DNA from: a virus | IMG/VR virus record: IMGVR_UViG_3300033153_007973 | Location: 1 to 64,000 of that record | Direction: 5' to 3' (one strand) | DNA length: 64,000 bases | In this document: positions 1 through 64,000 of the stretch, one piece after another | Layout of the letters: each line of letters begins with the position of its first letter | How positions within the stretch are numbered: position 1 is the stretch's first letter | Translations under genes and position numbers: made by a program | Notes under the pieces: model-generated | What the model was told of the DNA's origin: nothing | The model's input: only the letters and a program-made list of their open reading frames with translations | Database searches by the model: none

Positions 1-540
1 TAATTGAGGAATAGCATTGAATGCAAGTAGTCGTGCGAGTCCTTTTACAACAGAGGTCTTACCGACACCAGTTTTACCAATAACAAATGGAACTCTGTTC
101 TTTCTAGCTATGCATGCTGCTAGTTGTGTGATTTCATGTAAGCGACCTACTATTGGTTCTTCTAGGGAGTCCAGGCACATGTTCCCTGGCATTTCTACCT
201 TTGATGCTACCCTTGTTCCACTCTCTGATAGAATGTAGCTGTATAAGTGGTTGCTTGTGTATTTAGCTATCTTAGCAGCAGCACATACGATATCAGTGCT
301 CTCTATTTCATTGGATAATCGGGATCTGGATATCGAACTAGCAACTAAGAGCACCTCATTCATGGTGGTCTTCTTGTTGCCGGCCTTAGTGGCGATTTCT
401 TTAAGCATGACATCATTATCTCCGAGTTGTTCGGTTCTTGTCATAGCATTCGAAATGCATCTTGTTAGTGAGTTAATCGTCTTTGGGGACGAGTCAAACT
501 CTCTTAATATTGCTTTTGCAAGCCTACTTACGCTCTCCAT
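1..540 (-). CDS. Clp-family AAA+ ATPase (ClpA/ClpC-like), N-terminal part; gene runs off the window start
   Basis: Minus-strand ATG at 538-540 with AAGGAG upstream. Translation gives Clp_N-like repeats then GRLHEITQLAACIARKNRVPFVIGKTGVGKTSVVKGLARLL, matching the ClpA/ClpB D1 Walker-A block. Not in the ORF track; the plus-strand track ORFs 17-238 and 251-556 are antisense to it. Confidence 0.6.
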   Translation of the reverse strand, partial: MESVSRLAKAILREFDSSPKTINSLTRCISNAMTRTEQLGDNDVMLKEIATKAGNKKTTMNEVLLVASSISRSRLSNEIESTDIVCAAAKIAKYTSNHLYSYILSESGTRVASKVEMPGNMCLDSLEEPIVGRLHEITQLAACIARKNRVPFVIGKTGVGKTSVVKGLARLLAFNAIPQL

Positions 541-552
541 GTTTTCTCCTTT

Positions 553-596
553 GTAAAAAGGGGGACACGAATGATACATTGACCATTCGTGTCCTC
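553..596 (-). terminator. Rho-independent terminator-like hairpin between the RNAP gene and the Clp ATPase gene
   Basis: 11-bp perfect inverted repeat GGACACGAATG/CATTCGTGTCC (565-596), followed on the minus strand by CCCCCTTTTTAC. Confidence 0.5.
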
Positions 597-607
597 CACT
601 GTGTCAG

Positions 608-3600
608 TTACTTCGACGTATCCGACATCACCATTGTGTTGCTTCTTGAAGCCATTTGAAGGAAGAGACTTACAATGCTCCCGTCATCACCTTGAGCCGC
701 TGCTCGATGGAGACTTATAACTCCTCCGCTCATTATGGAATGAGCAACTGGTGTTGTCCTTGCGCATATTACGCTGACGCCGGACTGCCACTTACCACCT
801 TTAAACATGCTTTCGACCACCTTCTGCGCGGTCTCTGGCAGGCGCACGAGCTTTGAGAGCTCGTCCTGCAGTTCCTGTCTTGGGACTGCTTCCAGTGACC
901 TTAGCATATTTGTTACTATATCTAGAGTAGCCTTTTGCCCTTCACTATTCTTACTGTTTAGAGCAGGCTGTGCGAGTGAATGGTAGAGATCATTTGCATA
1001 TGTAATCCCTACTCTACCATGATCTTGCACCATGATATTTCGCATGATATTACCAATGTTACCGGCATTTGCAGCACCTTCTTTCATAAATCTGAACTCG
1101 GCTGCTGCAGCTGCCTGACCTTTAACTATGTGCTCAATGCTGACTCTTCCCTTCATATACCTGTTGAAGTCAGCATTTTTCTCTTTGCTATATCTGTCGC
1201 GGATATCTCTCCAGTTTTCGCTGGTACCAGTGGACATTGAAAACCGAAAGTCTACTTTCCGCTTCATGAGATTTTCGCGGGGAGAGATTTTGAGCCCCTT
1301 TAAGGCTTTGGAACAAGAAAGCATGTTGAAATACTTGGCGATCCAGATTTTGCTCAAGTCTGCTTTTGCCTTTGCTCCTAATGGAGCATATGCAATCATT
1401 GTATCGCCATCAAAGTCACCATCGAAAACAGTAACTAATGCTGGATTGAAGCGAATTGTGTTTCCCTTCCATACTAGCATTCTCATGCCTGCTACGTTGT
1501 TTACCTGATGTGCCGGATTTCGGCTGATTAGGCATCTTGCCTTTTGGCGTTTCAGGATAGAATTAATGGATCCTGTTGTTAGGTCCATCCAGTCATCTTC
1601 CGGAATCATATAGGATTTTCGGAAATCGGCAGATGCACACCATTTCTTAAATAGCCGAATTGGAATCTCGCATGTTGTCATGTCTAGTTGTGGATTACCC
1701 GATATTACTGCATGGCAGCTTCTGATAACTCTTGGAAATGCCAGCATTCGGATTATACCTGTCTTCCTGAACAGACGCTTTGCGATACCATTCATTACCA
1801 TGTTGAACATTTGATTTGAGCGAGTTATCATACTTCGCTCTATCCATGGATTGTCATATCCTCCAGCTTTGTGCTTTTCGAAGTTCTGGAAGTATACGAG
1901 CAATGTGTTCAATGCGTTCTGAACATCCGAAACTGTGAAACTTCCATTATTGAGCATATGGGCTTTTAGCGTTTTCGGTACTCTGATGTACATTTCGCCA
2001 TCCGAGCACACATATACATCTTCGGTTTTCACTTTATCTCGGCCCATTCGTGCATTTCGCTCAAATTGGGTTGGGTCATATGATGGTACATTTATCGATC
2101 TTGCGAATGCACCTAAAATTAACTTCATGTCTTTTGGAACTCGAACATAGCCATTTGACTTTAGAAGCCGTGGATCTAGAACTGTTCTCTCACGTAGTTC
2201 TGATTCCACGATATCAGTTTCAGCTGTAAGTGCTGTTCGGTCGATTGCTGTATCGATCACAATCCCATCCATTTGCGATTTCGGCACCAAGAAGCCATTT
2301 CTGGATTTCTTAATAAATCCGCCTTCTAGTGTAAATCCGAAACATTGCATATGATCGATTGTCGCCTCTTCCGCTTGCGTTTTGCGTACTTCGAGGACTA
2401 TCTCTTTTATGAGCTCATCCGCATTAACAGAGTATAAGCTAAACATAACATCAGCAAGAGTATACATACCTTTACCGCGGGGAGCGACTCCTCTATAGTC
2501 CATTAGGACATCCCTGCTGGCCTTAGCCTTTGATTCGGCATGTTGTTCAAGTCGAAAGTATCTAACCCAACCATAGCCCACGTTTTCATACCAGCTACCA
2601 TTTGTCCAGTCTACAACTAGTGCTTCTCGAGGTAGTTTAACTTCTTTGAGTTTCTTCGTAGCATCTTTGAATGAAATGTCATTTGCCAAAAGGGGCATTT
2701 TGCCTTGTGTTGTCTTTCGGGCATATATGCTATACATTTCTTCAAGAATTCGACTCGGACAGCACCTTTTTCCGACATATGGTGGAACGATGATATCTAC
2801 TGGTTGATCATTTATCTTTGGCATATCTTTTCTTGGCAGGATTTTTGCCACAATAACCTTGTTGCCATGATGATCTGCCAGTTTGTCACCGATTGATAAT
2901 CTTAAGGGATAACTCGATTCAACTTGTATATACTTTACGTTTTCATCGGAGTCGTCTCCATTCTCGATTCTTATGTCCGTCACGATAGCTGTTCTCTGTA
3001 GAGATGATCGCATAGGTCCGGCTTTGCATTTCCCGAGGTGTCCTCTGTTTACATATGCATCTAGAGTGTTCACCGCGGAGCGGAACTTCTGGATCATCTC
3101 TGCAGGATTGATTCGCAGAGGTTGTACCGCCAATTCTGCATCTCTGGCTTTGAAGATATCATAGTGTTTGACAATTGTTATGAATTCTTCAGATGCTTCT
3201 TTCGAAATGACACAGCCATCTTCATGAGTATATCCATAATACTCCATTCTTGCTGCCAGAAGATTTCGACCATGGGGTCGGAATTCTGGCTCATCATTCA
3301 TGTCTGCTTCTGGATTTAACATGAGAGGAGGCTCATCGTAGAGTAACTCACATGCTTGTGTTGTATATCTGGCCACGACTTGTCTGTTCGGCGAGATATG
3401 TCGATGAAATGGGTTGTGAGCAAAGATCCAGCTTACTGGGTACTTACCATATGCAATGACATCTCCATCGCTAGTGATTTTGGTTCCCAAACTCAGGTGT
3501 ACTATCTCACCTGCTTTTCCGCTCTGTTGGGTATCACTCATGACAAGATATTCGTTATTGTAAATCTTTTCTGGAGCTCCAAATGGAAGCACAACCTTGC

Positions 3601-4234
3601 CTGCTACATCTCTAGCTTTTAGACGGCTAGGAATATACTCCATTCTGAGCGAGTTTTCGTTGGATACTATTCTTTGAAGCATACCCTGACTGATATTCTC
3701 ACATGCAAACTGATACAGCTTGGAGACTACTTTCTCGTATATCAGGGTATTCTTCCTTACGAGGCGCCATCGGGCAGCATTGTAGCACGATGGTAACGTA
3801 GTTGCGATAACTTTCTTGAATTCACTGAAGTTCAGATACCTGCTCTCTGGTATCCATCCGAAGGTTTGTTTAAACCTGGCTAATTCAGCATCACTGAATA
3901 CCGCACGTTGCAGTATTCTCTCGGTAGCTGTTCCATCGAACGTAGAAGCACGATGATGCTCATGTGGAATATGAAGCATCTTCTTTTCCCAGTTGTACTT
4001 AAGAAATTGTGTAATGGATACTTCTTGGTCATGTGTGATGCATACTGGTGATAACATTACATAATACGGTGGGATCATTCGGTCGTAGTCACGTGCCACG
4101 ACTCTCGCCTTCTTCTCTCCGCGCTTGGTGTTCGCAGTGATGTCGATTTTCATTTCGCCATCTTCGAATAATACACTTAGTTGCGCAGAAGCTCCCGTGG
4201 CGAATTCAACGTGCAGGTCGTTGAAACTCGTCAT
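608..4234 (-). CDS. DNA-directed RNA polymerase beta-prime-like catalytic subunit (phage multisubunit RNAP)
   Basis: 1208-aa ORF containing VFDGDFDGDTMIAY, i.e. the DFDGD metal-binding signature of the beta-prime double-psi beta-barrel. SD GGGAGGAAA precedes the ATG. Confidence 0.75.
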   Translation of the reverse strand: MTSFNDLHVEFATGASAQLSVLFEDGEMKIDITANTKRGEKKARVVARDYDRMIPPYYVMLSPVCITHDQEVSITQFLKYNWEKKMLHIPHEHHRASTFDGTATERILQRAVFSDAELARFKQTFGWIPESRYLNFSEFKKVIATTLPSCYNAARWRLVRKNTLIYEKVVSKLYQFACENISQGMLQRIVSNENSLRMEYIPSRLKARDVAGKVVLPFGAPEKIYNNEYLVMSDTQQSGKAGEIVHLSLGTKITSDGDVIAYGKYPVSWIFAHNPFHRHISPNRQVVARYTTQACELLYDEPPLMLNPEADMNDEPEFRPHGRNLLAARMEYYGYTHEDGCVISKEASEEFITIVKHYDIFKARDAELAVQPLRINPAEMIQKFRSAVNTLDAYVNRGHLGKCKAGPMRSSLQRTAIVTDIRIENGDDSDENVKYIQVESSYPLRLSIGDKLADHHGNKVIVAKILPRKDMPKINDQPVDIIVPPYVGKRCCPSRILEEMYSIYARKTTQGKMPLLANDISFKDATKKLKEVKLPREALVVDWTNGSWYENVGYGWVRYFRLEQHAESKAKASRDVLMDYRGVAPRGKGMYTLADVMFSLYSVNADELIKEIVLEVRKTQAEEATIDHMQCFGFTLEGGFIKKSRNGFLVPKSQMDGIVIDTAIDRTALTAETDIVESELRERTVLDPRLLKSNGYVRVPKDMKLILGAFARSINVPSYDPTQFERNARMGRDKVKTEDVYVCSDGEMYIRVPKTLKAHMLNNGSFTVSDVQNALNTLLVYFQNFEKHKAGGYDNPWIERSMITRSNQMFNMVMNGIAKRLFRKTGIIRMLAFPRVIRSCHAVISGNPQLDMTTCEIPIRLFKKWCASADFRKSYMIPEDDWMDLTTGSINSILKRQKARCLISRNPAHQVNNVAGMRMLVWKGNTIRFNPALVTVFDGDFDGDTMIAYAPLGAKAKADLSKIWIAKYFNMLSCSKALKGLKISPRENLMKRKVDFRFSMSTGTSENWRDIRDRYSKEKNADFNRYMKGRVSIEHIVKGQAAAAAEFRFMKEGAANAGNIGNIMRNIMVQDHGRVGITYANDLYHSLAQPALNSKNSEGQKATLDIVTNMLRSLEAVPRQELQDELSKLVRLPETAQKVVESMFKGGKWQSGVSVICARTTPVAHSIMSGGVISLHRAAAQGDDGSIVSLFLQMASRSNTMVMSDTSK

Positions 4235-4292
4235 TCGTTTCCTCCCAGAGTTTGGTATATTGGCTACAGATGAGCCATTGCTGATATTGTAA

Positions 4293-4688
4293 TTAATCCT
4301 CCTTTTTGAGCTGATCGATTTGTGTTTTTAGTTCGTTGATAATGTCTTCGTCGCCTAATCCGTAGTTTTGTAGCGTTTTTATAAATGCAGTAGATGCTTC
4401 TCTTAGTTTGCGAAGATCATCGAATATTTTCATTAGTCTTCGTCCTGCTATAAGAATATTTGGCCCAACTACTGATCTTGAGTTAAGACTTATTCTAATT
4501 TTCATACTTTCCATGCTACTAAATGATGTATTAATATGTACTTGCATATTTTCACACCATTTTATAACTGCTGCGAGAGTTGTTTGTTTCTCTCGTTTTC
4601 GGTGGGGATGGTTGATATTCAGTTTCTTGTCACTTGTGGGGTCAAATAATTGGCCATTTGGATCATTTTGTGCATGTTTTATTCTCAT
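4293..4688 (-). CDS. hypothetical protein with N-terminal QLFDP motif
   Basis: Track ORF in co-directional tight packing; N-terminus MRIKHAQNDPNGQLFDPTSD carries a variant of the LFDP motif family. Confidence 0.4.
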   Translation of the reverse strand: MRIKHAQNDPNGQLFDPTSDKKLNINHPHRKREKQTTLAAVIKWCENMQVHINTSFSSMESMKIRISLNSRSVVGPNILIAGRRLMKIFDDLRKLREASTAFIKTLQNYGLGDEDIINELKTQIDQLKKED

Positions 4689-4694
4689 AGTTTG

Positions 4695-5096
4695 TTACGA
4701 ATCTCTTTTTGTCCTTTCCCACTCTAGAATACGTGGCATTACTGCTATCTTAAATGCTGTGAGGAGTTTATCAACTCCTTGTGCTGTTACATCATTAGAA
4801 ATCATAGATCTTTCAAGTGTAGCTATAATCTCACACCAAATTTTATTATATGGATCGATTACTTCTCTGATGTTTGACACAGCAATTTTAAGGTTTAAGC
4901 CACTACTACAGAGTTCCATTCCACAAGTGTTAGTTGTTACTCTCACTCCGTTATCTAGGAACTCAATTCTTGCGCGGTTTTCTTTGCACCATTCTTGTGC
5001 GTCTTCTTCCTCTTTCGTCTCTGTCTTCTTCTCTTCTTTAACTTCTTTGATTGGTTCTCCTGGGATGGGGTCGAAGATGTTGTCAATATCGGGCAT
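4695..5096 (-). CDS. hypothetical protein with N-terminal DNIFDP motif
   Basis: Track ORF. N-terminus MPDIDNIFDPIPGEP. A second DDLFDPY is encoded just upstream in another frame (track ORF 4955..5155). Confidence 0.4.
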   Translation of the reverse strand: MPDIDNIFDPIPGEPIKEVKEEKKTETKEEEDAQEWCKENRARIEFLDNGVRVTTNTCGMELCSSGLNLKIAVSNIREVIDPYNKIWCEIIATLERSMISNDVTAQGVDKLLTAFKIAVMPRILEWERTKRDS

Positions 5097-5260
5097 ATGT
5101 CACCTCTGTATGGATCAAATAAGTCATCGTTACTTTTCAGGACTTTTGATCTCATTTTATTGCCTTCTTTAGTGCTAAGAATAGACAGAACGGCATGATG
5201 ATTATAACCACTACTGCAATAACTAGTATATTAGCTGATGGTGCTTCGCATTTTTCCATT

Positions 5261-5333
5261 TAGCAGGGACTGGATTCGAACCAGTGACCTAGTGGTTATG
5301 AGCCACTCAAGCTAACCTCTGCTCCACCCTGCT
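5261..5333 (-). tRNA. tRNA-Met (anticodon CAT; could also be an Ile-lysidine type)
   Basis: Manual cloverleaf: acceptor AGCAGGG/CCCTGCT, anticodon stem AGTGG/CCACT with loop CTCATAA, T-arm ACTGG-TTCGAAT-CCAGT. Confidence 0.7.
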
Positions 5334-5706
5334 GTTGTTTCTGTTTTAACTTGTGATATTCCTTGAAAGCATAAAGAAAAAGCATCTTCTAATGACAGCC
5401 AGTTGTGTGTGGATGCCGAGAGTAGCTACACATGATCTGGATTTCTCCAGTGTCGGAATTCACCGAACACCATGTCGTAAGTCTTTTGTCCTGACACATG
5501 ATAACCCGAGTTTAGTCACCTGGGTAGGGTGTGAGTCGTGATGTCGTGAGTCATAAGTCGTTATATTTGAGTCGTGGATCGCTAATGCGATACCAATCTG
5601 AATATAGGTTTCAGGCCTATTCCTCAGTGAGTTTGATCACGATATCGTTCGTGTCAAGGACGCTCTCTATTTCCTCTGTTTACATCACAGAAGATGCAGT
5701 TTTTGT

Positions 5707-6243
5707 CTAGTCGACCATGTTTGTGGTGGCATTTATCACTTCCAAACGCGATTCAATCTCGTCCAGAAGGTCCTGCCACGCACGCTGTTTCTTGCGCTTG
5801 TCGTCCTCGTTGAACATCGCCATGGCAGTGGGTGTTTTCTCGTTCTCCCGAGCACGCATGCTCAGACGACTCATGCGGCTTTCTGCTTCGTGCAGGTTCA
5901 GGGCGTTGTACGCCAGCGATACAAGGTTCTTGGTCTTCCTGCGGATGTACAGCAGATCAGCCAGAGAGTACTCTTTCCCTTGGATCGTGACTTTGACGGA
6001 CATGTTAGTTCGATCAATCTGGAGCTTCAGTCCGCGCATCTCACGTTCCATGCTTTCGACAGATTGGACAAGGGAAGCGACTTTGGCGGTCTGTTTCTCT
6101 TTTGTCTCGAACCGAGGGATCTCGGTAGAAACCACGGATGCATACTCCTGAATGTCAGTAGCTGTATCGTGACAGCGCTTCTCCAGGACCCGGAGTCTTT
6201 TCAGCCCCTCGATGATCTTTTCTGGTTTCTTCTCTTCTGGCAT
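5707..6243 (-). CDS. hypothetical coiled-coil protein
   Basis: 178-aa track ORF, charged and coiled-coil-like; no motif recognised. Confidence 0.4.
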   Translation of the reverse strand: MPEEKKPEKIIEGLKRLRVLEKRCHDTATDIQEYASVVSTEIPRFETKEKQTAKVASLVQSVESMEREMRGLKLQIDRTNMSVKVTIQGKEYSLADLLYIRRKTKNLVSLAYNALNLHEAESRMSRLSMRARENEKTPTAMAMFNEDDKRKKQRAWQDLLDEIESRLEVINATTNMVD

Positions 6244-6291
6244 TGTGTTCTCCTTTTAATCGTGATGTAATATAGCTGATACTTGACCATG

Positions 6292-6909
6292 TCAAGTCTT
6301 TTTCTTACGTTTTTCGAGTTCTCGCATTGTCTTTACTTTGTCCTCGACGAATTGTAGTTGCTCTTTAAGATCGTTTCTGACCTGTAGTAATAGTTCTGTT
6401 GAAACAACTTTGATCTTGTGTTCTTCTATAAATGCATGCATATCTTTAGCCTTATAGAAGTGCATCAAGAGATGCCATTTGTTATCTACTGTGTCTGGCA
6501 TAACGCTGGCTCTTACCTCAACCTTTCCGTTCTTGCTGTACCATGAAAAGTCGAATGAGTCTCTAACAAGTGGTCTGATTCCATCTATGACATACTTTGG
6601 TAGTGCTCGTCTTGTTCTGATAGTGAAGTTATGAAAATGAGGACTATATTCCCAAGTGAAGTATCTCATGACATCGTTGGAGAAGATGACTACCGATGCA
6701 ATCTTTAGTTTCTGCTGGATTATCTTGTGTTCTCGGGCACGGAGTGCATCCATATGTTTCTTTGCGGCACGGAACATGCCTCTGACAGTAAACCTTATAT
6801 CTTTGGACTGTGTTTTTGGCACTTTTTGCATACGAATATGTAACTCCCTTTCGTGATACAGTGTATCTGGATTATCCAGTGATGTCTGCACCAGAGCTCT
6901 TTCCACCAA
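6292..6909 (-). CDS. hypothetical protein
   Basis: 205-aa track ORF in the minus-strand operon. Confidence 0.4.
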   Translation of the reverse strand: MVERALVQTSLDNPDTLYHERELHIRMQKVPKTQSKDIRFTVRGMFRAAKKHMDALRAREHKIIQQKLKIASVVIFSNDVMRYFTWEYSPHFHNFTIRTRRALPKYVIDGIRPLVRDSFDFSWYSKNGKVEVRASVMPDTVDNKWHLLMHFYKAKDMHAFIEEHKIKVVSTELLLQVRNDLKEQLQFVEDKVKTMRELEKRKKKT

Positions 6910-6984
6910 TCTTTGATGTCATACTTCTTTAAGAACCACTTCATACGGAGTTTGGTCTTTAGGTTCATAAAAGATGCGACAACC

Positions 6985-7647
6985 TCACGGTATTTCTTCA
7001 ATAGGCACATGTAAGTCTTCCGGAGTGGTTTTGTAGATTTCGGAGCATTCTGGGCTCCAGGGTTCTTTGTATTCAATTTTGAGCTCCTTGCAAAGTTCTT
7101 GAATGAACGGTAGCCAACCTTTATACCATATATGAAGTATGTGGCTATCGCAAGTCTTCTGTATCAGGATGAACTCCCAATCATCATACAGGTTCGGTTT
7201 GCCTATGCTATCCGCGAAATCACGAAGTTTATCCATGATCCAATGAGCTACCCAATGTGCACCGCTGGTTTCCGTGGGCATGTTATCCTTGATATAGTCA
7301 TACAAAGCTCGAGCTTGTTTCCTATCGAGTTCATTTTCTCTCCGTAACTCAGTAACCTGCGACAAGAATGCTTTCTCTGTTTCCTCTTGGAGATATTGGG
7401 AGTTGACCAGATCCGGGAACAGCTTCTTCGACCAATAGTCGAAGCCGATCCTCGTGAGGAATTCCTTAATCCCGCAACCGCAGGATCCCCATGTATACAT
7501 ACCCTGTGTGTCAGCACAGGCAACAATGACTACACCACCTTGATAATCATCTCTCTTGAAGGGTTCAATTGATACACGCATTTCATCGAGCCATTTTCTC
7601 TGAATAACATATGTCTCTATTTGTTTTTTGGTGATTATTACGCTCAT
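6985..7647 (-). CDS. hypothetical protein
   Basis: 220-aa track ORF in the minus-strand operon. Confidence 0.4.
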   Translation of the reverse strand: MSVIITKKQIETYVIQRKWLDEMRVSIEPFKRDDYQGGVVIVACADTQGMYTWGSCGCGIKEFLTRIGFDYWSKKLFPDLVNSQYLQEETEKAFLSQVTELRRENELDRKQARALYDYIKDNMPTETSGAHWVAHWIMDKLRDFADSIGKPNLYDDWEFILIQKTCDSHILHIWYKGWLPFIQELCKELKIEYKEPWSPECSEIYKTTPEDLHVPIEEIP

Positions 7648-7971
7648 TTAAGCACTCCTACTGGATATCAGATATTTTGGTCCGGTCCATGTTACATCCC
7701 ATGGAGGTTGGTATATATTGCCTCTTGCATGTTTGGCTGGTCTTGTCCAGCATGCAGCTCTTAGGATGTCGCCATTTGATTTGTCAACAAAGCCCCAGAC
7801 GTGGCGACCATTTATGCCATCTTGCGTTACAATAAGCTTAATGTATTTGTTGCCTTCAGAGTGTCTAATTGCTTGTTCGCGTCCTATTGCTTCACATAGT
7901 AGTTTATCTATGTGTTCTACAAGGCGAGAGAGTGCTGCATCGAATTCAAGGTTTCTTTGGATTGATCTCAC
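7648..7971 (-). CDS. hypothetical protein
   Basis: 107-aa track ORF abutting its neighbours. Confidence 0.35.
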   Translation of the reverse strand: MRSIQRNLEFDAALSRLVEHIDKLLCEAIGREQAIRHSEGNKYIKLIVTQDGINGRHVWGFVDKSNGDILRAACWTRPAKHARGNIYQPPWDVTWTGPKYLISSRSA

Positions 7972-8426
7972 ATACGATCCTTTAACATATAAAGTGCAAA
8001 TCTATATTTGTCCTTAAGTGTGCCTTCTTTGAGATCAGACATGTTGTGTTCGATATCGCAGATTTTAATAATTCTAGCGATATTGTGGCAGTCAACTTTT
8101 TGGATGAAGTCAAAATAGTTCTCTCCTTTGTCTTTCTCTCGAGTTAGACATACAACAGTATCAACAATTTCATCAGAGAATTCATCTTGCAGGTTTTCTT
8201 TAGTGTATTCTGTATCTTCGATAACATCATGGAGCCACGCTGCAGCTACTGCTCGATTAATCTGAATGGTGCCGTATATGCCTCTTTCCTTCATCCTTCT
8301 CTGAACTTCCTTTGCTACAGCTTCAGGATGTGTCCAATATGGACATGGGCAGACTAGTGTCTTGCGCATTTGATTCATATGCGCAAGCTTGGCAAACTTT
8401 TCTGCTCTTTCGGTTAGGTTACTCAT
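7968..8426 (-). CDS. HD-domain hydrolase resembling RelA/SpoT-type small alarmone (p)ppGpp hydrolase
   Basis: AHMNQMR...PYWTHPEAVA...AAWLHDVIEDT matches the SpoT/Mesh1 HD motif (H..H-D..D; LHDvvEDT). Confidence 0.6.
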   Translation of the reverse strand: MSNLTERAEKFAKLAHMNQMRKTLVCPCPYWTHPEAVAKEVQRRMKERGIYGTIQINRAVAAAWLHDVIEDTEYTKENLQDEFSDEIVDTVVCLTREKDKGENYFDFIQKVDCHNIARIIKICDIEHNMSDLKEGTLKDKYRFALYMLKDRM

Positions 8427-9328
8427 TTCTTCTCCTTTATGAGTTGCTGTGCAAAATACTTAACTTCTTTATCTGTCCATGTGTTTTTGCACATGTTATA
8501 CATTAAACAAACTAGCTGTACATTGTCTTTTGTATATCCTTCACTGGGGTTGATTTGATCTATTGATGCTGACCATGGTGATCTAGCACCAACTTGTCTG
8601 CCAGTATCGTTTAATACAAAGGATATGCCAGTTCTCGCACATGAGCAATTTTGCTTACGCAGGAGACCTACTATGAAGTCGGTCGTTATGTTACATGGCA
8701 TCCCGTGCTTCTTTGCCCTGCAGATCGCACCCTTCGCTGTGTAGCTTAGGTTTAGCTCAATGGGTGTCTTCCACTTCCTTCCTTCAGAGAATTTGCGGTT
8801 CCTTTTGTGGGACTCTGATTCATGCTGCTTCCTGCATTTCTCTGAGCAGGTTAGTGGATGCGTAGGTGCGTTATACTCAAAGTCCTTGCCACAAATCTGA
8901 CAAACTGTCTTCTTTATCTTCCAGCGACCCTTCTTGCATCTATTTTCTTGTTGGAAGCAGCCACAACTTTTGGCTGATCCTTGTCGTAGATAGTCTCCTC
9001 TAACTCTTTTTGTGTTTCCACAGTCACATTTGCAAAGCCAGGCTGGTGATTTGGTTATGAGACCATCTCTCTTGATGACAACAAGTCTTCCAAATCTTGT
9101 GTCTGTTAATATCAGGATTCCACCTGCTCTGCATCCACAAGATTTTGTGTGCCCGTTTCTGAGCTTGCTCGTGACTACTTCAGTTTCTCCGCCACAGTCG
9201 CATTTGCAGATCCACGTTTTGCGTTTCTGCCCGTTCTTGTAGGTCTTTCCTGACCCTTCTTTAACAGTCTTCAGATGTCCAAATGTTTGTCCTATCATGG
9301 TGGTGCCTCCTAGATAGGAGTGTACCAC
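8423..9328 (-). CDS. HNH homing endonuclease with repeated zinc-ribbon modules
   Basis: Repeated WxCKCDCG Cys clusters. C-terminal SIDQINPSEGYTKDNVQLVCLMYNMCKN resembles the HNH_3 catalytic motif. Confidence 0.55.
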   Translation of the reverse strand: MVHSYLGGTTMIGQTFGHLKTVKEGSGKTYKNGQKRKTWICKCDCGGETEVVTSKLRNGHTKSCGCRAGGILILTDTRFGRLVVIKRDGLITKSPAWLCKCDCGNTKRVRGDYLRQGSAKSCGCFQQENRCKKGRWKIKKTVCQICGKDFEYNAPTHPLTCSEKCRKQHESESHKRNRKFSEGRKWKTPIELNLSYTAKGAICRAKKHGMPCNITTDFIVGLLRKQNCSCARTGISFVLNDTGRQVGARSPWSASIDQINPSEGYTKDNVQLVCLMYNMCKNTWTDKEVKYFAQQLIKEKK

Positions 9329-9350
9329 ACATTCTAGTCATTGTCAACGG

Positions 9351-10493
9351 TTATTCGTAATCACGAATTATGCCGACTGGAAACTGAGGAACTGCCTTGC
9401 CATTTCCATCGGTACTACTAGTAATTGTCTGGTATCGTACCGTTAGTTGTTTACCGAGGTATGTGCCTTCTCCAGCTTTGAGCATTTCTTGACGATAAAG
9501 AAGAGTTCCTTTTGGGCGAACATTGAATTCTGCACCATCTTTAGTCTTACATTTAAACATAATACAGGTATAATGAATTCCATTTATGTCTTGAGTCTCA
9601 GACTCTACGCCTATGATTTTATATTCTTTCTCTTCCATATCTTTTTTCTTGAGTAAATCATTGCTTCTGTGACCATAAAGGTATTCAGATGCAGCATTAC
9701 GGATGATCGTGCCTTCGAAGCCTTCTTTGATGAAGTCTTTATGGAATTTCTCCATATCGGCTTCAGTTTTACATGGTTCAGTAGCCACGGCTCTGAGGGG
9801 ATTCTTCACCGCTCCTTGCCAACTACTTTTGCTACCCCATCTGTGTTCAAACCTACCTGTATCTGGAGTTGCATCATCGAATATCCAGTATTCGAGTGTT
9901 TGGGTATCTTCGCGAGCTTTCTTGGTTGCTGAGGCAATTCTCTGAAGGCTCCATCCATGATAATAGAGCTCACCATCTAGAGTTTGTCCGGGTCTCATGA
10001 TTTCTTTCAGGCGTTCTATGAGCTTCTTATTCTCTTTCATAACGGCATAGTAGTCCTTACCGTTACGACTGGTCATAGTCAAGCTACCATCATCATTCAT
10101 GGTGGTCATGCAGCGAACGCCATCAAGCTTTGGTTGGACATATGCTGGCCATGTTATATGTTTCTTGCGTTCTTTGTACTTATGTGCTAACATTGGGCGT
10201 GTGGAGATATGCTTTTCGGCGTCCTTCATAGATTCTGTATACTCTTTGCGTTCCTTCTTGTGTGTCCAAGATGCTTCTGCTTCAAGATATGCTTGCTCGA
10301 GGGGTGTAGTGGCGTTTGACTTACCAATATTCTTTCCCTCTGTAATGGTTTTGCTACGTTCGATCATCTTACCATCGACTTTGCCATTATTGGTAACAAT
10401 AATTGCATACTTACCGACACTTGCCACGCGGATGGACCATTGCTTGATTCCTCCATCCTTGGACTTTGCATAGAGTATTGGAAACTTAGTCAT
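9351..10493 (-). CDS. ATP-dependent DNA ligase
   Basis: Nucleotidyltransferase motifs I KLDGVR, III LDGELYY, IV EGTIIR, V LLKKKD. Confidence 0.85.
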   Translation of the reverse strand: MTKFPILYAKSKDGGIKQWSIRVASVGKYAIIVTNNGKVDGKMIERSKTITEGKNIGKSNATTPLEQAYLEAEASWTHKKERKEYTESMKDAEKHISTRPMLAHKYKERKKHITWPAYVQPKLDGVRCMTTMNDDGSLTMTSRNGKDYYAVMKENKKLIERLKEIMRPGQTLDGELYYHGWSLQRIASATKKAREDTQTLEYWIFDDATPDTGRFEHRWGSKSSWQGAVKNPLRAVATEPCKTEADMEKFHKDFIKEGFEGTIIRNAASEYLYGHRSNDLLKKKDMEEKEYKIIGVESETQDINGIHYTCIMFKCKTKDGAEFNVRPKGTLLYRQEMLKAGEGTYLGKQLTVRYQTITSSTDGNGKAVPQFPVGIIRDYE

Positions 10494-10896
10494 AGTAATT
10501 ATCCTCTTCTTTTGTGGTCTCTTCCACGATAGTTTTCTGTCCTTTTCTTTCGTGAGATCTTAGCGTATTCGTAATATGTGCACCGAGAGTTGCATATCGT
10601 TCATTGGTTGAGCATGCGAGAATCCAGCCATCATCCATGGAGAAGATCTTGCTTTCGATCTCCATTGACTCCTTGTTTACGTAGGAAATCTTGTAAGATA
10701 CCTGATCATCTTCTGTATGGTAGAATCGCTTCTCTTCACCAGGTGATCTTGCTGCGTTGGTAAAGCACCAGTTGGCTTTTCCGACTGGTCCTTTTCCATA
10801 TTCTATCTTGTGGTTATCTCCGCACGTGAGACAGCCAATGAGAAAGATTCCGCATAGGAAACCGATGAGTCCGCCAGCCCAGAATTCTCCGTCCAT
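10486..10896 (-). CDS. hypothetical membrane protein
   Basis: N-terminal hydrophobic segment GLIGFLCGIFLIGCL; track ORF. Confidence 0.4.
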   Translation of the reverse strand: MDGEFWAGGLIGFLCGIFLIGCLTCGDNHKIEYGKGPVGKANWCFTNAARSPGEEKRFYHTEDDQVSYKISYVNKESMEIESKIFSMDDGWILACSTNERYATLGAHITNTLRSHERKGQKTIVEETTKEEDNYYD

Positions 10897-11486
10897 TATT
10901 TCTTCTCCTTCTTTGTTATAACCTCATCGACGAGGCCATACTTGACTGCTTCCTCGGCAGTCATGTAATTATTTCTCTCAGTATCGATGGTGATCTTCTC
11001 GATTTTATGACCTGTATGATATGCCAGAATTTCGTCGAGCTTTCTCCTGGTCTTTTTCATCTCCTCGGCTTCGATCATGACATCTGTTTCCTGTCCGGAT
11101 GCGCCGCCAGCCACCTGGTGAATCATTACTTTTGCATTGGGTAGGATCTTACGTTTACCCTTAGCGCCCGCGGTCAGGAGAAGTGACCCCATAGAAGCAG
11201 CCATACCGATGCAGAGAGTACATACATCTGCCTCGATATATTGCATAGTATCATAAATGGCTAATCCCTCGGAGACAATACCACCCGGTGAATTGATATA
11301 GAAGAAGATATCTTTCTTGGGATCCTCAGCTTCAAGGAACAGAAGCTGCGCTGTGATCAATGCAGAGGAAACAGATTCAACTGCCCCATGAAGCATGACT
11401 ACTCGTTCTTTAAGCAGTCTGGAGAAGATATCATAGGATCGTTCACCTCTGCTGGTCTGTTCGATTACGACTGGTACGAGGTTCAT
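10896..11486 (-). CDS. clpP: ATP-dependent Clp protease proteolytic subunit ClpP
   Basis: 196 aa. Contains [11 protein letters not shown] (active-site Ser), MIHQ (His) and the canonical ClpP layout. Confidence 0.9.
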
Positions 11487-11707
11487 GTAGTCTCCTTTAA
11501 GTCTGTACTGCCGATACCAGGGACTTCGCTCATGATTTCCCCGATCTTCTCAGCTTCTTTATTGTTATTATATATGTTGCTTCGTGATAGGGTATAGTTT
11601 TTGTAGGACATACAATCTTTCGAGTATGCCTTGTCAGTTCCTGCACGGTTTTCATGTCCAAGTTTACGGTATCGACCGCATGCTGGGCATCTTATGTGTT
11701 TAATCAT
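11483..11707 (-). CDS. small zinc-ribbon-like protein
   Basis: [13 protein letters not shown]; track ORF immediately upstream of clpP. Confidence 0.35.
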
Positions 11708-12101
11708 CGTTGACTCTCCTATATCCGTTAGTTACATTTGAGTATGACCATGATACTCTACCATTTGGCCATTGTATAAGGCAATGGTGTGGCATTACAA
11801 GAGTAATGTCTTGACCATCACTGTTCCTATAGTAAGTATTTGTTCCTTCTCCAATCCAGATCTTAACTCTAATCGGGTCTTTTGGCGGAATGATAATATA
11901 CTCAATGCTATTGTGCTGATTTTCCTTGAAGAGCTGTTCTGCACTCTTCCAGTATGGTTTGGGTCCTTCTGCTGATTTTTGTTGTGTGATAGGTCCACAG
12001 GATAGAACTAGAACGAGCACCACTATTATATATTTCATTTTAGTTATAAGGATGGAATGGCAGCTGTTCTTTAAAGTCATTGTATCTAACTCTGCTGACA
12101 A
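11700..12101 (-). CDS. putative secreted protein or lipoprotein
   Basis: Internal start MKYIIVVLVLVLSCG looks like a signal peptide with a lipobox-like LSC. Confidence 0.4.
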   Translation of the reverse strand: MSAELDTMTLKNSCHSILITKMKYIIVVLVLVLSCGPITQQKSAEGPKPYWKSAEQLFKENQHNSIEYIIIPPKDPIRVKIWIGEGTNTYYRNSDGQDITLVMPHHCLIQWPNGRVSWSYSNVTNGYRRVNDD

Positions 12102-12774
12102 TCGTTCCTATTTGTTCTTCTGTTACTCGAGTATTACGAGATAATGGTTGACTATCGTATACATATTTGAGAATGGCATCCATCTCAGCATAAGTCATTC
12201 CGATGTCACCTTCATCTGTCTGATCCTTCCATAGTTCAGCAGTTGCTGGTCTATCGATAATCTCTTCAGGTACTTTGAGAATTTTCGCCATCTCATATAC
12301 GTCTGTTTTGTAGACATTCCAGAGAGGAGCAATATCTTCTGCACCATCACCATGAAGAGTATAGTATCCTAGCATTCTCTCGGTCTTATTGCTTGTACCG
12401 AGTACGATTGATTGATGGGCTTTAGCCTGATCATATAGACAAATCATGCGCACTCTGGCCATGATGTTGCCTTTACGTATTAAACTGAGATCTGTATTAA
12501 GGTCTGCACATGCATTTACTGCATGTGAGATAGGTATGGTCATGTGATTTACATGCATCTGTTCTGCGAGGCGACCTGCAATAGTGGTTGATGATGTACG
12601 AGTATACGGTAAGCTGTATGTTCGTACACAGTCATATCCTATGGCCTTCACTGCCAACATAAGACAGACCGCTGAGTCCAAGCCTCCGGAGAGACCCAGA
12701 ACCACTCCTTGCATGTCTCCTACTTTTTCTACGATAAACTTTGTGAGTTCATCTATCTTATATTCTATATTCAT
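12040..12774 (-). CDS. nadE: NH3-dependent NAD+ synthetase NadE
   Basis: VVLGLSGGLDSAV PP-loop (SGGxDS). Start trimmed to MNIEYK (ATG at 12774, SD GGGAGGA) because the longer track ORF overlaps tRNA-Gln. Confidence 0.8.
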   Translation of the reverse strand: MNIEYKIDELTKFIVEKVGDMQGVVLGLSGGLDSAVCLMLAVKAIGYDCVRTYSLPYTRTSSTTIAGRLAEQMHVNHMTIPISHAVNACADLNTDLSLIRKGNIMARVRMICLYDQAKAHQSIVLGTSNKTERMLGYYTLHGDGAEDIAPLWNVYKTDVYEMAKILKVPEEIIDRPATAELWKDQTDEGDIGMTYAEMDAILKYVYDSQPLSRNTRVTEEQIGTIVSRVRYNDFKEQLPFHPYN

Positions 12775-12794
12775 CTCATATCCTCCCAGATATG

Positions 12795-12866
12795 CAGCCG
12801 GTGTTGGAATCGAACCAAACGTTCTCAGGATCAAAACCTGATGTCCTACCATTGAACGAACCGGCT
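12795..12866 (-). tRNA. tRNA-Gln (TTG)
   Basis: Acceptor AGCCGGT/ACCGGCT perfect; anticodon stem TCAGG/CCTGA with loop TTTTGAT; T-loop TTCGATT. Confidence 0.6.
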
Positions 12867-12868
12867 AT

Positions 12869-14023
12869 TTATGCTCCTGCCTTGAAATTATAGATAGGCT
12901 TAACAAACTTCTTGACCTCGACGGTGTCCTCCATTGCCTTGATAATCATATCTTTATCTTTGTATGCGCCTGGAGCTTCATCGAGAGTGTTCTTTGTTGC
13001 TGATGTTGTAAATACGCCGGCATCCTTCATGCCTGCCTGCATGTCTTCTAGGGAGAGCTGTTCCTTAGCTCTCTTCCTGGAGAGGACTCGGCCGGCACCA
13101 TGTGGTGCTGAGAAGTTCCAGTCCTTATTACCTTTGCCCTTACCAAGAATTAAGCCATCCTTCATATTAAATGGAATGACTACTTCTAGATCCTTAGATG
13201 CATTAATAGCACCCTTGCGGATGATACCAGCATGTGTATCTATATAGTTATGTACTGAATGAATCTGATGTCGTGGTTCGAGACTACACCCCTTTTGCAG
13301 ATGTTCCAGAATCTTCTTAGTTAGTAGTTCTCGATTGATTTGTGCGAAGGTTGTAGCAACTCGCATGTCTTCTAGATACTCTTTAGATCCAAATTCCTCT
13401 GTGAGGAACTCGAGACGGTGATATGCAGCACCAATGAACATCTTCTTCATTGCTTCTTTGGCTTTGTTCTGGTGGTGCATGCAGATATCATTACCAAACT
13501 TTCTGGATCCTGAGTGTATCGTGAGCCATTTCTGATCTTCCTCATCGATGCCTATCTCAATGAAGTGGTTCCCACCACCTAGGCTACCCATTGCATGGAG
13601 GTTTCTGTTAGTGTCTGTCTTCATGCGAGTACCAACTTCTGTGATTCTCTCCATGAGAGGGCCTAAGATGCCTCTGGGATTTGGTGTCTTAGCGTTTACA
13701 CTGAAACCGCTTGCGATGCTATTATGAATAAAGTTGTCAAGCTTCTCGAGGTTGATATCGTCATCATTTAGTTTCGTGGAGAGCACGCCACATCCGATAT
13801 CTACACCCACAATGCAAGGAATGACATATTCATTCGTGGTCATAGTGAATCCAATACAGCTACCCATACCAGCATGACAATCAGGCATAATTACGATATT
13901 GGACTTTGCAAATGCAGGATGGTTAAGGAAGCCATAAATCTGAGTAGTGACAGATTCTTCCAGATGAGATTCATCTGGAAGCATGATCTTAGCTACGTTG
14001 TGCTTTGCTTTGATTACGAACAT
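12869..14023 (-). CDS. rtcB: RtcB-family RNA 3-prime-phosphate/5-prime-OH ligase
   Basis: MPDCHAGMGSCIG metal-binding motif and SAPHGAGR (the GMP-histidine motif HGAGR); size and layout match RtcB. Confidence 0.8.
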   Translation of the reverse strand: MFVIKAKHNVAKIMLPDESHLEESVTTQIYGFLNHPAFAKSNIVIMPDCHAGMGSCIGFTMTTNEYVIPCIVGVDIGCGVLSTKLNDDDINLEKLDNFIHNSIASGFSVNAKTPNPRGILGPLMERITEVGTRMKTDTNRNLHAMGSLGGGNHFIEIGIDEEDQKWLTIHSGSRKFGNDICMHHQNKAKEAMKKMFIGAAYHRLEFLTEEFGSKEYLEDMRVATTFAQINRELLTKKILEHLQKGCSLEPRHQIHSVHNYIDTHAGIIRKGAINASKDLEVVIPFNMKDGLILGKGKGNKDWNFSAPHGAGRVLSRKRAKEQLSLEDMQAGMKDAGVFTTSATKNTLDEAPGAYKDKDMIIKAMEDTVEVKKFVKPIYNFKAGA

Positions 14024-14580
14024 TGTTCTTCCTCCTTCTCCTTCTTGGCTTTGTCTATTTCCAACATACGATGGTACATTACATATACCATAGGATCGAC
14101 AGCTTCATCAATATTATCAGTCCAGTAACAGTGTGCTTTCTTTTCCAGCTCCGAACCATCACCCTCGCCTTTACCAGTGCGTTTAACTTCGGATAGGTCT
14201 ACAGTGAATAGGTGATATACTGTGTCACATGATTTCGTTCCGCGGCAAGTGCCTAAAGACACGAGTTTATCTACGTGAATAGCATATCCTGCTTCTTCCC
14301 ATAACTCTTTGGTAGCCAAAGCAGAGTGGAGAAGCTGGGGTTCCATTCCTCCTGTTAGAGAACTGATCTCTTGTTTCATCGACCAGCAAGGTGTGACTTC
14401 CTTCCGTAGGAGAAATTGGACACCATCTTCTGCATCCTCAGAATATCGGTATGGTAGAATGGCTATAATCTCACCATTACAGCGTTTCTCATGAGAGAAT
14501 ACGTATCCCTTGATGCCCTTTGCAGGGTCAACAGCTCTCTTCAGGGATACCCATTCGTTTTCGTATAGTGTTTCTATCAT
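14014..14580 (-). CDS. Nudix hydrolase
   Basis: LTGGMEPQ...ATKELWEEAGY fits the Nudix box GX5EX7REUXEEXGU with R replaced by K. Confidence 0.65.
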   Translation of the reverse strand: MIETLYENEWVSLKRAVDPAKGIKGYVFSHEKRCNGEIIAILPYRYSEDAEDGVQFLLRKEVTPCWSMKQEISSLTGGMEPQLLHSALATKELWEEAGYAIHVDKLVSLGTCRGTKSCDTVYHLFTVDLSEVKRTGKGEGDGSELEKKAHCYWTDNIDEAVDPMVYVMYHRMLEIDKAKKEKEEEQCS

Positions 14581-14594
14581 TTTTATCTCCTTTA

Positions 14595-14668
14595 TTGACC
14601 CGGCGAGATTCGAACTCGCGACATTCAGATTAGGAATCTGATACTCTATCCAGCTGAGCTACGAGTCA
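14595..14668 (-). tRNA. tRNA-Arg (CCT)
   Basis: Acceptor TGACTCG/CGGGTCA (one G-U pair); D-arm GCTC/GAGT; anticodon loop TTCCTAA; T-arm GCGAG-TTCGAAT-CTCGC. Confidence 0.7.
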
Positions 14669-14671
14669 GTA

Positions 14672-14953
14672 TTATCTACGTGCTGAAGGCATAATGCTGA
14701 GATCAGCTGCGACAACTGCAAAGTCTCTGCGATTGATACCATGTTGTTCCCATTTGTAATCGTTATCTAACTCAGTTATGGCACGATTCATCTGACGAAA
14801 CGTAAGTATCTTGTCTTCTTCAGTTGCAGATACCGAGATCTTTTGTCTGTTGCGGCAAATGAATTCACCGCGATCATTCATAAAGACATAGACTCTCATT
14901 GCTGGCCATCCCTTCTTCCGTGAATAATATGGCTGATATATGATGTTGTGCAT
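14672..14953 (-). CDS. hypothetical protein
   Basis: 93-aa track ORF. Confidence 0.3.
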   Translation of the reverse strand: MHNIIYQPYYSRKKGWPAMRVYVFMNDRGEFICRNRQKISVSATEEDKILTFRQMNRAITELDNDYKWEQHGINRRDFAVVAADLSIMPSARR

Positions 14954-15435
14954 TTGTATTTGCGTGCAATTTCTTGTCCTTCAATGCCTGCTCTCCAGAG
15001 ACGTTTTACTTCTCGTCTCATTTTCTTGCGAGACTTTCTTCTGGCAGCATTGATTTTACGTACACGGGTTTTCTTATCGACAGCTGTCTTGATTCGATCA
15101 GCTACATCATTACTATGATTTCTAGATGCATCAATTACTGCAAGCATTTGTTTAATGTCTCTTTGTCTGTGTATTCCCATATAAGGGTATAGCTTAGCTA
15201 AGAGATTCTCAATTTCGTATCGCTTATGAAGACCCCACATATATGCTGTACCATGTACGCGAGGGCGGTTCTTAATTGGATGTACTGTACCGCCGGCGAT
15301 TCCCTTTATCTTGTACATGATATCTCGTTTGTATGATGTGGTGCGGAGTTGAGTAATATTACTATATTTCTGTATGATAAAGGATCCTCGACTCTCAAAG
15401 AACCCAGCTAACCATTTTAAATCACCTATCTTCAT
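14896..15435 (-). CDS. LAGLIDADG-family homing endonuclease
   Basis: KWLAGFFESRGSF is a LAGLIDADG-type motif; it sits inside the tRNA cluster. Confidence 0.55.
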   Translation of the reverse strand: MKIGDLKWLAGFFESRGSFIIQKYSNITQLRTTSYKRDIMYKIKGIAGGTVHPIKNRPRVHGTAYMWGLHKRYEIENLLAKLYPYMGIHRQRDIKQMLAVIDASRNHSNDVADRIKTAVDKKTRVRKINAARRKSRKKMRREVKRLWRAGIEGQEIARKYKCTTSYISHIIHGRRDGQQ

Positions 15436-15665
15436 CTTTTCTTCCTCTCTTTTTGGACTAGGAAAAACATAGACCAGCTACCAAATTGTATGCCATTTGA
15501 CATCGATGAGTGAACGTATATGTCTGGTTTGTTCTTATCGCTGCAAGCTTCATACTTACCAATGTTAAAGAGATCTCCTGATTGCTTAATGTCTTTCGGT
15601 CTTGCTGGACGATACTCGGTCATATTTGGCTCTATGATATTATAGCGTGTATTCTTGTGCTTCAT
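15432..15665 (-). CDS. hypothetical protein
   Basis: 77-aa track ORF. Confidence 0.3.
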   Translation of the reverse strand: MKHKNTRYNIIEPNMTEYRPARPKDIKQSGDLFNIGKYEACSDKNKPDIYVHSSMSNGIQFGSWSMFFLVQKERKKR

Positions 15666-15718
15666 TTGTTTCTCCTCCCAGAGATCTGGCGTGACAGGAA
15701 TCGAACGTGTTAGTAATA

Positions 15719-16351
15719 TTATGCGTTTGCCTCTATTTCTTCCTGGATTTCTTCTTTCCTGATTTCATCTAGAAGATCATCTAGGAGAATAGCTTTCTTA
15801 TATGTCATCTCGTACCCGAGAATCTTCGGTTGCTTGGCTGTCCACTCGTCCAGTAGCTTCTGAAGTTCATTCATATCGAGGCTGTCTCTTGCATCTTCAT
15901 GGAAGTTCTCGAGTATGTGATACATTACATCGTCAGCATCAGGAGTCGGTGTGGGACATGAGTTACATGCCCACACATACTTGGGTCTGTCCTCTGGCTT
16001 TCTGTCGCACAGTTCGTCGTCGATTCCTCCATCGGTATTGACGTATCCGTCATTGGAGAAGTCATCGTGATACACGAATTCTCCTTTGTAGTCTTTGAGC
16101 TTAATCTTCTCAGCCGCTTCGAATGCTTTGGCTTCTTTCTCGGATTCCCTCTTGTCGCTACATGCTTGACAGATCGTATAGTGCTTCCTTTTAATGATAG
16201 CACCACATGTGCAGATATTATTGCAGCACTCTTTGGCTATGTTTTGAGCATCAGGTACCTTCGAGCTCCAATGGGTACCGCACTTTCCACAGGCATACGC
16301 CAATACGCCTTGAGGGTTTGAGTCCTTCGAAACTAATTCGATTACGTTCAT
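15719..16351 (-). CDS. hypothetical Cys-rich protein
   Basis: Start trimmed to MNVIELV (ATG at 16351, SD AAGGAGA), since the longer track ORF runs into tRNA-Arg. Multiple CxxC pairs. Confidence 0.4.
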   Translation of the reverse strand: MNVIELVSKDSNPQGVLAYACGKCGTHWSSKVPDAQNIAKECCNNICTCGAIIKRKHYTICQACSDKRESEKEAKAFEAAEKIKLKDYKGEFVYHDDFSNDGYVNTDGGIDDELCDRKPEDRPKYVWACNSCPTPTPDADDVMYHILENFHEDARDSLDMNELQKLLDEWTAKQPKILGYEMTYKKAILLDDLLDEIRKEEIQEEIEANA

Positions 16352-16408
16352 CTTCGTCTCCTTGCGGGTCTGAGAGGATTCGAATCCCTCATACTCTTTT
16401 CTGTTTAT

Positions 16409-16482
16409 TATCCCTGGGAGGGGTCGAACCTCCAGTCTCTCGGTTCGTAGCCGAGCGCTCTTATCCATTGAGCCACAGGGAC
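16409..16482 (-). tRNA. tRNA-Arg (ACG)
   Basis: Acceptor GTCCCTG/CAGGGAT (G1-U72); D-arm GCTC/GAGC; anticodon stem CTCGG/CCGAG with loop CTACGAA; T-arm GGAGG-TTCGACC-CCTCC. Confidence 0.7.
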
Positions 16483-16861
16483 ATTAAAATGAGTAGCGAC
16501 CTTAGTGGGCGGGAAAGCACCGACAGGGAACAGCCTATCCCAGGTCAGGAGCTACTCTTCAGTAACCTGCAACTTCTAATATAATAACCGTTTAACGTAG
16601 TCACCAGCGGTCGCGCCAGGAATCTAGAGTTCCTGTCTAAATACTCATTTTTACCGGTCTGAGTATCCACACAACTTAAATGCTACAACGGCCTTCAACC
16701 GCGCTTTCCACGCAGTATCAGTTTCTTCTTTAAGTATGTATATTGCTATTTGTTTGTCATCTTATCTCACTATAAAGAACATTGTATACGTTACACCCAT
16801 TACGAATCCAAACATCATAAGGGCTATACGTACGTGATATTCTTGCATCTTTTCTCCTTTG

Positions 16862-16936
16862 AGCCGGAAACCGGACTCGAACCGGTAAATGATGGCTTTG
16901 CGGGCCATTGCCTTCCCATTATTTGGCGATTCCGGC
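16862..16936 (-). tRNA. tRNA-Cys (GCA), with unusual C33
   Basis: Acceptor GCCGGAA/TTCCGGC perfect; anticodon stem ATGGC/GCCAT with loop CCGCAAA; T-arm ACCGG-TTCGAGT-CCGGT. Confidence 0.5.
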
Positions 16937-16939
16937 ATG

Positions 16940-16994
16940 CGGGCCCAGAGGGATTTGAACCCCCAACACTACATGATATTATATCTTTTGGCCC
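16940..16994 (-). ncRNA. tRNA-like minihelix lacking a D-arm (about 55 nt)
   Basis: Acceptor-like GGGCCAA/TGGGCCC plus T-arm GGGGG-TTCAAAT-CCCTC, but only about 24 nt in between; abuts tRNA-Cys and overlaps the 3-prime end of the HNH ORF. Confidence 0.3.
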
Positions 16995-17451
16995 ATTTTC
17001 GTACTGCATTATCGGTTACTCCGAATTCTCTTCCGATAGTGCACCATGATTTGGTCTGTATTGCTATCTTTAGTTCTTCTCTGGAAGGTCTTTCCACCTT
17101 TCTGGATCCTACTGCGGAACATCTATATGAGCAATACTTCTTGTTCTCTGTGAGTTTTCCGCATTGCTTACATACTTGAGTTGGTACAGATTTTTCGCAG
17201 GAATATGTTCCATCATTTTCTAGCTTTGCGATTCCACCCATGTGGAATCTTGCATGTTCTCCTAGACTCCTGAATAACATGAGATTATCAATTTTGTTGT
17301 TAGTGCGATCGTTATCTCTATGATGAACAGTTTCTGATGACGTTAATGGTCGTCCAAACTTTTGTGAGATAACGTATCTATGCTCTAACATCATTCCGTT
17401 TTTACGCGTACTATTGCCTTTTGATGTTTCTTTATATTGCCATTTGCTCAT
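16969..17451 (-). CDS. HNH homing endonuclease
   Basis: VHHRDNDRTNNKIDNLMLF...HARFH HNH motif; ATG at 17451. Confidence 0.65.
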   Translation of the reverse strand: MSKWQYKETSKGNSTRKNGMMLEHRYVISQKFGRPLTSSETVHHRDNDRTNNKIDNLMLFRSLGEHARFHMGGIAKLENDGTYSCEKSVPTQVCKQCGKLTENKKYCSYRCSAVGSRKVERPSREELKIAIQTKSWCTIGREFGVTDNAVRKWAKRYNIM

Positions 17452-17491
17452 ATTCGAACCTCCATACCTATTATAGTATGCAGGTTCGAAT
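17449..17491 (-). promoter_or_regulatory. 16-bp hairpin sequestering the SD and start codon of the HNH gene
   Basis: Arms ATTCGAACCTCCATAC (17452-17467) and GTATGCAGGTTCGAAT (17476-17491), one mismatch. The minus-strand 3-prime arm contains GGAGG and ends directly at the ATG. Confidence 0.5.
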
Positions 17492-17500
17492 TTGTCAACT

Positions 17501-17571
17501 CGGGGTGACCAGGAATCGGACCCGGGTCAAGCGGGTTGGAACCGCGTATGTTGCCACTACACCATCACCCC
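17501..17571 (-). tRNA. tRNA-Trp (CCA)
   Basis: Acceptor GGGGTGA/TCACCCC perfect; anticodon loop TTCCAAC; T-arm CCGGG-TCCGATT-CCTGG (atypical C55). Confidence 0.55.
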
Positions 17572-17615
17572 ATTACATTGGAATCCGATGCTCTGCCAAT
17601 TAGAGCTATAGACCC
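17572..17615 (-). pseudogene. tRNA 5-prime-half fragment directly upstream of tRNA-Trp
   Basis: GGGTCTA-TA-GCTC-TAATTGGCA-GAGC-A-TCGGA-TTCCAAT has acceptor strand, D-arm and half an anticodon arm (CCA loop), with no matching 3-prime half. Confidence 0.3.
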
Positions 17616-17620
17616 AGCTG

Positions 17621-18016
17621 TTACTTATCTTTCTCTGCGTCACGTTTGTGTCGTCCTTCATCATCTTCCATGTTATACCACATGTTATCCAACATGTGGC
17701 CAATCATCTGGTATGTTTCGAAGGACGAGCTTGTGAGCTGTCTTATTTCTTTCTCTGTGAAATCAATTTCAGCGATTGTTCTGCCTTTAGGTCCCGGTTT
17801 TCCCACAGATATATTCTGTGTAAACTGTGAGTTTTTCCCGCGCCATCCCGATAGATAGTAACCATCGAGACCACGAATCATCATGTAGTCGGCCTTTACT
17901 GTAGCCCATGGACGTACAATGAAGGATAGTACTACTACTAATAAGCAAATGAATAGCGTATTCCCGAACCACTTTAGCATTATTCCTCCCTTATGACAGC
18001 TTCGTGGTTGCAGCAT
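17621..18016 (-). CDS. hypothetical membrane protein
   Basis: TM segment LFICLLVVVLSFIV; track ORF. Confidence 0.4.
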   Translation of the reverse strand: MLQPRSCHKGGIMLKWFGNTLFICLLVVVLSFIVRPWATVKADYMMIRGLDGYYLSGWRGKNSQFTQNISVGKPGPKGRTIAEIDFTEKEIRQLTSSSFETYQMIGHMLDNMWYNMEDDEGRHKRDAEKDK

Positions 18017-18192
18017 GGCATATAGAATATTTCCTCGTCCTGATCGGTGGTGTGTTCACCATTGACGTAGAAACCATCATTCCCCGCTTTGACAGTAATC
18101 TTCTTACCACAGTTGGGACATTTGGTGTCCTCTGGAGGTGTAAAGATTATTAGCTCTTCGCCGTATTCTTCGTCCAGTTTCTTAACTGCCAT
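17980..18192 (-). CDS. small zinc-ribbon protein
   Basis: CPNCGKK...CCNHE. Confidence 0.4.
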   Translation of the reverse strand: MAVKKLDEEYGEELIIFTPPEDTKCPNCGKKITVKAGNDGFYVNGEHTTDQDEEIFYMPCCNHEAVIREE

Positions 18193-18300
18193 ATTTTCCT
18201 CCTATTCCCAAATCTTATATACTATAAACTGCAGAATACCTAATCCAATTATTACTGGAATCATCCATTTATACTTTATTGTGTCAATCATTATTCTCTC

Positions 18301-18831
18301 CTATATGATTTTCTTGTTGAAGAACTTGTATGCTTCTTGGTGTCGCCATTTGCTGATGGCCTTATAATACTCTTGTCGTCCTTTATGAGTGATAATTGTT
18401 ACCGGATACTTCTTGATCTTGTTCTCGCACCACAGTAAGAGCAAGCGACCGGTTCGGCCATTTCCATCCACAAATGGATGTGTTACTTCGAATGCATAGT
18501 GTACATTCATGCAGTCAATTGGCTTCTTTACTTCGTTGGCTGCCTTCACTACTCTCTCCAGCATACCAAGAATCTTGGTAGGAGGCGGACAGCTAAAGCC
18601 TCCTACTCTAACAGCAACAGGTCTGATAAGTCCTGTATAATGAGGAGGTAAGATCCCTTTCATCATGGTCTTATGCCAGTTAAGGATGTCCTGAATTATC
18701 AGGTTTTTCTTGGTTGTCAATGCTTTTGCTGCAGCTTTTAAGTGTTGGTCGAACTCCGGTGTTCCTGGATCCTCAAAGATGTCCTCGATAGCATTTGACT
18801 CACTAACTAGTTCTTCTATTCTGTTTTCCAC
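18301..18831 (-). CDS. Fic/Doc-family protein (AMPylation-type Fic domain)
   Basis: HPFVDGNGRTGRLLL matches the Fic motif HxFx(D/E)GNGRxxR. N-terminal SNAIED resembles the (S/T)xxxE(G/N) inhibitory helix. Confidence 0.8.
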   Translation of the reverse strand: MENRIEELVSESNAIEDIFEDPGTPEFDQHLKAAAKALTTKKNLIIQDILNWHKTMMKGILPPHYTGLIRPVAVRVGGFSCPPPTKILGMLERVVKAANEVKKPIDCMNVHYAFEVTHPFVDGNGRTGRLLLLWCENKIKKYPVTIITHKGRQEYYKAISKWRHQEAYKFFNKKII

Positions 18832-19196
18832 TTGTTACTCCTTAGTCTTTTTATATGGGTCAAATAGTTCATCTATACTGAATTTTCTCGACTTATGCTG
18901 CTTTCGTTTTGGCCGCTATTCTTGATATATGCTTTCTTCATCTTCTTTGTTATCTTATCTGACATATGCTACTCCTTCTTGATTATGAAACTAGTTCCTA
19001 CCATTACACTTTGCTCAATTTCTCTTCTTAGCCTTCTCAGCTTTAGGAAACTGAACATATATCGGAATTTAGGTATCTTGATGACGATAGTGTTATTTTC
19101 TCCTGGTTCTATTTTATACCAGTTGAAACCAAGGAATAACATGATTTGTTCATAATCATATATACTAACTAATGTTCTTAACATCTGTTACTCCTT

Positions 19197-19268
19197 TCGG
19201 GGTGAGAGGGATCGAACCTCCGATCTCTGCGTCCCAAACGCAGCGCCCTACCGCTAGGCTACACCCCG
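19197..19268 (-). tRNA. tRNA-Pro (TGG)
   Basis: Acceptor CGGGGTG/CACCCCG; D-arm GCCT/GGGC; anticodon stem CTGCG/CGCAG with loop TTTGGGA; T-arm GGAGG-TTCGATC-CCTCT. Its 5-prime end overlaps the last codons of the HNH gene. Confidence 0.7.
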
Positions 19269-19753
19269 TTTTTCATGTAGTGCTCTTCTGCATGACAGTT
19301 TCTGCAGAGCACTTCTAAATTTCTCAATCTGTTATCCTTTCTGTTTCTGTTCTTATGATGTACTTCTAATGCTGATACACACTTCTTATATGAGCATTTG
19401 CTGCATTCCTTCCCATAGTGGTCGAATGCTTTCTGTCGATAACCCCCACTATCTTCACGGTAGTTTGGGTGTTTCTTTCCAAAGTACAATGTATTTCTAT
19501 GAGCATTCGAACAAGATCTACCGCAGAAGCTCTTGCCGCTTTTAGATCTCTTCAGTTGACTTGGTTTGGCATAGAATTCTTTGCTGCACCAAGCACACTT
19601 AACTTCTTTTCCTTTCAGCCTGGATGCTTTAATACATTCTTTGGAGCAATAGTTCTTGTGTCCAAGCCATTGATTTTGTTGATGATACTTAATGTATTTC
19701 TCATAGGTCTTGCCACATTGTGCACATTTGACGGTTACATTTTTATGTCTCAT
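19259..19753 (-). CDS. HNH homing endonuclease with zinc fingers
   Basis: EVHHKNRNRKDNRLRNLEVLCRNCH HNH motif and several CxxC pairs. Confidence 0.7.
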   Translation of the reverse strand: MRHKNVTVKCAQCGKTYEKYIKYHQQNQWLGHKNYCSKECIKASRLKGKEVKCAWCSKEFYAKPSQLKRSKSGKSFCGRSCSNAHRNTLYFGKKHPNYREDSGGYRQKAFDHYGKECSKCSYKKCVSALEVHHKNRNRKDNRLRNLEVLCRNCHAEEHYMKNGV

Positions 19754-19837
19754 GTACCTATTGTATCATGATATCTGCTTTCCGTCAACCATCCCAAAGC
19801 AGGCGTCCTAGACCAGGCTAGACCATCTCCCGTTGTA

Positions 19838-20137
19838 TTATTTATCCCATACTATGTTCTTGATCCGCTTACATTCCCCTACTTTTAGTTTAGGTCCGAA
19901 CGATTTCGGCCATCCATAAAAGCTTGTTTCCCATTCTGATTTTAGGAACATGAAATGTGGATCATATTCATCATAATAGATATTGCGCCAGCCTTTTGGG
20001 TTCATTGCGATAGTAGTATATGGTAACGGATTATTATCGTCGCCGTTTCTGCCTACCCATAAACCTGCTTTCATTTTTGACAATATGATCTCCTTTTTGT
20101 CTATGGCAAATCCCGTTTTCTGCCACACCACGTACAT
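19838..20137 (-). CDS. hypothetical protein
   Basis: 99-aa track ORF. Confidence 0.35.
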   Translation of the reverse strand: MYVVWQKTGFAIDKKEIILSKMKAGLWVGRNGDDNNPLPYTTIAMNPKGWRNIYYDEYDPHFMFLKSEWETSFYGWPKSFGPKLKVGECKRIKNIVWDK

Positions 20138-20219
20138 CTTGTTCTTACCCCTTTTCGGTATCCCAAGAGGAATACAATTATACTATATGTTGATAGTCCA
20201 ATTGCTATCAACATAATGC

Positions 20220-20477
20220 TCATGTATTCCTCCTGGTGTTCAGTTGTTTTATCGTAACTGGTTTATTATCCTTTTCTAAGAATGCTTTCATGCATTCTGG
20301 GCATAGAGACATGGATCCTTTCTTTTTGTATCCTTCGCTTGCCTTCTTCTCTGTAATGATAACCGATGGTTTATTCTTGCATCTCTTCATAGAAGGAATA
20401 CCTAAAGTTATAAATGAATACTTTCTTGACTCGGCCTGACATCGTGTTTTATCCGGTGGTATAAGTTTCTCCGTCAT
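20220..20477 (-). CDS. hypothetical protein
   Basis: 85-aa track ORF with a CPECMK motif. Confidence 0.35.
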   Translation of the reverse strand: MTEKLIPPDKTRCQAESRKYSFITLGIPSMKRCKNKPSVIITEKKASEGYKKKGSMSLCPECMKAFLEKDNKPVTIKQLNTRRNT

Positions 20478-20686
20478 GGTGCAATTCCTTCATCCCACAT
20501 ATATGTATCTGGTCCATCTTCACCATCACTATATTCTTTTACCCATTTCTTATATGCTTCATTACTTCTCATTAAAGCTCTGACAACCTGATCGATGACC
20601 CACATCTTATGGTGTCCTCCATCAAAGCCTCCATTATCATATATCATATCCATAGCTTCCTTAATTCTTTCTTCTGGTGTTTTCAT
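20474..20686 (-). CDS. hypothetical protein
   Basis: 70-aa track ORF with start/stop overlap to its neighbours. Confidence 0.35.
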   Translation of the reverse strand: MKTPEERIKEAMDMIYDNGGFDGGHHKMWVIDQVVRALMRSNEAYKKWVKEYSDGEDGPDTYMWDEGIAP

Positions 20687-20687
20687 C

Positions 20688-20942
20688 TTATTCTTCCTTG
20701 ATGGCTTTGATGAGAGCTTTTTCTATTGCTATCTCATCATCACCAAATGGGCATCCGAACTCAATATTTCTTAATGCTATATCCATGAGTTTCAGTATTC
20801 GGTCTTGTTCTTCATTCTTTCCATCCTTCTTTCCATATCTGTATCCGTATGCCTCGTTGAGTTTTCTATCCTTCTTTAGATCACCGAGTGTCATATCCGT
20901 GACCTGAAGATTGTTTAACTCTGCTTCTTTGGGACTATCCAT
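20688..20942 (-). CDS. hypothetical protein
   Basis: 84-aa track ORF. Confidence 0.35.
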   Translation of the reverse strand: MDSPKEAELNNLQVTDMTLGDLKKDRKLNEAYGYRYGKKDGKNEEQDRILKLMDIALRNIEFGCPFGDDEIAIEKALIKAIKEE

Positions 20943-20955
20943 CTTATTCTCCTTT

Positions 20956-21027
20956 GAGCCGGGAACTGGACACGATCCAGCAACCTACTGCTTACAGGGC
21001 AGTCGCTCTACCATTGAGCTATCCCGG
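20956..21027 (-). tRNA. tRNA-Thr (TGT)
   Basis: Acceptor GCCGGGA/TCCCGGC perfect; D-arm GCTC/GAGC; anticodon stem ACTGC/GCAGT with loop CCTGTAA; T-loop ATCGTGT (A54/T58 variant). Confidence 0.6.
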
Positions 21028-21226
21028 CGAAATTGTTACTTCTTCGGCTTTACATCTACCCATTCGTTACCATGTTTAATACGGATAGTGGTATTGAGTT
21101 TGTTTGCGCTCCTCTGGGCACGTGCTAACTTGTTCTTGTATGTTCTTTCTCTCTTTTCTTCTTCTGTGTATGTATTGCTTCTGGTCTTTTCGCCTGACAT
21201 TTTATTACTCCTTATTCTTTTGTTTA

Positions 21227-21299
21227 AGCCAACGGCAGGGATCGAACCTGCGTACTCCTCTTTACGGGAGAGGCGCTATTCCATCTTAGCTACGCTGGC
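21227..21299 (-). tRNA. tRNA-Thr (CGT), with unusual C33
   Basis: Acceptor GCCAGCG/CGTTGGC (one G-U); D-arm GCTA/TAGC; anticodon stem CCTCT/AGAGG with loop CCCGTAA; T-arm GCAGG-TTCGATC-CCTGC. Confidence 0.5.
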
Positions 21300-21438
21300 G
21301 AATTGCACTACCTTGTAGTGGGGCTACAGGTAGTGCGTCGCCAGCTCGGTTGTGGTGTGCGGAACTGAGTTGGGGAGGTATTGCAGCTGTTCGTGGATTC
21401 GAACATCTGACCATAGTATAGCATCCCCTCCCAGAATG

Positions 21439-21783
21439 TCAACTATTTCTTCCTAAATATTTTATGCCGTATTCTGTACTATGTTTTCGGTATCCCCATA
21501 GACCAGAAATGATACCATGATCGATAATTGAGTTTCTGAGTAGATGCGAGAAATCAGATGGTAACATATAATATTCTGTTTCTGTAGCTACATCTTTGAG
21601 GAAGCGACCGCGTGGTCTGGCGAATCGCATCGTTGCTTCAAATGTTCCTGAGCGCCACTCAATATCTGGACTATGTAGATTACTGTGGTACTCGCTCATA
21701 ATCATTCTGTTCTCGTTTGTATTAAATGGAACTCTCTTGTCCCAGGCCATTACTTCTCTCCTTCTGTACCACAGTAGCTGCAC
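21439..21783 (-). CDS. hypothetical protein
   Basis: 114-aa track ORF. Confidence 0.35.
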   Translation of the reverse strand: MQLLWYRRREVMAWDKRVPFNTNENRMIMSEYHSNLHSPDIEWRSGTFEATMRFARPRGRFLKDVATETEYYMLPSDFSHLLRNSIIDHGIISGLWGYRKHSTEYGIKYLGRNS

Positions 21784-22130
21784 TTTCCTCCGTCGGCAGC
21801 ACCTCTACCATTACACATGACACAGTCACCATCTACTGTATTATGTTGTCTTCGGGCAACCCTCATCAGGATAAGATACCCGATGAGATCTTGCTCAGTG
21901 TCTTCATGAATAGCCACTTCTGGCATATTCTTGATGTTCTGGATGCGCTTAAGCTTATCGTCAATCCTTACATCTATCTGCTCTTCAGCGCTAAGGGATG
22001 AGAAGACATTTATGGGCTCCAGCGCACTGTTGCCATATTCTTTGTTCTTCGCGAGTAGGAGGTTCTTCACCATGTCGCATTCCTCGACAATCATCTTTTG
22101 TACTCTTGTCAGTTCTTCTTCTTCTGGCAT
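21750..22130 (-). CDS. hypothetical protein with C-terminal zinc ribbon
   Basis: Track ORF with a CVMCNG...CSYCG motif. Overlaps the next ORF, so the true start may lie further in. Confidence 0.35.
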   Translation of the reverse strand: MPEEEELTRVQKMIVEECDMVKNLLLAKNKEYGNSALEPINVFSSLSAEEQIDVRIDDKLKRIQNIKNMPEVAIHEDTEQDLIGYLILMRVARRQHNTVDGDCVMCNGRGAADGGKCSYCGTEGEK

Positions 22131-22485
22131 ATGATATATCTCCTATTAGTTTTGATCCCTCGAGCTTGTATATTTCACCTTTCTCTATCCTGAGGTGACC
22201 ATACTTATACTTGTCATACCTGACCAGGAATTCTGGATGTCTACTGTGATATGTATTCTTCTCCTTCTTGCATGGAATATGTTCTTCGAATCCATATGAT
22301 TTAGACCAGTGTATCCATTTGCCTGTTGTTACGAATGTAGCTTCGATGCCGCGGAGACGTGCACGTCCGATATATACTCCTGGATCTAGATAATCGTATC
22401 TATGGTGCCATAATCCGGGCCAGGGTGGTCTTACCATATCTTCCTCAGCATTTTGTTTACCTTCCTTAGGATTGGATCTACCCAC
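21991..22485 (-). CDS. hypothetical protein
   Basis: 164-aa track ORF; its 3-prime end overlaps the 21750..22130 ORF. Confidence 0.35.
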   Translation of the reverse strand: MGRSNPKEGKQNAEEDMVRPPWPGLWHHRYDYLDPGVYIGRARLRGIEATFVTTGKWIHWSKSYGFEEHIPCKKEKNTYHSRHPEFLVRYDKYKYGHLRIEKGEIYKLEGSKLIGDISYARRRRTDKSTKDDCRGMRHGEEPPTREEQRIWQQCAGAHKCLLIP

Positions 22486-22664
22486 TTACCTTCTACTGCA
22501 AAGCTGATCCATCCCCGGGTAGCTATAATGATTAGGAATAGTAATGTTGTATCTCCTACTCCGATAGCCCATGAGGTAAACATGAATATCATGTATATAA
22601 GTAATATCTTAAGCATCATATTAAGGATCATATTACCCCCTTGGTCTGACGCAGGATCGTTCAC
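22431..22664 (-). CDS. small membrane protein
   Basis: Hydrophobic ILLIYMIFMFTSWAIG. Confidence 0.35.
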   Translation of the reverse strand: MNDPASDQGGNMILNMMLKILLIYMIFMFTSWAIGVGDTTLLFLIIIATRGWISFAVEGKWVDPILRKVNKMLRKIW

Positions 22665-22944
22665 AGTTGGGACATTGTATTAGGTGTCCGATATATCGAT
22701 TCTTTCTATCGAGTTTGACCCAGTCGTTACAGTCGGCATGTTTGATCTTGCCAAAGACATTCCATTCCCATTTGCAGGAGTTGCATGTGAAAAGAGTTCC
22801 GCGGCCGAAGAATCGTGCAGTATCTCTAAGGAATTTGTTGATATCTACTTTGTCCCAGGTTCGATTAAATGAGAATCCTTCATTAAGTTTCTTCTTGATG
22901 TATTTGCTTAGCCAGCTCATATTTTCCTCTTTTCTTCTTGACAT
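22633..22944 (-). CDS. hypothetical zinc-binding protein
   Basis: CNSCKW...CPNCERSC. Confidence 0.35.
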   Translation of the reverse strand: MSRRKEENMSWLSKYIKKKLNEGFSFNRTWDKVDINKFLRDTARFFGRGTLFTCNSCKWEWNVFGKIKHADCNDWVKLDRKNRYIGHLIQCPNCERSCVRPRG

Positions 22945-22997
22945 TCTGAGGATATATCATACATCTATGGTATCTTGTTCTTAAGGGGGTCTTTATC

Positions 22998-23450
22998 ATG
23001 ACTATTAACAACGTAAGTCTTGAGTATGCCGCCGGTTTTTTCGATGCAGATGGTGTAGTAGCTCTTCACCGTTGGAGAGAGGGTTGCTGGCGAGCGCCCG
23101 TGATCCGGTTCTCGAATATCTGTAAAGCTACTCTGCAAAAGATCCAGGCGGCTGCAGGGGAGAAGAGCTATTTGTCTGTCCAATCTGGATGCGATAAGAA
23201 ACGGCATCATAGCAAGCGTTATTACCTGGAGTTTTCGTATCATTCGGCTATTCGCTTTGCTGTTAAGCTTCTGAAGTATTCACATCATCCTCAAAAGCGT
23301 AAGCAACTTGACCTCGTAGCTAATAAGTATCTCGAGGTGACTTCTAGGGGTGGAAGCTATACACCCTCTATGCGCAAGGCCAAAGAACGATTTGAATCAA
23401 AGTTCCAAGCTATCCGCGTCTCTGCCAGCACTAAGCGTTGGTCATCCTGA
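22998..23450 (+). CDS. LAGLIDADG-family homing endonuclease (free-standing, opposite strand)
   Basis: EYAAGFFDADGVV is a LAGLIDADG-type motif. It is the only plus-strand gene within the minus-strand block. Confidence 0.6.
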   Translation: MTINNVSLEYAAGFFDADGVVALHRWREGCWRAPVIRFSNICKATLQKIQAAAGEKSYLSVQSGCDKKRHHSKRYYLEFSYHSAIRFAVKLLKYSHHPQKRKQLDLVANKYLEVTSRGGSYTPSMRKAKERFESKFQAIRVSASTKRWSS

Positions 23451-23485
23451 CCAGTAACTCCAATAGAGGCGAAGCGCTGGGCTTC

Positions 23486-23854
23486 TTAGTCGTAATAGTC
23501 TTCTTCTACTGCGTAGTAGTCTTTGTCTGATGCTTCTGTATTAGTAGAAGCTACGACTTCTACTCTGGCAAGAGCTCGTTTATTCTTGTAGTATCTCATA
23601 AGATTATTCTTTATGAGGAGATCTTCTTGAGACAGCTCTTGCTTAGCAATAGGTTTGATCTGACCTAAACTGCGTTCGTTAGCGAGAGGAGTGCTTGTTT
23701 GAGTGGAGTCAATGACTTCAGATACAGCTTTGGTCTTGCGATGATCTTCGATTGTTTTGTTCTTGTCTTTCTTATCGTCATCATTATTAAGAAGGAAGAA
23801 GAACACACCTGGGAGGATTAACAACCATGGGATTCCTGAGCTATCATCGGACAT
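23486..23854 (-). CDS. hypothetical membrane-anchored protein
   Basis: N-terminal TM WLLILPGVFFFLL; acidic C-terminus. Confidence 0.35.
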   Translation of the reverse strand: MSDDSSGIPWLLILPGVFFFLLNNDDDKKDKNKTIEDHRKTKAVSEVIDSTQTSTPLANERSLGQIKPIAKQELSQEDLLIKNNLMRYYKNKRALARVEVVASTNTEASDKDYYAVEEDYYD

Positions 23855-23881
23855 CTTAATCTCCTTATCTTATATGATATG

Positions 23882-23954
23882 CTCCCCAGGAGAGACTCGA
23901 ACTCTCAACCTACTGGTTAACAGCCAGTTGCTCTACCAATTGAGCTACCGGGGA
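23882..23954 (-). tRNA. tRNA-Asn (GTT)
   Basis: Acceptor TCCCCGG/CTGGGGA (one G-U); D-arm GCTC/GAGC; anticodon stem ACTGG/CCAGT with loop CTGTTAA; T-arm GAGAG-TTCGAGT-CTCTC. Confidence 0.7.
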
Positions 23955-24491
23955 ATAAGATGATTAACTGTGCCGAGTGTCGTTGGCAGACAACGCTCAT
24001 CAGGGTTTGTTCGCTGCCGCGACCCTGACCATCATAATACAACCAATCTGTCGTATATACGAGAGACACAGTTAATCATTTTGGACCCGGCGGCATCGAA
24101 GCCGCGTCCGCGATCTTTTCCCCTCAGAAAGTTTACTACCATTGGGAGCGAGCAAGCTCGCACGTTCCACCATCCCTTATTTAGCGACTAGGGAAGTCGT
24201 AACGAGTCCCTTTCGGGAGTAACTCCCTTCAGTGCGTGCCTCCCCGGGTACAGAAGGGTACTCTTGCCGGTTCAGCCCTGCACTCTTAAGCGCAGGCAAC
24301 GTTCTGGTTCATGGAACCGAAGTTCCCGACCAGAATCGTGTCGTTGGCGTTAGTTTCGTCAACTTTGGTTTGAATCCTCAGTTTTATGACTTAAGCATTC
24401 TTAGGTCAGGTAGCTTTCTTTGTTTACTAGAACCGCGTCGAAACCAATTTCGGGCCCTGATGTTACTAAACTACTTTATTAATGCCTCCTT

Positions 24492-24674
24492 TTACATGCA
24501 ACATTTAGAATCATCGAGCTTTAAGACATAGCGTCTTCTTAGTTTTCTAAGGGTACTAATCCTTTTACATGCAGGACAGGTAACAGTAGTTCTATTACCT
24601 GCAGTGCGCCAGATGTTGCCACATTTACACTTTACTGTTAGTAGGTCTCCCATTGCCGAATCCTGTCTTATCAC
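24492..24674 (-). CDS. small zinc-ribbon protein
   Basis: CKCGN...CPACKR. Confidence 0.35.
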   Translation of the reverse strand: MIRQDSAMGDLLTVKCKCGNIWRTAGNRTTVTCPACKRISTLRKLRRRYVLKLDDSKCCM

Positions 24675-24891
24675 AGATAGTATGTCTTAGTGCTTCGAAG
24701 AGATCTAATGCTTTCTCTTCATCTAAAGTGTCATACTGTAGCAGCATGTCACTTTCATCTGCATCAACAATGCTGCCAGTTTCATACTCTTCCGCATGTT
24801 CTCCCTGTTCTTCGTCAGTTTCATACCGAGTTAGGGTTATTGAGATCCGGATCCGTTCCTTCGTGTTTTCTGCCATCGTCATTCTCCTCAT
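24625..24891 (-). CDS. small highly acidic protein
   Basis: 88 aa, very D/E rich (TDEEQGEHAEEYETGSIVDADESDMLLQYDTLDEE). Confidence 0.4.
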   Translation of the reverse strand: MRRMTMAENTKERIRISITLTRYETDEEQGEHAEEYETGSIVDADESDMLLQYDTLDEEKALDLFEALRHTICDKTGFGNGRPTNSKV

Positions 24892-25077
24892 TGAGGTGCT
24901 TCCCCTTCTCTATGGGAGTCTTCTCTTTGGCAGGACACTCAATGCCTGAGGAGGTAAATGTTATTATGAATGCGACCGTTACTACGATAGCTATTAGTAT
25001 GAACGGTATACTCATAACTGCAGTTGCCTCTCGTTGGAGTCTCCTATCTATTCTTTTATGATAAATTGTTTGCGTCA

Positions 25078-25659
25078 TCATTTCTTCTTCTTCTCTTTCC
25101 AGCTTTTTATGTTCCTCTTTGCATGAAGGAAGTCCATTTTTAGTATGCATTCTTGATTCTCCACATCCACGATCTCTATGAGCTCGGGATTATTTATTGT
25201 TATTGTTTCGGCAGGACCTGTTATATTATTGTAGATCCTGATCTCTACTTTAGGGCAGGCATTTGCTTTAGCCATGCCTTCCATCTTACCATTGCCCCAT
25301 TTCTGCCATTCCTTACCAATCTTAAGAGCAGATGCAATCTCTGCTATATGAGAATTGATCCAGTCCCCTGGTCTTCCTTCTCGTATCTCTAGCTCTGTAA
25401 GATGCTTTATGGCTGCAGCTGTGCTGCGTTCTATCTCTGCCATACGTTGCATTCGTGCAAGATGTTCAGCATCGTTAGTCGCAACGCCAATGGACTTGCT
25501 TATGCTAGTCATGGCTTCGCGATCTGTCATCTTGTTATCTTTTGTATTGCGAGCAGCATATATCATGCCTAAGATAGTAAAGATACAGATTCCAGCGATA
25601 AAGAGATTTGATATCAGCCCGTCGCGAGCTTCTTTGCTTTCTTTCTGTCTGTTCGCCAT
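25078..25659 (-). CDS. hypothetical membrane protein
   Basis: TM LISNLFIAGICIFTILGMIY; 193 aa. Confidence 0.4.
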   Translation of the reverse strand: MANRQKESKEARDGLISNLFIAGICIFTILGMIYAARNTKDNKMTDREAMTSISKSIGVATNDAEHLARMQRMAEIERSTAAAIKHLTELEIREGRPGDWINSHIAEIASALKIGKEWQKWGNGKMEGMAKANACPKVEIRIYNNITGPAETITINNPELIEIVDVENQECILKMDFLHAKRNIKSWKEKKKK

Positions 25660-26342
25660 ATTTCTCCTCGTGTTTTGGCTACAGTTTGAGCAAGTTTTAC
25701 GTACTCATTTCGTCCATCCTGAAAGCAGCCACTATTGATTACCTTAACTGATCCCATTTGTTTTACAAATGGTTTTTCGTGTGTATGTCCGTAGACTATG
25801 ATGTCTAATCGGTTGCCCTTTGCAAATTTATAAGCTTTATCTCTGAATGGTGTGTAATCTTTGTCGAGTCCACTGGATAGTTCCTTGCCCTTCTTCCAGC
25901 CAATTGCCATTTCGATTGGTTTCCATATCCATCTGACTGCCCATTTACATGCTTTCTTCTTGAGTCCGCGGTACTCGAGAGTAGGATCATGAATGATACC
26001 GACCTTTAGATCACCCCAAATAATGATTAGAAGATCGATTCCGATTGATAGTCCATCATCAGTATCATCATGGTTTCCATTGATGATCATTTGCTCCATG
26101 GCCCAGCTGGTTTCTTCTGGCCATGCTTTATATATATCTTCTATATCGTATTGCCATGCTTCAAACCAATCGCCACAAATGGTCCAGAACCACTTTTTGC
26201 GTGCTCCTGTCATCATCCATTCTAGACCAGCTTTACTGGCAACAGCATTATCTGCTGAGTCTTTTCCGCCTAAATGAGCATCTGATGCTACATATATAGG
26301 CTTCTTTGGGTCGTACTCTACGATCTTTGTTCGAATCTTCAT
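25614..26342 (-). CDS. calcineurin-like metallophosphoesterase
   Basis: Motifs ICGDWFE, NGNHDD and GHTHEKP are the metallophosphoesterase signature blocks. Confidence 0.7.
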   Translation of the reverse strand: MKIRTKIVEYDPKKPIYVASDAHLGGKDSADNAVASKAGLEWMMTGARKKWFWTICGDWFEAWQYDIEDIYKAWPEETSWAMEQMIINGNHDDTDDGLSIGIDLLIIIWGDLKVGIIHDPTLEYRGLKKKACKWAVRWIWKPIEMAIGWKKGKELSSGLDKDYTPFRDKAYKFAKGNRLDIIVYGHTHEKPFVKQMGSVKVINSGCFQDGRNEYVKLAQTVAKTRGEIWRTDRKKAKKLATG

Positions 26343-26385
26343 TGAGTACCTCCTGAGGTATATTATATACCTTTGGGGTACTGTG

Positions 26386-26778
26386 TCAACCTATCCCGAG
26401 TATTTGTACTGCTTTTGCCAGACCTTCAGGGGTCTTAAGTGTTATTCCATGTCTTTGCAGTCTGGATTGAAGGTCTCGTATTGCTCTTAGTCGCCACTCT
26501 ATATCGTTTCGTACTTGGTCCAGATTATCAATGTCGTTCCTCTGCATGTAAAATCTGATTGTACCTATGTTATTATTGAGATGTTGTGAGATCCTCCTTT
26601 GCAAGGACTTTATCAGGTCACCTTGTGCGATATTGTATAAGTCGATCTTGTAGACAGACTTCGCAAAGTCTGCATATAATCTCCAATCATCAGCGTTGTT
26701 ATCGGTGACAACGTGGAGGTTTTGTATGAATGGAAAGAGGACTTCGTTTATAACTCTGAACTGTTCTTCGTTTGTCAT
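26386..26778 (-). CDS. hypothetical protein
   Basis: 130-aa track ORF. Confidence 0.35.
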   Translation of the reverse strand: MTNEEQFRVINEVLFPFIQNLHVVTDNNADDWRLYADFAKSVYKIDLYNIAQGDLIKSLQRRISQHLNNNIGTIRFYMQRNDIDNLDQVRNDIEWRLRAIRDLQSRLQRHGITLKTPEGLAKAVQILGIG

Positions 26779-27110
26779 GTCATGGCCTCGAATCCTGGTA
26801 GTCTTTCCTTTTGGTCTGCGACAAATGGTTCTATTTCTTCGATAAGTTGTACATTATCGATGCTACTGTGATCCCATGATTCACGTAGTTCTTTAACGTC
26901 TTTGTCTCCTTGTTCGTTTAGTGCCTTCTCGCCTGCTTCTTTCTCGTTTTGTGCTACTACTTCGAATTCAATAGTTCTTTCGACGTTTATATCTACTTGA
27001 TATATCTTTCTTGGAATTGGTCTGAATGCTCTGCATCCCTCACAATCAGGACCATTACAATCGGTATGTTCACATGTTTCTGGTGTCTGTATATCAGAAT
27101 GGAATGTCAT
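26775..27110 (-). CDS. hypothetical Cys-rich protein
   Basis: CEHTDCNGPDCEGC. Confidence 0.35.
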   Translation of the reverse strand: MTFHSDIQTPETCEHTDCNGPDCEGCRAFRPIPRKIYQVDINVERTIEFEVVAQNEKEAGEKALNEQGDKDVKELRESWDHSSIDNVQLIEEIEPFVADQKERLPGFEAMT

Positions 27111-27963
27111 TTTCAGCTACCTTTCTCACTTTCTTAAGTACAGGCTTAATCTTCTCCTCTTTCGCCATATCAGGTGCTAGTCCTTTCACATGTGCTGGAT
27201 CTAGTCGGCTGCCAATAACACCATTTCTAGAATCAAGGATATCAAGTAGATATTTACGTTCTTCTTCGTCTTCCTGTTTCTCTTTACTGAGATCAGTAGG
27301 TGCTCCACTGAGATATCCTCCAGTGTGCATCTTAAGATCTTCCCAATCATTAATAGCTAATGCATTGATTCCAACAGCTATTTTAGTAACATCTGCGCCG
27401 CGGATCTTATATCCGCGCTTGATAAACTTCATCATTCTGTAAAGAGTGCTGAATGGATATGGTAACTTATTGATTCGTAGCATACGTGACGCTACATCCT
27501 GTAGATAGTTCTGACTGCAGTTAATTATTCTAGTAAATGGATACCATGCTGCCATACATATCGTGAAGTCGAAGTTTTCTGTGATGAATGCAGGATCTCC
27601 TACTGGATCCTTGATAAACTGATAGAAATAGTTATCTATCTGTATATTAATAGCTCGCTTGCTTTCCTTCCATTTGTATCCTCGAATTACTAGACCTTTT
27701 CTTGACATACTTCTAGATCGATCGAATGATTTAAGATAGATACGTAGTTTCGTAATGAGTTCTTTGTGAGTACAGAAGATGTCGATATCACGAGGTTTCT
27801 CGCCTACGAAGAGTGACGTAATAGCACCTCCGGCCACGAAGAATGCACAATGCTCATTCTTCTTCCTAAGGACTTGAGAGTCCGCTATTTTGAGGAAGTC
27901 ACTAATAGGTTGTATTATCTGTGTGAGTGTATAAGTTTGATCCGGGGCTTCAATTTGGATCAT
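27094..27963 (-). CDS. Pol-beta superfamily nucleotidyltransferase, CCA-adding/poly(A) polymerase head-domain-like
   Basis: FFVAGGAITSLFVGEKPRDIDIF matches the class II tRNA nucleotidyltransferase motif GGAVRDxLLGxxxxDxD. Confidence 0.5.
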   Translation of the reverse strand: MIQIEAPDQTYTLTQIIQPISDFLKIADSQVLRKKNEHCAFFVAGGAITSLFVGEKPRDIDIFCTHKELITKLRIYLKSFDRSRSMSRKGLVIRGYKWKESKRAINIQIDNYFYQFIKDPVGDPAFITENFDFTICMAAWYPFTRIINCSQNYLQDVASRMLRINKLPYPFSTLYRMMKFIKRGYKIRGADVTKIAVGINALAINDWEDLKMHTGGYLSGAPTDLSKEKQEDEEERKYLLDILDSRNGVIGSRLDPAHVKGLAPDMAKEEKIKPVLKKVRKVAENDIPF

Positions 27964-28159
27964 CGGTAGGTTCCCCTCCCAGTGTTCTTGATATACTTTG
28001 ATCTTCCGCCGAGATGGCGGCTTCTACTTGCTTGATGTCTATATCGAGTCTCTTCTGGACTCGGTATTGCCTTCTAACTGTTTTGAGTACTTTCTCTACT
28101 GCTATTAGTTCTCGGATTCCCATCATTTTGAGGTCTTTTGGATCTATCACTAATGGCAT
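27950..28159 (-). CDS. hypothetical protein
   Basis: 69-aa track ORF. Confidence 0.3.
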   Translation of the reverse strand: MPLVIDPKDLKMMGIRELIAVEKVLKTVRRQYRVQKRLDIDIKQVEAAISAEDQSISRTLGGEPTDDPN

Positions 28160-28406
28160 TATTCACCTCCTTCGTGGATGTAATGTCCATGAACTTATAC
28201 TTGATCATATCAAGTTTGCTAAGTTCCTCCTTATTGCAATTGCAATGCGGCACCTCACAGATTTCACAGGGACCATTATGCTTGTCCTCTATCTTATTGC
28301 TGATTGGCCATCCCAGCTTTTCTCCGCATTCATTGCAATAATACATAATTACATTCCCCTGATTTTCTTTATTGCTTTCTTGTTCCAAATACAACCACTT
28401 GCACAA
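28074..28406 (-). CDS. hypothetical zinc-ribbon protein
   Basis: CNECGEK...CEICEVPHCNC. Confidence 0.35.
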   Translation of the reverse strand: MCKWLYLEQESNKENQGNVIMYYCNECGEKLGWPISNKIEDKHNGPCEICEVPHCNCNKEELSKLDMIKYKFMDITSTKEVNNAISDRSKRPQNDGNPRTNSSRESTQNS

Positions 28407-28792
28407 TCCCAGCCATAATACCAGCTCGTCTTAAGGTCTAGGCGGAGAGACCATTGATAAGGATTGATCTCAATGCCAGAATGTAGTTTTGCAACTTCTG
28501 GCCAGTTGATATGGAAGCCTGTTATTTCGCTATTGAATGATGTTACACCATACTTCTTCGTAAATATAAGAATTTCTTCTGCTGATTTTAGCGTAAGAAT
28601 CATGTTTTTGTTTATGTATATCTGATAATTGTGTGGCTTAATCCAGTCCGGCATCTCTGACTTACACCACTTATGCCATGATTTGCCAATACTGTACCAC
28701 ATGCCTTGAGGCTTTGAGTTAGCCATCTGGTGCATGATTAACCATGGTCTGAATGCTTCTTTCTTCTCCCTAGTATTTCTGATTCGTATCAT
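28349..28792 (-). CDS. hypothetical protein
   Basis: 147-aa track ORF. Confidence 0.35.
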   Translation of the reverse strand: MIRIRNTREKKEAFRPWLIMHQMANSKPQGMWYSIGKSWHKWCKSEMPDWIKPHNYQIYINKNMILTLKSAEEILIFTKKYGVTSFNSEITGFHINWPEVAKLHSGIEINPYQWSLRLDLKTSWYYGWDCASGCIWNKKAIKKIRGM

Positions 28793-28801
28793 ATAAGTAC
28801 C

Positions 28802-29005
28802 TCACATAGTGGCATCCCAGTCTGTGATCTCCTCTTCAATCTTGAAAGAGAAGTTAACGCAGTCCTTACACTTTTTATAATTGAAATCCTTTCCGACCCC
28901 CTTTACGGGGCAAGGCTTGTTTGCAATTAGGCAAATGCCTAGGCCTTCGATATACCAGTTCTTGTGCTTAGGTTCTCCATCTTTCCAGCGATCTTGGCTA
29001 CCCAT
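28802..29005 (-). CDS. hypothetical Cys-containing protein
   Basis: 67-aa track ORF. Confidence 0.3.
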   Translation of the reverse strand: MGSQDRWKDGEPKHKNWYIEGLGICLIANKPCPVKGVGKDFNYKKCKDCVNFSFKIEEEITDWDATM

Positions 29006-29744
29006 CTTTCTTTGCCCTCCCAGTTATACCGATTTGTCTGAGAATCGGTGTTATATTACCATGTGTAGAAGCACAATATGGCCATTTTGGATCAAATAAG
29101 AATGTGTTTGTATCTATTACTGGTGCTCTTATATTTACGATTATATTGTCCTTAAGTCTGTATTCCTGGTACTTTTTCTCATTGATTGCTTTTACTACTG
29201 AACAGTGATCTTCATCATCATCTGAGAAGTCCTCGTTTTCGAATATACACCATCCTCCGACACCACTCGGACTTTTCTCGTCTTCTTCGAGTGGATCAAC
29301 TTCTCCACAGATAAGTCTGTCTTCTTTATTTCGATTGAGTATTTCACAGTGTGGGTATTCTTTTATAACGTCATACTCATTTCTGCCAATCCACATTGCT
29401 CTTGATTCCTCTGATTTGCCGCCAGTTCTGGCACCTTCCCATATTGTGTAGAACTTCTCTATAGCTTCTAGGATACTGTCAGCTTCTATCATTATTTGAC
29501 TAGAACGTCTTCCCGTGAGATATCGTCTGATATTTGATGGTATTAGATCTTTCTTCTTATTGTATCTGAAGTATAATCCGACATTATCTACACATATGAG
29601 TTTCTCTGGTCCCCAATTTGTGGAACCCGAACTGCGGACCATTATTGGTATCTTGTATATAAATCTGGGGCTACTAGAGAATGGTTCTGGCAAGCCTGGC
29701 AATGTTCCTTGCATCGTCTCCACCATTATGAGGTCGTCCTTCAA
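28998..29744 (-). CDS. hypothetical protein
   Basis: 248-aa track ORF with an acidic stretch. Confidence 0.4.
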   Translation of the reverse strand: MKDDLIMVETMQGTLPGLPEPFSSSPRFIYKIPIMVRSSGSTNWGPEKLICVDNVGLYFRYNKKKDLIPSNIRRYLTGRRSSQIMIEADSILEAIEKFYTIWEGARTGGKSEESRAMWIGRNEYDVIKEYPHCEILNRNKEDRLICGEVDPLEEDEKSPSGVGGWCIFENEDFSDDDEDHCSVVKAINEKKYQEYRLKDNIIVNIRAPVIDTNTFLFDPKWPYCASTHGNITPILRQIGITGRAKKDG

Positions 29745-30312
29745 ATTCCATATTCTTTATTTTAAGGGCACTACTAACGCCTTTGCCCTTCTTAATCTTC
29801 TCTCTGAATGAGAACAGGGTCTTAATGTTAATATGAGAGTCTCTGAATGGATACTTGATTTGTTTACGATTGCATTCTCTATGGAATTGCTTACGATCAT
29901 AATCGCCCCAGGATGCCCAGACTGTATCTTTGAGCTTTGGCACAAGACGAATTAACTCATCTAGTGCTTCTTTCAAGGGTATTCCGCCTTCTGTAAGCTC
30001 TTCTTCAGTGTGTCCTGTGAGCTCTGTGCAGAACTCACTGATATCCATGACACTAGGTTTTACGAGTATGCTGCCGCTGGCAGATGTTCTCCAGTCTGGA
30101 TGTTGAATGATTGCCCATCCGATTTCGATGATCTCCATTTCTTTCTCGATCTTAGTTTGGAGTCCATCTTTAGCATCTGTATTTTTCCAACACGTTGCCT
30201 CTAAATCTATAATAAGTAGCTTGTTAAGTTCCGTCCTGGTCATTTGCTGCTTCCTCTTGTACTGGATTGAATATTTCATCTTGAGTGGGTTGTTTTGGTA
30301 ACTCTGCTTCAC
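29674..30312 (-). CDS. DEDDh-family 3-prime-5-prime exonuclease (oligoribonuclease/RNase T-like)
   Basis: Exo I LIIDLEATCW, Exo II EIIEIGWAI, Exo III HNGGDDARNIARL. Confidence 0.7.
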   Translation of the reverse strand: MKQSYQNNPLKMKYSIQYKRKQQMTRTELNKLLIIDLEATCWKNTDAKDGLQTKIEKEMEIIEIGWAIIQHPDWRTSASGSILVKPSVMDISEFCTELTGHTEEELTEGGIPLKEALDELIRLVPKLKDTVWASWGDYDRKQFHRECNRKQIKYPFRDSHINIKTLFSFREKIKKGKGVSSALKIKNMEFEGRPHNGGDDARNIARLARTIL

Positions 30313-30532
30313 CGCGGCAGACTTTGATCATATGTCGCTTCTCAGCTTCGAGTATGTTTTCATCGATTTCAAAGAACTTGGCTAGTATTTTTGGAATGTT
30401 GTGATATCTATCTCCTGTTCTTAGATAGTCTTTCTCGTATGCCCATTCCATGAATTCCCCTATCTTCTGGGAATACTTTGCTACTTTATCTAGTTTGTCG
30501 TGTTCTGGATATCCGCTCATGTTTTTCTCCAT
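30224..30532 (-). CDS. hypothetical protein
   Basis: 102-aa track ORF. Confidence 0.35.
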   Translation of the reverse strand: MEKNMSGYPEHDKLDKVAKYSQKIGEFMEWAYEKDYLRTGDRYHNIPKILAKFFEIDENILEAEKRHMIKVCRGEAELPKQPTQDEIFNPVQEEAANDQDGT

Positions 30533-30768
30533 GGATCGAATAGTTCACTCATAGTTGGCTTCGCTGGTTCTATAACTTTCTGTTTTCTAAGAGTAATCTC
30601 GAGTGTTGCTCTTGCTTCTTCCTTTTTAATGTAGTTCATAAATGAGTTCATGAATCTATTATCTACTATGAGTGTTTTCTCATCCATAGCTTGTCGAATA
30701 TCTTGTATCTCTGTAACTCTTCGTTCTAGTTCGTCTAATGTATCCATCATTTTATGAGTGCTAGCCAT
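30517..30768 (-). CDS. hypothetical protein with C-terminal PTMSELFDP tail
   Basis: Ends AKPTMSELFDPWRKT; member of the LFDP-tail family. Confidence 0.45.
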   Translation of the reverse strand: MASTHKMMDTLDELERRVTEIQDIRQAMDEKTLIVDNRFMNSFMNYIKKEEARATLEITLRKQKVIEPAKPTMSELFDPWRKT

Positions 30769-30776
30769 ATTTCCTC

Positions 30777-30983
30777 CTAGACAATAGTACCCTTATCTTC
30801 CTTCGCTTCCTTAACAGCTTTATCGAATTCTTCTCTTCTCAGTGGATCTGGATCGAATAAATCATTCATTGATGGTTTGGGTACTGGTTTGAATACTATA
30901 GTAAACTTTGCGTATCCTGATGGGCTACCACCTCTGTCTATTCTGACGTAGCCAGGAGTATTAGTATTATATTCAGTGTTCAT
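30777..30983 (-). CDS. hypothetical protein carrying a PSMNDLFDP motif
   Basis: KPVPKPSMNDLFDPDPLRREEF; LFDP-family member. Confidence 0.45.
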   Translation of the reverse strand: MNTEYNTNTPGYVRIDRGGSPSGYAKFTIVFKPVPKPSMNDLFDPDPLRREEFDKAVKEAKEDKGTIV

Positions 30984-31032
30984 TTGCCGGGGTGGGAGTC
31001 GAACCCACCTGGTGATCCAATCCGGCGACCTA
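30984..31032 (-). pseudogene. tRNA 3-prime-half-like fragment
   Basis: T-arm GTGGG-TTCGACT-CCCAC then acceptor strand CCCGGCA, with no complementary 5-prime half upstream. Confidence 0.3.
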
Positions 31033-31037
31033 TTACT

Positions 31038-32246
31038 TTATTTCTTTGATGCTTTGCTTTTCACGCCAGCATCTCTCATCATTTTCTTGGAGAGATCATA
31101 CATGGCGTTGTAACCCATGGCAGCCAAGGGATTCTCGGCGCCACCACTTTTACCACTGTTGCCGCTCATTACGACACCAGGGAAGCGAGTCTTCGAAAGG
31201 TTCTTCGAGACTGCATCAGCAATCTTGAGATCAAATTCTGCCCTTTCTCTTGGTGTAAGTCCGGCAGCTACCAAAGCTCGGTTAGCTGCGGCCTTGGCTG
31301 CACCCTCGGCTCTGACCTTCTTGGCTGTTTCCAGAGCTCTTTTAGCTGCATACTGCTCGACTTCGAATGCTTTCTGGGCTTCGGTAACTGCAGCGACTCT
31401 GATAACGTCCTTCTCGGCTTTGGCCTTGGCGATTTTGGCTTTACCCATTTCCAGGGCAGTAATTGTATCCTGCTTTGCGCGGATGGCTGCTTGTTTCGCT
31501 AGCTCTGTAGCCATAGCTTCATCCTTGCGTTTGGCGATCATTTTCTCGACTTGCTCGTCAAACTGTGGTACGTCAATTACACATTGGTTGATGACGCAAC
31601 CAATTTTGGCGAGTTGGTTCGGGAGACGCTTAGGATTTCCGGCTTTGTCTCTTACAATAACAGTAACCTTCTGCATCTCTTTGGCGCCGACTGATTTCTC
31701 AATATATCGGGTGTCGGACTTGGTGACGTAAATGCCGTTCTGAAGCTGATCTTCAACTGCCTGTTGGAACAGTGCCAGTGTGGTGTATGCGTCCTGTGCA
31801 CTTCTTAGGTTCGCGGACAGCTTGACAGCATTCTGGACGATGGGAACCACACCGGATACGATAAAGTGATCGAATCCCGCGGCATAGTCGTTCTTCAGTT
31901 GGAGTGCTCCCTCAACCGTTTTCGGTAACTGGATTCTGACCAGGCCAGAGATCTGGGCTTTAGAGCCGTCATTGAAGATAACTGGAATAGCACTGATGTC
32001 GGCGGTTCCTTCACCCTTTGATTTTCCGAACCCGACCGTAGCCACGTTCTTGTAGGTAAAGATCTCGCCGAACATTTGTGCATACCAGCCTGGCCTAAGC
32101 CTGACTGACATGGAGCCTGTTCCGGCTGCTTGCTTGACCTGAAAGTATCCTGCTCTGTTTACCTCAAAGAGGGATCCTGCACACAGAAGGAGGACGAAGC
32201 CAGCGATACAGACGCCAATGACAATCTTCATCTTTTGGGTCATCAT
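31038..32246 (-). CDS. SPFH/band-7 (HflK/prohibitin-like) membrane protein
   Basis: N-terminal TM IVIGVCIAGFVLLLCAG, then an SPFH-like core and an Ala/Lys/Glu-rich coiled-coil tail. Confidence 0.7.
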   Translation of the reverse strand: MMTQKMKIVIGVCIAGFVLLLCAGSLFEVNRAGYFQVKQAAGTGSMSVRLRPGWYAQMFGEIFTYKNVATVGFGKSKGEGTADISAIPVIFNDGSKAQISGLVRIQLPKTVEGALQLKNDYAAGFDHFIVSGVVPIVQNAVKLSANLRSAQDAYTTLALFQQAVEDQLQNGIYVTKSDTRYIEKSVGAKEMQKVTVIVRDKAGNPKRLPNQLAKIGCVINQCVIDVPQFDEQVEKMIAKRKDEAMATELAKQAAIRAKQDTITALEMGKAKIAKAKAEKDVIRVAAVTEAQKAFEVEQYAAKRALETAKKVRAEGAAKAAANRALVAAGLTPRERAEFDLKIADAVSKNLSKTRFPGVVMSGNSGKSGGAENPLAAMGYNAMYDLSKKMMRDAGVKSKASKK

Positions 32247-32262
32247 TATCTATTCTCCTCTA

Positions 32263-32493
32263 TTATTTTATGATCTTGTCGACATCGTCGACATCTTTCT
32301 TGGCTTGTTTTACGTCGACTTTACGAGCACGCTTAGCCAGTTTCGCATTCTCATCGACACCCTCGATTTTTTCGTCGAGTTGGTTCCCCCTTTCCTCTTT
32401 GTCGGCTGTTTTCCAGGCTTTCCTGGCACGTTTATAAATGAAGTAACCACCGATGAGTAGTATGATGAGTGTGACTATTATCTGCAAGAACAT
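32263..32493 (-). CDS. small membrane protein
   Basis: MFLQIIVTLIILLIGGYFIY. Confidence 0.4.
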   Translation of the reverse strand: MFLQIIVTLIILLIGGYFIYKRARKAWKTADKEERGNQLDEKIEGVDENAKLAKRARKVDVKQAKKDVDDVDKIIK

Positions 32494-32494
32494 G

Positions 32495-33019
32495 TCATTC
32501 CCCTTTCATCTTTAATAAGCTGATAAGGTGTATACATTGCACCTTTGTAAGCGATCCTATATGTAGTTCAGCGAGGCCCATAGCTTTACCCACAGTGGAA
32601 TATGCTTCCTTACGAGATATTGCGGCACGGTGTCCTTTCCAGAGCTTGTCAAATTCTGTGTGTGCAGTGATTCTTGCTTGGCGGGTTTCCTTATCGGCGG
32701 GCACGCCCATTGGTTCCCCGGTTCCTTGATGAGCGCTGTGTTTGCAATCGCATTTTGGCCACGTAGAACAGCTGTAGAATAAGCCATACTTGCTGTTCTT
32801 TAGGACCATCTTGCTTTGGCATGATGGACATGTAACGTCATGCTCTTTGACCCCAGTGTCACTGAGCTTTCCAATCTTCTTTGGCATTTCCCCTCCTAGG
32901 ATTAATCGATGATCATGCCTATTACGAGGCCAGTGCACATACCATTGGAATGTCCTTCTGACTCGCCTTCTTCTTGGGAGATCTCCTGAATCTTCTTGAG
33001 TTCTCCACCGTCGAGCCAT
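32495..33019 (-). CDS. protein with topoisomerase-type C4 zinc finger
   Basis: CPSCQSKMVLKNSKYGLFYSCSTWPKC resembles zf-C4_Topoisom. Confidence 0.45.
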   Translation of the reverse strand: MARRWRTQEDSGDLPRRRRVRRTFQWYVHWPRNRHDHRLILGGEMPKKIGKLSDTGVKEHDVTCPSCQSKMVLKNSKYGLFYSCSTWPKCDCKHSAHQGTGEPMGVPADKETRQARITAHTEFDKLWKGHRAAISRKEAYSTVGKAMGLAELHIGSLTKVQCIHLISLLKMKGE

Positions 33020-33294
33020 ATTCCCTTACATTTTGGGCATTTATCAATAATGATTGTCTCAATGAGTTTCTTCTTCATTTTGGTGTTGCAGATCATACAT
33101 GTACGAGTTCCTTCGCGTTCTATCTTGATTTTGAGTTCACATTTTTCGCATACGTACAAATCCTCGAATTTATTGTGTGTACGTGTTCCACACCTATAAC
33201 ACTTTTTTCCTAGAAAGAAGTCTGCTACTTTTCCCATGATAATTCCTCCTTTTTGATCGTATCCATTCGTTCCTGGCGGGAGTCGAACCCACAA
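32902..33294 (-). CDS. zinc-ribbon protein (zf-TFIIB-like)
   Basis: CYRCGT...CEKC...CMICNT...CPKCKGIWLDGGEL. Confidence 0.45.
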   Translation of the reverse strand: MWVRLPPGTNGYDQKGGIIMGKVADFFLGKKCYRCGTRTHNKFEDLYVCEKCELKIKIEREGTRTCMICNTKMKKKLIETIIIDKCPKCKGIWLDGGELKKIQEISQEEGESEGHSNGMCTGLVIGMIID

Positions 33295-33341
33295 TCTATG
33301 GAGTAGAAATCCATTGCCCTAATCCATTAGGCCACAGGAAC
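33268..33341 (-). tRNA. tRNA-Arg (TCT)
   Basis: Acceptor GTTCCTG/CAGGAAC perfect; anticodon stem ATGGA/TCCAT with loop TTTCTAC; T-arm GTGGG-TTCGACT-CCCGC. Confidence 0.7.
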
Positions 33342-33355
33342 TAATGTTTTATCCA

Positions 33356-34408
33356 TTATTTTCCATGAACGATATCATTGAACTTTTCGTTTGCGTCATA
33401 TCCCCATTCTCGACCGATTTTACACTCTTCTTCTTCATCAACCTTGAAGATATCAGCTGTGCACGTGGGTCCTTTAGGGATGAAACTTCCGGTACCGATA
33501 CCATCAAACGCATCTTTGACATGCATAAAGGCTTCTGTCTTCACGGCGTCAAATCCTGAGGATACAAAGATCTTAACGCCTTTTCCACCTGCTGCATCGA
33601 GTTCACTGCGTAAACGAGCAACGGCATTCATAGTAACACCTTTCTCTAGGGCATTTGAGGAACTGTCAATCTGAGCATAGTTCTCACCACAAGTGTCGGT
33701 GCGTACTCCATAAAGCTTGTCTCCACAGTGTTTAAGGAGTGATAAAGTATCATCAATCTCCTTATTATTATAATCGATCAGGGCAATAAACTTGTCATCT
33801 GGGAGAGCTTTCATGTATGCATCTGCCATCTTGATATAATCTCCGCGGAAGATAGCAATCAAAGCATGAGGTGTGGTTCCTATTCCTTTACCAGAAGGTA
33901 GGTCAATTTGATTGATAATGTTACGTATATCATCGGCACGGTTACTGAGATAATTCTGTGCTTCTGCTCCTGTATCAGTACTGACTCCTCTGATTCCGCC
34001 AACGTATCCACCATATGATGCTAGTGCAACAGATTCTGCACCATAGAGATGACGTGCAGAGAAATCAAGAACTGGTTTCCCATCTGCTGCGTTCACAATT
34101 GCTTTGGCATGATATGCACAGTAACAAGGTAGAGCGCACCATTGAAGGTAAAGAGTCTCGAGCTCTACGATGTTCTGGAAGAATCCTTTTACAATCATCA
34201 TAGTATCACCAGATTTAAACTCAGTTCCAGTGGGAAGGATATCGATATCTGACATGGGTGCTAGTGTTCTGATCAGTGCCGCTGCAGGTTCGAGTGCAGC
34301 AATACCATTAGAGCGACCAAATATACGATATGATACTCGTGGATTCATCCTGGTTTCCTCAGCAACAATTCGGGATTTGCTGAAGTACTTATCTGTGAAT
34401 GGATTCAT
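33356..34408 (-). CDS. nicotinate/nicotinamide phosphoribosyltransferase-like protein
   Basis: 350 aa whose overall pattern resembles NAPRTase/Nampt phosphoribosyltransferases; it is translationally coupled to the PncA gene. Confidence 0.55.
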   Translation of the reverse strand: MNPFTDKYFSKSRIVAEETRMNPRVSYRIFGRSNGIAALEPAAALIRTLAPMSDIDILPTGTEFKSGDTMMIVKGFFQNIVELETLYLQWCALPCYCAYHAKAIVNAADGKPVLDFSARHLYGAESVALASYGGYVGGIRGVSTDTGAEAQNYLSNRADDIRNIINQIDLPSGKGIGTTPHALIAIFRGDYIKMADAYMKALPDDKFIALIDYNNKEIDDTLSLLKHCGDKLYGVRTDTCGENYAQIDSSSNALEKGVTMNAVARLRSELDAAGGKGVKIFVSSGFDAVKTEAFMHVKDAFDGIGTGSFIPKGPTCTADIFKVDEEEECKIGREWGYDANEKFNDIVHGK

Positions 34409-34962
34409 TTGCTGGACCCATTTTGCACAGTTATACCGTATAGGGTCAACATACGTTGAAGAGCAGCTTCCCCTGCTTCTGGTATCAGATCATCTACGAG
34501 ATCTTTGTGAACAATGATTTTCGGGAGCTTCTTATCTTGGTTCTTCATCTCATTGATGATCGAGGTAACGACATCATGGACACAAATGCTTGTGCATACA
34601 CCAGTTATATGGATTTCGGGATTTTCCTTACCCTCACACCAGTCTATGATGTTATTAACAATGCAAGCAGATGTATATCCCTTCTTGACAAAGCGAATAA
34701 TGGCTTTGTTCTCCGGAATAGCATCTTCAATAGGTTCAACGATCTTCGTACCTTCTGTCTCTTCGATACAGTGTTCTGGGAACAGCTTGAATTCAGGATC
34801 ACCTTTGCTGTGTCTGTCCATGGTGAGCATAATATCACCATCAAATGCTTTGACGAAATTGGCTACACGACCTTGAAGTTCTTTCGTGTCGTGACCAATA
34901 TACAACTTACCATCCTTATTTAGAAAGTCATTCTGCATATCTACTACGATTAGTAATTTCAT
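34405..34962 (-). CDS. pncA: nicotinamidase PncA (isochorismatase-fold)
   Basis: MKLLIVVDMQNDF is the signature start of nicotinamidase/isochorismatase hydrolases; catalytic Cys context TGVCTSICV. Confidence 0.75.
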   Translation of the reverse strand: MKLLIVVDMQNDFLNKDGKLYIGHDTKELQGRVANFVKAFDGDIMLTMDRHSKGDPEFKLFPEHCIEETEGTKIVEPIEDAIPENKAIIRFVKKGYTSACIVNNIIDWCEGKENPEIHITGVCTSICVHDVVTSIINEMKNQDKKLPKIIVHKDLVDDLIPEAGEAALQRMLTLYGITVQNGSSK

Positions 34963-35402
34963 CTTGTTCTCCCTTTTAGTTTATTTATTTATTTACTGCA
35001 GTAAGAATAATTAGTATTGCACAAATTAATATAATGCCGCCCATCTTTCCTCCCAAATAAGTCAAAAAACACCCCCATTATGGGGGTGTTCTAGTATCCC
35101 TTTGCCTATTTTTCTACATGATCTCTGCGATTTTCTCAATCGCTGTTGCTTGATCATGAAGCATGTTCGCGGCAGCCATCAAATGAGACTGGACTGTCAT
35201 GTGTTTAGGTTTTCTGGATTGAACTTGTCTGTTCTTGGCTCCGGGCGGACGACCGCGCTTTCTCTTCTTTTTCTTTGCCATAATATTCCTCCTTCCCAGT
35301 ATTGTCCATCTTATTGGATAATACTGTTAATAGATTCATATATTGCTGATTATCGTAATCTCTATTCTTTCTGTTCCTTCTCTGCTTGTTCCTTGGCCTT
35401 TT

Positions 35403-36128
35403 TCATCCCAACTCCTCCAGTAATGCCTTGACTTGCGCTCGGTCGCGTTCCACGCACTCTACCGTAAGCACGTTACCTGTTCCAGAGCAATCTATCCACC
35501 GCCCTGCCAGCTTCGCCACGTCCCTCAGTAGGTCACGATACTTCCCGTTGCTAACTCGAAGAGATCCAACTTTGCTCAGCTTTTGGACCCCCCGTAGTCT
35601 CGTAACAAGGTCGGGGTCGCGCAACACCACCTTCATAGCGTTCTTCATCCCCTCCTTGCGGGTCAGATTATTCACTGCGTCTCGCCCCGATGGGTCGCAC
35701 CTCGAACACTCATACGGGTTCGGTGGGTCGCACCTGTCATGCCCGTTGTCTGCTGGTCCTCCACAGGTAGGACATTTACTCAGGTCGGGTTGTTCGTATC
35801 TCATCGTGGCCTCCACAGCCTCAATCGCCTTCCCTATGTTGCTGGCAGCGATAGGCATGTTGTCAGTCTCTTCCAGCTTATCCGCATACCCACGGGCAAC
35901 CCACACCGCCAGATTAAGTAACGCTCTCTCTGTTTCCTGGGTCATTTGTTGTCGCCTCCTGATATGTGGGTCACTGTTATGGTTCCTTGCCTTCTTTAGC
36001 TTGATTGCCAGCATGCTCAATTCTGTTCTGCGTTCTGTGTATTCCGAAACACTTACCTTCGTGTTCATGGCTCGTTCAGTCAAACGCTCCACCAAATCCA
36101 GTAACGCTCTCTCTGTTTCCTTGGTCAT
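35403..36128 (-). CDS. hypothetical Cys-rich protein with duplicated N-terminal module (GC-rich island)
   Basis: MTKETERALLDL and MTQETERALLNL are each preceded by an SD; a 27-nt repeat occurs at about 35920 and 36097. Confidence 0.4.
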   Translation of the reverse strand: MTKETERALLDLVERLTERAMNTKVSVSEYTERRTELSMLAIKLKKARNHNSDPHIRRRQQMTQETERALLNLAVWVARGYADKLEETDNMPIAASNIGKAIEAVEATMRYEQPDLSKCPTCGGPADNGHDRCDPPNPYECSRCDPSGRDAVNNLTRKEGMKNAMKVVLRDPDLVTRLRGVQKLSKVGSLRVSNGKYRDLLRDVAKLAGRWIDCSGTGNVLTVECVERDRAQVKALLEELG

Positions 36129-36310
36129 TTCCCCTCCCTTACAATCACTTCGACCTTGTATGCCTTGGGGTTGTCCAGCGAGAGTTCCTTTCTTTGTCTC
36201 TTGCTTTGTATCGTGCGTATCCTTATCGCATCCATGAGGTGATCTAGGATGAGCGTTTCCGTACTCTCATCGTCATTCAGATCATATACCGTTACCATGC
36301 GTCTCTTCAT
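36125..36310 (-). CDS. hypothetical protein (GC-rich island)
   Basis: 61-aa track ORF. Confidence 0.3.
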   Translation of the reverse strand: MKRRMVTVYDLNDDESTETLILDHLMDAIRIRTIQSKRQRKELSLDNPKAYKVEVIVREGK

Positions 36311-36603
36311 CCCTTCCCCTTCCTCATCTTATCGGCTTCGGCCAGCAACGCTCTGTCTGCCTCGCACTCCTCCTTACTCGCACAATCCCGGCACCAATAA
36401 TCACTCTCCCTACACTCTTCGGCCTTGATCCTCTCCCGCATCCTCCCCACCAGATCCAGCGCGGCTTTCAGCTTGTCCTCTACGTCTTCCGTCGCCTTCC
36501 CCTGATGCAAACTAAGCTTGGTCCATAGGCTCTCCTCGTGGCATTCACCGCATACTGCATTAGCCGTTCCGCAGTTTCCGCACGATTTCAGCTCATCCAT
36601 CAC
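36307..36603 (-). CDS. hypothetical Cys-rich protein (GC-rich island)
   Basis: CGNCG...CGEC...CRDC. Confidence 0.35.
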   Translation of the reverse strand: MMDELKSCGNCGTANAVCGECHEESLWTKLSLHQGKATEDVEDKLKAALDLVGRMRERIKAEECRESDYWCRDCASKEECEADRALLAEADKMRKGKG

Positions 36604-36850
36604 CCTCTCCCTTCGTGTACTGGTCGGCCTCCCGATACCAATCGAACTGGTTGAAGTATTCCTGTAGCCCCTTGTCCTTGGCTACGCACTCCAGCACTCC
36701 GGTCACAAACTTCCTCCCCTTCGCCCGTTCCTCTTTTATCGCCTGCTCATATTCGTTCGCCAGTCTGTGCGCGTCGATGTAGGCCACCGTCTGTTCCGTC
36801 CGTTGCGGAAGAATCTTCCTCATCTCCCTCGCTCGTTCTATCGTTTTCAT
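36593..36850 (-). CDS. hypothetical protein (GC-rich island)
   Basis: 85-aa track ORF. Confidence 0.35.
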   Translation of the reverse strand: MKTIERAREMRKILPQRTEQTVAYIDAHRLANEYEQAIKEERAKGRKFVTGVLECVAKDKGLQEYFNQFDWYREADQYTKGEGDG

Positions 36851-37092
36851 TTCTTGCCTCGCTTCTCTCGTTCGGACATCATGGCATCGGCGTATCTGTA
36901 TGCCGATTTGGAAAACTCCTCACAGGTGCCGCCCAGATTATGGCCTGCCAGTATTCCCGTCAAGGCCGCAGCCGCGAATTGGTCCCTCCGCTGTTGCTCA
37001 ACGTCACTATACAACCTCTTCAACATTCCGTAGTTCGGGTCCAGTTCAGACAGCTCCGCTTCCAACTCTTTGATCCTCTCGTCTTTGGTCAT
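36847..37092 (-). CDS. hypothetical protein (GC-rich island)
   Basis: 81-aa track ORF. Confidence 0.35.
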   Translation of the reverse strand: MTKDERIKELEAELSELDPNYGMLKRLYSDVEQQRRDQFAAAALTGILAGHNLGGTCEEFSKSAYRYADAMMSEREKRGKK

Positions 37093-37392
37093 TTGGTATT
37101 ACCTCCCTTTGGGTCGCGCTTCGCACGTTCCAACGTCCTCACCAGTTTTGCCACAAGGTAACCCGTCATAGGTTCAACGGCTTTCCAAACGTAGTTGACA
37201 GCATGGACAATCTTCCACTTCACCCTTCCCCCTCCTGCTTCTGGGTCGAGGGCTTCACCGGAACCCACGAGCCGTGTATTGCATTCATTGCTCTTATAAC
37301 CCTATTGAGCCGCCTGTTCAGCTTGCTTGTTTTGTGGCTGACCGCAAGGGCAAGCACAAGAAACGCAATTATAATAATTGCCATCAGCATCT

Positions 37393-37755
37393 TCATGTCT
37401 TATCCTCCTGCTCTTTGATGATGGTGTCAATTCTCTTTTTCGCCTCGCACAAACCGTTCCTTGACCCGACATAGTACCTCTTTTTATCCTGGTCTGTCTG
37501 AGACATCGGCTCTCCTCCGTAGATTTCTGCTGTTATATTCTCGTCACTCACCCTATCCCCCAGCTCCTTGCTCAACTCCTTTATGCGGGTTAATAGGTCG
37601 GGTTGGGTCGCCTTCGGCAAAACCTCCACGTGTTCTTTGGGGATGACGAAATCTTCAGCCATACCATACTTGTCTTCTCTGATAACATGATATTCCTTAC
37701 CGCTTTTGACAAACATCGGGTATTCTCGTCTATCCCGTTTATCGAGAATCTTCAT
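37393..37755 (-). CDS. hypothetical protein
   Basis: 120-aa track ORF. Confidence 0.35.
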   Translation of the reverse strand: MKILDKRDRREYPMFVKSGKEYHVIREDKYGMAEDFVIPKEHVEVLPKATQPDLLTRIKELSKELGDRVSDENITAEIYGGEPMSQTDQDKKRYYVGSRNGLCEAKKRIDTIIKEQEDKT

Positions 37756-37776
37756 GATTTTCCTCGCTTCTTCATT

Positions 37777-38118
37777 CTATTTCCCCTTTTCTAGTCGCCT
37801 AATATCCGCATTTGAGATCCCGTACTTTCTTCGTATGATTGCATCAGCAATTAGTCCTGCCATGCGATCTATAGTACTATCCATATACTTTTCCGTCTTT
37901 ACTTCTTGTTTAATTGTAGCAAGTGTTTTGATTCTTGGAAGCAGTCTCTTCTTGTTCCAGACCTGATAGCCAAATTCCCATAGGTCATAATTATTCTTTT
38001 TGATGCAGGATTTACATTCGCCTCTTCTTCCGTCCTTCCAAGACTTGCTTATATAGAATTCACATAATAGCTTTAATTTACCACAGTACATGCATTTCTT
38101 TTTATGCTTTTTCTTCAT
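37777..38118 (-). CDS. hypothetical zinc-finger protein
   Basis: CMYCGK...CKSC. Confidence 0.35.
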   Translation of the reverse strand: MKKKHKKKCMYCGKLKLLCEFYISKSWKDGRRGECKSCIKKNNYDLWEFGYQVWNKKRLLPRIKTLATIKQEVKTEKYMDSTIDRMAGLIADAIIRRKYGISNADIRRLEKGK

Positions 38119-38126
38119 GTGTGATG

Positions 38127-38441
38127 TTACTCTATATACATTCGGTGCATTAGGCCAGAGAACATACCTACTACATATACCATAGTAAGCCAGTGAAGGA
38201 TTCTTTGATATATAGTGAGTCCTTCAATTGGGTCAATTAAGAATACAATTGCGGCGGTTACCCAATGTCCTAGACAATATGGGCAGCTGAATAGATTATA
38301 TATCAAACTGTCATCACCATAAGTATCTGCTAAGAATTGTCTTGGTTCTCTAAAGATTCTGGTTTTAGTGATTGTGATACATACTGTTGTTGCCGCTAAG
38401 GATGCGACAACAAAATTGAGTATACTTGCTAGTGTAAGCAT
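38127..38441 (-). CDS. hypothetical membrane protein
   Basis: Three hydrophobic segments. Confidence 0.4.
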   Translation of the reverse strand: MLTLASILNFVVASLAATTVCITITKTRIFREPRQFLADTYGDDSLIYNLFSCPYCLGHWVTAAIVFLIDPIEGLTIYQRILHWLTMVYVVGMFSGLMHRMYIE

Positions 38442-38459
38442 TAATGTTTCTCCGTTTTG

Positions 38460-39299
38460 TTATGGATTGTTAAAGTGTCTATAATGTTCGTCATTAAGAT
38501 TATCGAATGGTTCTTTATCTACGTAAACTCTGTCTTTCATTCGTGCGAGATCAGGACTACCGATGCCGCCTCTCTGCATATTCATTAGGGATGCACCAAG
38601 GTCAGTTACCTCAGCAAGTACTATCCTTCTAGTAACTGCTGATAATGACGATATATACATGTCTATAAATAAGTGTTGGTCTGGTGCGTACTTAGTATGT
38701 GCATGTATAAGATATCCATCTCCGAATGCTGATCTGGATTCTGGGAAGTCTAATGTACTGGTATGCCAGTTTGGAGCATTTTGTCCAGATAATAGTGGTG
38801 CATTTAATAAATCTAGGTTTCGTCCATCTATAGCATACATGGTACCTTCTGTTTCTACTAGCACTGCGTTTGTATCTGGAGTGATCCATTGAATATGAAG
38901 CTTACCGTTTCTTTCTGGATCGCTGTATCTATTGTTATGTACGAATCTGTAGCCTACATTGGTGATATTAGCTGGACCAATAATATCTCTCTTGTTATAT
39001 ACGATTTTCTTGGCAAGGGTAAGGCATCGTTCGCTTACTTGTGTACTATGTATTGGATGGATGCTTCCATCGGGTTCTATCCTATAGTATTGTTTTGGAC
39101 CAGGAATATCATCACATATTGGCGATGGGCAAAACTCCTTTGGGATTTCCAGTACTACTTCGTAGTCTGTTAAGAATGCATAACCGTCATCATGAACTTC
39201 TATTATGCCCATTTCCCAGTCCTGCAGGAGTTGCCCTCCTGCTGGGCCAGAATGTCTTTCTGTCTGCATACGCTTTAGAAGCTGTTGAGCCAATGTCAT
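38460..39299 (-). CDS. hypothetical protein
   Basis: 279-aa track ORF. Confidence 0.4.
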   Translation of the reverse strand: MTLAQQLLKRMQTERHSGPAGGQLLQDWEMGIIEVHDDGYAFLTDYEVVLEIPKEFCPSPICDDIPGPKQYYRIEPDGSIHPIHSTQVSERCLTLAKKIVYNKRDIIGPANITNVGYRFVHNNRYSDPERNGKLHIQWITPDTNAVLVETEGTMYAIDGRNLDLLNAPLLSGQNAPNWHTSTLDFPESRSAFGDGYLIHAHTKYAPDQHLFIDMYISSLSAVTRRIVLAEVTDLGASLMNMQRGGIGSPDLARMKDRVYVDKEPFDNLNDEHYRHFNNP

Positions 39300-39305
39300 C
39301 GGTTA

Positions 39306-40031
39306 TTATCCAATAGGTCGTCGCTTCAACATTCGTTGAAGCCTAATGACTGGTATTGTTCGGCTGAGAATGGCGTCTTTGATTCCATCTCGTGCTCGTT
39401 TTATTAGAGCATTCATCTTCTTAGCTCCGTCTTTAGATATTGCTACATTAACAACTTCAATAATAGCTTGTTCGTCATCTTCACCATATCTATCATATGT
39501 CCATTTTAGTCCATTATTGGATGCAATAAATCTCTTTTCCTTATCTGGTGAGTTAATTATTGCGCCTTCATTGAGTGCGTTTTCGAATAGAATAGTCATC
39601 ATCTTGGATATGCCATGAGTTGCTGCTACAGCAGAGAGACATGCAGATTTTACTCTTCCTTGGCAGCATCTGCAAAGAGCTAGTGAGAAATTGTCCATGG
39701 CAAATGTGGTGAACTCAATATTTCGTCGGCTTACGCCACGTCTAAGCATTTCTCGCTCGGCGATTTCTATCCAGGCTTTATCTCGTATCTTTCTTTTATC
39801 GAAGCTGCTGGTAATGAACTTTAGATATCCAGTAGGAATCTCTGATATATACTTTCCTTTGTATTTTCCAAACGAGATTTGTGTAGCTGGTCCATTATCG
39901 CTTGGGGGCTTTTCCTCTGGCATGACTGGATCATCTTTTCTTGGCACGTTTCCTCTCCGATCCTGCCCAGGTCTCAAGTGCAGATTTGAGCATTTTGTAT
40001 ATCTCTTGCTCAGACTTGAGGCTGATGTCAT
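39306..40031 (-). CDS. hypothetical protein
   Basis: 241-aa track ORF. Confidence 0.4.
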   Translation of the reverse strand: MTSASSLSKRYTKCSNLHLRPGQDRRGNVPRKDDPVMPEEKPPSDNGPATQISFGKYKGKYISEIPTGYLKFITSSFDKRKIRDKAWIEIAEREMLRRGVSRRNIEFTTFAMDNFSLALCRCCQGRVKSACLSAVAATHGISKMMTILFENALNEGAIINSPDKEKRFIASNNGLKWTYDRYGEDDEQAIIEVVNVAISKDGAKKMNALIKRARDGIKDAILSRTIPVIRLQRMLKRRPIG

Positions 40032-40091
40032 CTACTTTGGTAGTCGACTGTTTCTTAGTTCTTCCTTCTCTCGTAATTAATGTTAGCTTAA

Positions 40092-40296
40092 TCATCTGGG
40101 TTTATCCGTATTCTGAAGGTACGATGTGGCAAATGCTACTCCTAGGGAGACCCAGACAACTTTCATACTAAAGAATGGGATCGGACCACCGATGAATCCC
40201 TTCAGTAAGAACCATGCACCTAAATAGATGAATACGATCGTTAATATGATTTTGGCGATCATAGCAACCAGTGCTGCTTTTGTTGATGCTTCCATT
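40092..40296 (-). CDS. small membrane protein
   Basis: Start trimmed to MEASTKAAL (SD GGAGGAAACA), since the longer track ORF runs into the tandem-repeat region; two TM segments. Confidence 0.4.
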
Positions 40297-40315
40297 GTTT
40301 CCTCCAGTAATAAAG

Positions 40316-40730
40316 ACCACGTCGGCAAGGGACTCCAACAGCATCGGGAGGCAGAGCCCGCGGGAAACGACCATACTTTAATGAGGAAACCACTCCTCAC
40401 CCGATTTCGCCCGGCGTAGTCTAATTATTCAAGTTGTACCAGCAAGGGAACCCAACAGCATCGGGAGCAGGTTCCGCGGAGGCCCGCCAAGGTCTAATAG
40501 GGATGACTCCCTACCCGATTTCGCCTGGTACAACAGCTTACTATTCAAATTGTACTGGCTAGGGAGTCGCAAATCGGCAACGATACTCGCAGTCTCAGAG
40601 GACTATGCTCGATTCCGCCCAGTACAACAGCTTACTAGTTATCTCGGTAAAGAGTCCCAACAGCACTAGGAGCAGGACCCGCGGGCAAGCTTTAACGAGG
40701 ACTGTCAGGAACCCCGCCTAGTTTCGCCCG
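40316..40730. repeat. Degenerate tandem repeat, about 4 units of 90-118 bp
   Basis: Units begin near 40316, 40431, 40549 and 40638. Shared blocks are AAGGGAnnCCAACAGCAnnnGGAGnCAGnnnCCGCGG and CCCGATTTCGCC(C/T)GG; each unit holds a short hairpin (e.g. GGAACC/GGTTCC). Confidence 0.6.
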
Positions 40731-40737
40731 AGTTAAC

Positions 40738-41112
40738 TTATTCTTTGACTTTCTTGATCATATCTTCGAGTGCTTCGTTTGCCAGCTTTGCAATATTACT
40801 GGGTATCTTTTTGACATCCTCATTATTCGCGATCTTCGGTAAAACATAGATCATCGACATTGTTTTGGATGTTGGAATCAGCACTGAGATGGGAGTAAAG
40901 ATGAGACAGATAATTATTCCCCATTTCATGATCGGCCAAGCTTTCTCTGCATCGCAATCGCATTGTCTTCCATCTCTGTCGAAATCACTATTAGCGACAT
41001 ATGCAATGCCGGATATTACAGCTGTAATAGATGATAATGCAGCTATTACGATACAGATTGAAGAGATAGCATCCAACCTCGTAATAATGTAAATTGTCCA
41101 GCCTAAACTCAT
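40738..41112 (-). CDS. hypothetical multi-pass membrane protein
   Basis: Several hydrophobic segments. Confidence 0.45.
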   Translation of the reverse strand: MSLGWTIYIITRLDAISSICIVIAALSSITAVISGIAYVANSDFDRDGRQCDCDAEKAWPIMKWGIIICLIFTPISVLIPTSKTMSMIYVLPKIANNEDVKKIPSNIAKLANEALEDMIKKVKE

Positions 41113-41519
41113 GTTATTCCTCCTATTGGATCGAATAGTTCTTCCTGTGTTATTTTTTGGCTCTTCTCTTTCTTGGCTTTTGACTGATGCTGAACAAGAT
41201 ATCCAACAATTTCTGCATTCTCTGTATGAATAAAGCTTCCTGTTGAGATTTTATTAGACATTGTGATGTTGTACCCGAGGCTGGATCCAAGTTTATCGTT
41301 TGTTTGTATATATAATGAATTGCATCTAAATACCTTCCCGACAAAATCATTATACCATGCTGTTGGCTGCTGTTTCTTAATGACCTTGATTAGCATTGTT
41401 TTCTCTAAGTATATATTGTTAGTCTTGAGTTTAGCTATATTCTTGGATCGTAATACTGTATCAGAGACAATTCTTCGTCTCTCTGCTTTTGTTGCTGCGA
41501 ATAGTTCGCTACTCATCAT
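41109..41519 (-). CDS. hypothetical protein with C-terminal EELFDPIGG tail
   Basis: Ends QEELFDPIGGIT; the GGAGG encoding IGG serves as SD for the next gene. Confidence 0.45.
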   Translation of the reverse strand: MMSSELFAATKAERRRIVSDTVLRSKNIAKLKTNNIYLEKTMLIKVIKKQQPTAWYNDFVGKVFRCNSLYIQTNDKLGSSLGYNITMSNKISTGSFIHTENAEIVGYLVQHQSKAKKEKSQKITQEELFDPIGGIT

Positions 41520-42609
41520 GGCGTAAAAGCCAGTTCGGATTGACCACCTTGAACGAAAGTCGGCCTATATGGTCATCTCTGAGACTCTCATTGACTGATC
41601 TGATGACAATACCTTCTCTGATGTGATCGGGATAAATCTTGCTCATTCCTTTGGATATCTCGACCATTTCCTCTACTGAATTAGGTAGAGTAGTACTGTT
41701 CTCGAGTATGGGTACATGTTCAAATCCATATCTTTGGCAGAACTTAAGCATATCTTCAAAATCCAAGTACTTGGATGTTTGAAGGTCTAGAACGTTATAT
41801 ACAAAGACTTTGTGTTCCTTAAGTCTGTACTTGTTCTTCTGGATGCCAGGTCCGCAAAGCTCACCTTGTATGCAGATATCTTGGTTTACGCTACGTAGTT
41901 TCTCTTCGATACTATCTCTAAGTGCTACTACCCAGAATGTGTTTTGCTTCTTGGGTTTAGGTTTTATGAATAAGCTCTTGAACCATGCAGGAAAGCCTTT
42001 CTTCTCAATATCTGGAAGAATCTGCATATTCCTACTAGCAACACCGAATTCATCATCTCGGATCCAATATGATGCCGAGGAACCATCAAGTTTCTCTGTA
42101 ATATAGAATTGTTTATCGCAGTGTCGTCTAATAATTCCAGGTATTGTCTGAATTCTGTCTTCGTCTGTCTTTGGGATAAATCCTGGGCGTGTTTTCGTCC
42201 GGCGTCCGCTGAGCATAGCTGGCATCTGGGGCTCCCACTTGAGAATGCCCAGTACTTTGGTGACATCATCTCCAATCTGTAGTGCCTTGTCGCCTTCGGA
42301 TTGATCGATGATGCTCATAGGAAATGCAATACCCTGTGAGACTTGTTTACGCAGCTTGATGGTCTTAATTCGATATCCGCGGTCTTTGAGGAACTCGAAT
42401 TCAGGTCGTGGCGGTAGGATGCTATCTATTTCACAATAAACGCACTTGCTGCCGATTTTGAAGTCGTCCTTCTTGTTGATGACGACTTTCCACCCGAGGA
42501 TCGTCGCGACTTCGATTTGGTTCGCGTTCGGGATAGCTTTGATCGCTTTGATTTCTTGGATCGAGGCGAGCTTTCTGCTGATTTCGTTGTTACTGTTGTC
42601 TGTGACCAC
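41509..42609 (-). CDS. ATP-dependent RNA ligase (Rnl, KxDG nucleotidyltransferase superfamily; DraRnl/Rnl5-like N-terminal OB region)
   Basis: Motif I ITEKLDGSSASY; later IQGELCGPG (motif III/IV-like); N-terminal IEVATILGWKVV OB-like segment. Confidence 0.6.
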   Translation of the reverse strand: MVTDNSNNEISRKLASIQEIKAIKAIPNANQIEVATILGWKVVINKKDDFKIGSKCVYCEIDSILPPRPEFEFLKDRGYRIKTIKLRKQVSQGIAFPMSIIDQSEGDKALQIGDDVTKVLGILKWEPQMPAMLSGRRTKTRPGFIPKTDEDRIQTIPGIIRRHCDKQFYITEKLDGSSASYWIRDDEFGVASRNMQILPDIEKKGFPAWFKSLFIKPKPKKQNTFWVVALRDSIEEKLRSVNQDICIQGELCGPGIQKNKYRLKEHKVFVYNVLDLQTSKYLDFEDMLKFCQRYGFEHVPILENSTTLPNSVEEMVEISKGMSKIYPDHIREGIVIRSVNESLRDDHIGRLSFKVVNPNWLLRHDE

Positions 42610-42890
42610 GATGTAAATCCTCCGTTTGTCTGTTGAAGTGATGGTGATAATTGCTGATTTTCTGGTGTTACGAATATACTAGCGTATATATCAGTGCCAA
42701 TACATTTTGACTTACCATGATATTGTGTTTCCATAATTATAGCGTTGTTTTCTTCAACTCTTCCTGTATTTGCACTGTTTGTCTCTATTTGTCGTGTTAG
42801 TGATATGATGAGATTAAGTGCTTCTTGTCGAGTGATATGTATAAGGAATGAGTCAAGTCTTTTCTTCTTCTTGAGCAGTGTTATTTCCAT
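42426..42890 (-). CDS. hypothetical protein (true extent uncertain)
   Basis: Track ORF whose 3-prime 180 nt overlap the Rnl gene in another frame; its C-terminal S/R/K low-complexity part is probably not genuine. Confidence 0.25.
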   Translation of the reverse strand: MEITLLKKKKRLDSFLIHITRQEALNLIISLTRQIETNSANTGRVEENNAIIMETQYHGKSKCIGTDIYASIFVTPENQQLSPSLQQTNGGFTSWSQTTVTTKSAESSPRSKKSKRSKLSRTRTKSKSRRSSGGKSSSTRRTTSKSAASAFIVK

Positions 42891-42892
42891 TC

Positions 42893-43300
42893 TTATCTCC
42901 TATATGGGTCAAATAGGTCATTCATCGTTGCTGTAATTGCAGCGTGTGTTTCTATTACTGTAGGCTCCTTGTGCGCTATTGTCCATACAATGATATCTTC
43001 TATACCTATGGTCCAGTTGCAGTATCGATTAAGCTTTGAGATTACTTCTGTCTTAAATTCCTGGTGTGATATAACTGCGATGTCTCTTGGGCAACAATCC
43101 AGTAATATAGCTAATGCGAGTTGTGCTGGTCCCGATCCATTATATCCCCAACAGAATCCGTCTGGTGAGTGGCGAATCTCTTTTAGTGAGCGGTTTGGAG
43201 TTATCTGCTTTGGTAATTTTCCACTGCGATGTTTATATACAGTATATGTTTCATTGGGTGTTCCTGCATGAAGTATTACTCCTTGGTAATGGTCGCTCAT
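42893..43300 (-). CDS. hypothetical protein with C-terminal TMNDLFDPYRR tail
   Basis: Conserved DGFCWGYNGSGPAQLALAIL block; the tail encodes the downstream SD AGGAGA. Confidence 0.45.
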   Translation of the reverse strand: MSDHYQGVILHAGTPNETYTVYKHRSGKLPKQITPNRSLKEIRHSPDGFCWGYNGSGPAQLALAILLDCCPRDIAVISHQEFKTEVISKLNRYCNWTIGIEDIIVWTIAHKEPTVIETHAAITATMNDLFDPYRR

Positions 43301-43821
43301 TATTTCTTCCTTAGTGGGTCGAATAAGTCATTCATTGTAGGAGGCTTTATCTCCTTTGGTTTACGTTGCCACCATGATCTGGTTCTCTTTACTTTGCCTG
43401 GGAATATTACTTTCTCGATGTGTCTTGTATAGCATAGACTTAGTATTCTACCTTGATCATATGGAAAAGGTATCTTTACAGAAACATGGACATCTGCTCT
43501 TTTCGTAATCATTACTAGTCGACCTATGAGTTCTATTGGTACGTTTCCATGTACAGTCATTTCATCGTTGACTTGGATGTAATCTCCTATTCCATATTTT
43601 GGATATAATCTAACTGGTACGAGGCATTTGCCTTCGTACCATTCTATATCTTTATCCATTGATATGGATTTGCTTCTTTCTCGCCAAGTTTTAATCTTAA
43701 GCTTAAGTCTCCAGAACCATCCAGGTTTCTGGCCATTAGAACGAGTGGCAGTGATCATGGTGAATAGTATATGTCCGCAAACAGCACCACCTGCAATGAG
43801 CAAGACAGTATCAGCGCTCAT
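43300..43821 (-). CDS. membrane-anchored hypothetical protein with C-terminal PTMNDLFDPLRKK tail
   Basis: N-terminal TM LLIAGGAVCGHILFTMI; ATGA start/stop overlap with neighbours. Confidence 0.45.
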   Translation of the reverse strand: MSADTVLLIAGGAVCGHILFTMITATRSNGQKPGWFWRLKLKIKTWRERSKSISMDKDIEWYEGKCLVPVRLYPKYGIGDYIQVNDEMTVHGNVPIELIGRLVMITKRADVHVSVKIPFPYDQGRILSLCYTRHIEKVIFPGKVKRTRSWWQRKPKEIKPPTMNDLFDPLRKK

Positions 43822-44257
43822 GCTTTCCTCCTATCGGATCGAATAGGTCATCACTTGTTGGCATATTTCTCTTTCTTGCGGTGTTCTTCTTTGCTGATTT
43901 AGATCGTTTCTTTCTTGTTAGAGCTACTCGAGCTTTTCCTATTTGTATATCGATTTGATGGAATACCTCCGTCATTGGAGTATTTGGAAAACCAGTAAGT
44001 TCGAATTCATATAACGTACGACCACTAAATGCTCGGGTATGAAATCTGATCTTTATTCCCCATAAATATTCAAGTCTGTCTTGATTATAATAAGATGTTC
44101 TCATATTATATGAGACATATAGTTTGTAGTCTTCACATATTTCACGCCAAAATCGCACATACTTCTTTACGGAAGTGATTCTATCTACTGTGGGTGGCTT
44201 AGGTATAATAATATGTATAGCTTCGAGCACTTTACCATTAATCGGTGGAATGGGCAT
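43811..44257 (-). CDS. hypothetical protein with C-terminal TSDDLFDPIGGKHER tail
   Basis: The tail codons GGAGGAAAG act as SD for the next gene. Confidence 0.45.
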   Translation of the reverse strand: MPIPPINGKVLEAIHIIIPKPPTVDRITSVKKYVRFWREICEDYKLYVSYNMRTSYYNQDRLEYLWGIKIRFHTRAFSGRTLYEFELTGFPNTPMTEVFHQIDIQIGKARVALTRKKRSKSAKKNTARKRNMPTSDDLFDPIGGKHER

Positions 44258-44258
44258 C

Positions 44259-44564
44259 TTATCTCCTTATCTTATCTATACCGCTGATCATTCTCATAAC
44301 TACTATGCCTTGGAGCACGAATGAACCGATCTTCATAACTACTGATTCCACGGGGAATCCCATTCGTTTCACCAATACTATTGGTAGAGATAGATGAATA
44401 ACTCCTATTATTAAATGTAATAGTGCTACCATAATATCTAGATCACCTCCCTTGTCAAGCATATTTCTCTGAAATATGTCGACCAAGCTAAGCATTATTG
44501 TGAGGATATGTAGGCAGGGCGCTTTTGAACTTTTGTTGTGCGTTTGCGACTGGCTCCGCCACAA
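44259..44564 (-). CDS. small membrane protein
   Basis: Hydrophobic LHLIIGVIHLSLPIVLV. Confidence 0.35.
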   Translation of the reverse strand: MWRSQSQTHNKSSKAPCLHILTIMLSLVDIFQRNMLDKGGDLDIMVALLHLIIGVIHLSLPIVLVKRMGFPVESVVMKIGSFVLQGIVVMRMISGIDKIRR

Positions 44565-45334
44565 AGCCTTACACGCTAAGCTGTCGATAACTGACAGCCG
44601 GAGTTGAGAAACCAGAGGCGCGGTTCATGCCGAGTTTCGCAATTCCGGTGATCTGGGCTGCTGTTGTCGAAAACTGATAATATTCGACCCAACTAGCATT
44701 ACGCACGTAAGCTGTCGCTGACTGACGGGGCGGGACAATCACCTGTAATTTGAGGGTGTTGGAGGGGGATCCCTGGATCCGCATTTAAACAGAATTACAG
44801 GTGATTGTCGCTGTGTTACTGCTATTTGACATAGGCTGTAAATAGCATCGGCAAACAAGAGTATGCACGTTATTATCTATAACTGATGGTATTTGTTGTC
44901 GGTTGATGGGTCGTAAAACTGGAAGGAATTCTACCATTACGGCTATTAGGAGTTGTGAGCACGACTTTCATCTTTGCGCAAAAACAAAAGCTGTTGACTT
45001 TGTGCCTTTCAAATCAACAGCGGTTGTCTTTGCGTTGGCAAAGATGAAAGGTGGCGCGGAACAAATCCGGAGCTGTAAGTAGTATAGTAGTGCAAATCGG
45101 TATATGTGTGTCATCTAACTGCTGATGGATAAAAGAAGGGGGCGAGCAATAATGCTCACCCCCTTTGTGTTGATTGACCTGGATGGAGTTACAGACTGCT
45201 CCATCGCTCTGACTAGTGATGTGATGACTTTCTAAATCGAGCTTTTGGATCGGGTCGATTGTTAAAGTCGTACCGGTTCGCAGGTCTCCACGGAACGCAG
45301 AGTCCGGGTTCTGTCTGTACACATTATTAGCCAG

Positions 45335-45571
45335 TTATTCATGGCCTGTCTTATCTGATGGTAACTGTGTTGTATCAAGTACAGCTATTTTATGATCTGC
45401 GATGCCGTGAGTGTCCTCCCTGACGATCAGGACGTTGCCATTTCGTTCAACTCGCAGTTTTCCACCCTTCTTTAATATATTAATAGGTGTGTCTACTGCG
45501 CCTGATCGCTCCATCTCCTCGGCGATACCTTCTTCATCCAAGGATCCCACTTCAGGTACCAGATCTCCCAT
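45335..45571 (-). CDS. hypothetical protein
   Basis: 78-aa track ORF. Confidence 0.35.
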   Translation of the reverse strand: MGDLVPEVGSLDEEGIAEEMERSGAVDTPINILKKGGKLRVERNGNVLIVREDTHGIADHKIAVLDTTQLPSDKTGHE

Positions 45572-45589
45572 GTTTCTCTCCCTTCGATC

Positions 45590-46063
45590 TTAAGTTTTGA
45601 GTTCGTATTTTTCACAGAGGATAGATATGTTGGAATCGAGAGCCAGATTATAAATAGCTATTCCTCTGTCTGCTGCTAATCTCATAGCTTGGCCGGTGCC
45701 TCCAGTGGCAACACCATTGGGGGTCCAGCAGGTGATCATCTCACAGGGGGTTTTAAGGTCTTGCCCCAAGAGAATCATCATATTGCGCCCATGAAGTTTC
45801 TGGACATACGGTTTACATCGATCCCACGCAGGATGGAACTTGCTAGCCATCTCCACTGCTTCGATAGTTGCATCATCGGCCACGAAGATCTCACTCTCAC
45901 CACGATATGCATTGCAGCCATGTTCGAATGCACGATCAGCACCAATAGCATGTCCACTCCTCAGTGTCCAATTCTTCTCGGCTAACTGAGTAGCGATGTG
46001 TCTCATGGTATTGAGGATGTTGTCCGGTGTTGAACGAGCACCAATTCCGGCGTAATATTTCAT
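45590..46063 (-). CDS. DprA/Smf-like Rossmann-fold (SLOG superfamily) protein
   Basis: YAGIGARSTP...RSGHAIGADRAFEHG...TGGTGQAMRLA parallels the DprA Rossmann domain (IVGsR..P....SGlArGiDaaAH...tGGt). Confidence 0.5.
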   Translation of the reverse strand: MKYYAGIGARSTPDNILNTMRHIATQLAEKNWTLRSGHAIGADRAFEHGCNAYRGESEIFVADDATIEAVEMASKFHPAWDRCKPYVQKLHGRNMMILLGQDLKTPCEMITCWTPNGVATGGTGQAMRLAADRGIAIYNLALDSNISILCEKYELKT

Positions 46064-46296
46064 TTTCCCGCAGCCCTCCCTTCGAGTTCGAGGTCGACTA
46101 TCTTGCCCACGATGTCTTCAGCCTTGCCTTCCATCTGTTTGGCAAGTGCTTCGATCTCATCGATGTTCAGGGCTATTTCCCCTTTCTCGGGCACGTCTAG
46201 CATTTCCCTGAACTTCTTGGCCACATGTGTGAAGAGCTCGGCTTCGCCCTTCAGCACAGGAATTTGCTTGCTTGCTTCCTTGAGTGATTCATTCAT
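46060..46296 (-). CDS. hypothetical protein
   Basis: 78-aa track ORF. Confidence 0.35.
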   Translation of the reverse strand: MNESLKEASKQIPVLKGEAELFTHVAKKFREMLDVPEKGEIALNIDEIEALAKQMEGKAEDIVGKIVDLELEGRAAGK

Positions 46297-46679
46297 GGTG
46301 TTACCTCCATGTTCTCGAGGTCATCTAGGCTTGGTGCAGTTGCTTCCCAGATTCTCTCAGGTTCTACGGCCTTTTTGTCTATTGTATATTGGAAGGAGAT
46401 ATATAACTTTCCTTCCAAAAGATATGCGATAAACACACCAGAATATGGCCATTCGGGTATTGGTGGTTCGTGATGGAATGACCAGCATACGATGGCTTTC
46501 TTCTCACGTACCATCTTGGCCCACGGACTATTTGTATTGGGATTCTGTTCGTAGATATTGTGCTCTTTGCCCTTGAGGTAGTTGAATCCTCTTGAGCTAA
46601 CATCGTGTCTAGGAGTATGTGGCCCACGACCAAACACACCTAGCATAATGTTTTTCTGCTGCTGCTTGGTGAGGGTCAC
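46293..46679 (-). CDS. hypothetical protein
   Basis: 128-aa track ORF. Confidence 0.35.
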   Translation of the reverse strand: MTLTKQQQKNIMLGVFGRGPHTPRHDVSSRGFNYLKGKEHNIYEQNPNTNSPWAKMVREKKAIVCWSFHHEPPIPEWPYSGVFIAYLLEGKLYISFQYTIDKKAVEPERIWEATAPSLDDLENMEVTP

Positions 46680-46841
46680 AAATGACCTCCTAGGCTTTGG
46701 TGAAGAACGCTTTCAGGCGCCCACGGATCGTTTTCTTCCGACGAAGTTTACCAAAGGCAGTGATTCCGGCGCTCACGCCGGCCACGGCCAGTAGTACACT
46801 GACGATAATGATTTTCATGGGTTCACCTCCTTGTTATGAGA

Positions 46842-47624
46842 TTAGTAATCGGTGCGAATAACGTTGAATTCTCCCTCTGTTATAACAAGAGACGTTAATA
46901 CACCATAAGCACCAGTGCTCTCGTTCACTGTAGCCGTGAATGTACCCTTAATTCTCTCTCCAGGTATACCAAATGACGTAACGATGATTTGAATAGCACC
47001 AAGACCAGCGGTTCCGTTTGCTACATATGCTGGATCTGGTTGGTATGTATACTGTAAGCCAGCAGGTGTATACCATACTTGTATTCCAGCAACTGAATAG
47101 TTGTATGTTCCAGTACTGAGCGGAGACCACGATAAATGTATATCATCATTGCTAGTCTCAATAATGATGGTTATATTGGGAGAGATACATGCACTTGATG
47201 TTGCTGTTGCTTCGTATGATGTACCATTTATCTTGTATGTACAGAAAGCATCTGGTTCAACTGGAGGATCTATAGGATCATCCCCAGGATCATCACTGGG
47301 GTCATCACCAGGATTATCCCCATCTGAATTATCGATAAGTCTGAAGTTGGCAGTGATGGTTTTATTCTTGGTCATGTAAATACTGATTGGGTTGGTTGTT
47401 GATGCAGTATCACCAGTCCACTCCCAGAATTCATACCCTGAATTTGCAGTAGCTGTGATCTTGACACTGATACCTTCATCATAGGGACCCGATGAAGGAT
47501 CATGCATCACGAGTCCACCATTTGCGGGTTCAATGGAGGTTTTGAGTGTATATTGATCTGGGGAAAACAAACCGCAACCACTTCCAAGATAGAGTGCTAT
47601 TAATAACAGGCTAAGTTTCTTCAT
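46842..47624 (-). CDS. putative lipoprotein with Listeria-Bacteroides repeat (Flg_new-like) domain
   Basis: Signal peptide MKKLSLLLIALYLGSGC; a GYEFWEWTG motif; a proline/aspartate-rich linker. Confidence 0.5.
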   Translation of the reverse strand: MKKLSLLLIALYLGSGCGLFSPDQYTLKTSIEPANGGLVMHDPSSGPYDEGISVKITATANSGYEFWEWTGDTASTTNPISIYMTKNKTITANFRLIDNSDGDNPGDDPSDDPGDDPIDPPVEPDAFCTYKINGTSYEATATSSACISPNITIIIETSNDDIHLSWSPLSTGTYNYSVAGIQVWYTPAGLQYTYQPDPAYVANGTAGLGAIQIIVTSFGIPGERIKGTFTATVNESTGAYGVLTSLVITEGEFNVIRTDY

Positions 47625-47750
47625 GATTTTTCTCCTTGTTATGGGTTAGTGTTGAATGTTGTCATGATTCATTCTTGTATGCAATACCGAGTCCCACGAA
47701 CATGATAAGGTCGAGAGCAATACAGGTAAATATATACCATTCAGTAGGAC

Positions 47751-48119
47751 TCATACCTCTATCTTCCTTTCGATCATGTGGTCATAAATCATGCCCGTTA
47801 CGATTTCCATATCATCATCATCGCTCACGGGCAGTTTGATTCCATCGATCATGATATATCCTCTTCGTGCTTCGAAGATAGTGATCTCTTTGAATTTGAC
47901 CATAAGAGATTCCATAGCTTGAAGGGGTCCTGTGCGTTTACGATCTTGTTCCTTTCCTTCCAGTCGAGCCACGAGGGTTCGAAGACTATCTGTCATCGAG
48001 GCACGCAGGAACATAGATATAATAGCTTGGCGAAACTCTTCAACAGATTTAAAGTCCATAAACGTAAGAGAGCGACTCGATTCACATTCGTCTTTACCAG
48101 AGCATTCATCACAGTTCAT
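47751..48119 (-). CDS. hypothetical protein
   Basis: 122-aa track ORF. Confidence 0.35.
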   Translation of the reverse strand: MNCDECSGKDECESSRSLTFMDFKSVEEFRQAIISMFLRASMTDSLRTLVARLEGKEQDRKRTGPLQAMESLMVKFKEITIFEARRGYIMIDGIKLPVSDDDDMEIVTGMIYDHMIERKIEV

Positions 48120-48574
48120 TTGGAGTTCCTCCTTTTCTTTTGGTTAGTGGGCATCATTCCATCTGTCTCAGATAGAAACTTGCCCATCTCTTCCTTGATT
48201 TCGCGGGCCACTTCTGCACCTTGCTTCATTGACAGTTCAAGCATTTTTATGATGTGCTCCCGTTTCTCCACTGTTGCTATTCGGTCGAGCAGCTGTTCTA
48301 TTATGAATGCGAGCATTACTGGATCTTTATCCTTGATCTTTCTATATATAGACGCTACGACCTTGGTTCTGGGAGCTGGATACTTGATCATGCCTGTTTT
48401 GTGTGCTTCTGACGTAGCTGTAGGGTCTCCTACAAGAGCTTCCTCAGCTTCCTTGGCTCTTTGTTTATAGATCTCAGATGTAGATACAAAGATGCTCTTA
48501 ATGAGCTTTCTCATGTCTTTTTCTGGGATGCCAGTGGCTTTACATACATCAGGTTCTTTGAGATTTATTCTCAT
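48116..48574 (-). CDS. hypothetical protein
   Basis: 152-aa track ORF. Confidence 0.35.
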   Translation of the reverse strand: MRINLKEPDVCKATGIPEKDMRKLIKSIFVSTSEIYKQRAKEAEEALVGDPTATSEAHKTGMIKYPAPRTKVVASIYRKIKDKDPVMLAFIIEQLLDRIATVEKREHIIKMLELSMKQGAEVAREIKEEMGKFLSETDGMMPTNQKKRRNSK

Positions 48575-48585
48575 AAAGATGTCTC

Positions 48586-49071
48586 CTAGAATAGGTTCTC
48601 CTTGATCTCTTTTCTGACATGCAGCCCCTCACGGATTTCCATCAGGATACGGCCCAGCATATTCTCTCCATGCATGGTTGTCAAGTCCTTTCCCCAGAAT
48701 ACGTCATTCCAGGTATTACCCTCGATGAGTTCTTCTGTGCCGGTTTTCAGCAGCATATTTGCTAACTGGGGCTTGGAGAACTTCTTGCGAACCAGCATCC
48801 GCATGATGGTTACTCTTACTTCCTGCCAGTCACTACGTAAGCTGACCTGCCGGCCGGCACGCTTGGCCTGGCCTGGTGAGGCTAGGTTGGATATTCTTAC
48901 TCTCTCTTTGATATCAGGGGTTTTACACGCCTGAAACGCATGCTCTACAGATGGGTAGTTCACACCATCGTGCACGAGTGTTGTTGGGAAGAAATTACTC
49001 AGAAAGAAGTGGCCTCCCTGGAATATCTTTATCATGTTATTTCTCCTTCTTGAGATATGCTTCTTCTGCAT
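48586..49071 (-). CDS. NADAR-domain (YbiA/DUF1768-like) protein
   Basis: FQGGHFFLSNFFP...YPSVEHAFQACK matches the YbiA/NADAR core (FFxxLSNFxP...SvEHyfQa.K). Confidence 0.65.
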   Translation of the reverse strand: MQKKHISRRRNNMIKIFQGGHFFLSNFFPTTLVHDGVNYPSVEHAFQACKTPDIKERVRISNLASPGQAKRAGRQVSLRSDWQEVRVTIMRMLVRKKFSKPQLANMLLKTGTEELIEGNTWNDVFWGKDLTTMHGENMLGRILMEIREGLHVRKEIKENLF

Positions 49072-49237
49072 CCAGGCACTTATCTATTCTGTGGAAGCCG
49101 TCCTTAGGTCTGGATCCTATGGATGTAAGCCATCGTCTTGCCAGATCGAATTGGGTGCACACGGGACCGCTTCCCTTTTCACAGTTACCACAGTGAGTAC
49201 CATTTAGATCAGGATTGATCTCGATAGTTATCTTCAT
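49037..49237 (-). CDS. hypothetical Cys-containing protein
   Basis: 66-aa track ORF. Confidence 0.3.
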   Translation of the reverse strand: MKITIEINPDLNGTHCGNCEKGSGPVCTQFDLARRWLTSIGSRPKDGFHRIDKCLDAEEAYLKKEK

Positions 49238-49238
49238 G

Positions 49239-49436
49239 TTATTCCTCCGTGAGTTCGATTGTGAGAGGATGTTGATCCGTTAGTAACATGGCTCCAATAA
49301 TGGATGCTCTCACCATTTGGGGTGAGGGTCCGCGCCTAAGGACCACAGCTTTGTGCACGCTTCCGTCTGAAGATCTCCATGTACATGTGGCTTTGTATTC
49401 CTTGCCTTCCCGTCCGAGAAATTCTCTTAGCGTCAT
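49239..49436 (-). CDS. hypothetical protein
   Basis: 65-aa track ORF with SD AAGGAG upstream. Confidence 0.35.
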   Translation of the reverse strand: MTLREFLGREGKEYKATCTWRSSDGSVHKAVVLRRGPSPQMVRASIIGAMLLTDQHPLTIELTEE

Positions 49437-49441
49437 GGCTA

Positions 49442-49912
49442 TTACTCCTTATGGGGGTCGAATAAATCCGCTATGGATGCGACATCAGGGTAGGGTAATG
49501 GTGGTGGTCGTTGTGTCATAGTATCTTTGAATGAGCATAGAATAGAATACCGATTGTCATCGTGCATTCTGTCAGAGTCATGAATATAGTGTTTGCACTT
49601 CGTGCATTCATTTGCGCCCACTTTGTTTAAATATATGTATGGGCACTGTGTCATACATGCTCCGCTCACTCTTACGAGATAGTATATCTCTTCTGCCATA
49701 TCATGTCTTCTCCCTTTCTTTTGTCCTAAGATCATGTATGACCTGATCCAGGAGTTTGACCAGTCCTTGTGCGGATTCGAGTGAGAGTATAATCTCTTTC
49801 TTATCGTTGTATTCAGTAGTAGATCCATCACCGATAAATATGTTTGCCTCTCCGGTATTTGGTGTTTGGTCATCGAGATTATATCCCACGGAGATAGTAC
49901 GGTCAGCCTCAA
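49442..49912 (-). CDS. Cys-rich hypothetical protein with C-terminal IADLFDPHKE tail
   Basis: LFDP-family member; the tail encodes the downstream SD. Confidence 0.45.
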   Translation of the reverse strand: MRLTVLSPWDIISMTKHQIPERQTYLSVMDLLLNTTIRKRLYSHSNPHKDWSNSWIRSYMILGQKKGRRHDMAEEIYYLVRVSGACMTQCPYIYLNKVGANECTKCKHYIHDSDRMHDDNRYSILCSFKDTMTQRPPPLPYPDVASIADLFDPHKE

Positions 49913-49976
49913 AAGTCTGTGTTATCGTTTCGCGTTTAAGCATGGTCATTCTCCTTATATGGATCAAATAATTCAT
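49701..49976 (-). CDS. hypothetical protein (likely true start MTMLKRE near 49946)
   Basis: Track ORF; an SD AAGGAG precedes the internal ATG. Confidence 0.3.
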   Translation of the reverse strand: MNYLIHIRRMTMLKRETITQTFEADRTISVGYNLDDQTPNTGEANIFIGDGSTTEYNDKKEIILSLESAQGLVKLLDQVIHDLRTKEREKT

Positions 49977-50289
49977 CCACTGATTTGATTCGACTCTTCC
50001 AGTGACATATTATAAACTTTTGATCATAGTTTAGGTATCCTCCAGCATGAGGACATATATTAACACACCATATGGATCCTATGTATACTAGATGGTCTAT
50101 GTCAATTGGATGATGTGAACATGTTCCTTTCGTTTCTACTTTCGTGTCCATATAGTTACATTGTTGTGTTTCTCCATGGGTTTCAGGCATGGTCTGACTT
50201 CCTGAGGGGTTAGCCCTCCATATCCAATACCAGGATAGTTTAGATGATACTGTTGTTTGGGATTGTCTTGTGCTATTTTGGTTAAGCAC
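49936..50289 (-). CDS. Cys/His-rich hypothetical protein with C-terminal SVDELFDPYKENDHA tail
   Basis: LFDP-family member. Confidence 0.45.
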   Translation of the reverse strand: MLNQNSTRQSQTTVSSKLSWYWIWRANPSGSQTMPETHGETQQCNYMDTKVETKGTCSHHPIDIDHLVYIGSIWCVNICPHAGGYLNYDQKFIICHWKSRIKSVDELFDPYKENDHA

Positions 50290-50672
50290 TCAGTAGAGTA
50301 TTTAATAAGTTCTAGTGTTGATGGCTGCTTATAGTGCGTCTTGGTCTGGAAGATGCCAGCATCACCACGTCGTGATGTGCTGTCCCATTCTTTATCATTG
50401 TCTATTGGTTGTAGTATTAATGTTCCATAGATCCCCATGGAACCACACGATTCTCGTATGGTCTTACCAGCTACTTCTGGTAGCCACCAGAATGTGTTAC
50501 GGGCTTGGAGCGCTGCACCTGCGCCCATAACAAGACAACCATTAGCAAGCACGATGGAGTTTGTGGTAACGATAATGATCTCGTTTTCTGGTACATAGAA
50601 CATGTTACCCTTTCTAAAGTTCATATTTATTCTCCTCGTTTTGTATAATGCTAAAATTCGTGATATTTCCAT
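50136..50672 (-). CDS. macro-domain protein (ADP-ribose binding/hydrolase)
   Basis: IVTTNSIVLANGCLVMGAGAALQ and NYPGIGYGGL match macrodomain signature blocks. Confidence 0.7.
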   Translation of the reverse strand: MEISRILALYKTRRINMNFRKGNMFYVPENEIIIVTTNSIVLANGCLVMGAGAALQARNTFWWLPEVAGKTIRESCGSMGIYGTLILQPIDNDKEWDSTSRRGDAGIFQTKTHYKQPSTLELIKYSTECLTKIAQDNPKQQYHLNYPGIGYGGLTPQEVRPCLKPMEKHNNVTIWTRK

Positions 50673-50937
50673 CTTGTCTCTCTAGTGTCCATAAGAAGTG
50701 TCCTCGAGATATCCGAGTTTTGTGATCCCATCTAAGTGCAGCTAGAGGCCTGAGTCTGTGTTTTTTGTTTGTGATGGATCGTGCTTCAATATAGATATCA
50801 ACAATGGTTGCTGGTCTTTTGAAGATGTGGTTGTCATCGATATCACGTGAGCCCACTTTAACATAGAGCTCATTGCACATACACATGACTCGATCACCAG
50901 CTTGCCAACCTGTATCGTTGGTGTGGTAGTCTTTCAT
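50614..50937 (-). CDS. hypothetical protein
   Basis: 107-aa track ORF. Confidence 0.35.
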   Translation of the reverse strand: MKDYHTNDTGWQAGDRVMCMCNELYVKVGSRDIDDNHIFKRPATIVDIYIEARSITNKKHRLRPLAALRWDHKTRISRGHFLWTLERQDGNITNFSIIQNEENKYEL

Positions 50938-51224
50938 GTGATTTCGTATCCTGTGACAGCTTCACCTACGACAACTGAATTTCCAATCCAGAATGTCATT
51001 GGCCGATCGTTTCTGCCAGATCGAATAAGCTCTTTAAAGCACTCGAGCTCTTCAGGGCTGTAACACACGGCACATGCGGTAAATGCGCCGTTGTCCACGA
51101 GTACCATGAGACGTTCTCCTCCGCTGAATTCTGCGGTGATGAAGTCACTCATCTTAATCTGCATGGCATTCTTCTCGAGCCATTCTTCTTTGGTCATGTT
51201 CTTCGGATTGATGTAATCTCCCAT
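50934..51224 (-). CDS. hypothetical protein
   Basis: 96-aa track ORF. Confidence 0.35.
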   Translation of the reverse strand: MGDYINPKNMTKEEWLEKNAMQIKMSDFITAEFSGGERLMVLVDNGAFTACAVCYSPEELECFKELIRSGRNDRPMTFWIGNSVVVGEAVTGYEIT

Positions 51225-51580
51225 GTTATTCCTCCGTTATATTAAAATATCCTGTGAGCCAAGAAGCTGGCTTCGACACTTGCTGAGTAGTACTCCGATA
51301 CGCAAATCTCTTCTCCCATTCCTATCATGGATACTAAGGTGTAGGGGATTATTGCGTGACTCACACTCGGGATGGTTCGGCGAGGACACGATAATCAAGC
51401 TGTGTATCAAATCTCAATAAGCTCCACCTCTTCTCAACTCACAAGATATTGTATACAATAAAATGAGACGCTGAACCATACTCACATATTAGTAGACAAT
51501 GAGTCCTCACAAGCACTCTCGCCATAGAGGTGGATGGGTCAACGCCTCTGATCTTATGTGTATATAGCTTTGCCGGATTC

Positions 51581-51883
51581 CTAATCGGTTACCGGTCGAG
51601 GTGCGCCGATTCCCTTACTTATATTAAGATATTCTGCTATCACGTGACCGTGGCAAGCTTTTGGTGAACAGTAACATACGATATGTTTCCCTCGTAGTTC
51701 TGATACTGCCTTAAAGAATGTAGTATCATTGCGCATTCTTTCATGAAAGTGTTTCTCGAACTTCTCGATAACTTGTGTTCTGTCTCCATCCTTACCTATT
51801 ACGTAGGGATTACCATAGGGAGAACCACGGCCGATATATACGTCTCCAGGTTTCTTGTCCTTAATGTGACCTACAGTTGTCAT
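51581..51883 (-). CDS. small conserved protein (GSPYGNPY...CYCSPKACHGHV motif)
   Basis: The pattern recalls a DUF4326-like family; the assignment is unverified. Confidence 0.3.
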   Translation of the reverse strand: MTTVGHIKDKKPGDVYIGRGSPYGNPYVIGKDGDRTQVIEKFEKHFHERMRNDTTFFKAVSELRGKHIVCYCSPKACHGHVIAEYLNISKGIGAPRPVTD

Positions 51884-52149
51884 GATTTCTCCCGATGTGG
51901 ATCGAATATCTCATCCATTGTAGGTTGAGGTAGTGCTGGTATGTGTTGTGTTCTCTTGGCTTCAGGATAGTGACAGTAAACTAAACCTGTGATGCTGATG
52001 TCGGTTGCGCGAATTACTTCCTTACCGTCGAAGCACTTACAGGTTTGACATCTTATCGAGCTTACTCTACATGGTTGGTGATGTGGGCATGGTGGATTAG
52101 TTATACTTGATGTACCATATACTTGCACTGTATATCTATGTGTATGCAT
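51880..52149 (-). CDS. Cys-rich protein with C-terminal PTMDEIFDPHREKS tail
   Basis: LFDP-family member. Confidence 0.45.
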   Translation of the reverse strand: MHTHRYTVQVYGTSSITNPPCPHHQPCRVSSIRCQTCKCFDGKEVIRATDISITGLVYCHYPEAKRTQHIPALPQPTMDEIFDPHREKS

Positions 52150-52157
52150 ATTTCTCC

Positions 52158-52358
52158 CTACGTAGGCAGATCATTCCTTATTCGTTCATTGGTGATCTTA
52201 TTAGTACCTGGCTCACGATCATATTCATACCATATGCCAGGCTCACCGTCTGCTGATTTGCGTACTTCCTGTTCACTGTTGGCGAATGAGAGTATGGTGG
52301 CATCATCTGTAGTTCCGCACTTTGCGCGTTCGTCGTAAAGAATATAGTATTTCTTCAT
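52158..52358 (-). CDS. hypothetical protein
   Basis: 66-aa track ORF. Confidence 0.3.
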   Translation of the reverse strand: MKKYYILYDERAKCGTTDDATILSFANSEQEVRKSADGEPGIWYEYDREPGTNKITNERIRNDLPT

Positions 52359-52750
52359 GATTCATCCTCATTTTTGATCTTGGATAGAGACTTGCGTGCT
52401 CTGTCCACGAATCTTTCTTGGACATTGTCAGCACGAATTTCTTCTGCTTCTGCTCGGTTCTTGTCCTCGAGGTGGCGGACTTCGTCGCCACCACCCTTGA
52501 TGTCGGATTCATTACAGTATTCCACGAAGCGATCGAAGCAACGCTTACATCTCTGAAGATGATTACCTATGGATTGAATTCTGCTCTGTGACATAGTAAT
52601 TAATCCACAGAGCTCATCGTCAGTAGGGTGTCCAGATATATCTTTGATGGGTAACATTGTTCCTCCTCTGGTAAGTAAGAGACACGAGCCGACATCCTCC
52701 GGGATATGCTCCCTTCGCCAGATTTGCATCTGGATCAGCTCATGTCTCAA
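52355..52750 (-). CDS. hypothetical protein, possibly with a sigma-70 region-4-like HTH
   Basis: DELCGLITMSQSRIQSIGNHLQRCKR loosely resembles region 4 (TLEEIG...SRERVRQIE..AL.KLR). Confidence 0.3.
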   Translation of the reverse strand: MRHELIQMQIWRREHIPEDVGSCLLLTRGGTMLPIKDISGHPTDDELCGLITMSQSRIQSIGNHLQRCKRCFDRFVEYCNESDIKGGGDEVRHLEDKNRAEAEEIRADNVQERFVDRARKSLSKIKNEDES

Positions 52751-52960
52751 TTATTTACATGTGAGCTTATAAAGAAGGCACGATGTTGCTTCACGTCAGC
52801 GGGCATCTCCGGCCCAACAAGTTCTTGAGGCAGCGCGCTCATCTCTGAGTGAAGGACGGACATCGTGCCATGTTGCCATTATTTATGCGAGACATTAAAA
52901 AGAAGACACGAGCGTCATTTACAGACACTCGTGTCTATTGGATTCAGTCAGGAGGAAGTT

Positions 52961-53575
52961 TTACATCGCGATATCGTCACCTTTCGCAGATGCTTTCTTT
53001 CCGTTCTTGGTTTCGACTGTGGGTGCACCTTGTGTACCGATCTCGAAGAGCTCGGACAGTTTCGTCATGTCCTTGGCGCCCTTCTTTGGCTCGAAGATGT
53101 GACCATAGTCGAAGTTCTTTGTCTCGTTTCCGACGAGCTTTCTGCCGTCGAAAGTGTGACCCTTCTCGCCCAGGTCTCGAAGGACATTCTCAGTGGCCTG
53201 CATGAACAGGGCTGACACACTGGCATTCGAAGAGAAAGCTGCATCTTTCGGCAGTTCTTTCGGACGTCGGTTGATGGGGACCAAATCGTTTTGATCCGTC
53301 ATCGAGCCGAGAATTCGAACTTGGGTTTGTCCCTTGTTCTGTCCTTTGGAGAATGTGACCTGCCCGAGTGCCAGCCGATAATAGGCACCCATGACTTTCT
53401 GGCCGGAGATTTCGGCGCTGATCCCGACCGCAATAATGGCCCGGAGGATTCCGCCTCCGACGGGATAAATACGCAGGTCCTTGATCTTTGCCCCGAACTG
53501 CTTGAGAACATCGTAAGGGCTTACATCCTGTGATGTGGTGGTACGCTTCGTGAATTTCATTGTGGTATCAGACAT
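52961..53575 (-). CDS. hypothetical protein
   Basis: 204-aa track ORF. Confidence 0.4.
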   Translation of the reverse strand: MSDTTMKFTKRTTTSQDVSPYDVLKQFGAKIKDLRIYPVGGGILRAIIAVGISAEISGQKVMGAYYRLALGQVTFSKGQNKGQTQVRILGSMTDQNDLVPINRRPKELPKDAAFSSNASVSALFMQATENVLRDLGEKGHTFDGRKLVGNETKNFDYGHIFEPKKGAKDMTKLSELFEIGTQGAPTVETKNGKKASAKGDDIAM

Positions 53576-53673
53576 TTAACTAGACCTCCTTAAGGTCGTT
53601 GAGGGATATGAACTGAGTGGCTCCTGACCGAGTCTCATAAAAGATGCGAACTCTCAGTTGAACATGATAATGG

Positions 53674-54000
53674 TTACTTCTTCTTTCTGATCTCAAGGTC
53701 TTGCTTGATAGGCCAGACCTTGAGAAGCCAGGGCTCGGTAAAGATATACGTAGCGAAGATAGCAGAACCCATAAAGTTGGAGAATCCGGCCACCATACCA
53801 CTACCGATAAACTCGACAATGCCCATGGATAATCCCCAGTTCACACATATAGCGATGAACTTATGCTGCATTATCGCTTTGCGGACCGGGATATACCATC
53901 TGATGAACTTAACCTCGAATGGAAGCGCTCTATATACGCTGATACTTATGAACGCTACACCGAGGGATAAACAAACGGCGAAAGTCATAAACATACTCAT
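53674..54000 (-). CDS. hypothetical membrane protein
   Basis: Three hydrophobic segments; SD AAAGGAGG upstream. Confidence 0.45.
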   Translation of the reverse strand: MSMFMTFAVCLSLGVAFISISVYRALPFEVKFIRWYIPVRKAIMQHKFIAICVNWGLSMGIVEFIGSGMVAGFSNFMGSAIFATYIFTEPWLLKVWPIKQDLEIRKKK

Positions 54001-54038
54001 AGAATGCCTCCTTTCAAATGAGATGCGAAATCATGGTA

Positions 54039-54284
54039 TTAATTATACATACCATTCCTTTTATTGCACTGTATTCTTTTCTGCTCTTCGCGTAGCCATT
54101 TTGTCCATTTCGGGATAACATATATGAATACGACGATAGCTCCCGCCACATGGCACAAACCTATAAAGATACGGATATTGCTGTTCCCGGCAATGAAATA
54201 CCTTAATGCGAAGAACACATTGGCGATTATGACTACGTATCCTGCCATAATCATTCTTTTTACGTTCGTTATGTTTAATTCCAT
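54039..54284 (-). CDS. small membrane protein
   Basis: Start trimmed to MELNITNV within the track ORF 54039..54425, avoiding overlap with the upstream gene; two TM segments. Confidence 0.35.
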   Translation of the reverse strand: MELNITNVKRMIMAGYVVIIANVFFALRYFIAGNSNIRIFIGLCHVAGAIVVFIYVIPKWTKWLREEQKRIQCNKRNGMYN

Positions 54285-54288
54285 AATA

Positions 54289-54597
54289 TTACTCCTTAAT
54301 CTTCCAGATGGGGGCAGATACATGTCCCGTCGAGACTGTCCGTCCCGTGTCCTCGAATACACCAGTGGCATATGCCACACGTGCAACAGCCTTATTCTCA
54401 CTCCAGTTCTTGATAATGACCTCATTTTCGGCCAACACCGACTCAGGAATATTCACAGTCAGCGTAGCAAAGGGTTCGCCATCATCATTCTTGATAAGGA
54501 TAGTAATGCGATCACCCTGTAAGTAATGAGAGGTCTCGAAGTGTACTTTCTCGCCGAACAATTGGAACGTAATATTCTTAAGAGTAGTTAGGTTCAT
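54289..54597 (-). CDS. hypothetical protein
   Basis: 102-aa track ORF. Confidence 0.4.
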   Translation of the reverse strand: MNLTTLKNITFQLFGEKVHFETSHYLQGDRITILIKNDDGEPFATLTVNIPESVLAENEVIIKNWSENKAVARVAYATGVFEDTGRTVSTGHVSAPIWKIKE

Positions 54598-54748
54598 AGT
54601 ATTACCTCCTCCAGAATGTAAGTAGGATAGAATAAAAGGGCCCAGTCAATCTAAGTATGTTGCATACATATCCCGAGACTGAGCCCCAGCTAGCTTTATC
54701 TTTGATACTCCAGAGGGTACACGGAGTAGGGTATGAGTATTGAATGAA

Positions 54749-54766
54749 TCCAATAATAATGCGAAG
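54749..54766 (-). promoter_or_regulatory. Variant copy of the repeated promoter-like motif
   Basis: Plus strand CCAATAATAATGCGAAGC, about 150 nt upstream of the gene at 54597. Confidence 0.3.
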
Positions 54767-55107
54767 CTATCATATGAATAGAGGCATTGTATGCTATCTA
54801 TACAGGGTGACAATAAGGTGTATGTTATAGGGTATGAGAGTGTAGTGATTCCAAAACACCCGAGTCATACCGTATTTATACGGGTAAGTATTACGAGGTT
54901 AGACGAGCTATAGCGCTGGTATATGCTTGGTGAGCATATTATGCGTATAGCATGTTAATCTCGAGTCATGAATCGACCTTGACGGCTATTCATACGTGCT
55001 CGATTTTCATTAGAGCACTGTTATTGCGTGCTCGCTCTGCTCGCACTTGGTGCTACTATATAGTTAGAGAGAGCGATAGTGTTCTGTTTTTGTATAAGTA
55101 GAGGGTT

Positions 55108-55135
55108 GCGCGCGGCGTCCCGCCGCGCGTTTACG
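55108..55135. promoter_or_regulatory. GC-rich palindromic hairpin (terminator-like)
   Basis: CGCGCGGCG-TCC-CGCCGCGCG 9-bp stem followed by TTT; a second imperfect GC hairpin lies at about 55160-55195 followed by TTCTT. Confidence 0.3.
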
Positions 55136-55194
55136 ACGTAGTTAGGTGTGGGAAAAAGAGAGCGCGAACACCTGTTGTGGTGCCCGCGCGCTTC

Positions 55195-55383
55195 TTAGGG
55201 TGATTGTGGTTCAGTCAGTGGTTTGAGATCGACTGGCTGTTCCGGTTCTGGTGATGCTTTGTCTTCTTCGGGAGGTGTCAGGTCAACGTTCTTCTCGTTG
55301 GATTGTCTGACTTTGCCGATGATGGCGATGCCGGCGATGGCTGCAACTCCCAGGATACCAAGTCCGATCAGGATCTTCTTCAT
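55195..55383 (-). CDS. small membrane-anchored protein
   Basis: N-terminal TM ILIGLGILGVAAIAGIAIIG, then a Pro/Glu-rich tail. Confidence 0.4.
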   Translation of the reverse strand: MKKILIGLGILGVAAIAGIAIIGKVRQSNEKNVDLTPPEEDKASPEPEQPVDLKPLTEPQSP

Positions 55384-55574
55384 GACTTGTTCTCCTTAAT
55401 GCCGAGTTTCTTCGAGGCGTCGATTGCCCCGGTGACTCCGGCTTTGATGATGATGGAGCAGTCTTTCACGGCGAGTTTGGTCATTTTAATGGCGGGTTTG
55501 GACGCTTCTTTCACGCCTTTCAGCCCTTCATTAAAACAGCTTTTGAGCTCTTTCAGATACTTGAGAATATTCAT
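55380..55574 (-). CDS. hypothetical small protein
   Basis: 64-aa track ORF. Confidence 0.35.
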   Translation of the reverse strand: MNILKYLKELKSCFNEGLKGVKEASKPAIKMTKLAVKDCSIIIKAGVTGAIDASKKLGIKENKS

Positions 55575-55586
55575 ATATGTACCTCC

Positions 55587-55793
55587 TTAGAAGAATATCT
55601 TGATTGCCTCTATTGCATAATAGAGACATCCCAACAGGAATGCGATACTTGGGAGTATGATGAATGACAGCACAACCAAGCCGGCAATTCCGAGGACGAG
55701 CTTGAGCAGGACTTTGTTTATGAACCATTCGAGCATGTCCCATTTGTCAGCGATGACCATACCGCTCCAGATTCTCATTTGTGATACCTCCAT
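55587..55793 (-). CDS. small membrane protein (holin-like size)
   Basis: TM LVLGIAGLVVLSFIILPSIAFLLG. Confidence 0.4.
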   Translation of the reverse strand: MEVSQMRIWSGMVIADKWDMLEWFINKVLLKLVLGIAGLVVLSFIILPSIAFLLGCLYYAIEAIKIFF

Positions 55794-55957
55794 TAGCTAA
55801 AGATTCTGCTGAGGAGATCGCCGATTAGTGCGAACCACCCAATGCAGAGTTGGGTTAATATGAACATGCCATCTTTGAGTGCTGGAAATATCATAGAGCA
55901 CAGCTTGAGAACAGGTACTGCAATGATCAGTATTATACCGATTAGTATACCTTTCAT
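55793..55957 (-). CDS. small membrane protein (54 aa; not in ORF track)
   Basis: ATG preceded by GGAGGT; translates to MKGILIGIILIIAVPVLKLCSMIF.... It overlaps the track ORF 55797..56144 in another frame, and that track ORF is judged spurious. Confidence 0.35.
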   Translation of the reverse strand: MKGILIGIILIIAVPVLKLCSMIFPALKDGMFILTQLCIGWFALIGDLLSRIFS

Positions 55958-56058
55958 ATGAGTACCTCCTAGAGTATGATTGCATGGCAGTGTGGCATGA
56001 AGATGGGGCTACTAACCCAGCCACCACTGAGATATCTCCCAGTGCCTGCGCAGGACCG

Positions 56059-56077
56059 CCATTATAAATGCGAAATC
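56059..56077 (-). promoter_or_regulatory. Repeated promoter-like motif, copy 1
   Basis: Plus strand CCATTATAAATGCGAAATC, i.e. minus strand GATTTCGCATTTATAATGG with an embedded TATAAT; it lies upstream of the small membrane-protein gene cluster. Confidence 0.45.
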
Positions 56078-56198
56078 CATCTGATAAAAAGAAGCCACGA
56101 ACTATAGGCTGTAGTCCGTGGCTATGAGCAGGAGGAGGGTGCATATGTGTTACGCGGAGTTAAGGAAGGATGGAGAGTGGGCCAAAGGCGCATACCCT

Positions 56199-56217
56199 CC
56201 ATTATAAATGCGAAATC
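56199..56217 (-). promoter_or_regulatory. Repeated promoter-like motif, copy 2
   Basis: Identical 19-mer CCATTATAAATGCGAAATC. Confidence 0.45.
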
Positions 56218-56421
56218 ACTCATACTCAGCCGATAGCCACAGCGGTTCGATGCTCTGTTTGTCTAAGTTGTTTCGAACCTGCGTGATTGCATCCTGTTTA
56301 TCGGCTCCTGTTACCATCTGGTAATCATGGATATTCTTGCCGTCCTTGTCATGGTACAGGTAACTCACTCGGAATTGGCGCATATTATCCCCTCCTTTAT
56401 AATAGGATACTGGACGTAGAA

Positions 56422-56667
56422 TTAAACGCCCAGCTCCAGCTGATTTGTGTGTGGTTTGAATTTCACACAGGTTATCTCGCCCACTACTATTTCTTTATAG
56501 TGGACTCGGGTCTCAATGGGAGTCACCCAACCCATTTTCCGGATCATCTGCATTGTGATGTTCCGGGTTGCGCTCTGACGCGTGGTTGCCAGAGTCTGGA
56601 ATTTGTATGAGGTCGAGCCCCAACGGGCGGTGGCCTCATACACAAGACGATTGAATTTGGATGTCAT
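56422..56667 (-). CDS. hypothetical protein
   Basis: 81-aa track ORF; SD AAGGAGG. Confidence 0.4.
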   Translation of the reverse strand: MTSKFNRLVYEATARWGSTSYKFQTLATTRQSATRNITMQMIRKMGWVTPIETRVHYKEIVVGEITCVKFKPHTNQLELGV

Positions 56668-56707
56668 GATAAGCCTCCTTGATAGATTTTGGGGTTCGAT
56701 CTCGTTC

Positions 56708-56726
56708 CATTAATAATGCGAAAGCT
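56708..56726 (-). promoter_or_regulatory. Repeated promoter-like motif, copy 3
   Basis: CCATTAATAATGCGAAAGC, about 40 nt upstream of the start at 56667. Confidence 0.4.
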
Positions 56727-56920
56727 ATGAAATCGGCATACAGCACTAAAGCCATTATACATACGAAGGTCATATAGAAGACTATTGCTATCATGTTATA
56801 GGGCTGTCGGGTTCCTAGGACAAGCATTTTGGCATGCGTGACGCACCATAGCGCAGTAGTTATGTGACGATCCAATTACCTATGAACGGAGGCGGTGTGA
56901 GCCACCCCCGCTCGACCAGC

Positions 56921-59659
56921 TTAATCTTTCACGTGCTGGTTACGCTTGATCAGATGGTGTGTACCTGCCGCCCGATCAGATATGATACTCAATGTCCCAG
57001 GAGTCAGATTCAAGCGCTTCTCTTCACGCTCGAGGTCTGACTGGATAGCACCCAGGATCTTTTCGTTCTCTTCCTCCTTTCTAACGTCGACCGTAGCCAG
57101 CCAATATAGCCAGCTACGATCAATCACCCGCCTAGCACATGCCAGGACACGCGGGTCGAATCCTGACAGACCACCATACAGCCCCTTGTTATTGCTGCTG
57201 GTGTAACTGATGATACAGATCATGATCATAACCTGCATCTCCTCCAAGGCCACACCGAACTCCTTGGAGAACACGTGAGCTCCAGTATGGAACAACGCAG
57301 CCACTTTCTGCTGACTTGTTTCCATATTGGCATGTGCTCTCTTATCGGACTGCCAAATATCCATAGCCCGACAAATCATGGAGCGATACTTCTCGCGCAT
57401 CACTCCATCGGTGTACATCACTTTCTCCGATAGCTGCTTACCATCCTTGGTGGGTAGAGCAGCCTGTCGACCAGTGATTGGATTGATCCCGATCCGCTCT
57501 GCAACCTTATGCATAATAGGATCAGTCTTCACCATCTCACGTGCCTTGTTATGAATATGGTTCTCAGGTGTTCCGAGTTTCATATCAACTAGAGGCTCGA
57601 AGATCGCCCGCAGGAACGGATCTGAGCGATCGATGCGATGGTGATTACCAGCGATGGACATGAGCTTATCCATATCCACCTCACCAGTGTTAGCGTTAAC
57701 ACAACCAAGCTCATCCAGACCTCCGATGAGTTGCTCCCTGTTTGTATCAACAACCACAATCGTCCGACCGCCTTTCTGCTTGCGATTGAACGACTCGGAA
57801 GCGATCATATGTAACAGTGACCGCGGCCGAAGTGTGAATTTGGGATCGATCTTCTTAGCTGCATCAGTAAACGCGAAGACTGATGCTTTATAATCGATCT
57901 TCCGGACGGAGTGCTTAATTCCATCCAGAAAGCTCTGCAGGAAATGTAGTTTCATCCCCCGCAGGAAATACTGGACATCGTCTCTATAGAAGATGCCCAG
58001 ACGCAGGAATCCCTCTTGGAACCTGCGAAACAGCTGAGTTGCCCGCCCAATCATGAGCGAGTCGAACCCATATCCAGTTGTTGCTACCTGAATCAGCATA
58101 TCAGCAACTGGCTTAGTCACCTTGCATACTTTGCGAAGGTGTCCAACATCATTATTCTCATCCTCATGTACAACCTCAGGAGGACAGATCTCATCCTCGG
58201 GACGCCATGCTAGATTTCTAACGAGCCCGAAGACTTCATCAGGGTACACAACCACGATATCACCATCGAAGTCACCACCCAACTGCCCCATCAGGATAGG
58301 ATTCACCCTGATGCTGTCTCCCTCGAACCCCACCACCTTCACAGTAACGACGGTGTCAGGGAACACAGGATGCCTGGCGATGATGATCTTATCACCAAGC
58401 TCGAAGCCCTTGCCCTTGAAACATGTGGGCAGGATCACATTAAGCGCCCCGATGAGATGTTCAGGTACTGAGTATGAGAAGCGCCCAGCCGTAACTCCGC
58501 GAGTGATCAACCCACGGATTAACGGATAGATCATGCTCCGTGCTTTCTCGAGCATAGATCCAAACTGGGTGCTATCTACTTCACGTAACGCATCCATCAC
58601 TCCCTGTAGAGTGGCAGAGAATTTGCGATGGTCTTCTCCTTCCTCAGGTGCAACACCACGTGACATGACGTACCGTGCCAGGTGGTGATCACCAGTAGAC
58701 ACCGCAGCTGCAAACTCAGTAGCTCTTGTTTTGAGCCAGGTGAGTGGTTTATCCATATCCATCCATCTGGCCTTTGTCAGGAGACTCAAAGATCCGCGAG
58801 CTCCCTTATTCTTCAGATATGCATCCCCAGACTTATGGAGATAGATATCCATGAACAGGGTTCCCAATTCCCCATCCCAGCTGCCTATACCAATAACCTT
58901 CATGGTATCGACAGCTATCTTCATCTCTTTGTCAACATAACGGGAAGTTAACGCACACCCATCCATATTGATAGAGTTGGGTAGTACATAGAACTCTACC
59001 CCCATCAGTACCCCACTCTGCAGAGGTGTGTTACAATACTTGCCTAACTTGAACAGCTTCTGCCCAAGTAGGTTCTTCAGTGTGTCCGGAGTTACGAACA
59101 CAACGCCCCGCTCTGCCATTGCTAGCAGTGGGTCTATCATCTTCACATCTACGTGCTTGGAGACATGTTCTAATATCCAACGCCTCATGTACTTGTGTGA
59201 ACGCCGCTGGATAACACCCTTGAAGATCACAAGTACCTTCAATGATATCCCCAATACCTTCTTAATGGCACTGGAGACCGAACAGTTGATCGTAGCCATG
59301 AGCGGGGCCTGCCCGAACTCAGGTACGACACGCATCTTACCGGGGAACATGTGACGCCTGTTCTCCTTCAGATGTGTCACCATCCCTCCAATGCTCTCCA
59401 GTGCATCATCACACTGAAGACCAAGGAAGCCTTCTCTTGCTTGCACAAAGGCACCACCACATGCCTTCAGTACACGGGCCAGGATACTATCCTGAACCGA
59501 GACGGTGAGCTCCGACCCCTCGATCGGAATGTCCACTACAGGGTAGAGCCGGTCGCCCGACACCTCATCCTGTACTGGGTGTGCCACCATCCATGCCCCG
59601 AAGAACCTCTTCTTCAGGGAGGACAGTGCACCATCCAAGACACTGTTTATCTTGTTCAT
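56921..59659 (-). CDS. Second RNA polymerase beta-prime-like catalytic subunit
   Basis: 912-aa ORF with GQLGGDFDGDIVVVYPDE, the DFDGD catalytic motif. Confidence 0.7.
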   Translation of the reverse strand: MNKINSVLDGALSSLKKRFFGAWMVAHPVQDEVSGDRLYPVVDIPIEGSELTVSVQDSILARVLKACGGAFVQAREGFLGLQCDDALESIGGMVTHLKENRRHMFPGKMRVVPEFGQAPLMATINCSVSSAIKKVLGISLKVLVIFKGVIQRRSHKYMRRWILEHVSKHVDVKMIDPLLAMAERGVVFVTPDTLKNLLGQKLFKLGKYCNTPLQSGVLMGVEFYVLPNSINMDGCALTSRYVDKEMKIAVDTMKVIGIGSWDGELGTLFMDIYLHKSGDAYLKNKGARGSLSLLTKARWMDMDKPLTWLKTRATEFAAAVSTGDHHLARYVMSRGVAPEEGEDHRKFSATLQGVMDALREVDSTQFGSMLEKARSMIYPLIRGLITRGVTAGRFSYSVPEHLIGALNVILPTCFKGKGFELGDKIIIARHPVFPDTVVTVKVVGFEGDSIRVNPILMGQLGGDFDGDIVVVYPDEVFGLVRNLAWRPEDEICPPEVVHEDENNDVGHLRKVCKVTKPVADMLIQVATTGYGFDSLMIGRATQLFRRFQEGFLRLGIFYRDDVQYFLRGMKLHFLQSFLDGIKHSVRKIDYKASVFAFTDAAKKIDPKFTLRPRSLLHMIASESFNRKQKGGRTIVVVDTNREQLIGGLDELGCVNANTGEVDMDKLMSIAGNHHRIDRSDPFLRAIFEPLVDMKLGTPENHIHNKAREMVKTDPIMHKVAERIGINPITGRQAALPTKDGKQLSEKVMYTDGVMREKYRSMICRAMDIWQSDKRAHANMETSQQKVAALFHTGAHVFSKEFGVALEEMQVMIMICIISYTSSNNKGLYGGLSGFDPRVLACARRVIDRSWLYWLATVDVRKEEENEKILGAIQSDLEREEKRLNLTPGTLSIISDRAAGTHHLIKRNQHVKD

Positions 59660-59938
59660 AGCCTACCTCCTGCTTATTCTTTACTCACCTGTCCTCAATG
59701 AACAGGCGTCATATCCTTCTATCTCCCACTATCCCATGTTGTTGTCTACTAGTCGCTAAACCTAAAGGTCTTCATCTCACCCTTCGGCCCAGCGAGGATG
59801 TACATGCGTGCATACTTGAGGTACACGCATATCCATCCTGCGTCGATTAGCCTGTTGATCTCGAGCCATGTTGTGCTAGTCATGACTTGCCTCCTGTTGT
59901 GTTACTCACCCTCCTATACAGGTGGGTGTACTACATTG

Positions 59939-59996
59939 GCCCATGTGGGGACTCGAACCCCAATGCACATACCACGTGCACCTGCCTAGCATGGGC
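59939..59996 (-). ncRNA. tRNA-like minihelix lacking a D-arm (58 nt)
   Basis: GCCCATG-CTAGGCAGG-TGCAC-GTGGTAT-GTGCA-T-TGGGG-TTCGAGT-CCCCA-CATGGGC: acceptor, anticodon-like arm and T-arm are present but there is no D-arm. Confidence 0.35.
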
Positions 59997-60013
59997 CACC
60001 TCCTACTGCCAGG

Positions 60014-60220
60014 CTACTTGATGAACTTGTAGCCTGACATGTTACGGATCTTCTGTTCGGTACATGGCATACATATGTACCGATCATTGATCAGCTTGGC
60101 ATATGACATCTTCATGATGTCCATGCCGGTGGTCATGTCCACCTTTGACACAACCTTCGAACAACAACCACATGTGCGTACCCGTACTATCTTGCCCTTC
60201 TCTTTGATCATGTGTTCCAT
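60014..60220 (-). CDS. small zinc-ribbon protein
   Basis: CGCCSK...CMPCTE. Confidence 0.4.
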   Translation of the reverse strand: MEHMIKEKGKIVRVRTCGCCSKVVSKVDMTTGMDIMKMSYAKLINDRYICMPCTEQKIRNMSGYKFIK

Positions 60221-60222
60221 TG

Positions 60223-60465
60223 TTATGCCTCCTGCTTATTTATTCCCGAGCCATCTGACCCGGGGGCGTGAATCTTTCTACTTTCAATACCACTAATATC
60301 ATAGGGTAACTCGCGGACAGCACTCGATTCGAGCCTCTTTACTGCTCTCAGATATACTAAAAAAACCAAAACGGTTTCGAGCCCCTTTACAGTCAGAATT
60401 TCGCGCCACGGGCGGGGCACCACAGCCCCAGCCAGCGCATACGCAATATATTTAAAGTCTCGCAA
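60223..60465 (-). CDS. hypothetical protein
   Basis: 80-aa track ORF; the last minus-strand gene before the strand switch. Confidence 0.35.
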   Translation of the reverse strand: MRDFKYIAYALAGAVVPRPWREILTVKGLETVLVFLVYLRAVKRLESSAVRELPYDISGIESRKIHAPGSDGSGINKQEA

Positions 60466-60494
60466 CGTAGTTGCTCACTTTCCTAGGAAAGTGC

Positions 60495-60522
60495 TTGACA
60501 GATCCACAGCATATGCTACTAT
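60495..60522 (+). promoter_or_regulatory. Sigma-70-like promoter (TTGACA-16-TACTAT) for the plus-strand gene array
   Basis: TTGACA at 60495-60500 and TACTAT at 60517-60522; a second GTGCTTGACC element lies at 60523-60532. Confidence 0.4.
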
Positions 60523-60696
60523 GTGCTTGACCTTTAGTTGAAGTGGATAGAGGCATGGGAGCATGCTTCTGAGGACTTCATAGTCTGAAGATGGAGGGTA
60601 CCGTAGATTACGGCCGTAATCGCGGGAGAGTAGATCCAGACTGCACAGCCACCCTTGTTGCTCTAATGGTCATGCAATATATTCCGGGAGGGGATA

Positions 60697-61079
60697 TTAT
60701 GCCAATAACAGAAGCAAATATATACTTTAATGTGTCGGGTTATCCTATTAACAGTACATCTATACATCCTGGAGATGGACGCCCTATTATAGAATACGTC
60801 AAGGAAAGCTACAATGTGTCCTTTCCTGTGTCAGGTGGACCACATGCTGATTGCGGATATGATATGTGGGAGGTAGACATCTCATGCCCTTACTGTGGTA
60901 ATCATTTCAAGACATGTCGGAGAACTGACATAAATGCACCACGTATAACATGTCATAAGTGTAGGAATAATTTCGATGTATATAATGATATGATCAGAGA
61001 AGAACTGGCCAAGCAGAATGGAGAAAACGCGGACCCTTCTATAGTAGAGGTAATCAAAGATGGAATCATCACAGTGTAA
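60697..61079 (+). CDS. GLIP-tail family paralog A (zinc ribbon)
   Basis: Likely start MPITEANIY (SD GGGAGGGG) within the track ORF 60591..61079. CPYCGNHF...CHKCRNNF. Ends SIVEVIKDGIITV. Confidence 0.45.
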
Positions 61080-61356
61080 ACATCCAGGGGATGGTTTTTA
61101 TATTGTCAGGAGAGTATCGAGATACTCTAAGGAGGATGGATATATTATAATACTGGGGTGTCCTCATTGTGGTAAGGAATTGCAGATGACGGGATATAAA
61201 GATCAGCGTATTATACGTACAGTATGTGTTGAGTGCAACGAACCGATCATGATATACAGGAACATGGTACAAGCAACGATACACAGACAACGCGGAGAAA
61301 CACTCTCGCCAGACAGTGTGAATGTAGTCAGGAAGGGACTTATTAGTGATTCTTAG
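61060..61356 (+). CDS. GLIP-tail family paralog B (zinc ribbon)
   Basis: CPHCGKEL...CVECNEP; ends SVNVVRKGLISDS. Confidence 0.5.
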   Translation: MESSQCKHPGDGFYIVRRVSRYSKEDGYIIILGCPHCGKELQMTGYKDQRIIRTVCVECNEPIMIYRNMVQATIHRQRGETLSPDSVNVVRKGLISDS

Positions 61357-61669
61357 AGCAATACCACCTATTATACATGGTAAGAGGGTAGTTACCAATG
61401 ACATGGCTTTGCTTGTTCTCAGGTGTGATAACTGCGGGGCAGAATTCACTGTATATCATGAAACAAAGACACAAGACGAGGTTAAATGTGATGTATGTTC
61501 GGATACAGTAGTAGTTATGCCCAGACTAATGGAAGCAGCATGGGATAAGGAGAGGGGGCTGTGGGGTGAGCCGGAAGATGTACGAGTTCTAAAAACCGGT
61601 TTGATCCCTTTAGGTGAGTTAAAGGTGCAGAAGTGCCGCGAATTTATAGATCTTGTGAGGAGATCATAA
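61346..61669 (+). CDS. GLIP-tail family paralog C (zinc ribbon)
   Basis: CDNCGAEF...CDVCSDTV; contains EDVRVLKTGLIPLGE. Confidence 0.5.
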   Translation: MILRAIPPIIHGKRVVTNDMALLVLRCDNCGAEFTVYHETKTQDEVKCDVCSDTVVVMPRLMEAAWDKERGLWGEPEDVRVLKTGLIPLGELKVQKCREFIDLVRRS

Positions 61670-61977
61670 TGGCTATAACTATAGAGGAATATCGAGCATG
61701 GTTGGATGCAAATAATCAACATGTGAATATCGGTTCTGATCATTCACATATAGACCGGAGTATCATGAGTAACGATGCGGAGATTACTATTCCCGCTAGG
61801 ACCGTGATTGTTCCCCAGGTAGATATGGTGATGGGTGATGAGAATCAGATCATCTTTGAGTGCACGGACGGAATGGTAGTGATCTTTAATAAAAAAGATC
61901 TGAATGGTGTCTTCCCGGTGGTGGACCCCTCAAAATCCGAAATGGTGCGGTCTGGGTTGATCCCTAGTGGCGAATAA
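61633..61977 (+). CDS. GLIP-tail family paralog D
   Basis: Ends KSEMVRSGLIPSGE. Confidence 0.5.
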   Translation: MPRIYRSCEEIIMAITIEEYRAWLDANNQHVNIGSDHSHIDRSIMSNDAEITIPARTVIVPQVDMVMGDENQIIFECTDGMVVIFNKKDLNGVFPVVDPSKSEMVRSGLIPSGE

Positions 61978-62278
61978 TGACTATTTTGATGAGTTGATCC
62001 AGAGGACTAGAGATATGGGCAATGGACCTTCATTTATTGTTAAACATGCTAGAGCCGCCGATGATGCTGTTAATGTCGAGGTCATATGTCCACATTGTAG
62101 TAAGATTCAATATGATATGATCGTCAGAGGGATTGATGTTGGAAGATGCTGTATGCATTGCATGAGTTCAGCTACTATTAGAGCAAAGGATGTGGAACAC
62201 GCCATCAATGATTTGTTAGAACAAGATAAGCCCATGAATATGAGTGTGTTGCGTGATGGGCTTATACCGGAGGAATAA
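61967..62278 (+). CDS. GLIP-tail family paralog E (zinc ribbon)
   Basis: CPHCSKIQ...CCMHC; ends MSVLRDGLIPEE. Confidence 0.5.
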   Translation: MANNDYFDELIQRTRDMGNGPSFIVKHARAADDAVNVEVICPHCSKIQYDMIVRGIDVGRCCMHCMSSATIRAKDVEHAINDLLEQDKPMNMSVLRDGLIPEE

Positions 62279-62733
62279 TGTCACAAGCAGATGCACTAGA
62301 AGCATTAATGAGGAGAAGAAATATGGCATTGACACCAGCACCACGAGCTATATCACGTAGTGAAGCAGCATACGAACGCCCACCAATGATTGCACAAAAT
62401 GCTTGGCTCCGGGTTCCAAATGGAAACGTAAAGCCGCCGGAGCCAAAAATAGATGGCCCTGATATCAGTACGAAAACGATTATCCTAGATATGATCTCTA
62501 TGGGTGTCGCTGTGCTGCGTCGGCTTTGGACCAAGAAGAAGGTATCATATGGTAATGTCGCGGCTGATGTACTGAAGACGCGTAAAAAAGAAGATGAGAA
62601 GCTGGCGATTCTGGTCAGTCCAGTTATCAGACCGGGGATTATTACACTGGATAAACTTCCAAAGAAGAGACCGCGACCGGTTCCAACTATAGATGGCATT
62701 GGCATAATGAGAGGAGATATCGATGGCGACTAA
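62278..62733 (+). CDS. hypothetical protein within the paralog array (divergent tail IDGIGIMRGDIDGD)
   Basis: 151-aa track ORF. Confidence 0.4.
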   Translation: MSQADALEALMRRRNMALTPAPRAISRSEAAYERPPMIAQNAWLRVPNGNVKPPEPKIDGPDISTKTIILDMISMGVAVLRRLWTKKKVSYGNVAADVLKTRKKEDEKLAILVSPVIRPGIITLDKLPKKRPRPVPTIDGIGIMRGDIDGD

Positions 62734-63028
62734 CGTAGGAGAGAATGATCCGCGTTTCCTTCAAGATATGCTCGATATACCGACGAATGAGCCAGCATGG
62801 CAGCTGGATAGTCGGGGCAATATCATAGGTATAGTTAATTGTCCGCGGGCTGTGCATTATCAGCTGGATGAGAATGGTGTGATAGATTTTAATCATACGG
62901 TTAATGTGCCGCCAGCGCTAGGAGATATATTCTCTGCTATGAATAAAGAGAATGAAGAAAAACCGGTAGTACCTGATGTTGCGCAGATAGTGCGTTCTGG
63001 ACTTATTCCTGATGATACCATTCGGTAG
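62723..63028 (+). CDS. GLIP-tail family paralog G
   Basis: Ends VAQIVRSGLIPDDTIR. Confidence 0.5.
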   Translation: MATNVGENDPRFLQDMLDIPTNEPAWQLDSRGNIIGIVNCPRAVHYQLDENGVIDFNHTVNVPPALGDIFSAMNKENEEKPVVPDVAQIVRSGLIPDDTIR

Positions 63029-63407
63029 TATAGGAGGAGACATGGGAATAGTAGTTTGCGGGCCAATGTGCATATATCGATCTGGACGTAAGTGTTCACA
63101 TGAGGATGCGCCGGATACTTTCCTCAGTAAATGGTTCCCGAAATGGTTCTCGCCCAGATGCACTGAGTGGGGTAAATTACAGGAAGACTGCGACATGCAT
63201 GAGCTTCCCCCGCGACCACCCATGCGTGGAAGAGCGATGCGAACTGAGAGGCCGGCTAATCTAGATGGTATCTCCATGCAGTTACATACGACAATGGACC
63301 CAGATGTATTCTTTGGTAAGAGGACAATGGGAGGAAAACAGTTGCAGCCAGACTCCACCAAGGTAATCAGGAAGGGACTTATCCCGGAGGATAAAAATGG
63401 CAAGTAA
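63012..63407 (+). CDS. GLIP-tail family paralog H
   Basis: Ends STKVIRKGLIPEDKNGK; contains a CGPMC...CSHE Cys cluster. Confidence 0.5.
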   Translation: MIPFGSIGGDMGIVVCGPMCIYRSGRKCSHEDAPDTFLSKWFPKWFSPRCTEWGKLQEDCDMHELPPRPPMRGRAMRTERPANLDGISMQLHTTMDPDVFFGKRTMGGKQLQPDSTKVIRKGLIPEDKNGK

Positions 63408-63684
63408 AATATATTTCATGAGCGATGCACATATCGGAAATGGAGATATGATAGACAATCTGAAACTATATACTAGAGATCCAAGTAAAGAGATCTCGCT
63501 GCTTTGGGACAAGATCGCAGACCAGAAAAAGGTCTCTAGTGATCCAAATGACATGGTACTGACATATTCAGTGGGTAAGTTCGGGAAGGGGCTGAGAATA
63601 GAGGAGAAGAAGGAGAGACCGGTGATCCCTGAAATCTCGAAGACCATCAGAGATGGGATCATCCCGTTCAGCAAACTGACATAA
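63397..63684 (+). CDS. GLIP-tail family paralog I
   Basis: Ends ISKTIRDGIIPFSKLT. Confidence 0.5.
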   Translation: MASKIYFMSDAHIGNGDMIDNLKLYTRDPSKEISLLWDKIADQKKVSSDPNDMVLTYSVGKFGKGLRIEEKKERPVIPEISKTIRDGIIPFSKLT

Positions 63685-64000
63685 TGCCTATATCTAAGTC
63701 ACATTTTCTTGGTATTCTGAGAGAACGCCGGGACCGGCGCGAGCAAGAGAAGAGACTGGCCACACATGATGATGTATCAAAAGAGAAGAAGAGGAAGAAG
63801 CTTGCCAGGATCTCAATGACCGATGAGGTATTTATGAGATTCCTCACTGGAGAATACTACATAGATCTAGATGATGATATTGTCATAGAAAGAATGTGGA
63901 TTGAGAACCAATATGTGGAGGCCAAAATAAATATCGTTATATCAGGGGAGAGTCTGAAAGTAGGTTATACTACGCCAAATGCAAGTATCCCGGAGTTCTC
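63684..64000 (+). CDS. hypothetical protein, 5-prime part (continues beyond the window)
   Basis: ATG at 63684 (MPISKSHFLGIL...) is open to the window end. Confidence 0.35.
   Translation, partial: MPISKSHFLGILRERRDRREQEKRLATHDDVSKEKKRKKLARISMTDEVFMRFLTGEYYIDLDDDIVIERMWIENQYVEAKINIVISGESLKVGYTTPNASIPEF

Follow-up and report, generated by a model that had tools for sequence, protein, structure and literature searches.

A 64-kb stretch of viral DNA (referred to here as the window; 27% of a 234,008-bp contig) probably carries a phage-encoded, archaeal-flavoured Preiss-Handler NAD+ salvage module, in which a host enzyme or a gene lying beyond the window would supply the adenylylation step. The window derives from a jumbo phage whose genome measures 234 kb or more. 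The genes concerned are listed in Table 1, and their originally predicted coordinates all agreed with our re-check on the sequence.

Table 1. Positions of the putative NAD+ salvage genes and of their overlap in the window
Feature	Position	Strand	Size and basis
Nicotinamidase, PncA-like, isochorismatase-like hydrolase	34405..34962	-	185 aa, PF00857
Short type II phosphoribosyltransferase (PRTase), NAPRTase-like	33356..34408	-	350 aa, NCBIfam/PDB/fold matches
PncA/PRTase ATGA stop/start overlap	34405..34408	-	direct sequence reading
NH3-dependent NAD synthetase NadE, single domain	12040..12774	-	244 aa, PF02540, TIGR00552
Divergent Nudix, ADP-ribose/NDP-sugar pyrophosphatase-like fold	14014..14580	-	188 aa, model fold and homology

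Nicotinamidase and phosphoribosyltransferase pair

The PncA reading frame starts with MKLLIVVDMQNDF and is preceded by a Shine-Dalgarno sequence (GGGAG). The protein matched the Pfam Isochorismatase family with an E-value of 2.2e-14 (54.3 bits, above the cut-off of 27). Its catalytic triad, D8/K93/C127, aligned with that of B. subtilis PncA and was kept in 19 phage homologues, and the metal site D49/H51/H64 was present in all 19 of the aligned phage homologues. A metal-binding Asp/His/His set (DxH...H) distinguishes nicotinamidases from other isochorismatase-like enzymes, as in the structures of PncA from P. horikoshii and from M. tuberculosis, and a generic isochorismatase identity was rejected on the basis of this site. 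The best PDB matches (5zn8/6a8l, E 1.5e-13), which we take to be B. subtilis PncA, are deposited as 'Isochorismatase' and were followed by several nicotinamidases/pyrazinamidases. The score against the NCBIfam equivalog PRK11609 was 18 bits, below the cut-off of 174; judged from its sequence, the window PncA is a divergent short form nearer to the B. subtilis enzyme. The isochorismatase-fold nicotinamidase of the original prediction was thus upheld by the PF00857 score, the triad, and the metal site, and the enzyme is predicted to convert nicotinamide and water to nicotinate and NH3.

The stop codon of PncA and the start codon of the PRTase are both contained in AGCAAATGAATCC. This 4-nt ATGA overlap, which had been claimed earlier and was read directly from the DNA, points to translational coupling of the two genes. 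A scan for promoters and terminators around the pair gave counts not above those of shuffled sequence.

All seven NCBIfam matches of the PRTase were NAPRTase models (none was NadC or Nampt), including PRK07188 (E 5e-46, 157.3 bits) and PRK08662 (E 5e-41, 140.7 bits), with both scores below the respective cut-offs of 378 and 243. In Pfam, QRPTase_N alone was matched, and weakly. A phmmer search of the PDB returned 2i14 at 4.6e-14 and also 1ytd. The AF2 model (pLDDT 90.5) showed a type II fold, with an N-terminal sandwich and an alpha/beta barrel, closest to NAPRTases: the four top Foldseek matches were the NAPRTases 2i14, 1ytd, 4mzy, and 2f7f (E 5e-17 to 6e-13), and QAPRTases and NAMPT scored below them. 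The earlier description of a phosphoribosyltransferase resembling NAPRTase therefore stood, since the nearest enzymes by both sequence and fold were NAPRTases. QAPRTase, Nampt, and Namat identities were rejected from the NCBIfam matches and the fold ranking.

Among 24 clade members, D6, Y8, R119, H120, H181, R236, D238, S284-G285-F286, and G307-S308 were invariant. These include the NAPRTase-type motifs TDKY (Y8), AR119H, and GTTPH181A; the segment VR236TD238TCGE aligned to VRLDT of 2i14, H181 also fell at the matching 2i14 motif, and the residue following it is the non-acidic A182, as in 2i14. QAPRTases are not known to have a His corresponding to the conserved H181. The active site of NAPRTases comprises a stacking Tyr (Y21 in hNaPRT), R171, the phospho-His H213, and R318 of the RxD(S/T)G motif (PMC4442680). 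At the motif level, to which the mapping onto hNaPRT roles is confined, the corresponding set Y8, R119, H181-A182, and R236/D238 was present in the PRTase.

The PRTase is approximately 40 residues shorter than the archaeal enzymes, with which it shares 22-26% identity. Archaeal NAPRTases (the Ta/Pf subtype) have a C-terminal zinc-knuckle domain. The alignment to 2i14 (395 aa) stopped at about chain residue 323-332 and the extra Cys-rich tail was absent, so that the PRTase appears to lack this domain. Nicotinate specificity would be in keeping with the genomic context, namely the coupling to PncA in phages and a bacterium and the co-occurrence of NadE, and the predicted reaction is that of nicotinate and PRPP to NaMN and PPi.

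On a co-occurring duplicate contig (31 kb), the PRTase gene is frameshifted by a deletion of 155 bp (window positions 33673-33827), which suggests that the gene is dispensable and accessory. With GC contents of 0.405-0.437, the genes matched the window as a whole (0.437), and we therefore regard them as long-resident phage genes. Other genes related to NAD or ADP-ribose in the window encode NADAR and DUF4326.

NAD synthetase and Nudix hydrolase beside RtcB

NadE and the Nudix gene lie in a tRNA/RtcB block, where they flank RtcB at a distance of approximately 20 kb from the PncA-PRTase pair; the Nudix gene overlaps the start of RtcB by 10 nt. The longest NadE reading frame (12040-12852) overruns a tRNA-Gln (12794-12866) at its 5' end. 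Because of this overlap, the GGGAGG upstream of 12774, and the agreement with the 244-aa gene called on the duplicate contig, we assigned the start to 12774. The protein matched PF02540 with an E-value of 1.6e-63 and TIGR00552 with 212.9 bits (cut-off 63.65), and just missed the PRK13980 equivalog (251.4 versus 255 bits). It contains the PP-loop SGGLDS and no glutaminase domain, and its best PDB match was the archaeal 2e18 (4.7e-44). The TIGR00552 score, the motif, and the start confirmed the NadE that had been proposed at this position, and the enzyme would convert NaAD, ATP, and NH3 to NAD+.

The Nudix protein had no Pfam match of its own. Its homologues carry PF00293, and it was homologous to the PF00293 gene adjoining NadE in a related phage locus, L021 (phmmer 1.1e-10), for which the best NCBIfam match was NudE, 'ADP compounds hydrolase'. 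The AF2 model (pLDDT 96.1) showed a Nudix/ADPRase fold, for which the top Foldseek matches were ADPRases, including that of K. pneumoniae, NUDT5, YffH, and NUDT14. Superposition on 1mqw (TM 0.74/0.70, rmsd 2.8) revealed the ADPRase-type two-domain fold. The Nudix box was partial (G77..KELWEEAGY99): comparison of GGMEPQLLHSALATKELWEEAGY with GX5EX7REUXEEXGU showed that E16, E19, E20, and G22 were kept, while the canonical E7 and R15 were replaced by L and K, respectively. A conserved proline about 16 residues past the Nudix box is the signature of ADPRases; no such proline was found in residues 100-117 (AIHVDKLVSLGTCRGTKS). The Nudix hydrolase noted beside RtcB thus proved to be real and, as modelled, ADPRase-like in fold. 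It is predicted to cleave ADP-ribose to AMP and ribose-5-phosphate, and its role is the least certain part of the module.

Adenylyltransferase and conserved clustering in relatives

No adenylyltransferase was found in the window by a scan of its six frames for (H/T)xGH and GxFxPxHxGH motifs, and Pfam searches of 86 window ORFs (E 1e-3) and 51 window ORFs (E 0.05) returned no CTP_transf_like/NMNAT. Profile and motif checks of the window ORFs for NMNAT/NadD, which the original prediction had suggested, therefore detected none. Likewise, tblastn of the window with the NadM-like protein of a relative and a search of all window ORFs of at least 50 aa with a profile HMM of three NadM-like proteins gave no match. 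A metagenome scan with two NadM peptide patterns, too narrow to count as evidence of absence, found seven loci, none of them on the 234,008-bp contig. The earlier statement that this step is missing held for the window, 27% of the contig, and does not extend to the genome; relatives do encode a NadM-like enzyme in the cluster.

In related phage contigs, an archaeal-type NadM-like adenylyltransferase was encoded between PncA and the PRTase. These proteins matched the archaeal NMN adenylyltransferase models (arch_NMN_Atrans) and are of the NadM type, not the NadD type. The genes were contiguous in L021, in the order PncA-NadM-PRTase-130aa-NadE-NUDIX, and the same genes were found inside approximately 14 kb in L001, L022, and L030. 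PncA-like and PRTase-like genes occurred together in all eight close-clade loci and in 11 of the 19 IMG/VR loci. A 4-nt overlap of the PRTase and PncA genes was also present on a bacterial contig of 578 kb, where their order is opposite to that of the phage. This co-occurrence and the bacterial overlap argue that the pairing is not due to chance.

Among 50,697 GenBank phage records, DNA and protein searches found no homologue of the PRTase (tblastn, E <= 1e-5), and the PncA matches from cultured phages were distant only (Phass-1 and phage G gp275). No close RNA-polymerase relative was found among the cultured-phage records. The PRTase thus belongs to a small (350-aa) NAPRTase clade without a cultured-phage representative, which could serve NaMN or NMN production.

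Proposed pathway, its purpose, and other readings

Given the gene identities, the catalytic residues, the folds, and the clustering conserved in phages and a bacterium, we infer as follows which substrates the enzymes use, in which order they act, and where the adenylyltransferase comes from. PncA would turn nicotinamide, the base freed on NAD+ cleavage, into nicotinate, which the translationally coupled short NAPRTase would join with PRPP to give NaMN. NaMN would be converted to NaAD by host NadD or by a phage gene outside the window; a precedent is the archaeal-type NadM-like adenylyltransferase that close relatives hold at exactly the matching place. The phage NH3-dependent NadE would then amidate NaAD to NAD+, as archaeal NadM and NadE run the reactions from NaMN through NaAD to NAD (PMC3376133). 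The ADPRase-like Nudix probably cuts ADP-ribose to the products given above, which would feed the other half of the cleaved NAD+ back to the PRPP and adenylate pools. A deamidating first enzyme makes sense only with a re-amidating last enzyme, and the presence of both supports a single pathway.

The purpose of the module would be NAD+ supply through a long jumbo-phage infection, very plausibly including infection of hosts with NAD+-destroying TIR/SIR2-type defences. Depleting NAD+ is one of the main ways in which bacteria defend themselves against phages, and the phage pathways NARP1-3 are experimentally proven counters to it, none of which uses the deamidated nicotinate route. A counter-defence role is plausible here by analogy with NARP1-3 only, and the chance that it is the main selective reason for the module appears roughly even. 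We also consider it possible, at somewhat less than even likelihood, that the five-gene set of the relatives (PncA, NadM-like, short NAPRTase, NadE, and Nudix) constitutes a fourth phage NAD+ reconstitution pathway that recycles nicotinamide and ADP-ribose, the two products of immune NADases, and defeats Thoeris, DSR, SIR2-HerA, and SEFIR, with phages that lost NadM depending on host NadD. Four of the five genes are present in the window, the NadM-like gene being absent. If so, nicotinamide would be recycled by the deamidated route, and ADP-ribose by way of AMP and ribose-5-phosphate to PRPP.

The same enzymes may instead give a general auxiliary metabolic boost of NAD+ for a long infection and for phage NAD+/ADP-ribose enzymes, a reading with a substantial chance, not far short of even, of being correct. 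Such clusters have been read in this way, and complementarity with host pathways has been reported (PMC11662467). Salvage of the NARP2 type, which consumes PRPP, lifts NAD+ even without a defence system, and the deletion variant of the PRTase marks this gene as accessory. However, a metabolic boost is compatible with counter-defence, as the classical salvage enzymes of NARP2 and NARP3 defeat NADase systems, and the DNA ligase of the window is ATP-dependent, so that one classic phage consumer of NAD+ is missing.

Another order of steps is that of Francisella, in which NadE, as an NMN synthetase, first turns NaMN into NMN and a NadM-type enzyme then converts NMN to NAD+. The adenylyltransferase of the relatives is of the NadM type, NadM and NadE work in this manner in Francisella (PMC3376133), and the window NadE belongs with F. 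tularensis NadE (3fiu, E 5.5e-36) to a common short NadE group. We nevertheless consider this order unlikely, as the best NadE match was archaeal (2e18), and M. jannaschii NadE, which is paired with NadM, showed robust NADS and no NMNS activity (PMC3376133).

It is also quite improbable that the four genes represent two systems, in which the PncA-PRTase pair feeds host enzymes and NadE and Nudix take part in RtcB/tRNA RNA repair. The 20-kb gap, the overlap of the Nudix gene with RtcB, and the PncA-PRTase pair of L023, which has no NadE inside 10 kb, are consistent with such a division, and the Nudix protein itself could serve RNA repair because of its tRNA/RtcB surroundings here and its Ro60 (TROVE) and metallophosphoesterase neighbours in L001 and L022. 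In L021, however, the genes are contiguous and Nudix directly follows NadE; moreover, NadE has no known role in RNA repair, and NaMN from the pair would still require NadE activity to yield NAD+.

A non-nicotinate substrate of the PRTase (Nampt-like with nicotinamide and PRPP, Namat-like with nicotinamide and ADPR-PP, quinolinate, or another base) is very improbable: type II PRTases share one fold, for which Foldseek also finds QAPRTases and NAMPT, and the PRTase scores fell under the equivalog cut-offs with QRPTase_N weakly shown in Pfam, but all NCBIfam matches and the four best folds were NAPRTases, the conserved H181 is present, a PRPS-like Adps partner was not found in the window, the coupled nicotinamidase would destroy the substrate of Nampt or Namat, and NadE would be superfluous.

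Comparison with known systems

The Preiss-Handler salvage module proposed here resembles the archaeal and bacterial pathway in its enzyme set of PncA, short NAPRTase, NadM (in relatives), and NH3-dependent NadE. The nearest solved relatives are the archaeal 2i14 (P. furiosus NAPRTase) and 2e18, together with 1ytd (T. acidophilum), and the PRTase-PncA operon of the 578-kb contig provides a bacterial parallel. The smaller size of the phage PRTase, its low identity, and its apparent lack of the zinc-knuckle distinguish it from archaeal NAPRTases.

NARP1 (Adps and Namat) similarly rebuilds NAD+ from cleavage products, and Namat is related to the type II PRTases, whereas the window PRTase falls among the NAPRTases and apart from Nampt/Namat, and the PRPP-synthetase-like (Adps) family was absent from the Pfam matches of the 86 window ORFs. 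NARP3 (PnuC and NadR; Sci Adv 2026, PMC13464706) is likewise a phage-encoded rebuilding of NAD+ with classical salvage enzymes, but starts from imported nicotinamide riboside; a match to NARP3 was rejected on its composition, PnuC and NadR being absent from the Pfam matches of the window ORFs. NARP2 of Vibrio phage KVP40 (Nampt and Nmnat/Nudix) overcomes NADase defences experimentally (Osterman et al., bioRxiv 10.1101/2024.02.11.579819) and shares with the present locus a classical PRPP-dependent salvage of nicotinamide and an associated Nudix. In contrast to its amidated two-step route (Nam to NMN to NAD), the route here would be deamidated, with four steps and approximately three ATP; the window has a NAPRTase rather than Nampt, with no match to a Nampt model and no Nmnat in the window.

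A jumbo-phage Preiss-Handler cluster, pncB-nadD-nadE, has been reported bioinformatically, with phage pncA also mentioned (Microbiome 2024, PMC11662467). The Preiss-Handler-type set that the original prediction put forward as a variant of the NARP pathways is hence less new than had been supposed. These 'NAD-jumbo phages', defined by a genome of >200 kb with pncB, nadD, and nadE, resemble the present phage in size (234,008 bp), in NAPRTase (pncB-like) and NadE, in the pathway, and in the purely genomic nature of the evidence. They differ in that nadD/nadM is absent from the 64-kb window and the relatives use the archaeal NadM type, and in that PncA here is translationally coupled to the PRTase and is accompanied by an ADPRase-like Nudix. 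The general idea is therefore known in the literature, and the value of the locus is confirmation and an experimental entry point: together with its relatives, notably L021, it presents a compact candidate for a deamidated route built from archaeal-type enzymes.

Identity of the salvage genes

PncA and the NAPRTase-like phosphoribosyltransferase (PRTase) are encoded at exactly the positions originally predicted, on the minus strand. The expected start/stop overlap was read directly from the sequence as an ATGA tetranucleotide common to the PncA stop and the PRTase start (...AGCAAATGAATCC...), and a ribosome-binding site, GGGAG, lies upstream of PncA. The PRTase stop is followed, after 15 nt, by a tRNA-Arg(TCT) gene.

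Features of the window and of two related loci (L001 and L021)
Feature	Position	Strand	Length	Remarks
RNAP-like protein	608-4234	-	1208 aa	Rpb2_6 (RNA polymerase beta-type, residues 286-569); Rpb1_2 (beta-prime-type, 900-964)
11 tRNA genes	5261-33341	-		Met, Gln, Arg x3, Cys, Trp, Pro, Thr x2, Asn
ATP-dependent DNA ligase	9351-10493	-		RNA/DNA end-repair set
NadE	12040-12774	-		
tRNA-Gln	12794-12866	-		Between RtcB and NadE
RtcB	12869-14023	-		RNA/DNA end-repair set
Nudix	14014-14580	-	188 aa	
Fic/DOC family protein	18301-18831	-		PF02661, E 1.1e-15; among tRNA and HNH endonuclease genes
Metallophosphoesterase	25614-26342	-		RNA/DNA end-repair set
289-aa ORF	27094-27963	-	289 aa	L024:10757-11626 on the duplicate contig
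SPFH/Band_7-like protein	31038-32246	-	402 aa	Downstream of the PncA-PRTase pair
PRTase	33356-34408	-	350 aa	
Deletion in duplicate contig	33673-33827		155 bp	L024:5040-5060
PncA	34405-34962	-	185 aa	N-terminus MKLLIVVDMQNDF
RNA ligase	41509-42609	-		PHA02142 OB domain; RNA/DNA end-repair set
NADAR domain protein	48586-49071	-		PF08719, E 4.6e-26
DUF4326 protein	51581-51883	-		PF14216, E 3.5e-26
Conserved ORF, L021	11077-11469		~130 aa	Between PRTase and NadE
Conserved ORF, L001	11094-11492		~130 aa	Between PRTase and NadE; starts MKIGLDIHGVVD...
Protein after NadE, L001	13479-14753		424 aa	34% identical to the window SPFH/Band_7-like protein

PncA passed the Pfam Isochorismatase cut-off (54.3 bits against 27) and carried an Asp-Lys-Cys triad (D8, K93, and C127) as well as an Asp/His/His metal site (D49, H51, and H64), which is a mark of nicotinamidases inside the isochorismatase-like superfamily; these features bear out the predicted isochorismatase-fold nicotinamidase. 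D8, D49, H51, and H64 were kept in all 19 aligned phage homologues covering those columns. The top PDB relatives were 5zn8/6a8l, deposited as "Isochorismatase", which we take to be the structure of B. subtilis PncA from Shang et al. (2018), followed by several nicotinamidases/pyrazinamidases.

Each of the seven NCBIfam models matched by the PRTase is a nicotinate phosphoribosyltransferase model; the best (PRK07188, 5e-46; PRK08662, 5e-41) aligned over the full length with scores below the curated cut-offs. Pfam gave a weak QRPTase_N match and nothing else, and the only sequence-level PDB relatives were P. furiosus 2i14 and T. acidophilum 1ytd. Foldseek searches with an AlphaFold model (24 clade members as input; pLDDT 90.5) returned NAPRTases as the top four matches, with QAPRTases and bacterial NAMPT later at weaker E-values. 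The clade-invariant residues include Y8 (TDKY), R119-H120, H181 (GTTPHA), R236 and D238 (VRTDTCGE), SGF, and GS. At the motif level, these correspond to residues reported in human and E. faecalis NAPRTase (PMC4442680), namely the stacking Tyr, the Arg, the phospho-His, and the Arg that binds the carboxylate. The residue following H181 is Ala, as in 2i14, and not acidic. Compared with archaeal NAPRTases, the PRTase is shorter and apparently lacks the C-terminal domain. By these models and folds, the PRTase groups with NAPRTases, and QAPRTase, Nampt, and Namat readings were rejected.

NadE, RtcB, and the putative Nudix gene lie ~20 kb from the pair on the same strand. The longest NadE ORF (12040-12852) overruns the tRNA-Gln gene, and therefore the shorter gene is the correct one. 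Its start is preceded by GGGAGG and is the same as that of the 244-aa gene called on the duplicate contig, in agreement with the predicted coordinates. PF02540 (E 1.6e-63), TIGR00552 (above cut-off), and the SGGLDS motif make the NadE assignment of this single-domain protein unambiguous; its top solved match was P. horikoshii 2e18. The Nudix protein itself had no Pfam match; many of its 137 homologues carry PF00293, and the protein also shares homology with the NUDIX gene after NadE in a related phage. Its Nudix box keeps KELWEEAGY and lacks the canonical E7 and R15. The model (pLDDT 96) best matched ADP-ribose and NDP-sugar pyrophosphatases, including M. tuberculosis ADPRase 1mqw (TM 0.74), NUDT5, K. 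pneumoniae ADPRase, YffH, and NUDT14. These data support the Nudix hydrolase predicted beside RtcB. The Nudix stop and the RtcB start share a 10-nt overlap.

The 1208-aa protein looks like a fused multisubunit-RNAP-like polypeptide, judging from its domains, and gave only marginal matches (23-26% identity over ~250 aa) among 50,697 phage records. The 289-aa ORF had no match in local Pfam searches; its copy on the duplicate contig has a precomputed match to PF26128 (Gad2, anti-Gabija family).

Relatives and the adenylyltransferase step

The PRTase clade comprises ~38 proteins of 41-61% identity, most on contigs of 140-205 kb. In the related phage locus L021, the contiguous order is Isochorismatase, CTP_transf_like, PRTase, 130-aa ORF, NAD_synthase, and NUDIX; the same set is dispersed across ~14 kb in L001, L022, and L030. 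RCQPFHxGH and SATxVR motifs occur in the CTP_transf_like proteins, whose best matches are archaeal NMN adenylyltransferase and NadM/Nudix models. PncA and PRTase are present in L002/L023, as in the window, with no NadM within 10 kb. Among 19 IMG/VR loci with more distant PRTase relatives, genes within 10 kb included PncA-like in 11, NadE in 5, and NadM-like in 2. A 578-kb bacterial contig encodes a PRTase (30% identical) and an isochorismatase gene with a 4-nt overlap in reversed order. The PncA-PRTase pairing is conserved in cells and phages, and no other available argument speaks as strongly for nicotinate as the PRTase substrate.

The conserved ~130-aa ORF has no family match and no counterpart in the window, and is possibly an extra cluster component. 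The resemblance of the window SPFH/Band_7-like protein to the protein after NadE in L001 suggests an ancestral cluster of the form PncA...NadM...PRTase...NadE-x-SPFH, with NadE relocated and NadM lost from this spot in the window lineage.

As originally noted, no NMN/NaMN adenylyltransferase was found in the 64-kb window, whether by motif scan, by Pfam searches (first of 86 ORFs, later of 51), by tblastn with the NadM-like protein of a relative as query, or by an HMM built from the relatives' NadM-like proteins. The window proteins are located on a 234,008-bp JGI contig, and therefore the window covered by these searches represents 27% of a jumbo-phage genome.

Proposed route and its purpose

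With these gene identities, residues, folds, and synteny, a deamidated salvage route is the best-supported reading, for which we infer the substrates, the order of steps, and the source of the adenylyltransferase. PncA would convert nicotinamide to nicotinate, and the PRTase would join nicotinate and PRPP to give NaMN. Adenylylation to NaAD would be performed by the NadM-like enzyme in relatives and, for the window phage, by host NadD or a gene beyond the window. NadE would then amidate NaAD to NAD+, and Nudix probably cleaves ADP-ribose to AMP and ribose-5-phosphate.

A counter-defence role is plausible by analogy with NARP2 (bioRxiv 10.1101/2024.02.11.579819) and NARP3 (PMC13464706), in which ordinary salvage enzymes defeat NADase systems. 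NADAR and DUF4326 proteins, tied to NAD/ADP-ribose conflicts and ADP-ribose processing in jumbo phages (PMC7824862), suggest that NAD/ADP-ribose processes are a broader theme of the genome. Equally simple is the explanation that the salvage set acts as a general metabolic boost (PMC11662467). The view of a single integrated system is weakened because NadE and Nudix are embedded in a tRNA/RtcB block and because, in L001 and L022, Nudix adjoins a Ro60/TROVE protein and a metallophosphoesterase. It is weakened further by the duplicate contig (L024), a 31-kb JGI contig from sample 3300033143. Across the 1.8 kb aligned, this contig matches the window at every base save for a 155-bp deletion with AGAT microhomology at its flanks. 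The deletion removes PRTase residues ~193-245 with LIDYNN and VRTDTCGE, and the resulting frameshift leaves fragments of 195 aa and 91 aa. It reflects either a natural loss of gene function or an artefact of assembly.

As for the order of steps, the set has an archaeal flavour: Pyrococcus is the source of the nearest solved PRTase and NadE structures, and the relatives' adenylyltransferase is NadM-type. A Francisella-type order, from NaMN through NMN to NAD, is a minor alternative, since the archaeal NadM and NadE route passes via NaAD and M. jannaschii NadE has no NMN synthetase activity (PMC3376133).

Comparison with known NAD+ reconstitution systems

The proposed deamidated salvage set differs from all three experimentally shown pathways. 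NARP1 was rejected because no Adps was found among Pfam matches to window ORFs and the PRTase is not Nampt-family, NARP2 because neither Nampt nor Nmnat was found in the window, and NARP3 because it consists of PnuC and NadR. The window set matches in kind the Preiss-Handler (pncB-nadD-nadE) cluster already described computationally in "NAD-jumbo phages" (PMC11662467). It differs from those clusters in that PncA is translationally coupled to a short NAPRTase, in the NadM-type adenylyltransferase present in relatives and missing from the window, and in the ADPRase-like Nudix alongside. No member of the PRTase clade was found in the 50,697 deposited phage records. The set is chiefly of value for experiments, as a clean candidate for a fourth route of NAD+ reconstitution.

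Follow-up and report, generated by a model that had tools for sequence, protein, structure and literature searches.

An uncultivated giant phage encodes at least 12 small proteins whose bodies are otherwise unrelated and which carry a common peptide, [ST]-hydrophobic-x-[DE]-[LI]-F-D-P, mostly at the C-terminal end and in a few proteins at the N-terminal start. We analysed a stretch of 64 kb (the window) of a 234-kb contig. A six-frame scan gave ten exact copies of [DE]LFDP, all ten on the minus (coding) strand; when the 13,891 residues of predicted proteins were shuffled in 2000 trials, the mean expectation was 0.034 copies and the maximum 1. These numbers bear out the claim, made in an earlier note on this DNA, that at least ten proteins share a terminal tail. 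With the variants EIFDP and EIFNP included, 10 copies lie 3-12 residues ahead of a stop codon, a further copy lies 23 residues ahead of one, and three are N-terminal. The nearness to the stop has a probability of about 1e-8 by chance, in a test that used the conservative count of 9/12 although 10 copies lie within 12 residues of the stop. Overall, 10 exact and 4-5 variant copies are gathered at termini, and the conserved nonapeptide is [PT]-[ST]-[MIVQ]-x-[DE]-[LI]-F-[DN]-P. No match to it was found in Pfam families, PDB sequences or the literature, in agreement with the earlier note, and it is absent from the related loci that we examined. The sequences are best read as containing a lineage-specific motif that has not previously been described.

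The C-terminally tagged genes are all on the minus strand; tails are written up to the stop codon, and "core" gives the coordinates of the five core residues in each copy. The gene at 41109..41519 (core 41127-41141; tail QEELFDPIGGIT, ..KAKKEKSQKITQEELFDPIGGIT) encodes a soluble, basic protein of 136 aa for which a Pfam search returned no family. The 135-aa product of 42893..43300 (core 42905-42919; tail TMNDLFDPYRR, TATMNDLFDPYRR) consists of a DUF6166 domain at residues 36-106 (Pfam 1e-20) followed by a 26-residue extension bearing the tail; in its AF2 model (mean pLDDT 91), helix 100-129 continues through TMNDL. The 173-aa product of 43300..43821 (core 43315-43329; tail PTMNDLFDPLRKK, KPKEIKPPTMNDLFDPLRKK), which had no relative in a search of IMG/VR, has an N-terminal transmembrane helix (hydropathy 2.02 at residue 5). 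Since a positively charged stretch follows this helix, the positive-inside rule predicts that both body and tail are cytoplasmic. In the 148-aa product of 43811..44257 (core 43835-43849), a polybasic linker, RKKRSKSAKKNTARKRN, accompanies the tail (TSDDLFDPIGGKHER, MPTSDDLFDPIGGKHER); among 1.84 billion cluster representatives this protein has no true homologue, the sole other match being a spurious tandem-repeat translation. These four genes had been described as consecutive, which is not the case: the series is broken by the gene for RNA ligase (41509-42609) and by an ORF that starts at 42890.

Three shorter genes carry the motif near 30 kb. That at 30517..30768 (83 aa, core 30532-30546) ends in the tail PTMSELFDPWRKT, EPAKPTMSELFDPWRKT, while the 98-aa product of 30224..30520 (core 30263-30277) has the variant PTQDEIFNP (ELPKQPTQDEIFNP) followed by 12 aa. 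In the 68-aa product of 30777..30983 (core 30849-30863), PSMNDLFDP (PVPKPSMNDLFDP) is followed by 23 aa, so the motif can stand apart from the stop codon and from the Shine-Dalgarno sequence of the next gene. Three carriers are Cys/His-rich: 49442..49699 (85 aa, with a Pro-rich linker; core 49454-49468; tail SIADLFDPHKE, PPPLPYPDVASIADLFDPHKE), 49936..50151 (about 71 aa, start uncertain; core 49960-49974; tail SVDELFDPYKENDHA, KSRIKSVDELFDPYKENDHA) and 51880..52149 (89 aa; core 51898-51912; tail PTMDEIFDPHREKS, IPALPQPTMDEIFDPHREKS). The tails previously placed at 49442-50289 are indeed present, but the carrier of ELFDPYKENDHA is 49936-50151, and 49701-49943 lies between it and 49442-49699.

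The remaining copies, again on the minus strand, are N-terminal, nearly devoid of a body, or weak. Two N-terminally tagged genes, neither of whose products belongs to a Pfam family, encode an acidic protein of 133 aa (4695..5096; core 5067-5081; MPDIDNIFDP, MPDIDNIFDPIPGEP..) and a protein of 131 aa (4293..4688; core 4638-4652; ..NGQLFDP, MRIKHAQNDPNGQLFDPTSDKK..); the latter gene is directly upstream of the RNA polymerase gene. A 66-codon ORF at 4955..5155 (core 5111-5125; MRSKVLKSNDDLFDP, MRSKVLKSNDDLFDPYRGD..) has the motif near its N-terminus; the Shine-Dalgarno and start ATG of the next gene come after it, and the ORF overlaps that gene out of frame. This copy and the one at 18835..18915 (core 18856-18870; SIDELFDPYKKTKE, RPKRKQHKSRKFSIDELFDPYKKTKE to the stop) have almost no protein body. 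The latter is a 26-codon ORF without a start codon; a 30-codon ORF overlaps it in another frame, which points to a frameshift in the gene or to an indel introduced by assembly. A possible weak member, the 242-aa product of 28998..29726, contains FLFDP at 29088 (..DTNTFLFDPKWPY..), 29 residues ahead of the stop and without the acidic residue. The 128-aa product of 46293..46679 (C-terminus ATAPSLDDLENMEVTP) agrees with the first six motif positions only; it may be a degenerate member, an assignment that is not statistically secure.

The bodies to which the motif is attached have no detectable similarity (all-against-all BLASTP E > 0.2), as had been claimed, and the only Pfam family among them is DUF6166, in one protein. 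What the C-terminal copies share is their anatomy: the body is followed by a linker of 10-25 residues rich in Lys/Arg and Pro, then by the nonapeptide and by 3-7 residues dictated by the Shine-Dalgarno of the following gene. The linkers contain 4.5 K/R and 1.7 P per 20 residues, compared with 2.6 and 0.7 in other C-terminal regions. We considered whether the tails might be all that can still be recognised of an old family of paralogues, the bodies having diverged too far for any similarity to be found. The members are all small and clustered, and three have a Cys/His-rich character. However, the one identifiable body belongs to a widespread family in whose other 119 sampled members the tail is missing (0/119), which makes it an add-on, and different folds are already indicated by DUF6166 and the membrane-anchored member. 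In addition, the members differ in length (68 to 173 aa) and in predicted pI (4.8 to 10), and in three ORFs the tag sits at the opposite terminus. Common descent of the bodies is therefore scarcely credible, and even if it were true, conservation of the tail alone would need a function.

Is the conserved element a peptide or a nucleic acid signal? Five nucleotide positions vary within the 15-nt core, and at all of them (5/5) the changes are synonymous or conservative (P about 0.002). The DNA pattern has 14 exact matches, of which 13 are copies that lie in frame on the coding strand. The Shine-Dalgarno after the motif occurs in three different registers, 1-14 nt away, so that the two do not form one rigid RNA element, and RNA folding of the junctions gave z-scores of -1.3 to +0.5, with no significant or conserved structure. 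These results indicate selection on the peptide, the conclusion that the earlier note had drawn from a list of codon variants that proved correct. If the element instead acted as a promoter, a processing site or a recombination linker for cassette shuffling, with the peptide as a by-product, one could account for its location at gene boundaries, for the tail kept without a body at 18835-18915 and for the Leu/Ile codon of the motif, which is NTA in every copy and gives an invariant TATT (P about 6e-6 against window-wide codon usage). This bias falls to a P of about 0.002 when the AT-rich codon usage of the tagged genes is allowed for; furthermore, the other four wobble positions are free to vary whereas first and second codon positions are fixed, no sigma70-like site occurs at the tails, and as a recombination substrate the core has too few invariant positions, with too many interruptions between them. 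We regard a DNA or RNA element as most improbable; the constant NTA codon is a weak nucleotide-level oddity that a purely peptide-level reading leaves unexplained.

A peptide could also act while being synthesised, F-D-P near the end of the ORF and a basic stretch in the exit tunnel slowing or arresting the ribosome before the Shine-Dalgarno and start of the next gene and so tuning translational coupling, in the manner of SecM, MifM and VemP. Selection at the peptide level with an invariant Pro, basic linkers upstream and a gap of 3-7 codons from motif to stop, as in SecM, agree with this, as does a Shine-Dalgarno that starts 1-5 nt after the motif in 8/9 abutting cases. The two nearly body-less copies resemble leader peptides, and the invariant NUA codon is a possible decoding-speed feature. 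Yet in two copies the stop is 12 and 23 codons away and no Shine-Dalgarno follows, two more are at residues 6-17 of long proteins, and real folded proteins such as DUF6166 are among the carriers. We know of no arrest sequence that consists of a single Asp-Pro, and a dozen arrest peptides within 64 kb would, to our knowledge, be without precedent. The claim that the tail supplies the next Shine-Dalgarno is correct for every abutting tail, but this is generic gene packing and no special property of tails: a Shine-Dalgarno lies just upstream of each start at equally tight junctions throughout the window, and in a genome so tightly packed any C-terminal feature would adjoin one. Ribosome arrest is thus very unlikely.

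The tail is very probably a functional tag at the peptide level. More specifically, we lean, if only slightly, towards a modular short linear docking tag, carried on a K/R/P-rich linker and limited to this lineage. We infer that such a tag probably docks to a single common partner. It could form a short capped helix with acidic flanks and a Pro end, whose hydrophobic face (M/I/V, L/I, F) would enter a groove on that partner; tagging would then tether at least 12 different accessory proteins, probably early ones, to one machine, and the three N-terminally tagged ORFs suggest that the tag may function from that end as well.

Which partner this might be is inferred from context. The T4 proteins gp43, gp33 and gp55 have in common a short C-terminal motif, hydrophobic and acidic, that binds the clamp and is borne on a variable linker, and the tail of the RB69 polymerase contains L-F-D-x-F. 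By analogy, the tag could bind a sliding clamp (phage or host), the phage RNA polymerase or another replication or transcription hub. The strongest beta-clamp peptide is QLDLF, with trailing negative charge favoured; clamp-binding motifs occur at N- or C-termini, and the canonical motif is Q-aliphatic-x-[LM]-[FL] (PMC11139829). The tail core, [DE]-L-F and then Asp, corresponds to positions 3-5 of QLDLF plus the trailing negative charge, and two N-terminally tagged genes immediately precede the gene for the RNA polymerase, which itself reads TSFNDL at its N-terminus. Against this, the canonical definition is found in 0/14 tails (two have Gln at position 1, none an aliphatic residue at position 2), no tail contains the PIP box Qxx[LIM]xx[FY][FY], and the scanned ORFs (at least 60 aa, with a Shine-Dalgarno) include no clamp family. 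Moreover, the DNA ligase, RNA ligase and RtcB in the window lack the tail, which is present on tiny Cys-rich and membrane-anchored proteins. We consider such a hub unlikely, and the host beta-clamp or SSB pocket that had been put forward fares no better, since the tails do not conform to the SSB-tip definition either.

Alternatively, the tail could be a packaging or ejection signal that docks cargo to the shell, the scaffold or the portal inside the procapsid, comparable to the capsid targeting sequence (CTS) found in T4 internal proteins and to encapsulin cargo-loading peptides. Unrelated bodies, one terminal peptide at either terminus and a flexible linker are the hallmark of such cargo, and the tagged proteins show this pattern. 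In addition, a phage that has a multisubunit RNA polymerase often packages it (PMC7598289); here, the large RNA polymerase subunit lacks a full motif. In sequence the tail is unlike both the CTS and the encapsulin peptides, and one carrier has a transmembrane anchor. The tagged genes have accessory and anti-defence-type neighbours, away from structural genes, with no capsid, portal or protease gene nearby. They lie downstream of sigma70-like (host-type) promoters (20 such sites on the minus strand compared with 10 in shuffles, including one 11/12 match at 44458). Packaging, another of the hubs suggested earlier, is therefore a poor fit and quite improbable.

Our best candidate for the partner is the phage's own Clp/Hsp100 unfoldase-ClpP system, a tentative and circumstantial one that we hold to be possible rather than probable; the readings as clamp-binding motif, packaging signal, nascent peptide or DNA-level element are all weaker. 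As the earlier note had stated, this system is encoded here. ClpP is full-length (10896..11486, minus strand; Pfam CLP_protease 1.4e-76, profile positions 2-181 of 182), and the first 180 residues of a Clp/Hsp100 AAA+ unfoldase are encoded at 1..540 (minus strand), the gene continuing beyond the window. This product comprises an N-domain and the Walker A sequence GKTGVGKT and is 33% identical (E 8e-15) to the 717-aa Clp ATPase of a relative; its Pfam matches were to P-loops only, the N-domain was not recognised as Clp_N, and a single-sequence AF2 model (pLDDT 37) was too low to use. Within the same 64 kb lies a phage tmRNA (24079..24457, minus strand; Rfam RF00023, 49.4 bits, E 1.7e-16; tag (A)DETNANDTILVGNFGSMNQNVACA), which provides a context for tagging and proteolysis run by the phage. 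The tmRNA tag ends in VACA and has only S-M-N in common with the tails, a likeness that could be due to chance. The accessory neighbourhood of the tagged genes and the sigma70-like promoters ahead of them form part of the same circumstantial context. The only relative found, with an RNA polymerase 32% identical, encodes ClpP and an adjoining Clp ATPase, but the motif is absent from the 22 kb seen, so that co-occurrence lends the Clp reading no support. The true hub may also lie elsewhere, since the window covers only 64 kb of the 234-kb contig.

If the Clp system is the partner, the docking site would be the N-domain of the unfoldase, partnered by the phage ClpP. The tag could then be a degron built into the tagged proteins, setting the time at which they are removed, or the tail of an adaptor, each body bringing a different bound target. 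The model for the second option is SspB, whose body is joined by a flexible linker to a short peptide at the C-terminus, and this peptide docks on the N-domain of ClpX. Two features of the carriers are typical of substrates and adaptors of AAA+ proteases, as known from the ssrA/SspB/ClpX system: the tag may sit at one terminus or the other, and the tail of the membrane-anchored carrier is predicted to be cytoplasmic.

A six-frame scan of the window recovered 10 copies of [DE]LFDP, all on the coding strand, and widening the pattern to [DE][LI]F[DN]P also returned PTMDEIFDPHREKS, followed directly by a stop codon, and PTQDEIFNP with 12 residues after it. When all 13,891 predicted residues were shuffled in 2000 trials, the chance expectation was a mean of 0.034 copies with at most one per trial. 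When k-mers were counted without bias across the full set of predicted proteins, LFDP was the sole recurrent 4- or 5-mer. Ten copies end 3-12 residues before the stop codon and one ends 23 residues before it; this concentration at C-termini has P ~1e-8 in a test that used a conservative 9 of 12 copies. Three N-terminal copies lie at ORF residues 6-17 (5111, 5067 and 4638). The extended consensus is [PT]-[ST]-[MIVQ]-x-[DE]-[LI]-F-[DN]-P, and at least three residues follow every DLFDP copy, which is never terminal (endings GGIT, YRR, RKK, HER, RKT, HKE, DHA and EKS). The coordinates and codon lists of the earlier note proved right. We conclude that the tail is real, statistically secure and undescribed, and that no fewer than 12 small proteins of a novel jumbo-type phage, unrelated to one another, share it.

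The main cluster of carriers (41109-44257) had been described as four consecutive genes; an RNA ligase gene (41509-42609) and an ORF starting at 42890 in fact separate the first from the second. This ORF (42426-42890, minus strand) begins right after a gene with a DUF6166 domain and has its first stop 184 nt into the RNA ligase gene; the part overlapping that gene is rich in Ser, Lys and Arg, and metagenome gene calls leave the ORF as a gap without annotation. Elsewhere, three tagged genes (30983-30224) lie directly downstream of a gene for a membrane-anchored SPFH/Band-7 protein of 402 aa (31038-32246, minus strand). A perfect tail, RPKRKQHKSRKFSIDELFDPYKKTKE followed by a stop codon, is present at 18835-18915 (minus strand) without a start codon and is overlapped by a 30-codon ORF in another frame, MSDKITKKMKKAYIKNSGQNESSISRENSV and a stop; a tRNA-Pro and an HNH gene are just upstream and a Fic gene just downstream. 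A frameshifted gene, a pseudogene or an indel from the assembly might each account for it. A 66-codon ORF at 4955-5155 (minus strand) has MRSKVLKSNDDLFDP as residues 1-15 and then overlaps the gene at 4695-5096 out of frame for ~45 codons.

Over all copies the 15-nt core reads GAn-hTA-TTy-rAy-CCn. It varies at five positions, each time synonymously or conservatively, an outcome with P = 0.002 if any five of the 15 were free to vary, and TATTYGAYCC matches the window exactly at 14 sites, 13 of them in-frame tail copies on the coding strand. Judged from this pattern of substitution and from the constancy of the reading frame, the core claim of the earlier note, that the peptide is under selection, appears well founded. 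The only exact plus-strand match, at 44681, falls in an ORF-poor stretch (44430-45330), one of several of ~1 kb that hold no convincing ORF and no Rfam match (also 53600-55200 and 35000-36300).

The same evidence bears on a reading of the tail as a DNA or RNA element or a recombination linker. The residues past the Pro (IGG, YRR, LRK, HKE, YKE, WRK, HRE) are translated from the Shine-Dalgarno sequence of the next gene, which falls in any of three registers and at a spacing from the motif of 1-14 nt; because register and spacing vary, the two do not form one rigid RNA element. The nine junction RNAs folded no better than shuffled sequences (z -1.3 to +0.5), and their structures differed among copies. 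Inspection by eye suggested that the Leu codon pairs with the Shine-Dalgarno region in a hairpin; this was rejected since shuffles fold equally well and the structure differs by copy, and a likeness of TTCGATCC to a T-loop was dropped, TTT being found in half of the copies and the flanking stem being absent. A promoter scan of the window placed no sigma70-like site on any tail. The Leu/Ile codon of the motif is always NTA (CTA, TTA or ATA; 12 Leu and 2 Ile), while the remaining wobble positions vary freely. Against window-wide codon usage this bias has P ~6e-6. The tagged genes have a GC content of 0.35-0.42, and 58% of their Leu codons outside the motif are YTA, so the bias carries less weight than it first appears to; corrected for this AT-rich usage it has P ~0.002. 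What remains of it is an unexplained oddity, which we do not count as evidence of a DNA or RNA function.

A further reading takes the tails for what is left of an old paralogous family. With the motif masked, an all-against-all BLASTP of 12 carriers gave nothing below E = 0.2. In one carrier (42893-43300), Pfam assigns residues 36-106 of 135 to DUF6166, a match that stops before the tail; the 119 homologues retrieved (best 56% identical) all end differently, and 0/119 has the tail. Neither the nucleic-acid element, which we hold to be highly improbable, nor the paralogous remnant, which is more improbable still, is compatible with how the substitutions fall, with the unchanging reading frame and with this DUF6166 result. 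On these comparisons the tail is a module added onto unrelated proteins.

The DUF6166 carrier gave an AlphaFold2 model with a mean pLDDT of 91 from a 64-sequence alignment; its fold found no match in the PDB. In the model a helix runs through T-M-N-D-L and stops at F-D-P, which, in this one carrier, would put M, L and F of the tail on one helix face. In the carrier at 43300-43821, an N-terminal transmembrane helix precedes a stretch of positive charge, and by the positive-inside rule the body and tail of this protein are predicted to be cytoplasmic. Three carriers are Cys/His-rich. A HMMER search of 1.84 billion cluster representatives with a 148-aa carrier retrieved no true homologue, the sole other match being a spurious tandem-repeat translation. 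The 20 residues upstream of the motif are enriched in Lys/Arg (4.5 versus 2.6 in the same region of other proteins) and Pro (1.7 versus 0.7) and depleted in Asp/Glu by the same comparison.

This basic upstream stretch, the invariant Pro and the existence of two nearly body-less copies would all be explained if the tail acted as a nascent peptide on the ribosome. Arrest peptides such as SecM, MifM and VemP likewise combine a peptide constraint and an invariant Pro, few codons from the stop, with a ribosome-binding site downstream. However, they are single dedicated monitoring ORFs with structured intergenic RNA, whereas the tails sit on many real proteins without RNA structure; a number of copies have no start site nearby, and nearness to the next Shine-Dalgarno sequence is generic in this genome. 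An effect on the ribosome is therefore very unlikely.

The motif was found nowhere else. A scan of IMG/VR for MNDLFDP codons gave 10 loci, all chance, and in the same scan of metagenome contigs the matches listed were all single chance hits, none multi-copy. A tail profile run against 5.8 billion proteins recovered only one protein of the window itself, the profile being too short for significance, and against PDB sequences it gave a single chance match (E 1.6). The motif is absent from 23 RNA-ligase relatives (~40% identity, 318 kb) and from the 22 kb surrounding the only relative of the RNA polymerase (P0123, 32% identical; NCBI assembly GCA_020722765.1). A full-text literature search found the word DLFDP in 18 papers, in each case within an unrelated peptide list, and no tail lies within a Pfam domain or a solved chain. 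Thus, the pattern and profile search of phage and metagenome sequences that the earlier note had proposed found no second home for the motif, and its remark that the motif is not a described one agrees with Pfam, PDB-sequence and full-text searches. On all these grounds we regard the motif as lineage-specific and undescribed.

The window itself is read as part of an uncultivated jumbo-type phage. INPHARED searches of deposited phages gave no nucleotide match and no useful protein match, and IMG/VR holds no relative of the two window proteins searched, a 173-aa carrier and the RNA polymerase. Proteins of the window are listed in the protein database on a 234-kb contig, and identical short contigs occur in JGI metagenomes 3300033143 and 3300033148. 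Nearly all coding is on the minus strand, in tightly packed genes with strong Shine-Dalgarno sequences. A multisubunit RNA polymerase of 1208 aa is encoded at 608-4234 (minus strand) as a fusion of the C-terminal part of beta to the N-terminal part of beta'; in the relative (32% identity; its locus L156, 10001-13900) the corresponding region is split into genes of 879 and 295 aa. The N-terminus of the fusion, MTSFNDLHVEF, agrees with positions 1-6 of the tail motif. Further products include an ATP-dependent DNA ligase, RtcB, NAD synthase, a Fic protein, HD and HNH proteins, isochorismatase, NADAR and DUF4326, with 11 tRNAs. An accessory set of counter-defence type (NAD synthase, a NadV-like phosphoribosyltransferase, isochorismatase/nicotinamidase, NADAR and DUF4326) lies, together with RtcB and the RNA ligase, at 12040-12774, 33356-34962, 48586-49035, 51581-51883, 12869-14023 and 41509-42609. 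The NAD genes, RtcB, RNA ligase and 11 tRNAs point to NAD regeneration and tRNA repair.

The tagged genes are located among accessory genes. Sigma70-like promoters on the minus strand are about twice as frequent as in shuffles (20 versus 10.2); an 11/12 match (44458-44431, minus strand) lies a short distance before the main cluster and is itself preceded by a strong terminator (45165-45136, minus strand). Together these features suggest early transcription of the tagged genes by the host polymerase. Perfect 12/12 promoter matches occur at 26389 and 17498 (minus strand).

A selected peptide, exposed termini, a flexible basic or Pro-rich linker and unrelated bodies correspond in layout to a short linear docking motif, as the earlier note had supposed, and as far as sequence analysis reaches the tail appears to be one. 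It very probably has a function at the peptide level, and it probably tethers its carriers to one common partner. The window encodes a full-length ClpP (10896-11486, minus strand) and, at 1-540 (minus strand), the start of a Clp/Hsp100 AAA+ ATPase, whose first 180 residues include an N-domain and the Walker A sequence GKTGVGKT. The Clp system noted earlier is present in these two parts; the ATPase gene continues beyond the window. The ATPase is 33% identical (E 8e-15) to a 717-aa ATPase that adjoins ClpP in the relative. TTMNEVL in its N-domain is the one place in the window outside the tails that fits [ST]M[NSD][DE][LIV], which may be coincidence. A tmRNA at 24079-24457 (minus strand) was matched by Rfam RF00023 (49.4 bits, gathering score 47, E 1.7e-16) and missed by ARAGORN; it has a G3:U70 acceptor pair and a tag reading frame, (A)DETNANDTILVGNFGSMNQNVACA, ending ..VACA, that terminates in the helix-5 loop. 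This tag and the P[ST]MN segment of the tails have S-M-N in common, perhaps by chance. ClpP, the Clp ATPase and the tmRNA form a phage-borne tagging and proteolysis set. No family of clamp, capsid, portal or scaffold proteins turned up among the scanned window ORFs of at least 60 aa with a Shine-Dalgarno sequence.

By analogy with known adaptors and degrons, we tentatively propose that the partner may be the phage Clp unfoldase-ClpP machine. It is favoured because it is the one hub actually present, because tags that sit at either end and a carrier anchored in the membrane are both in keeping with clients of AAA+ proteases, and because body, linker, short peptide and few free residues mirror SspB and the bipartite ssrA tag; these layouts and client traits are established knowledge. 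The tag would then mark its carriers for timed removal by the phage Clp or, alternatively, turn them into adaptors. Counting against Clp, the relative has Clp genes and no motif in the 22 kb examined, and the ATPase N-domain is missed by Pfam and gave an unusable single-sequence AF2 model (pLDDT 37). A bolder proposal, which we rate as quite improbable, is that the tagged proteins are modular adaptors, each body binding a different host protein, for instance a defence or housekeeping factor, while the tail docks on the N-domain of the Clp unfoldase; one viral ClpP protease would thereby be re-targeted to many host substrates, with the phage tmRNA supplying the same machine. If true, phages would have here their equivalent of viral ubiquitin-ligase adaptors.

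Much of eukaryotic and viral biology turns on short linear motifs by which many proteins dock on a single hub. In bacteria and phages, to our knowledge, only a handful have been studied in depth; these include the motifs that bind clamps, the SSB tip, ssrA/SspB and the CTS of T4. Confinement to one uncultivated lineage limits the significance of the tail described here. Even so, one new tag on at least 12 unrelated ORFans of a single phage segment gives a handle on otherwise unannotatable proteins, and a partner identified once would supply a shared mechanism for a whole class of "dark" accessory genes. Being short, portable and defined at the level of residues, the tag is directly testable despite the uncultivated phage. 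Were the partner the phage Clp, the virus would be running its own tag-directed proteolysis in a bacterium, of which we know of no described example.

Among known systems, the closest phage precedent in architecture is the T4 sliding-clamp-binding motif, a "short, hydrophobic and acidic" peptide on a divergent linker that is carried by the unrelated gp43, gp33 and gp55 and is interchangeable among them (PMC2988020, PMC7892883). In architecture the tail matches this layout: a C-terminal peptide, hydrophobic and acidic, borne by unrelated proteins on a flexible linker that varies. It differs in having extra residues after the motif and N-terminal copies as well, and in its at least 12 small accessory carriers of unknown function, against the three replication and transcription carriers of T4 (the polymerase, the late sigma factor and its co-activator), whose clamp is gp45. 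The bacterial beta-clamp-binding motif, Q-aliphatic-x-[LM]-[FL] or Q-aliphatic-x-[LM]-x-[FL] at disordered N- or C-termini (PMC11139829), offers a second likeness: [DE]-L-F with a trailing acidic residue recalls QL[SD]LF, as D-L-F-D recalls QLDLF plus its trailing acid. Yet 0/14 tails fit this definition. An aliphatic residue is never present at position 2. Position 1 is Gln in two tails only, QEELF and QDEIF, which are acidic at position 2; in the other tails position 1 is M, I, V, S or N. The PIP box (Q-x-x-[LIM]-x-x-[FY]-[FY]) fares no better, position 7 being an invariant Pro and the aromatic pair occurring in no tail. The invariant D-P belongs to no clamp-binding motif. Beta-clamp motifs sit on replication or repair proteins and bind in the hydrophobic cleft of DnaN; the carriers are not recognised DNA-metabolism enzymes, the DNA ligase, RNA ligase and RtcB of the window lack the tail, and no clamp was seen among the scanned ORFs. 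A clamp or replisome motif is accordingly unlikely.

The SSB tip (D-D-D-[IL]-P-F-COOH) is likewise an acidic-hydrophobic hub-docking peptide on a disordered tail, but it needs the free carboxylate of its terminal Phe, whereas DLFDP is never terminal and has another residue order; no copy ends in D-[IL]-P-F. DIPF ends only the 289-aa protein of 27094-27963 (minus strand), whose terminus ..VAENDIPF is an SSB-type tip and which otherwise matches only PHROG families of unknown function; its sequence suggests a phage single-strand-binding protein that would recruit host SSB partners. With the T4 CTS and encapsulin cargo peptides the tail shares one conserved terminal peptide, a flexible linker, diverse fast-evolving small proteins and several members per genome, and the pattern of one tag on many cargos would fit a virion packaging signal. 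The CTS, however, belongs to proteins found in virions and comprises ~10 N-terminal residues ending at a site cleaved by the prohead protease, whereas most tails are C-terminal and their sequence is unrelated; the membrane anchor of one carrier and the early or accessory gene setting also misfit packaging, which we regard as unlikely.

The adaptor and degron tails of AAA+ proteases are alike in both architecture and context. SspB consists of a body, a linker and the XB peptide, which docks on the ClpX N-domain. As in SspB and ssrA, a short terminal peptide here follows a flexible linker and a functional body, few free residues come after the tether site, and the tail would by analogy act from a terminus; the setting is also alike, with genes for ClpP, for a Clp ATPase that has an N-domain and for a tmRNA in one genome. 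Body, linker, terminal peptide and a candidate cognate unfoldase are thus all found together, as a likeness of architecture and context. Unlike these systems, the tail is unrelated in sequence to the XB peptide (LRVVK) or ssrA (..YALAA), and it shows neither the hydrophobic-Ala-Ala or ..LAA end of an ssrA-like degron nor the ..VACA of the phage's own tag. We know of no adaptor or degron system that places a single such tail on a dozen unrelated carriers. In kind, then, the tail would be a modular terminal docking or targeting peptide of a type already known; what is new is its sequence, the number and diversity of its carriers, and its possible link to a phage-run Clp/tmRNA system.

Follow-up and report, generated by a model that had tools for sequence, protein, structure and literature searches.

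Nine consecutive small plus-strand genes of an uncultured giant phage, at positions 60591-63684 of the window (the whole 64 kb stretch of DNA analyzed here), each contain the same 13-residue module, P-[DE]-x-x-x-V-[IVL]-[RK]-x-G-[LI]-I-[PTS], on protein bodies that have diverged from one another. The genes are best read as one translationally coupled operon, and we give about even credence to the idea that its diversified small products dock on a common partner via a flexible C-terminal peptide.

Genes called separately on a JGI contig of 9.4 kb with identical sequence were the same nine. They are listed here together with the promoter candidate and the next gene of the operon; tails run to the stop codon unless stated otherwise, and the coordinates that close each ORF line are those of the 13-codon tail module.

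60495..60522, plus strand: sigma-70-like promoter candidate (TTGACA, 16 nt, TG-n-TACTAT; 10/12 consensus matches)
60591..61079, plus strand: ORF1, zinc-ribbon member; a start at 60699 (126 aa, GGGAGGGG Shine-Dalgarno) is likelier than that at 60591 (162 aa); tail DPSIVEVIKDGIITV; 61035-61073
61060..61356, plus strand: ORF2, 98 aa, zinc-ribbon member with N-terminal HPGDGFYIV; tail SPDSVNVVRKGLISDS; 61309-61347
61346..61669, plus strand: ORF3, 107 aa, GTG start, zinc-ribbon member; motif EPEDVRVLKTGLIP, then 19 residues; 61571-61609
61669..61977, plus strand: ORF4, 102 aa, without zinc ribbon; ATG start with GTGAGGAG Shine-Dalgarno, alternative GTG at 61633; tail DPSKSEMVRSGLIPSGE; 61927-61965
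62015..62278, plus strand: ORF5, 87 aa (103 aa from the alternative GTG at 61967), zinc-ribbon member; tail KPMNMSVLRDGLIPEE; 62231-62269
62278..62733, plus strand: ORF6, 151 aa, pI 10.2, no Cys; internal motif ILVSPVIRPGIIT, 28 residues before the stop; 62608-62646
62723..63028, plus strand: ORF7, 101 aa, pI 4.3, without zinc ribbon; tail VPDVAQIVRSGLIPDDTIR; 62972-63010
63042..63407, plus strand: ORF8, 121 aa, alternative ATG at 63012; five Cys, spaced unlike CxxC...CxxC; tail QPDSTKVIRKGLIPEDKNGK; 63348-63386
63397..63684, plus strand: ORF9, 95 aa, no Cys; tail IPEISKTIRDGIIPFSKLT; 63628-63666
63684..64000, plus strand: ORF10, next operon gene, joined by a TAATG junction and cut by the window end

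Measured from the starts with the best Shine-Dalgarno sequences, the junctions from ORF1 to ORF9 are -20, -11, -1, +37, -1, -11, +13, and -11 nt, so that the overlap of a few nucleotides previously ascribed to these genes holds at six of the eight junctions and fails at two (+37 and +13). The ORF6/7 and ORF8/9 junctions consist of the identical 11-nt sequence ATGGCNANTAA. The first 197 residues of ORF10, read from contig L001, lack the tail motif.

The preliminary description had credited at least eight of the nine genes with a shared C-terminal module; it is real, and present in all nine. Indeed, in a six-frame translation of the window the core pattern [VILMT][VILM][RK]xG[LIVM]I[PTS] matched nine times, once in each array ORF and nowhere else, compared to a mean of 0.08 and a maximum of one match in shuffled windows (n=50). 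In seven genes the module lies where it had been placed, near the very end, with 1-6 residues following; ORF3 and ORF6 depart from this with 19 and 28 residues, respectively, and this non-terminal position speaks against docking. Three of the nine paralogs have T or S in place of the final motif Pro. The acidic stretch after GLIP (PEE or PED, encoded by CCGGAGGA) belongs in part to the Shine-Dalgarno sequence for the gene that follows and to that extent lies outside the tag.

Two comparisons locate the conservation at the protein level. Among the nine proteins, identity is 17% upstream of the tail versus 42% within it, which bears out the proposed combination of divergent N-terminal bodies with a conserved tail. 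Within the 13-codon module, codon positions 1 and 2 have an identity of 0.58, while the third positions reach 0.28 against 0.26 expected from composition; where tail residues are identical, only 34% of pairs have the same codon, and G and I, both invariant, are written with three codons each. Because third positions are essentially random, the copies must be old, and recent duplication with nucleotide identity throughout is ruled out as the cause of the conservation. Synonymous sites are saturated while the residues are kept, which argues that selection acts on the peptide.

The same codon data bear on the thought that what is conserved is a junction signal in the nucleic acid or in translation (a ribosome-binding site, a promoter, or a nascent-peptide arrest) instead of a function of the mature protein. 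The layout does invite it: each motif lies just 5′ of the start that follows it, the GGAGGA Shine-Dalgarno sequences used by ORF6 and ORF9 are supplied by the codons for PEE and PED, AGGAAGGGA (R-K-G) precedes the ORF3 start, and a module of 13 residues might suit an element read in the ribosomal exit tunnel. Random third positions and three codons each for G and I nevertheless leave no conserved DNA or RNA element, so that the nucleic-acid version is largely refuted, and the distance from motif to junction is 19-28 codons in ORF3 and ORF6. Arrest peptides of the SecM type need a Pro near the C-terminus. This candidate failed as well, the Pro being T or S in three of the nine paralogs and K or R in both intact tails of the related phage contig described below. 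Overall, we regard a junction signal as very improbable.

Upstream of the tail, the nine proteins fall into two sets. ORF1, 2, 3, and 5, and only these, carry CxxC...CxxC, as two CxxC knuckles ∼18-20 residues apart with four invariant Cys. As a structural class, defined by two such knuckles flanking a beta hairpin, the zinc ribbon is likewise confined to these four, with strands around the Cys residues in the model; ORF4, 6, 7, and 9, with 0-1 Cys each, fall outside it. When the tails were removed, ORF1, 2, 3, and 5 remained related to each other (z 16.5 to 3.3), while all other pairs scored z < 2, the remaining bodies resembling neither the zinc group nor each other, and hhalign gave a probability of 0.07% for the zinc group against the other group. 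The label "zinc-ribbon paralogs" thus suits four of the nine, whose bodies are related; the other five share nothing measurable except the tail. A tail found on heads without a common fold-level signal fits a portable tag and not an element of one fold. Head pI values range from 4.3 to 10.2, a spread that indicates functional diversification.

Might the tail instead be a strand or turn for self-association, by which the nine proteins oligomerize or each folds back on its own head, with no external partner? Its alternating hydrophobic V-x-V-[IV] looks strand-like from the sequence. There is also a weak N-terminal likeness among the proteins, [HN]-[PIV]-G-[DNSE]-[GND], which, together with the identical ORF6/7 and ORF8/9 junctions, suggests that all nine may descend from one gene; retention of the tail could then reflect a common structural role. 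Against this, a conserved intramolecular docking surface is unlikely when five of nine heads have no detectable similarity. In addition, AlphaFold predicts for ORF2 a beta-sheet-plus-helix core (five strands and a helix; pLDDT 75-89 for residues 11-80) and leaves the tail (residues 81-98; pLDDT 49) unpacked on this core, although the alignment comprised 10 sequences and a low pLDDT is no proof of tail disorder.

A parallel that counts in favor of self-association comes from Bacillus phage G, whose genome shows an expansion of small zinc-ribbon proteins in ∼35 copies (e.g., gp32, YP_009015343.1; Iyer et al. 2021, PMC7824862), suggested by those authors to be specific transcription factors or structural DNA binders (PMC7824862). 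As here, a jumbo phage carries tandem small genes whose products have a CxxC...C zinc ribbon at the N-terminus and a conserved module at the C-terminus, and there the module is kept on homologous bodies. The phage G copies are homologous over their full length, whereas five of the nine proteins here share the tail only. The C-terminal motif also differs, being helix-like in phage G: gp32, 34, 35, 37, and 46 end in YWKENDRYLAKILSK, and the WKENDRYL(A/V)K module has no counterpart in the array tails, which read V-[IVL]-[RK]-x-G-[LI]-I. Nor did hhalign detect homology to gp32-like proteins, aligning the first CPxC knuckle only (24% probability over 18 columns). Should the tail be only an oligomerization strand, the array would be no more than one further lineage-specific gene expansion like that of phage G. 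We consider self-association the likeliest of the rival readings, though still unlikely.

The proposal that the array is not a known structural or assembly family agrees with the library searches, as no Pfam, PHROG, NCBIfam, PADLOC, PDB, or fold match names the family. The zinc group matched Zn_ribbon_8/FmdB, eS27, RpoP, Lar, and the ClpX N-domain weakly, always below the curated cut-offs (best 22.7 bits versus 34.4 in Pfam, and likewise in NCBIfam), and these generic zinc-ribbon matches leave out the N-terminal PGDG strand, the helix, and the tail of the array proteins. The best PHROG match (E = 5.7e-5) was to an unnamed family and covered the zinc knuckles only; matches to the anti-phage defense models of PADLOC reached at most 17.7 bits. 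Against 50,697 phage records, neither the array locus by megablast nor the adjacent 912-aa protein by tblastn found a match, and the latter had no homologue among 5.8 billion proteins.

The suggested search for GLIP-tailed proteins in other phages was run and yielded one relative. A zinc-group profile compared with 1.84 billion representatives retrieved the four query proteins, multi-zinc-ribbon proteins of a generic kind, and a single true relative, P0009, which was also all that word-indexed searches with both groups returned apart from the queries themselves. Conserved-peptide scans of IMG/VR, JGI metagenomes, and GTDB genomes found nothing, and a degenerate DNA tail pattern gave 12 single matches in IMG/VR, each within an ORF that was either short or out of frame, and no array. 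The sole relative found is the 739-bp cold-seep contig L003, where three consecutive genes bear the tail: two end in VEVIRNGLIKG and VEVVKDGIIRRKG, each followed by the stop codon, and a third is an ORF2 orthologue at 54% identity. Both intact tails have K or R at the position of the motif Pro. From these tails we conclude that the core V-x-V-[IV]-[RK]-x-G-[LI]-I is kept across phages and that the residues after it are not.

Under the docking reading, each product would combine a small, individually diverged globular head, a linker, and the conserved 13-residue C-terminal peptide. The heads, four zinc-ribbon-based and five of unrecognizable origin, would supply nine different activities or targets, and the peptide, with its core V-[IVL]-[RK]-x-G-[LI]-I, would act as a short linear docking or address motif that brings all nine proteins to one partner surface. 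Binding of the tail to a partner is what we infer. As candidates for the partner, we rank a hydrophobic-groove hub such as the sliding clamp first, a packaging or compartment address second, and a ClpP-linked protease tether or degron third. Provided that the tail does serve docking or addressing, it offers a 13-residue handle to pull down the hub of the phage's early program and would show a phage placing one linear motif on heads too diverged to be recognized as kin.

Docking by short terminal peptides in flexible regions is known from clamp partners and encapsulin cargos (PMC6511837; PMC8346489). Clamp-binding peptides are short, hydrophobic, and usually located in flexible termini, bringing many unrelated partners to one hub; the bacterial motif is QL[SD]LF, with the MutL variants QPLLIP in E. 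coli and QEMIVP in B. subtilis (PMC6511837). In E. coli MutL, Leu485 and Ile486 fill the clamp pocket, while Gln482 is dispensable. The G-L-I-P of the tail has L-I-P in common with QPLLIP. In contrast, the tail lacks Gln or an aromatic residue, places an invariant Gly at the position of Leu or Met in MutL, and loses the Pro of L-I-P in three paralogs and in the related phage. None of the nine tails contains a Q or F as in QL[SD]LF, or GSLGIGSL, so that known docking motifs leave the tail unmatched. No clamp gene was identified within the window.

Alternatively, the tail might be an address label for packaging into the virion or for a phage compartment. Jumbo-sized phages package many proteins, the genome in question has 234 kb, and its unrelated small proteins carry the same short peptide. 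The T4 capsid targeting signal, which is N-terminal and cleaved, routes proteins to one virus-type shell. Family 1 encapsulin cargos bind their HK97-fold shell via short C-terminal peptides, another case, like the T4 signal, of a short terminal peptide that routes unrelated proteins to a shell (PMC8346489). Yet the motif is unlike the encapsulin consensus SDGSLGIGSLKRS or TVGSL, and a by-eye comparison with the consensus quoted in PMC8346489 found nothing resembling GSLGIGSL or TVGSL. Among those window ORFs that were scanned (64 of ∼234 kb), there was neither an HK97-fold shell gene next to the array nor anything else capsid-like, and the strand switch, the sigma-70-like promoter, and the lack of structural genes in 64 kb make the array look early, not late. 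We hold a packaging or compartment label to be rather improbable.

Within the window lie genes for a bona fide ClpP (256.8 bits in Pfam) and for a tmRNA (49.4 bits in Rfam), which bring up a tether or degron that would link the heads or their bound targets to a Clp-type protease or time the proteins' own removal. ClpP- or ClpS-bearing jumbo phages are thought to redirect host proteolysis (PMC7824862). The array proteins, if built as proposed above, would also resemble adaptors. Head, linker, and C-terminal peptide make up the architecture of SspB-type adaptors. However, no motif match to known Clp recognition signals emerged and an unfoldase gene is absent from the window. The tmRNA tag, DETNANDTILVGNFGSMNQNVACA, is unrelated to the tail. 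All in all, we regard a proteolytic role as quite improbable.

As first described, the window holds a second, independent tagged family: the C-terminal tag [DE][LI]FDP occurs on at least nine otherwise unrelated minus-strand proteins of the same genome, and peptide tags at the C-terminus thus seem a general device of this phage. In the form [DE]-L-F-D-P, the second tag resembles the [SD]-L-F end of the canonical clamp motif. It is a distinctly tentative thought that, by means of the two labels, small and otherwise unrelated proteins would be sent in dozens to two distinct hubs or destinations, candidates being the clamp or replisome, the phage ClpP-based protease, a phage compartment, and the interior of the capsid. 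If true, this would be virus-encoded sorting or recruitment via short linear motifs, undescribed for bacteriophages; both families suggest motif-based recruitment at the scale of clamp partners or encapsulin cargos, new for sets of phage ORFans.

The source contig (∼234 kb) is jumbo-phage-like, with its own RNA polymerase, ClpP, tmRNA, and 11 tRNAs. The genome encodes at least two beta'-like RNA polymerase proteins, which makes host-independent transcription possible; a 1208-aa RNA polymerase protein matches only rpoB-like stretches, at 22.8-25.8% identity, in unannotated Listeria/Staphylococcus phage records. A sigma-70-like promoter had been noted before the array, and the 10/12 site at 60495-60522 indeed lies between divergent genes, in an intergenic region of 125 bp. 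No more than a consensus match, it has many like it nearby, the 4.4 kb region containing 18 sites of at least 9/12 versus 10.1 +/- 3.4 in shuffles, and one match of this kind does not sustain the claim of early expression by host RNA polymerase. The host-takeover or anti-defense role proposed along with it is a guess. Judging from the sequence, the operon may still be early. An 8-mer search of 36 intergenic regions for a phage-specific promoter motif gave only Shine-Dalgarno-like words, and Rfam returned nothing from 55000-64000 except a weak tRNA-like match. The sequence GTGCTTGAC occurs twice, at 60491 and 60523.

Nine ORFs (ORF1 to ORF9) follow one another without interruption on the plus strand at 60591-63684, and an independent gene call on a 9.4-kb JGI contig, which differs from the window at a single base, returned the same nine genes. 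When all 64 kb were translated in six frames and searched for the core of the C-terminal tail, [VILMT][VILM][RK]xG[LIVM]I[PTS], exactly nine matches were obtained, one per array ORF (9/9) and none elsewhere, versus a mean of 0.08 in shuffled windows. The tail-sharing gene array of the preliminary description thus stands, with corrections. The wider module reads P-[DE]-x-x-x-V-[IVL]-[RK]-x-G-[LI]-I-[PTS], in which the Gly and the Ile following it are invariant. Its trailing extension, previously put at 0 to 9 residues, comprises 1 to 6 residues after the core in seven genes, but 19 in ORF3 and 28 in ORF6. The CCGGAGGA stretch after the motif, translated as P-E-E or P-E-D, is the next gene's Shine-Dalgarno sequence and carries no protein signal.

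The array had also been described as one of zinc-ribbon paralogs, a term that fits just four of its nine members. Four Cys, forming two CxxC knuckles, are invariant among ORF1, 2, 3, and 5; these proteins also share an H-P-G-D-G-x-Y-I-V strand at the N terminus and, ahead of the tail, a helix. Relatedness of the bodies was scored as the z-score of local alignments against shuffles, with the tail removed. Within this zinc group, values were 16.5 for ORF1-ORF2, 10.3 for ORF2-ORF3, 4.2 for ORF1-ORF3, 4.0 for ORF1-ORF5, and 3.3 for ORF2-ORF5, with ORF3-ORF5 (1.7) the sole pair below 2. Every pair containing ORF4, 6, 7, 8, or 9 scored below 2, and profile-profile comparison of the two groups gave a probability of 0.07%. 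It is these scores that restrict the term to four proteins; judged by sequence, the tail is the only thing that the other five have in common. Isoelectric points range from 4.3 to 10.2 across the array. A very old common ancestry is hinted at by two features: a weak [HN]-[PIV]-G-x-x motif at the N terminus, and junctions of 11 nt, ATGGCNANTAA, that are identical at ORF6/7 and ORF8/9. The main rival to the reading we favor below would accordingly see the tail as an oligomerization or fold element of a single, very old family.

Conservation of the tail resides in the peptide. When the 13-codon modules are compared in pairs, nucleotide identity amounts to 0.58 at codon positions 1+2 and to 0.28 at position 3, where base composition predicts 0.26. 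Where a residue is identical, its codon is also the same in just 34% of pairs; three codons are used for the invariant Gly, and likewise for the invariant Ile. Because third positions are at composition level and codons are mixed, the motif is maintained by selection on the peptide and its copies are old. Very recent duplication, raised in the preliminary description as a possible cause of the conservation, therefore does not apply. The same codon-position and codon-use data rule out a DNA- or RNA-level cause.

Among 1.84 billion representative proteins searched with the zinc-group profile, P0009 (109 aa, E 1.7e-7) was the single true relative. Its gene is on L003, a contig of 739 bp in a cold-seep metagenome of the South China Sea. 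This contig carries three tail-bearing genes in a row; two of the three reading frames require a one-base correction close to the contig ends, and these frame breaks are taken to be assembly errors, a point of caution for this fragment.

Gene 1, upstream of P0009: ends ...VEVIRNGLIKG*
Gene 2, P0009: ends ...VEVVKDGIIRRKG*
Gene 3: ORF2 orthologue, 54% identity

Both phages keep the core V-x-V-[IV]-[RK]-x-G-[LI]-I, whereas neither the Pro nor what follows it is conserved between them. All further searches returned only self-matches. The family is a new one and very rare. Against Pfam, PHROGs, NCBIfam, PADLOC, and PDB sequences, the zinc members gave generic zinc-ribbon matches only, all sub-threshold, and the other five ORFs gave no match. 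The AlphaFold2 model of ORF2, built on a 10-sequence alignment, has a mean pLDDT of 74; its core, made up of five strands over residues 16-66 and a helix over 67-77, has block means of 75-89, and the average over the last 18 residues is 49.

The best-supported mechanism, to which we give about an even chance, is that the tail serves as a docking peptide, i.e., a short linear docking or address motif carried on a flexible C-terminal extension and common to heads that have diverged beyond recognition. Such a motif would be the most economical reading, since the tail is common to diverged heads, under selection, and conserved in another phage. A candidate partner is the sliding clamp or a similar hydrophobic-groove hub: the G-L-I-P of the tail has L-I-P in common with the QPLLIP of Escherichia coli MutL (PMC6511837), although the tail does not match the canonical clamp-binding motif. 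A packaging or compartment address is another candidate, drawn by analogy with encapsulin targeting peptides (PMC8346489), whose consensus the tail does not follow; the array context, moreover, looks early.

Among described cases, the closest is an expansion of zinc-ribbon genes in Bacillus phage G, with roughly 35 copies (PMC7824862). The five members that we examined (gp32, 34, 35, 37, and 46; L004, NC_023719, 26153-33106) have a zinc ribbon at the N terminus and a conserved module, ...YWKENDRYLAKILSK, at the C terminus, an architecture like that of the zinc group. They have no detectable homology to the array family and, whereas five of the nine array proteins share the tail only, are homologous to each other over their full length. 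We therefore regard the array as a jumbo-phage gene expansion of a kind already known, with the added feature of a shared element that has the behavior of a portable tag. The phage G module goes unmentioned in the review citing these paralogs.

The second tagged family proposed for the window exists as well. Its motif, [ST]-[MI]-x-[DE]-[LI]-F-D-P plus 3-7 residues, is C-terminal on at least nine minus-strand proteins that gave no BLASTP matches among each other and are otherwise unrelated; [LIM]FDP has 14 matches on the coding strand versus about 2 expected on both strands.

30517-30768, minus: second-tag ORF
41109-41519, minus: second-tag ORF
42893-43300, minus: second-tag ORF
43300-43821, minus: second-tag ORF
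43811-44257, minus: second-tag ORF
49442-49912, minus: second-tag ORF
49936-50289, minus: second-tag ORF
51880-52149, minus: second-tag ORF
Ending near 18850, minus: small second-tag ORF
30860, 5122, 5078, and 4649, minus: internal or N-terminal copies of the motif

This tag is similar to the [SD]-L-F with which the clamp-binding motif of bacteria ends. Its presence in the same genome supports the idea that terminal peptides may be a general device of this phage. Of the original interpretation, peptide-level selection and a second tag family thus hold, but the zinc ribbon is confined to four of nine proteins. Should the two families form a sorting or recruitment code, their importance would rise sharply.

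The array proteins occur on a 234,008-bp JGI contig, and the source genome is deep-branching and jumbo-phage-like. RtcB, RNA ligase, DNA ligase, NAD synthase, and 11 tRNAs are encoded in the 64-kb window, which contains no structural genes, together with the following.

608-4234, minus: single chain of 1208 aa that joins two RNA polymerase domains, beta (Rpb2_6) and beta' (Rpb1_2)
56921-59659, minus: 912-aa beta'-like protein with GGDFDGD, adjoining the array
10896-11486, minus: genuine ClpP protease (256.8 bits to Pfam CLP_protease)
11483-11707: 74-aa CxxC protein after the ClpP gene, no family match
24079-24457, minus: phage-encoded tmRNA (Rfam RF00023, 49.4 bits, gathering score 47)
60014-60220, minus: 68-aa zinc ribbon (CxxC...CxxC) without tail, divergent from the array, no PHROG match
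17470-17498, minus: perfect TTGACA-17-TATAAT upstream of ORF 16969-17451, host-type promoter candidate
9319-9347, minus: TTGACA-17-TACACT upstream of the HNH endonuclease gene 8423-9328, host-type promoter candidate

The tmRNA, missed by an ARAGORN run, has a G3:U70 acceptor stem. With ClpP and tmRNA both in the window, the tail could also be a candidate protease tether or degron, yet the tmRNA tag, read by eye as DETNANDTILVGNFGSMNQNVACA, is unrelated to it. The 912-aa protein can be aligned to the beta' portion of the 1208-aa chain (E 3e-5) and has no homologue among 5.8 billion proteins.

The array, which the preliminary description had also placed right after a strand switch, starts at the only such switch within the window, and a candidate for the sigma-70-like promoter reported ahead of it is the site TTGACA-16-TG-n-TACTAT. 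Because a perfect TTGACA-17-TATAAT occurs at 17470-17498 too, host-type promoters may be used by the phage. Early, host-dependent expression of the array is still something we infer, since phage-encoded polymerases are present. Both listed promoter candidates lie inside the minus-strand block.

Upstream of the 912-aa gene, a gap of 354 bp contains a tRNA-like element (59939-59996, minus), which gave a weak mascRNA/menRNA match (25.9 bits, E 0.084) and no ARAGORN call. The segment 36001-38000 is a compositional outlier, with a GC of 0.494 and a GC skew of -0.279 (neighbors about 0.43 and about -0.06). Finally, a nucleotidyltransferase-like protein of 289 aa (27094-27963, minus; PHROG matches) has the C terminus ...ENDIPF, which resembles the acidic tip of bacterial SSB, DDDIPF.
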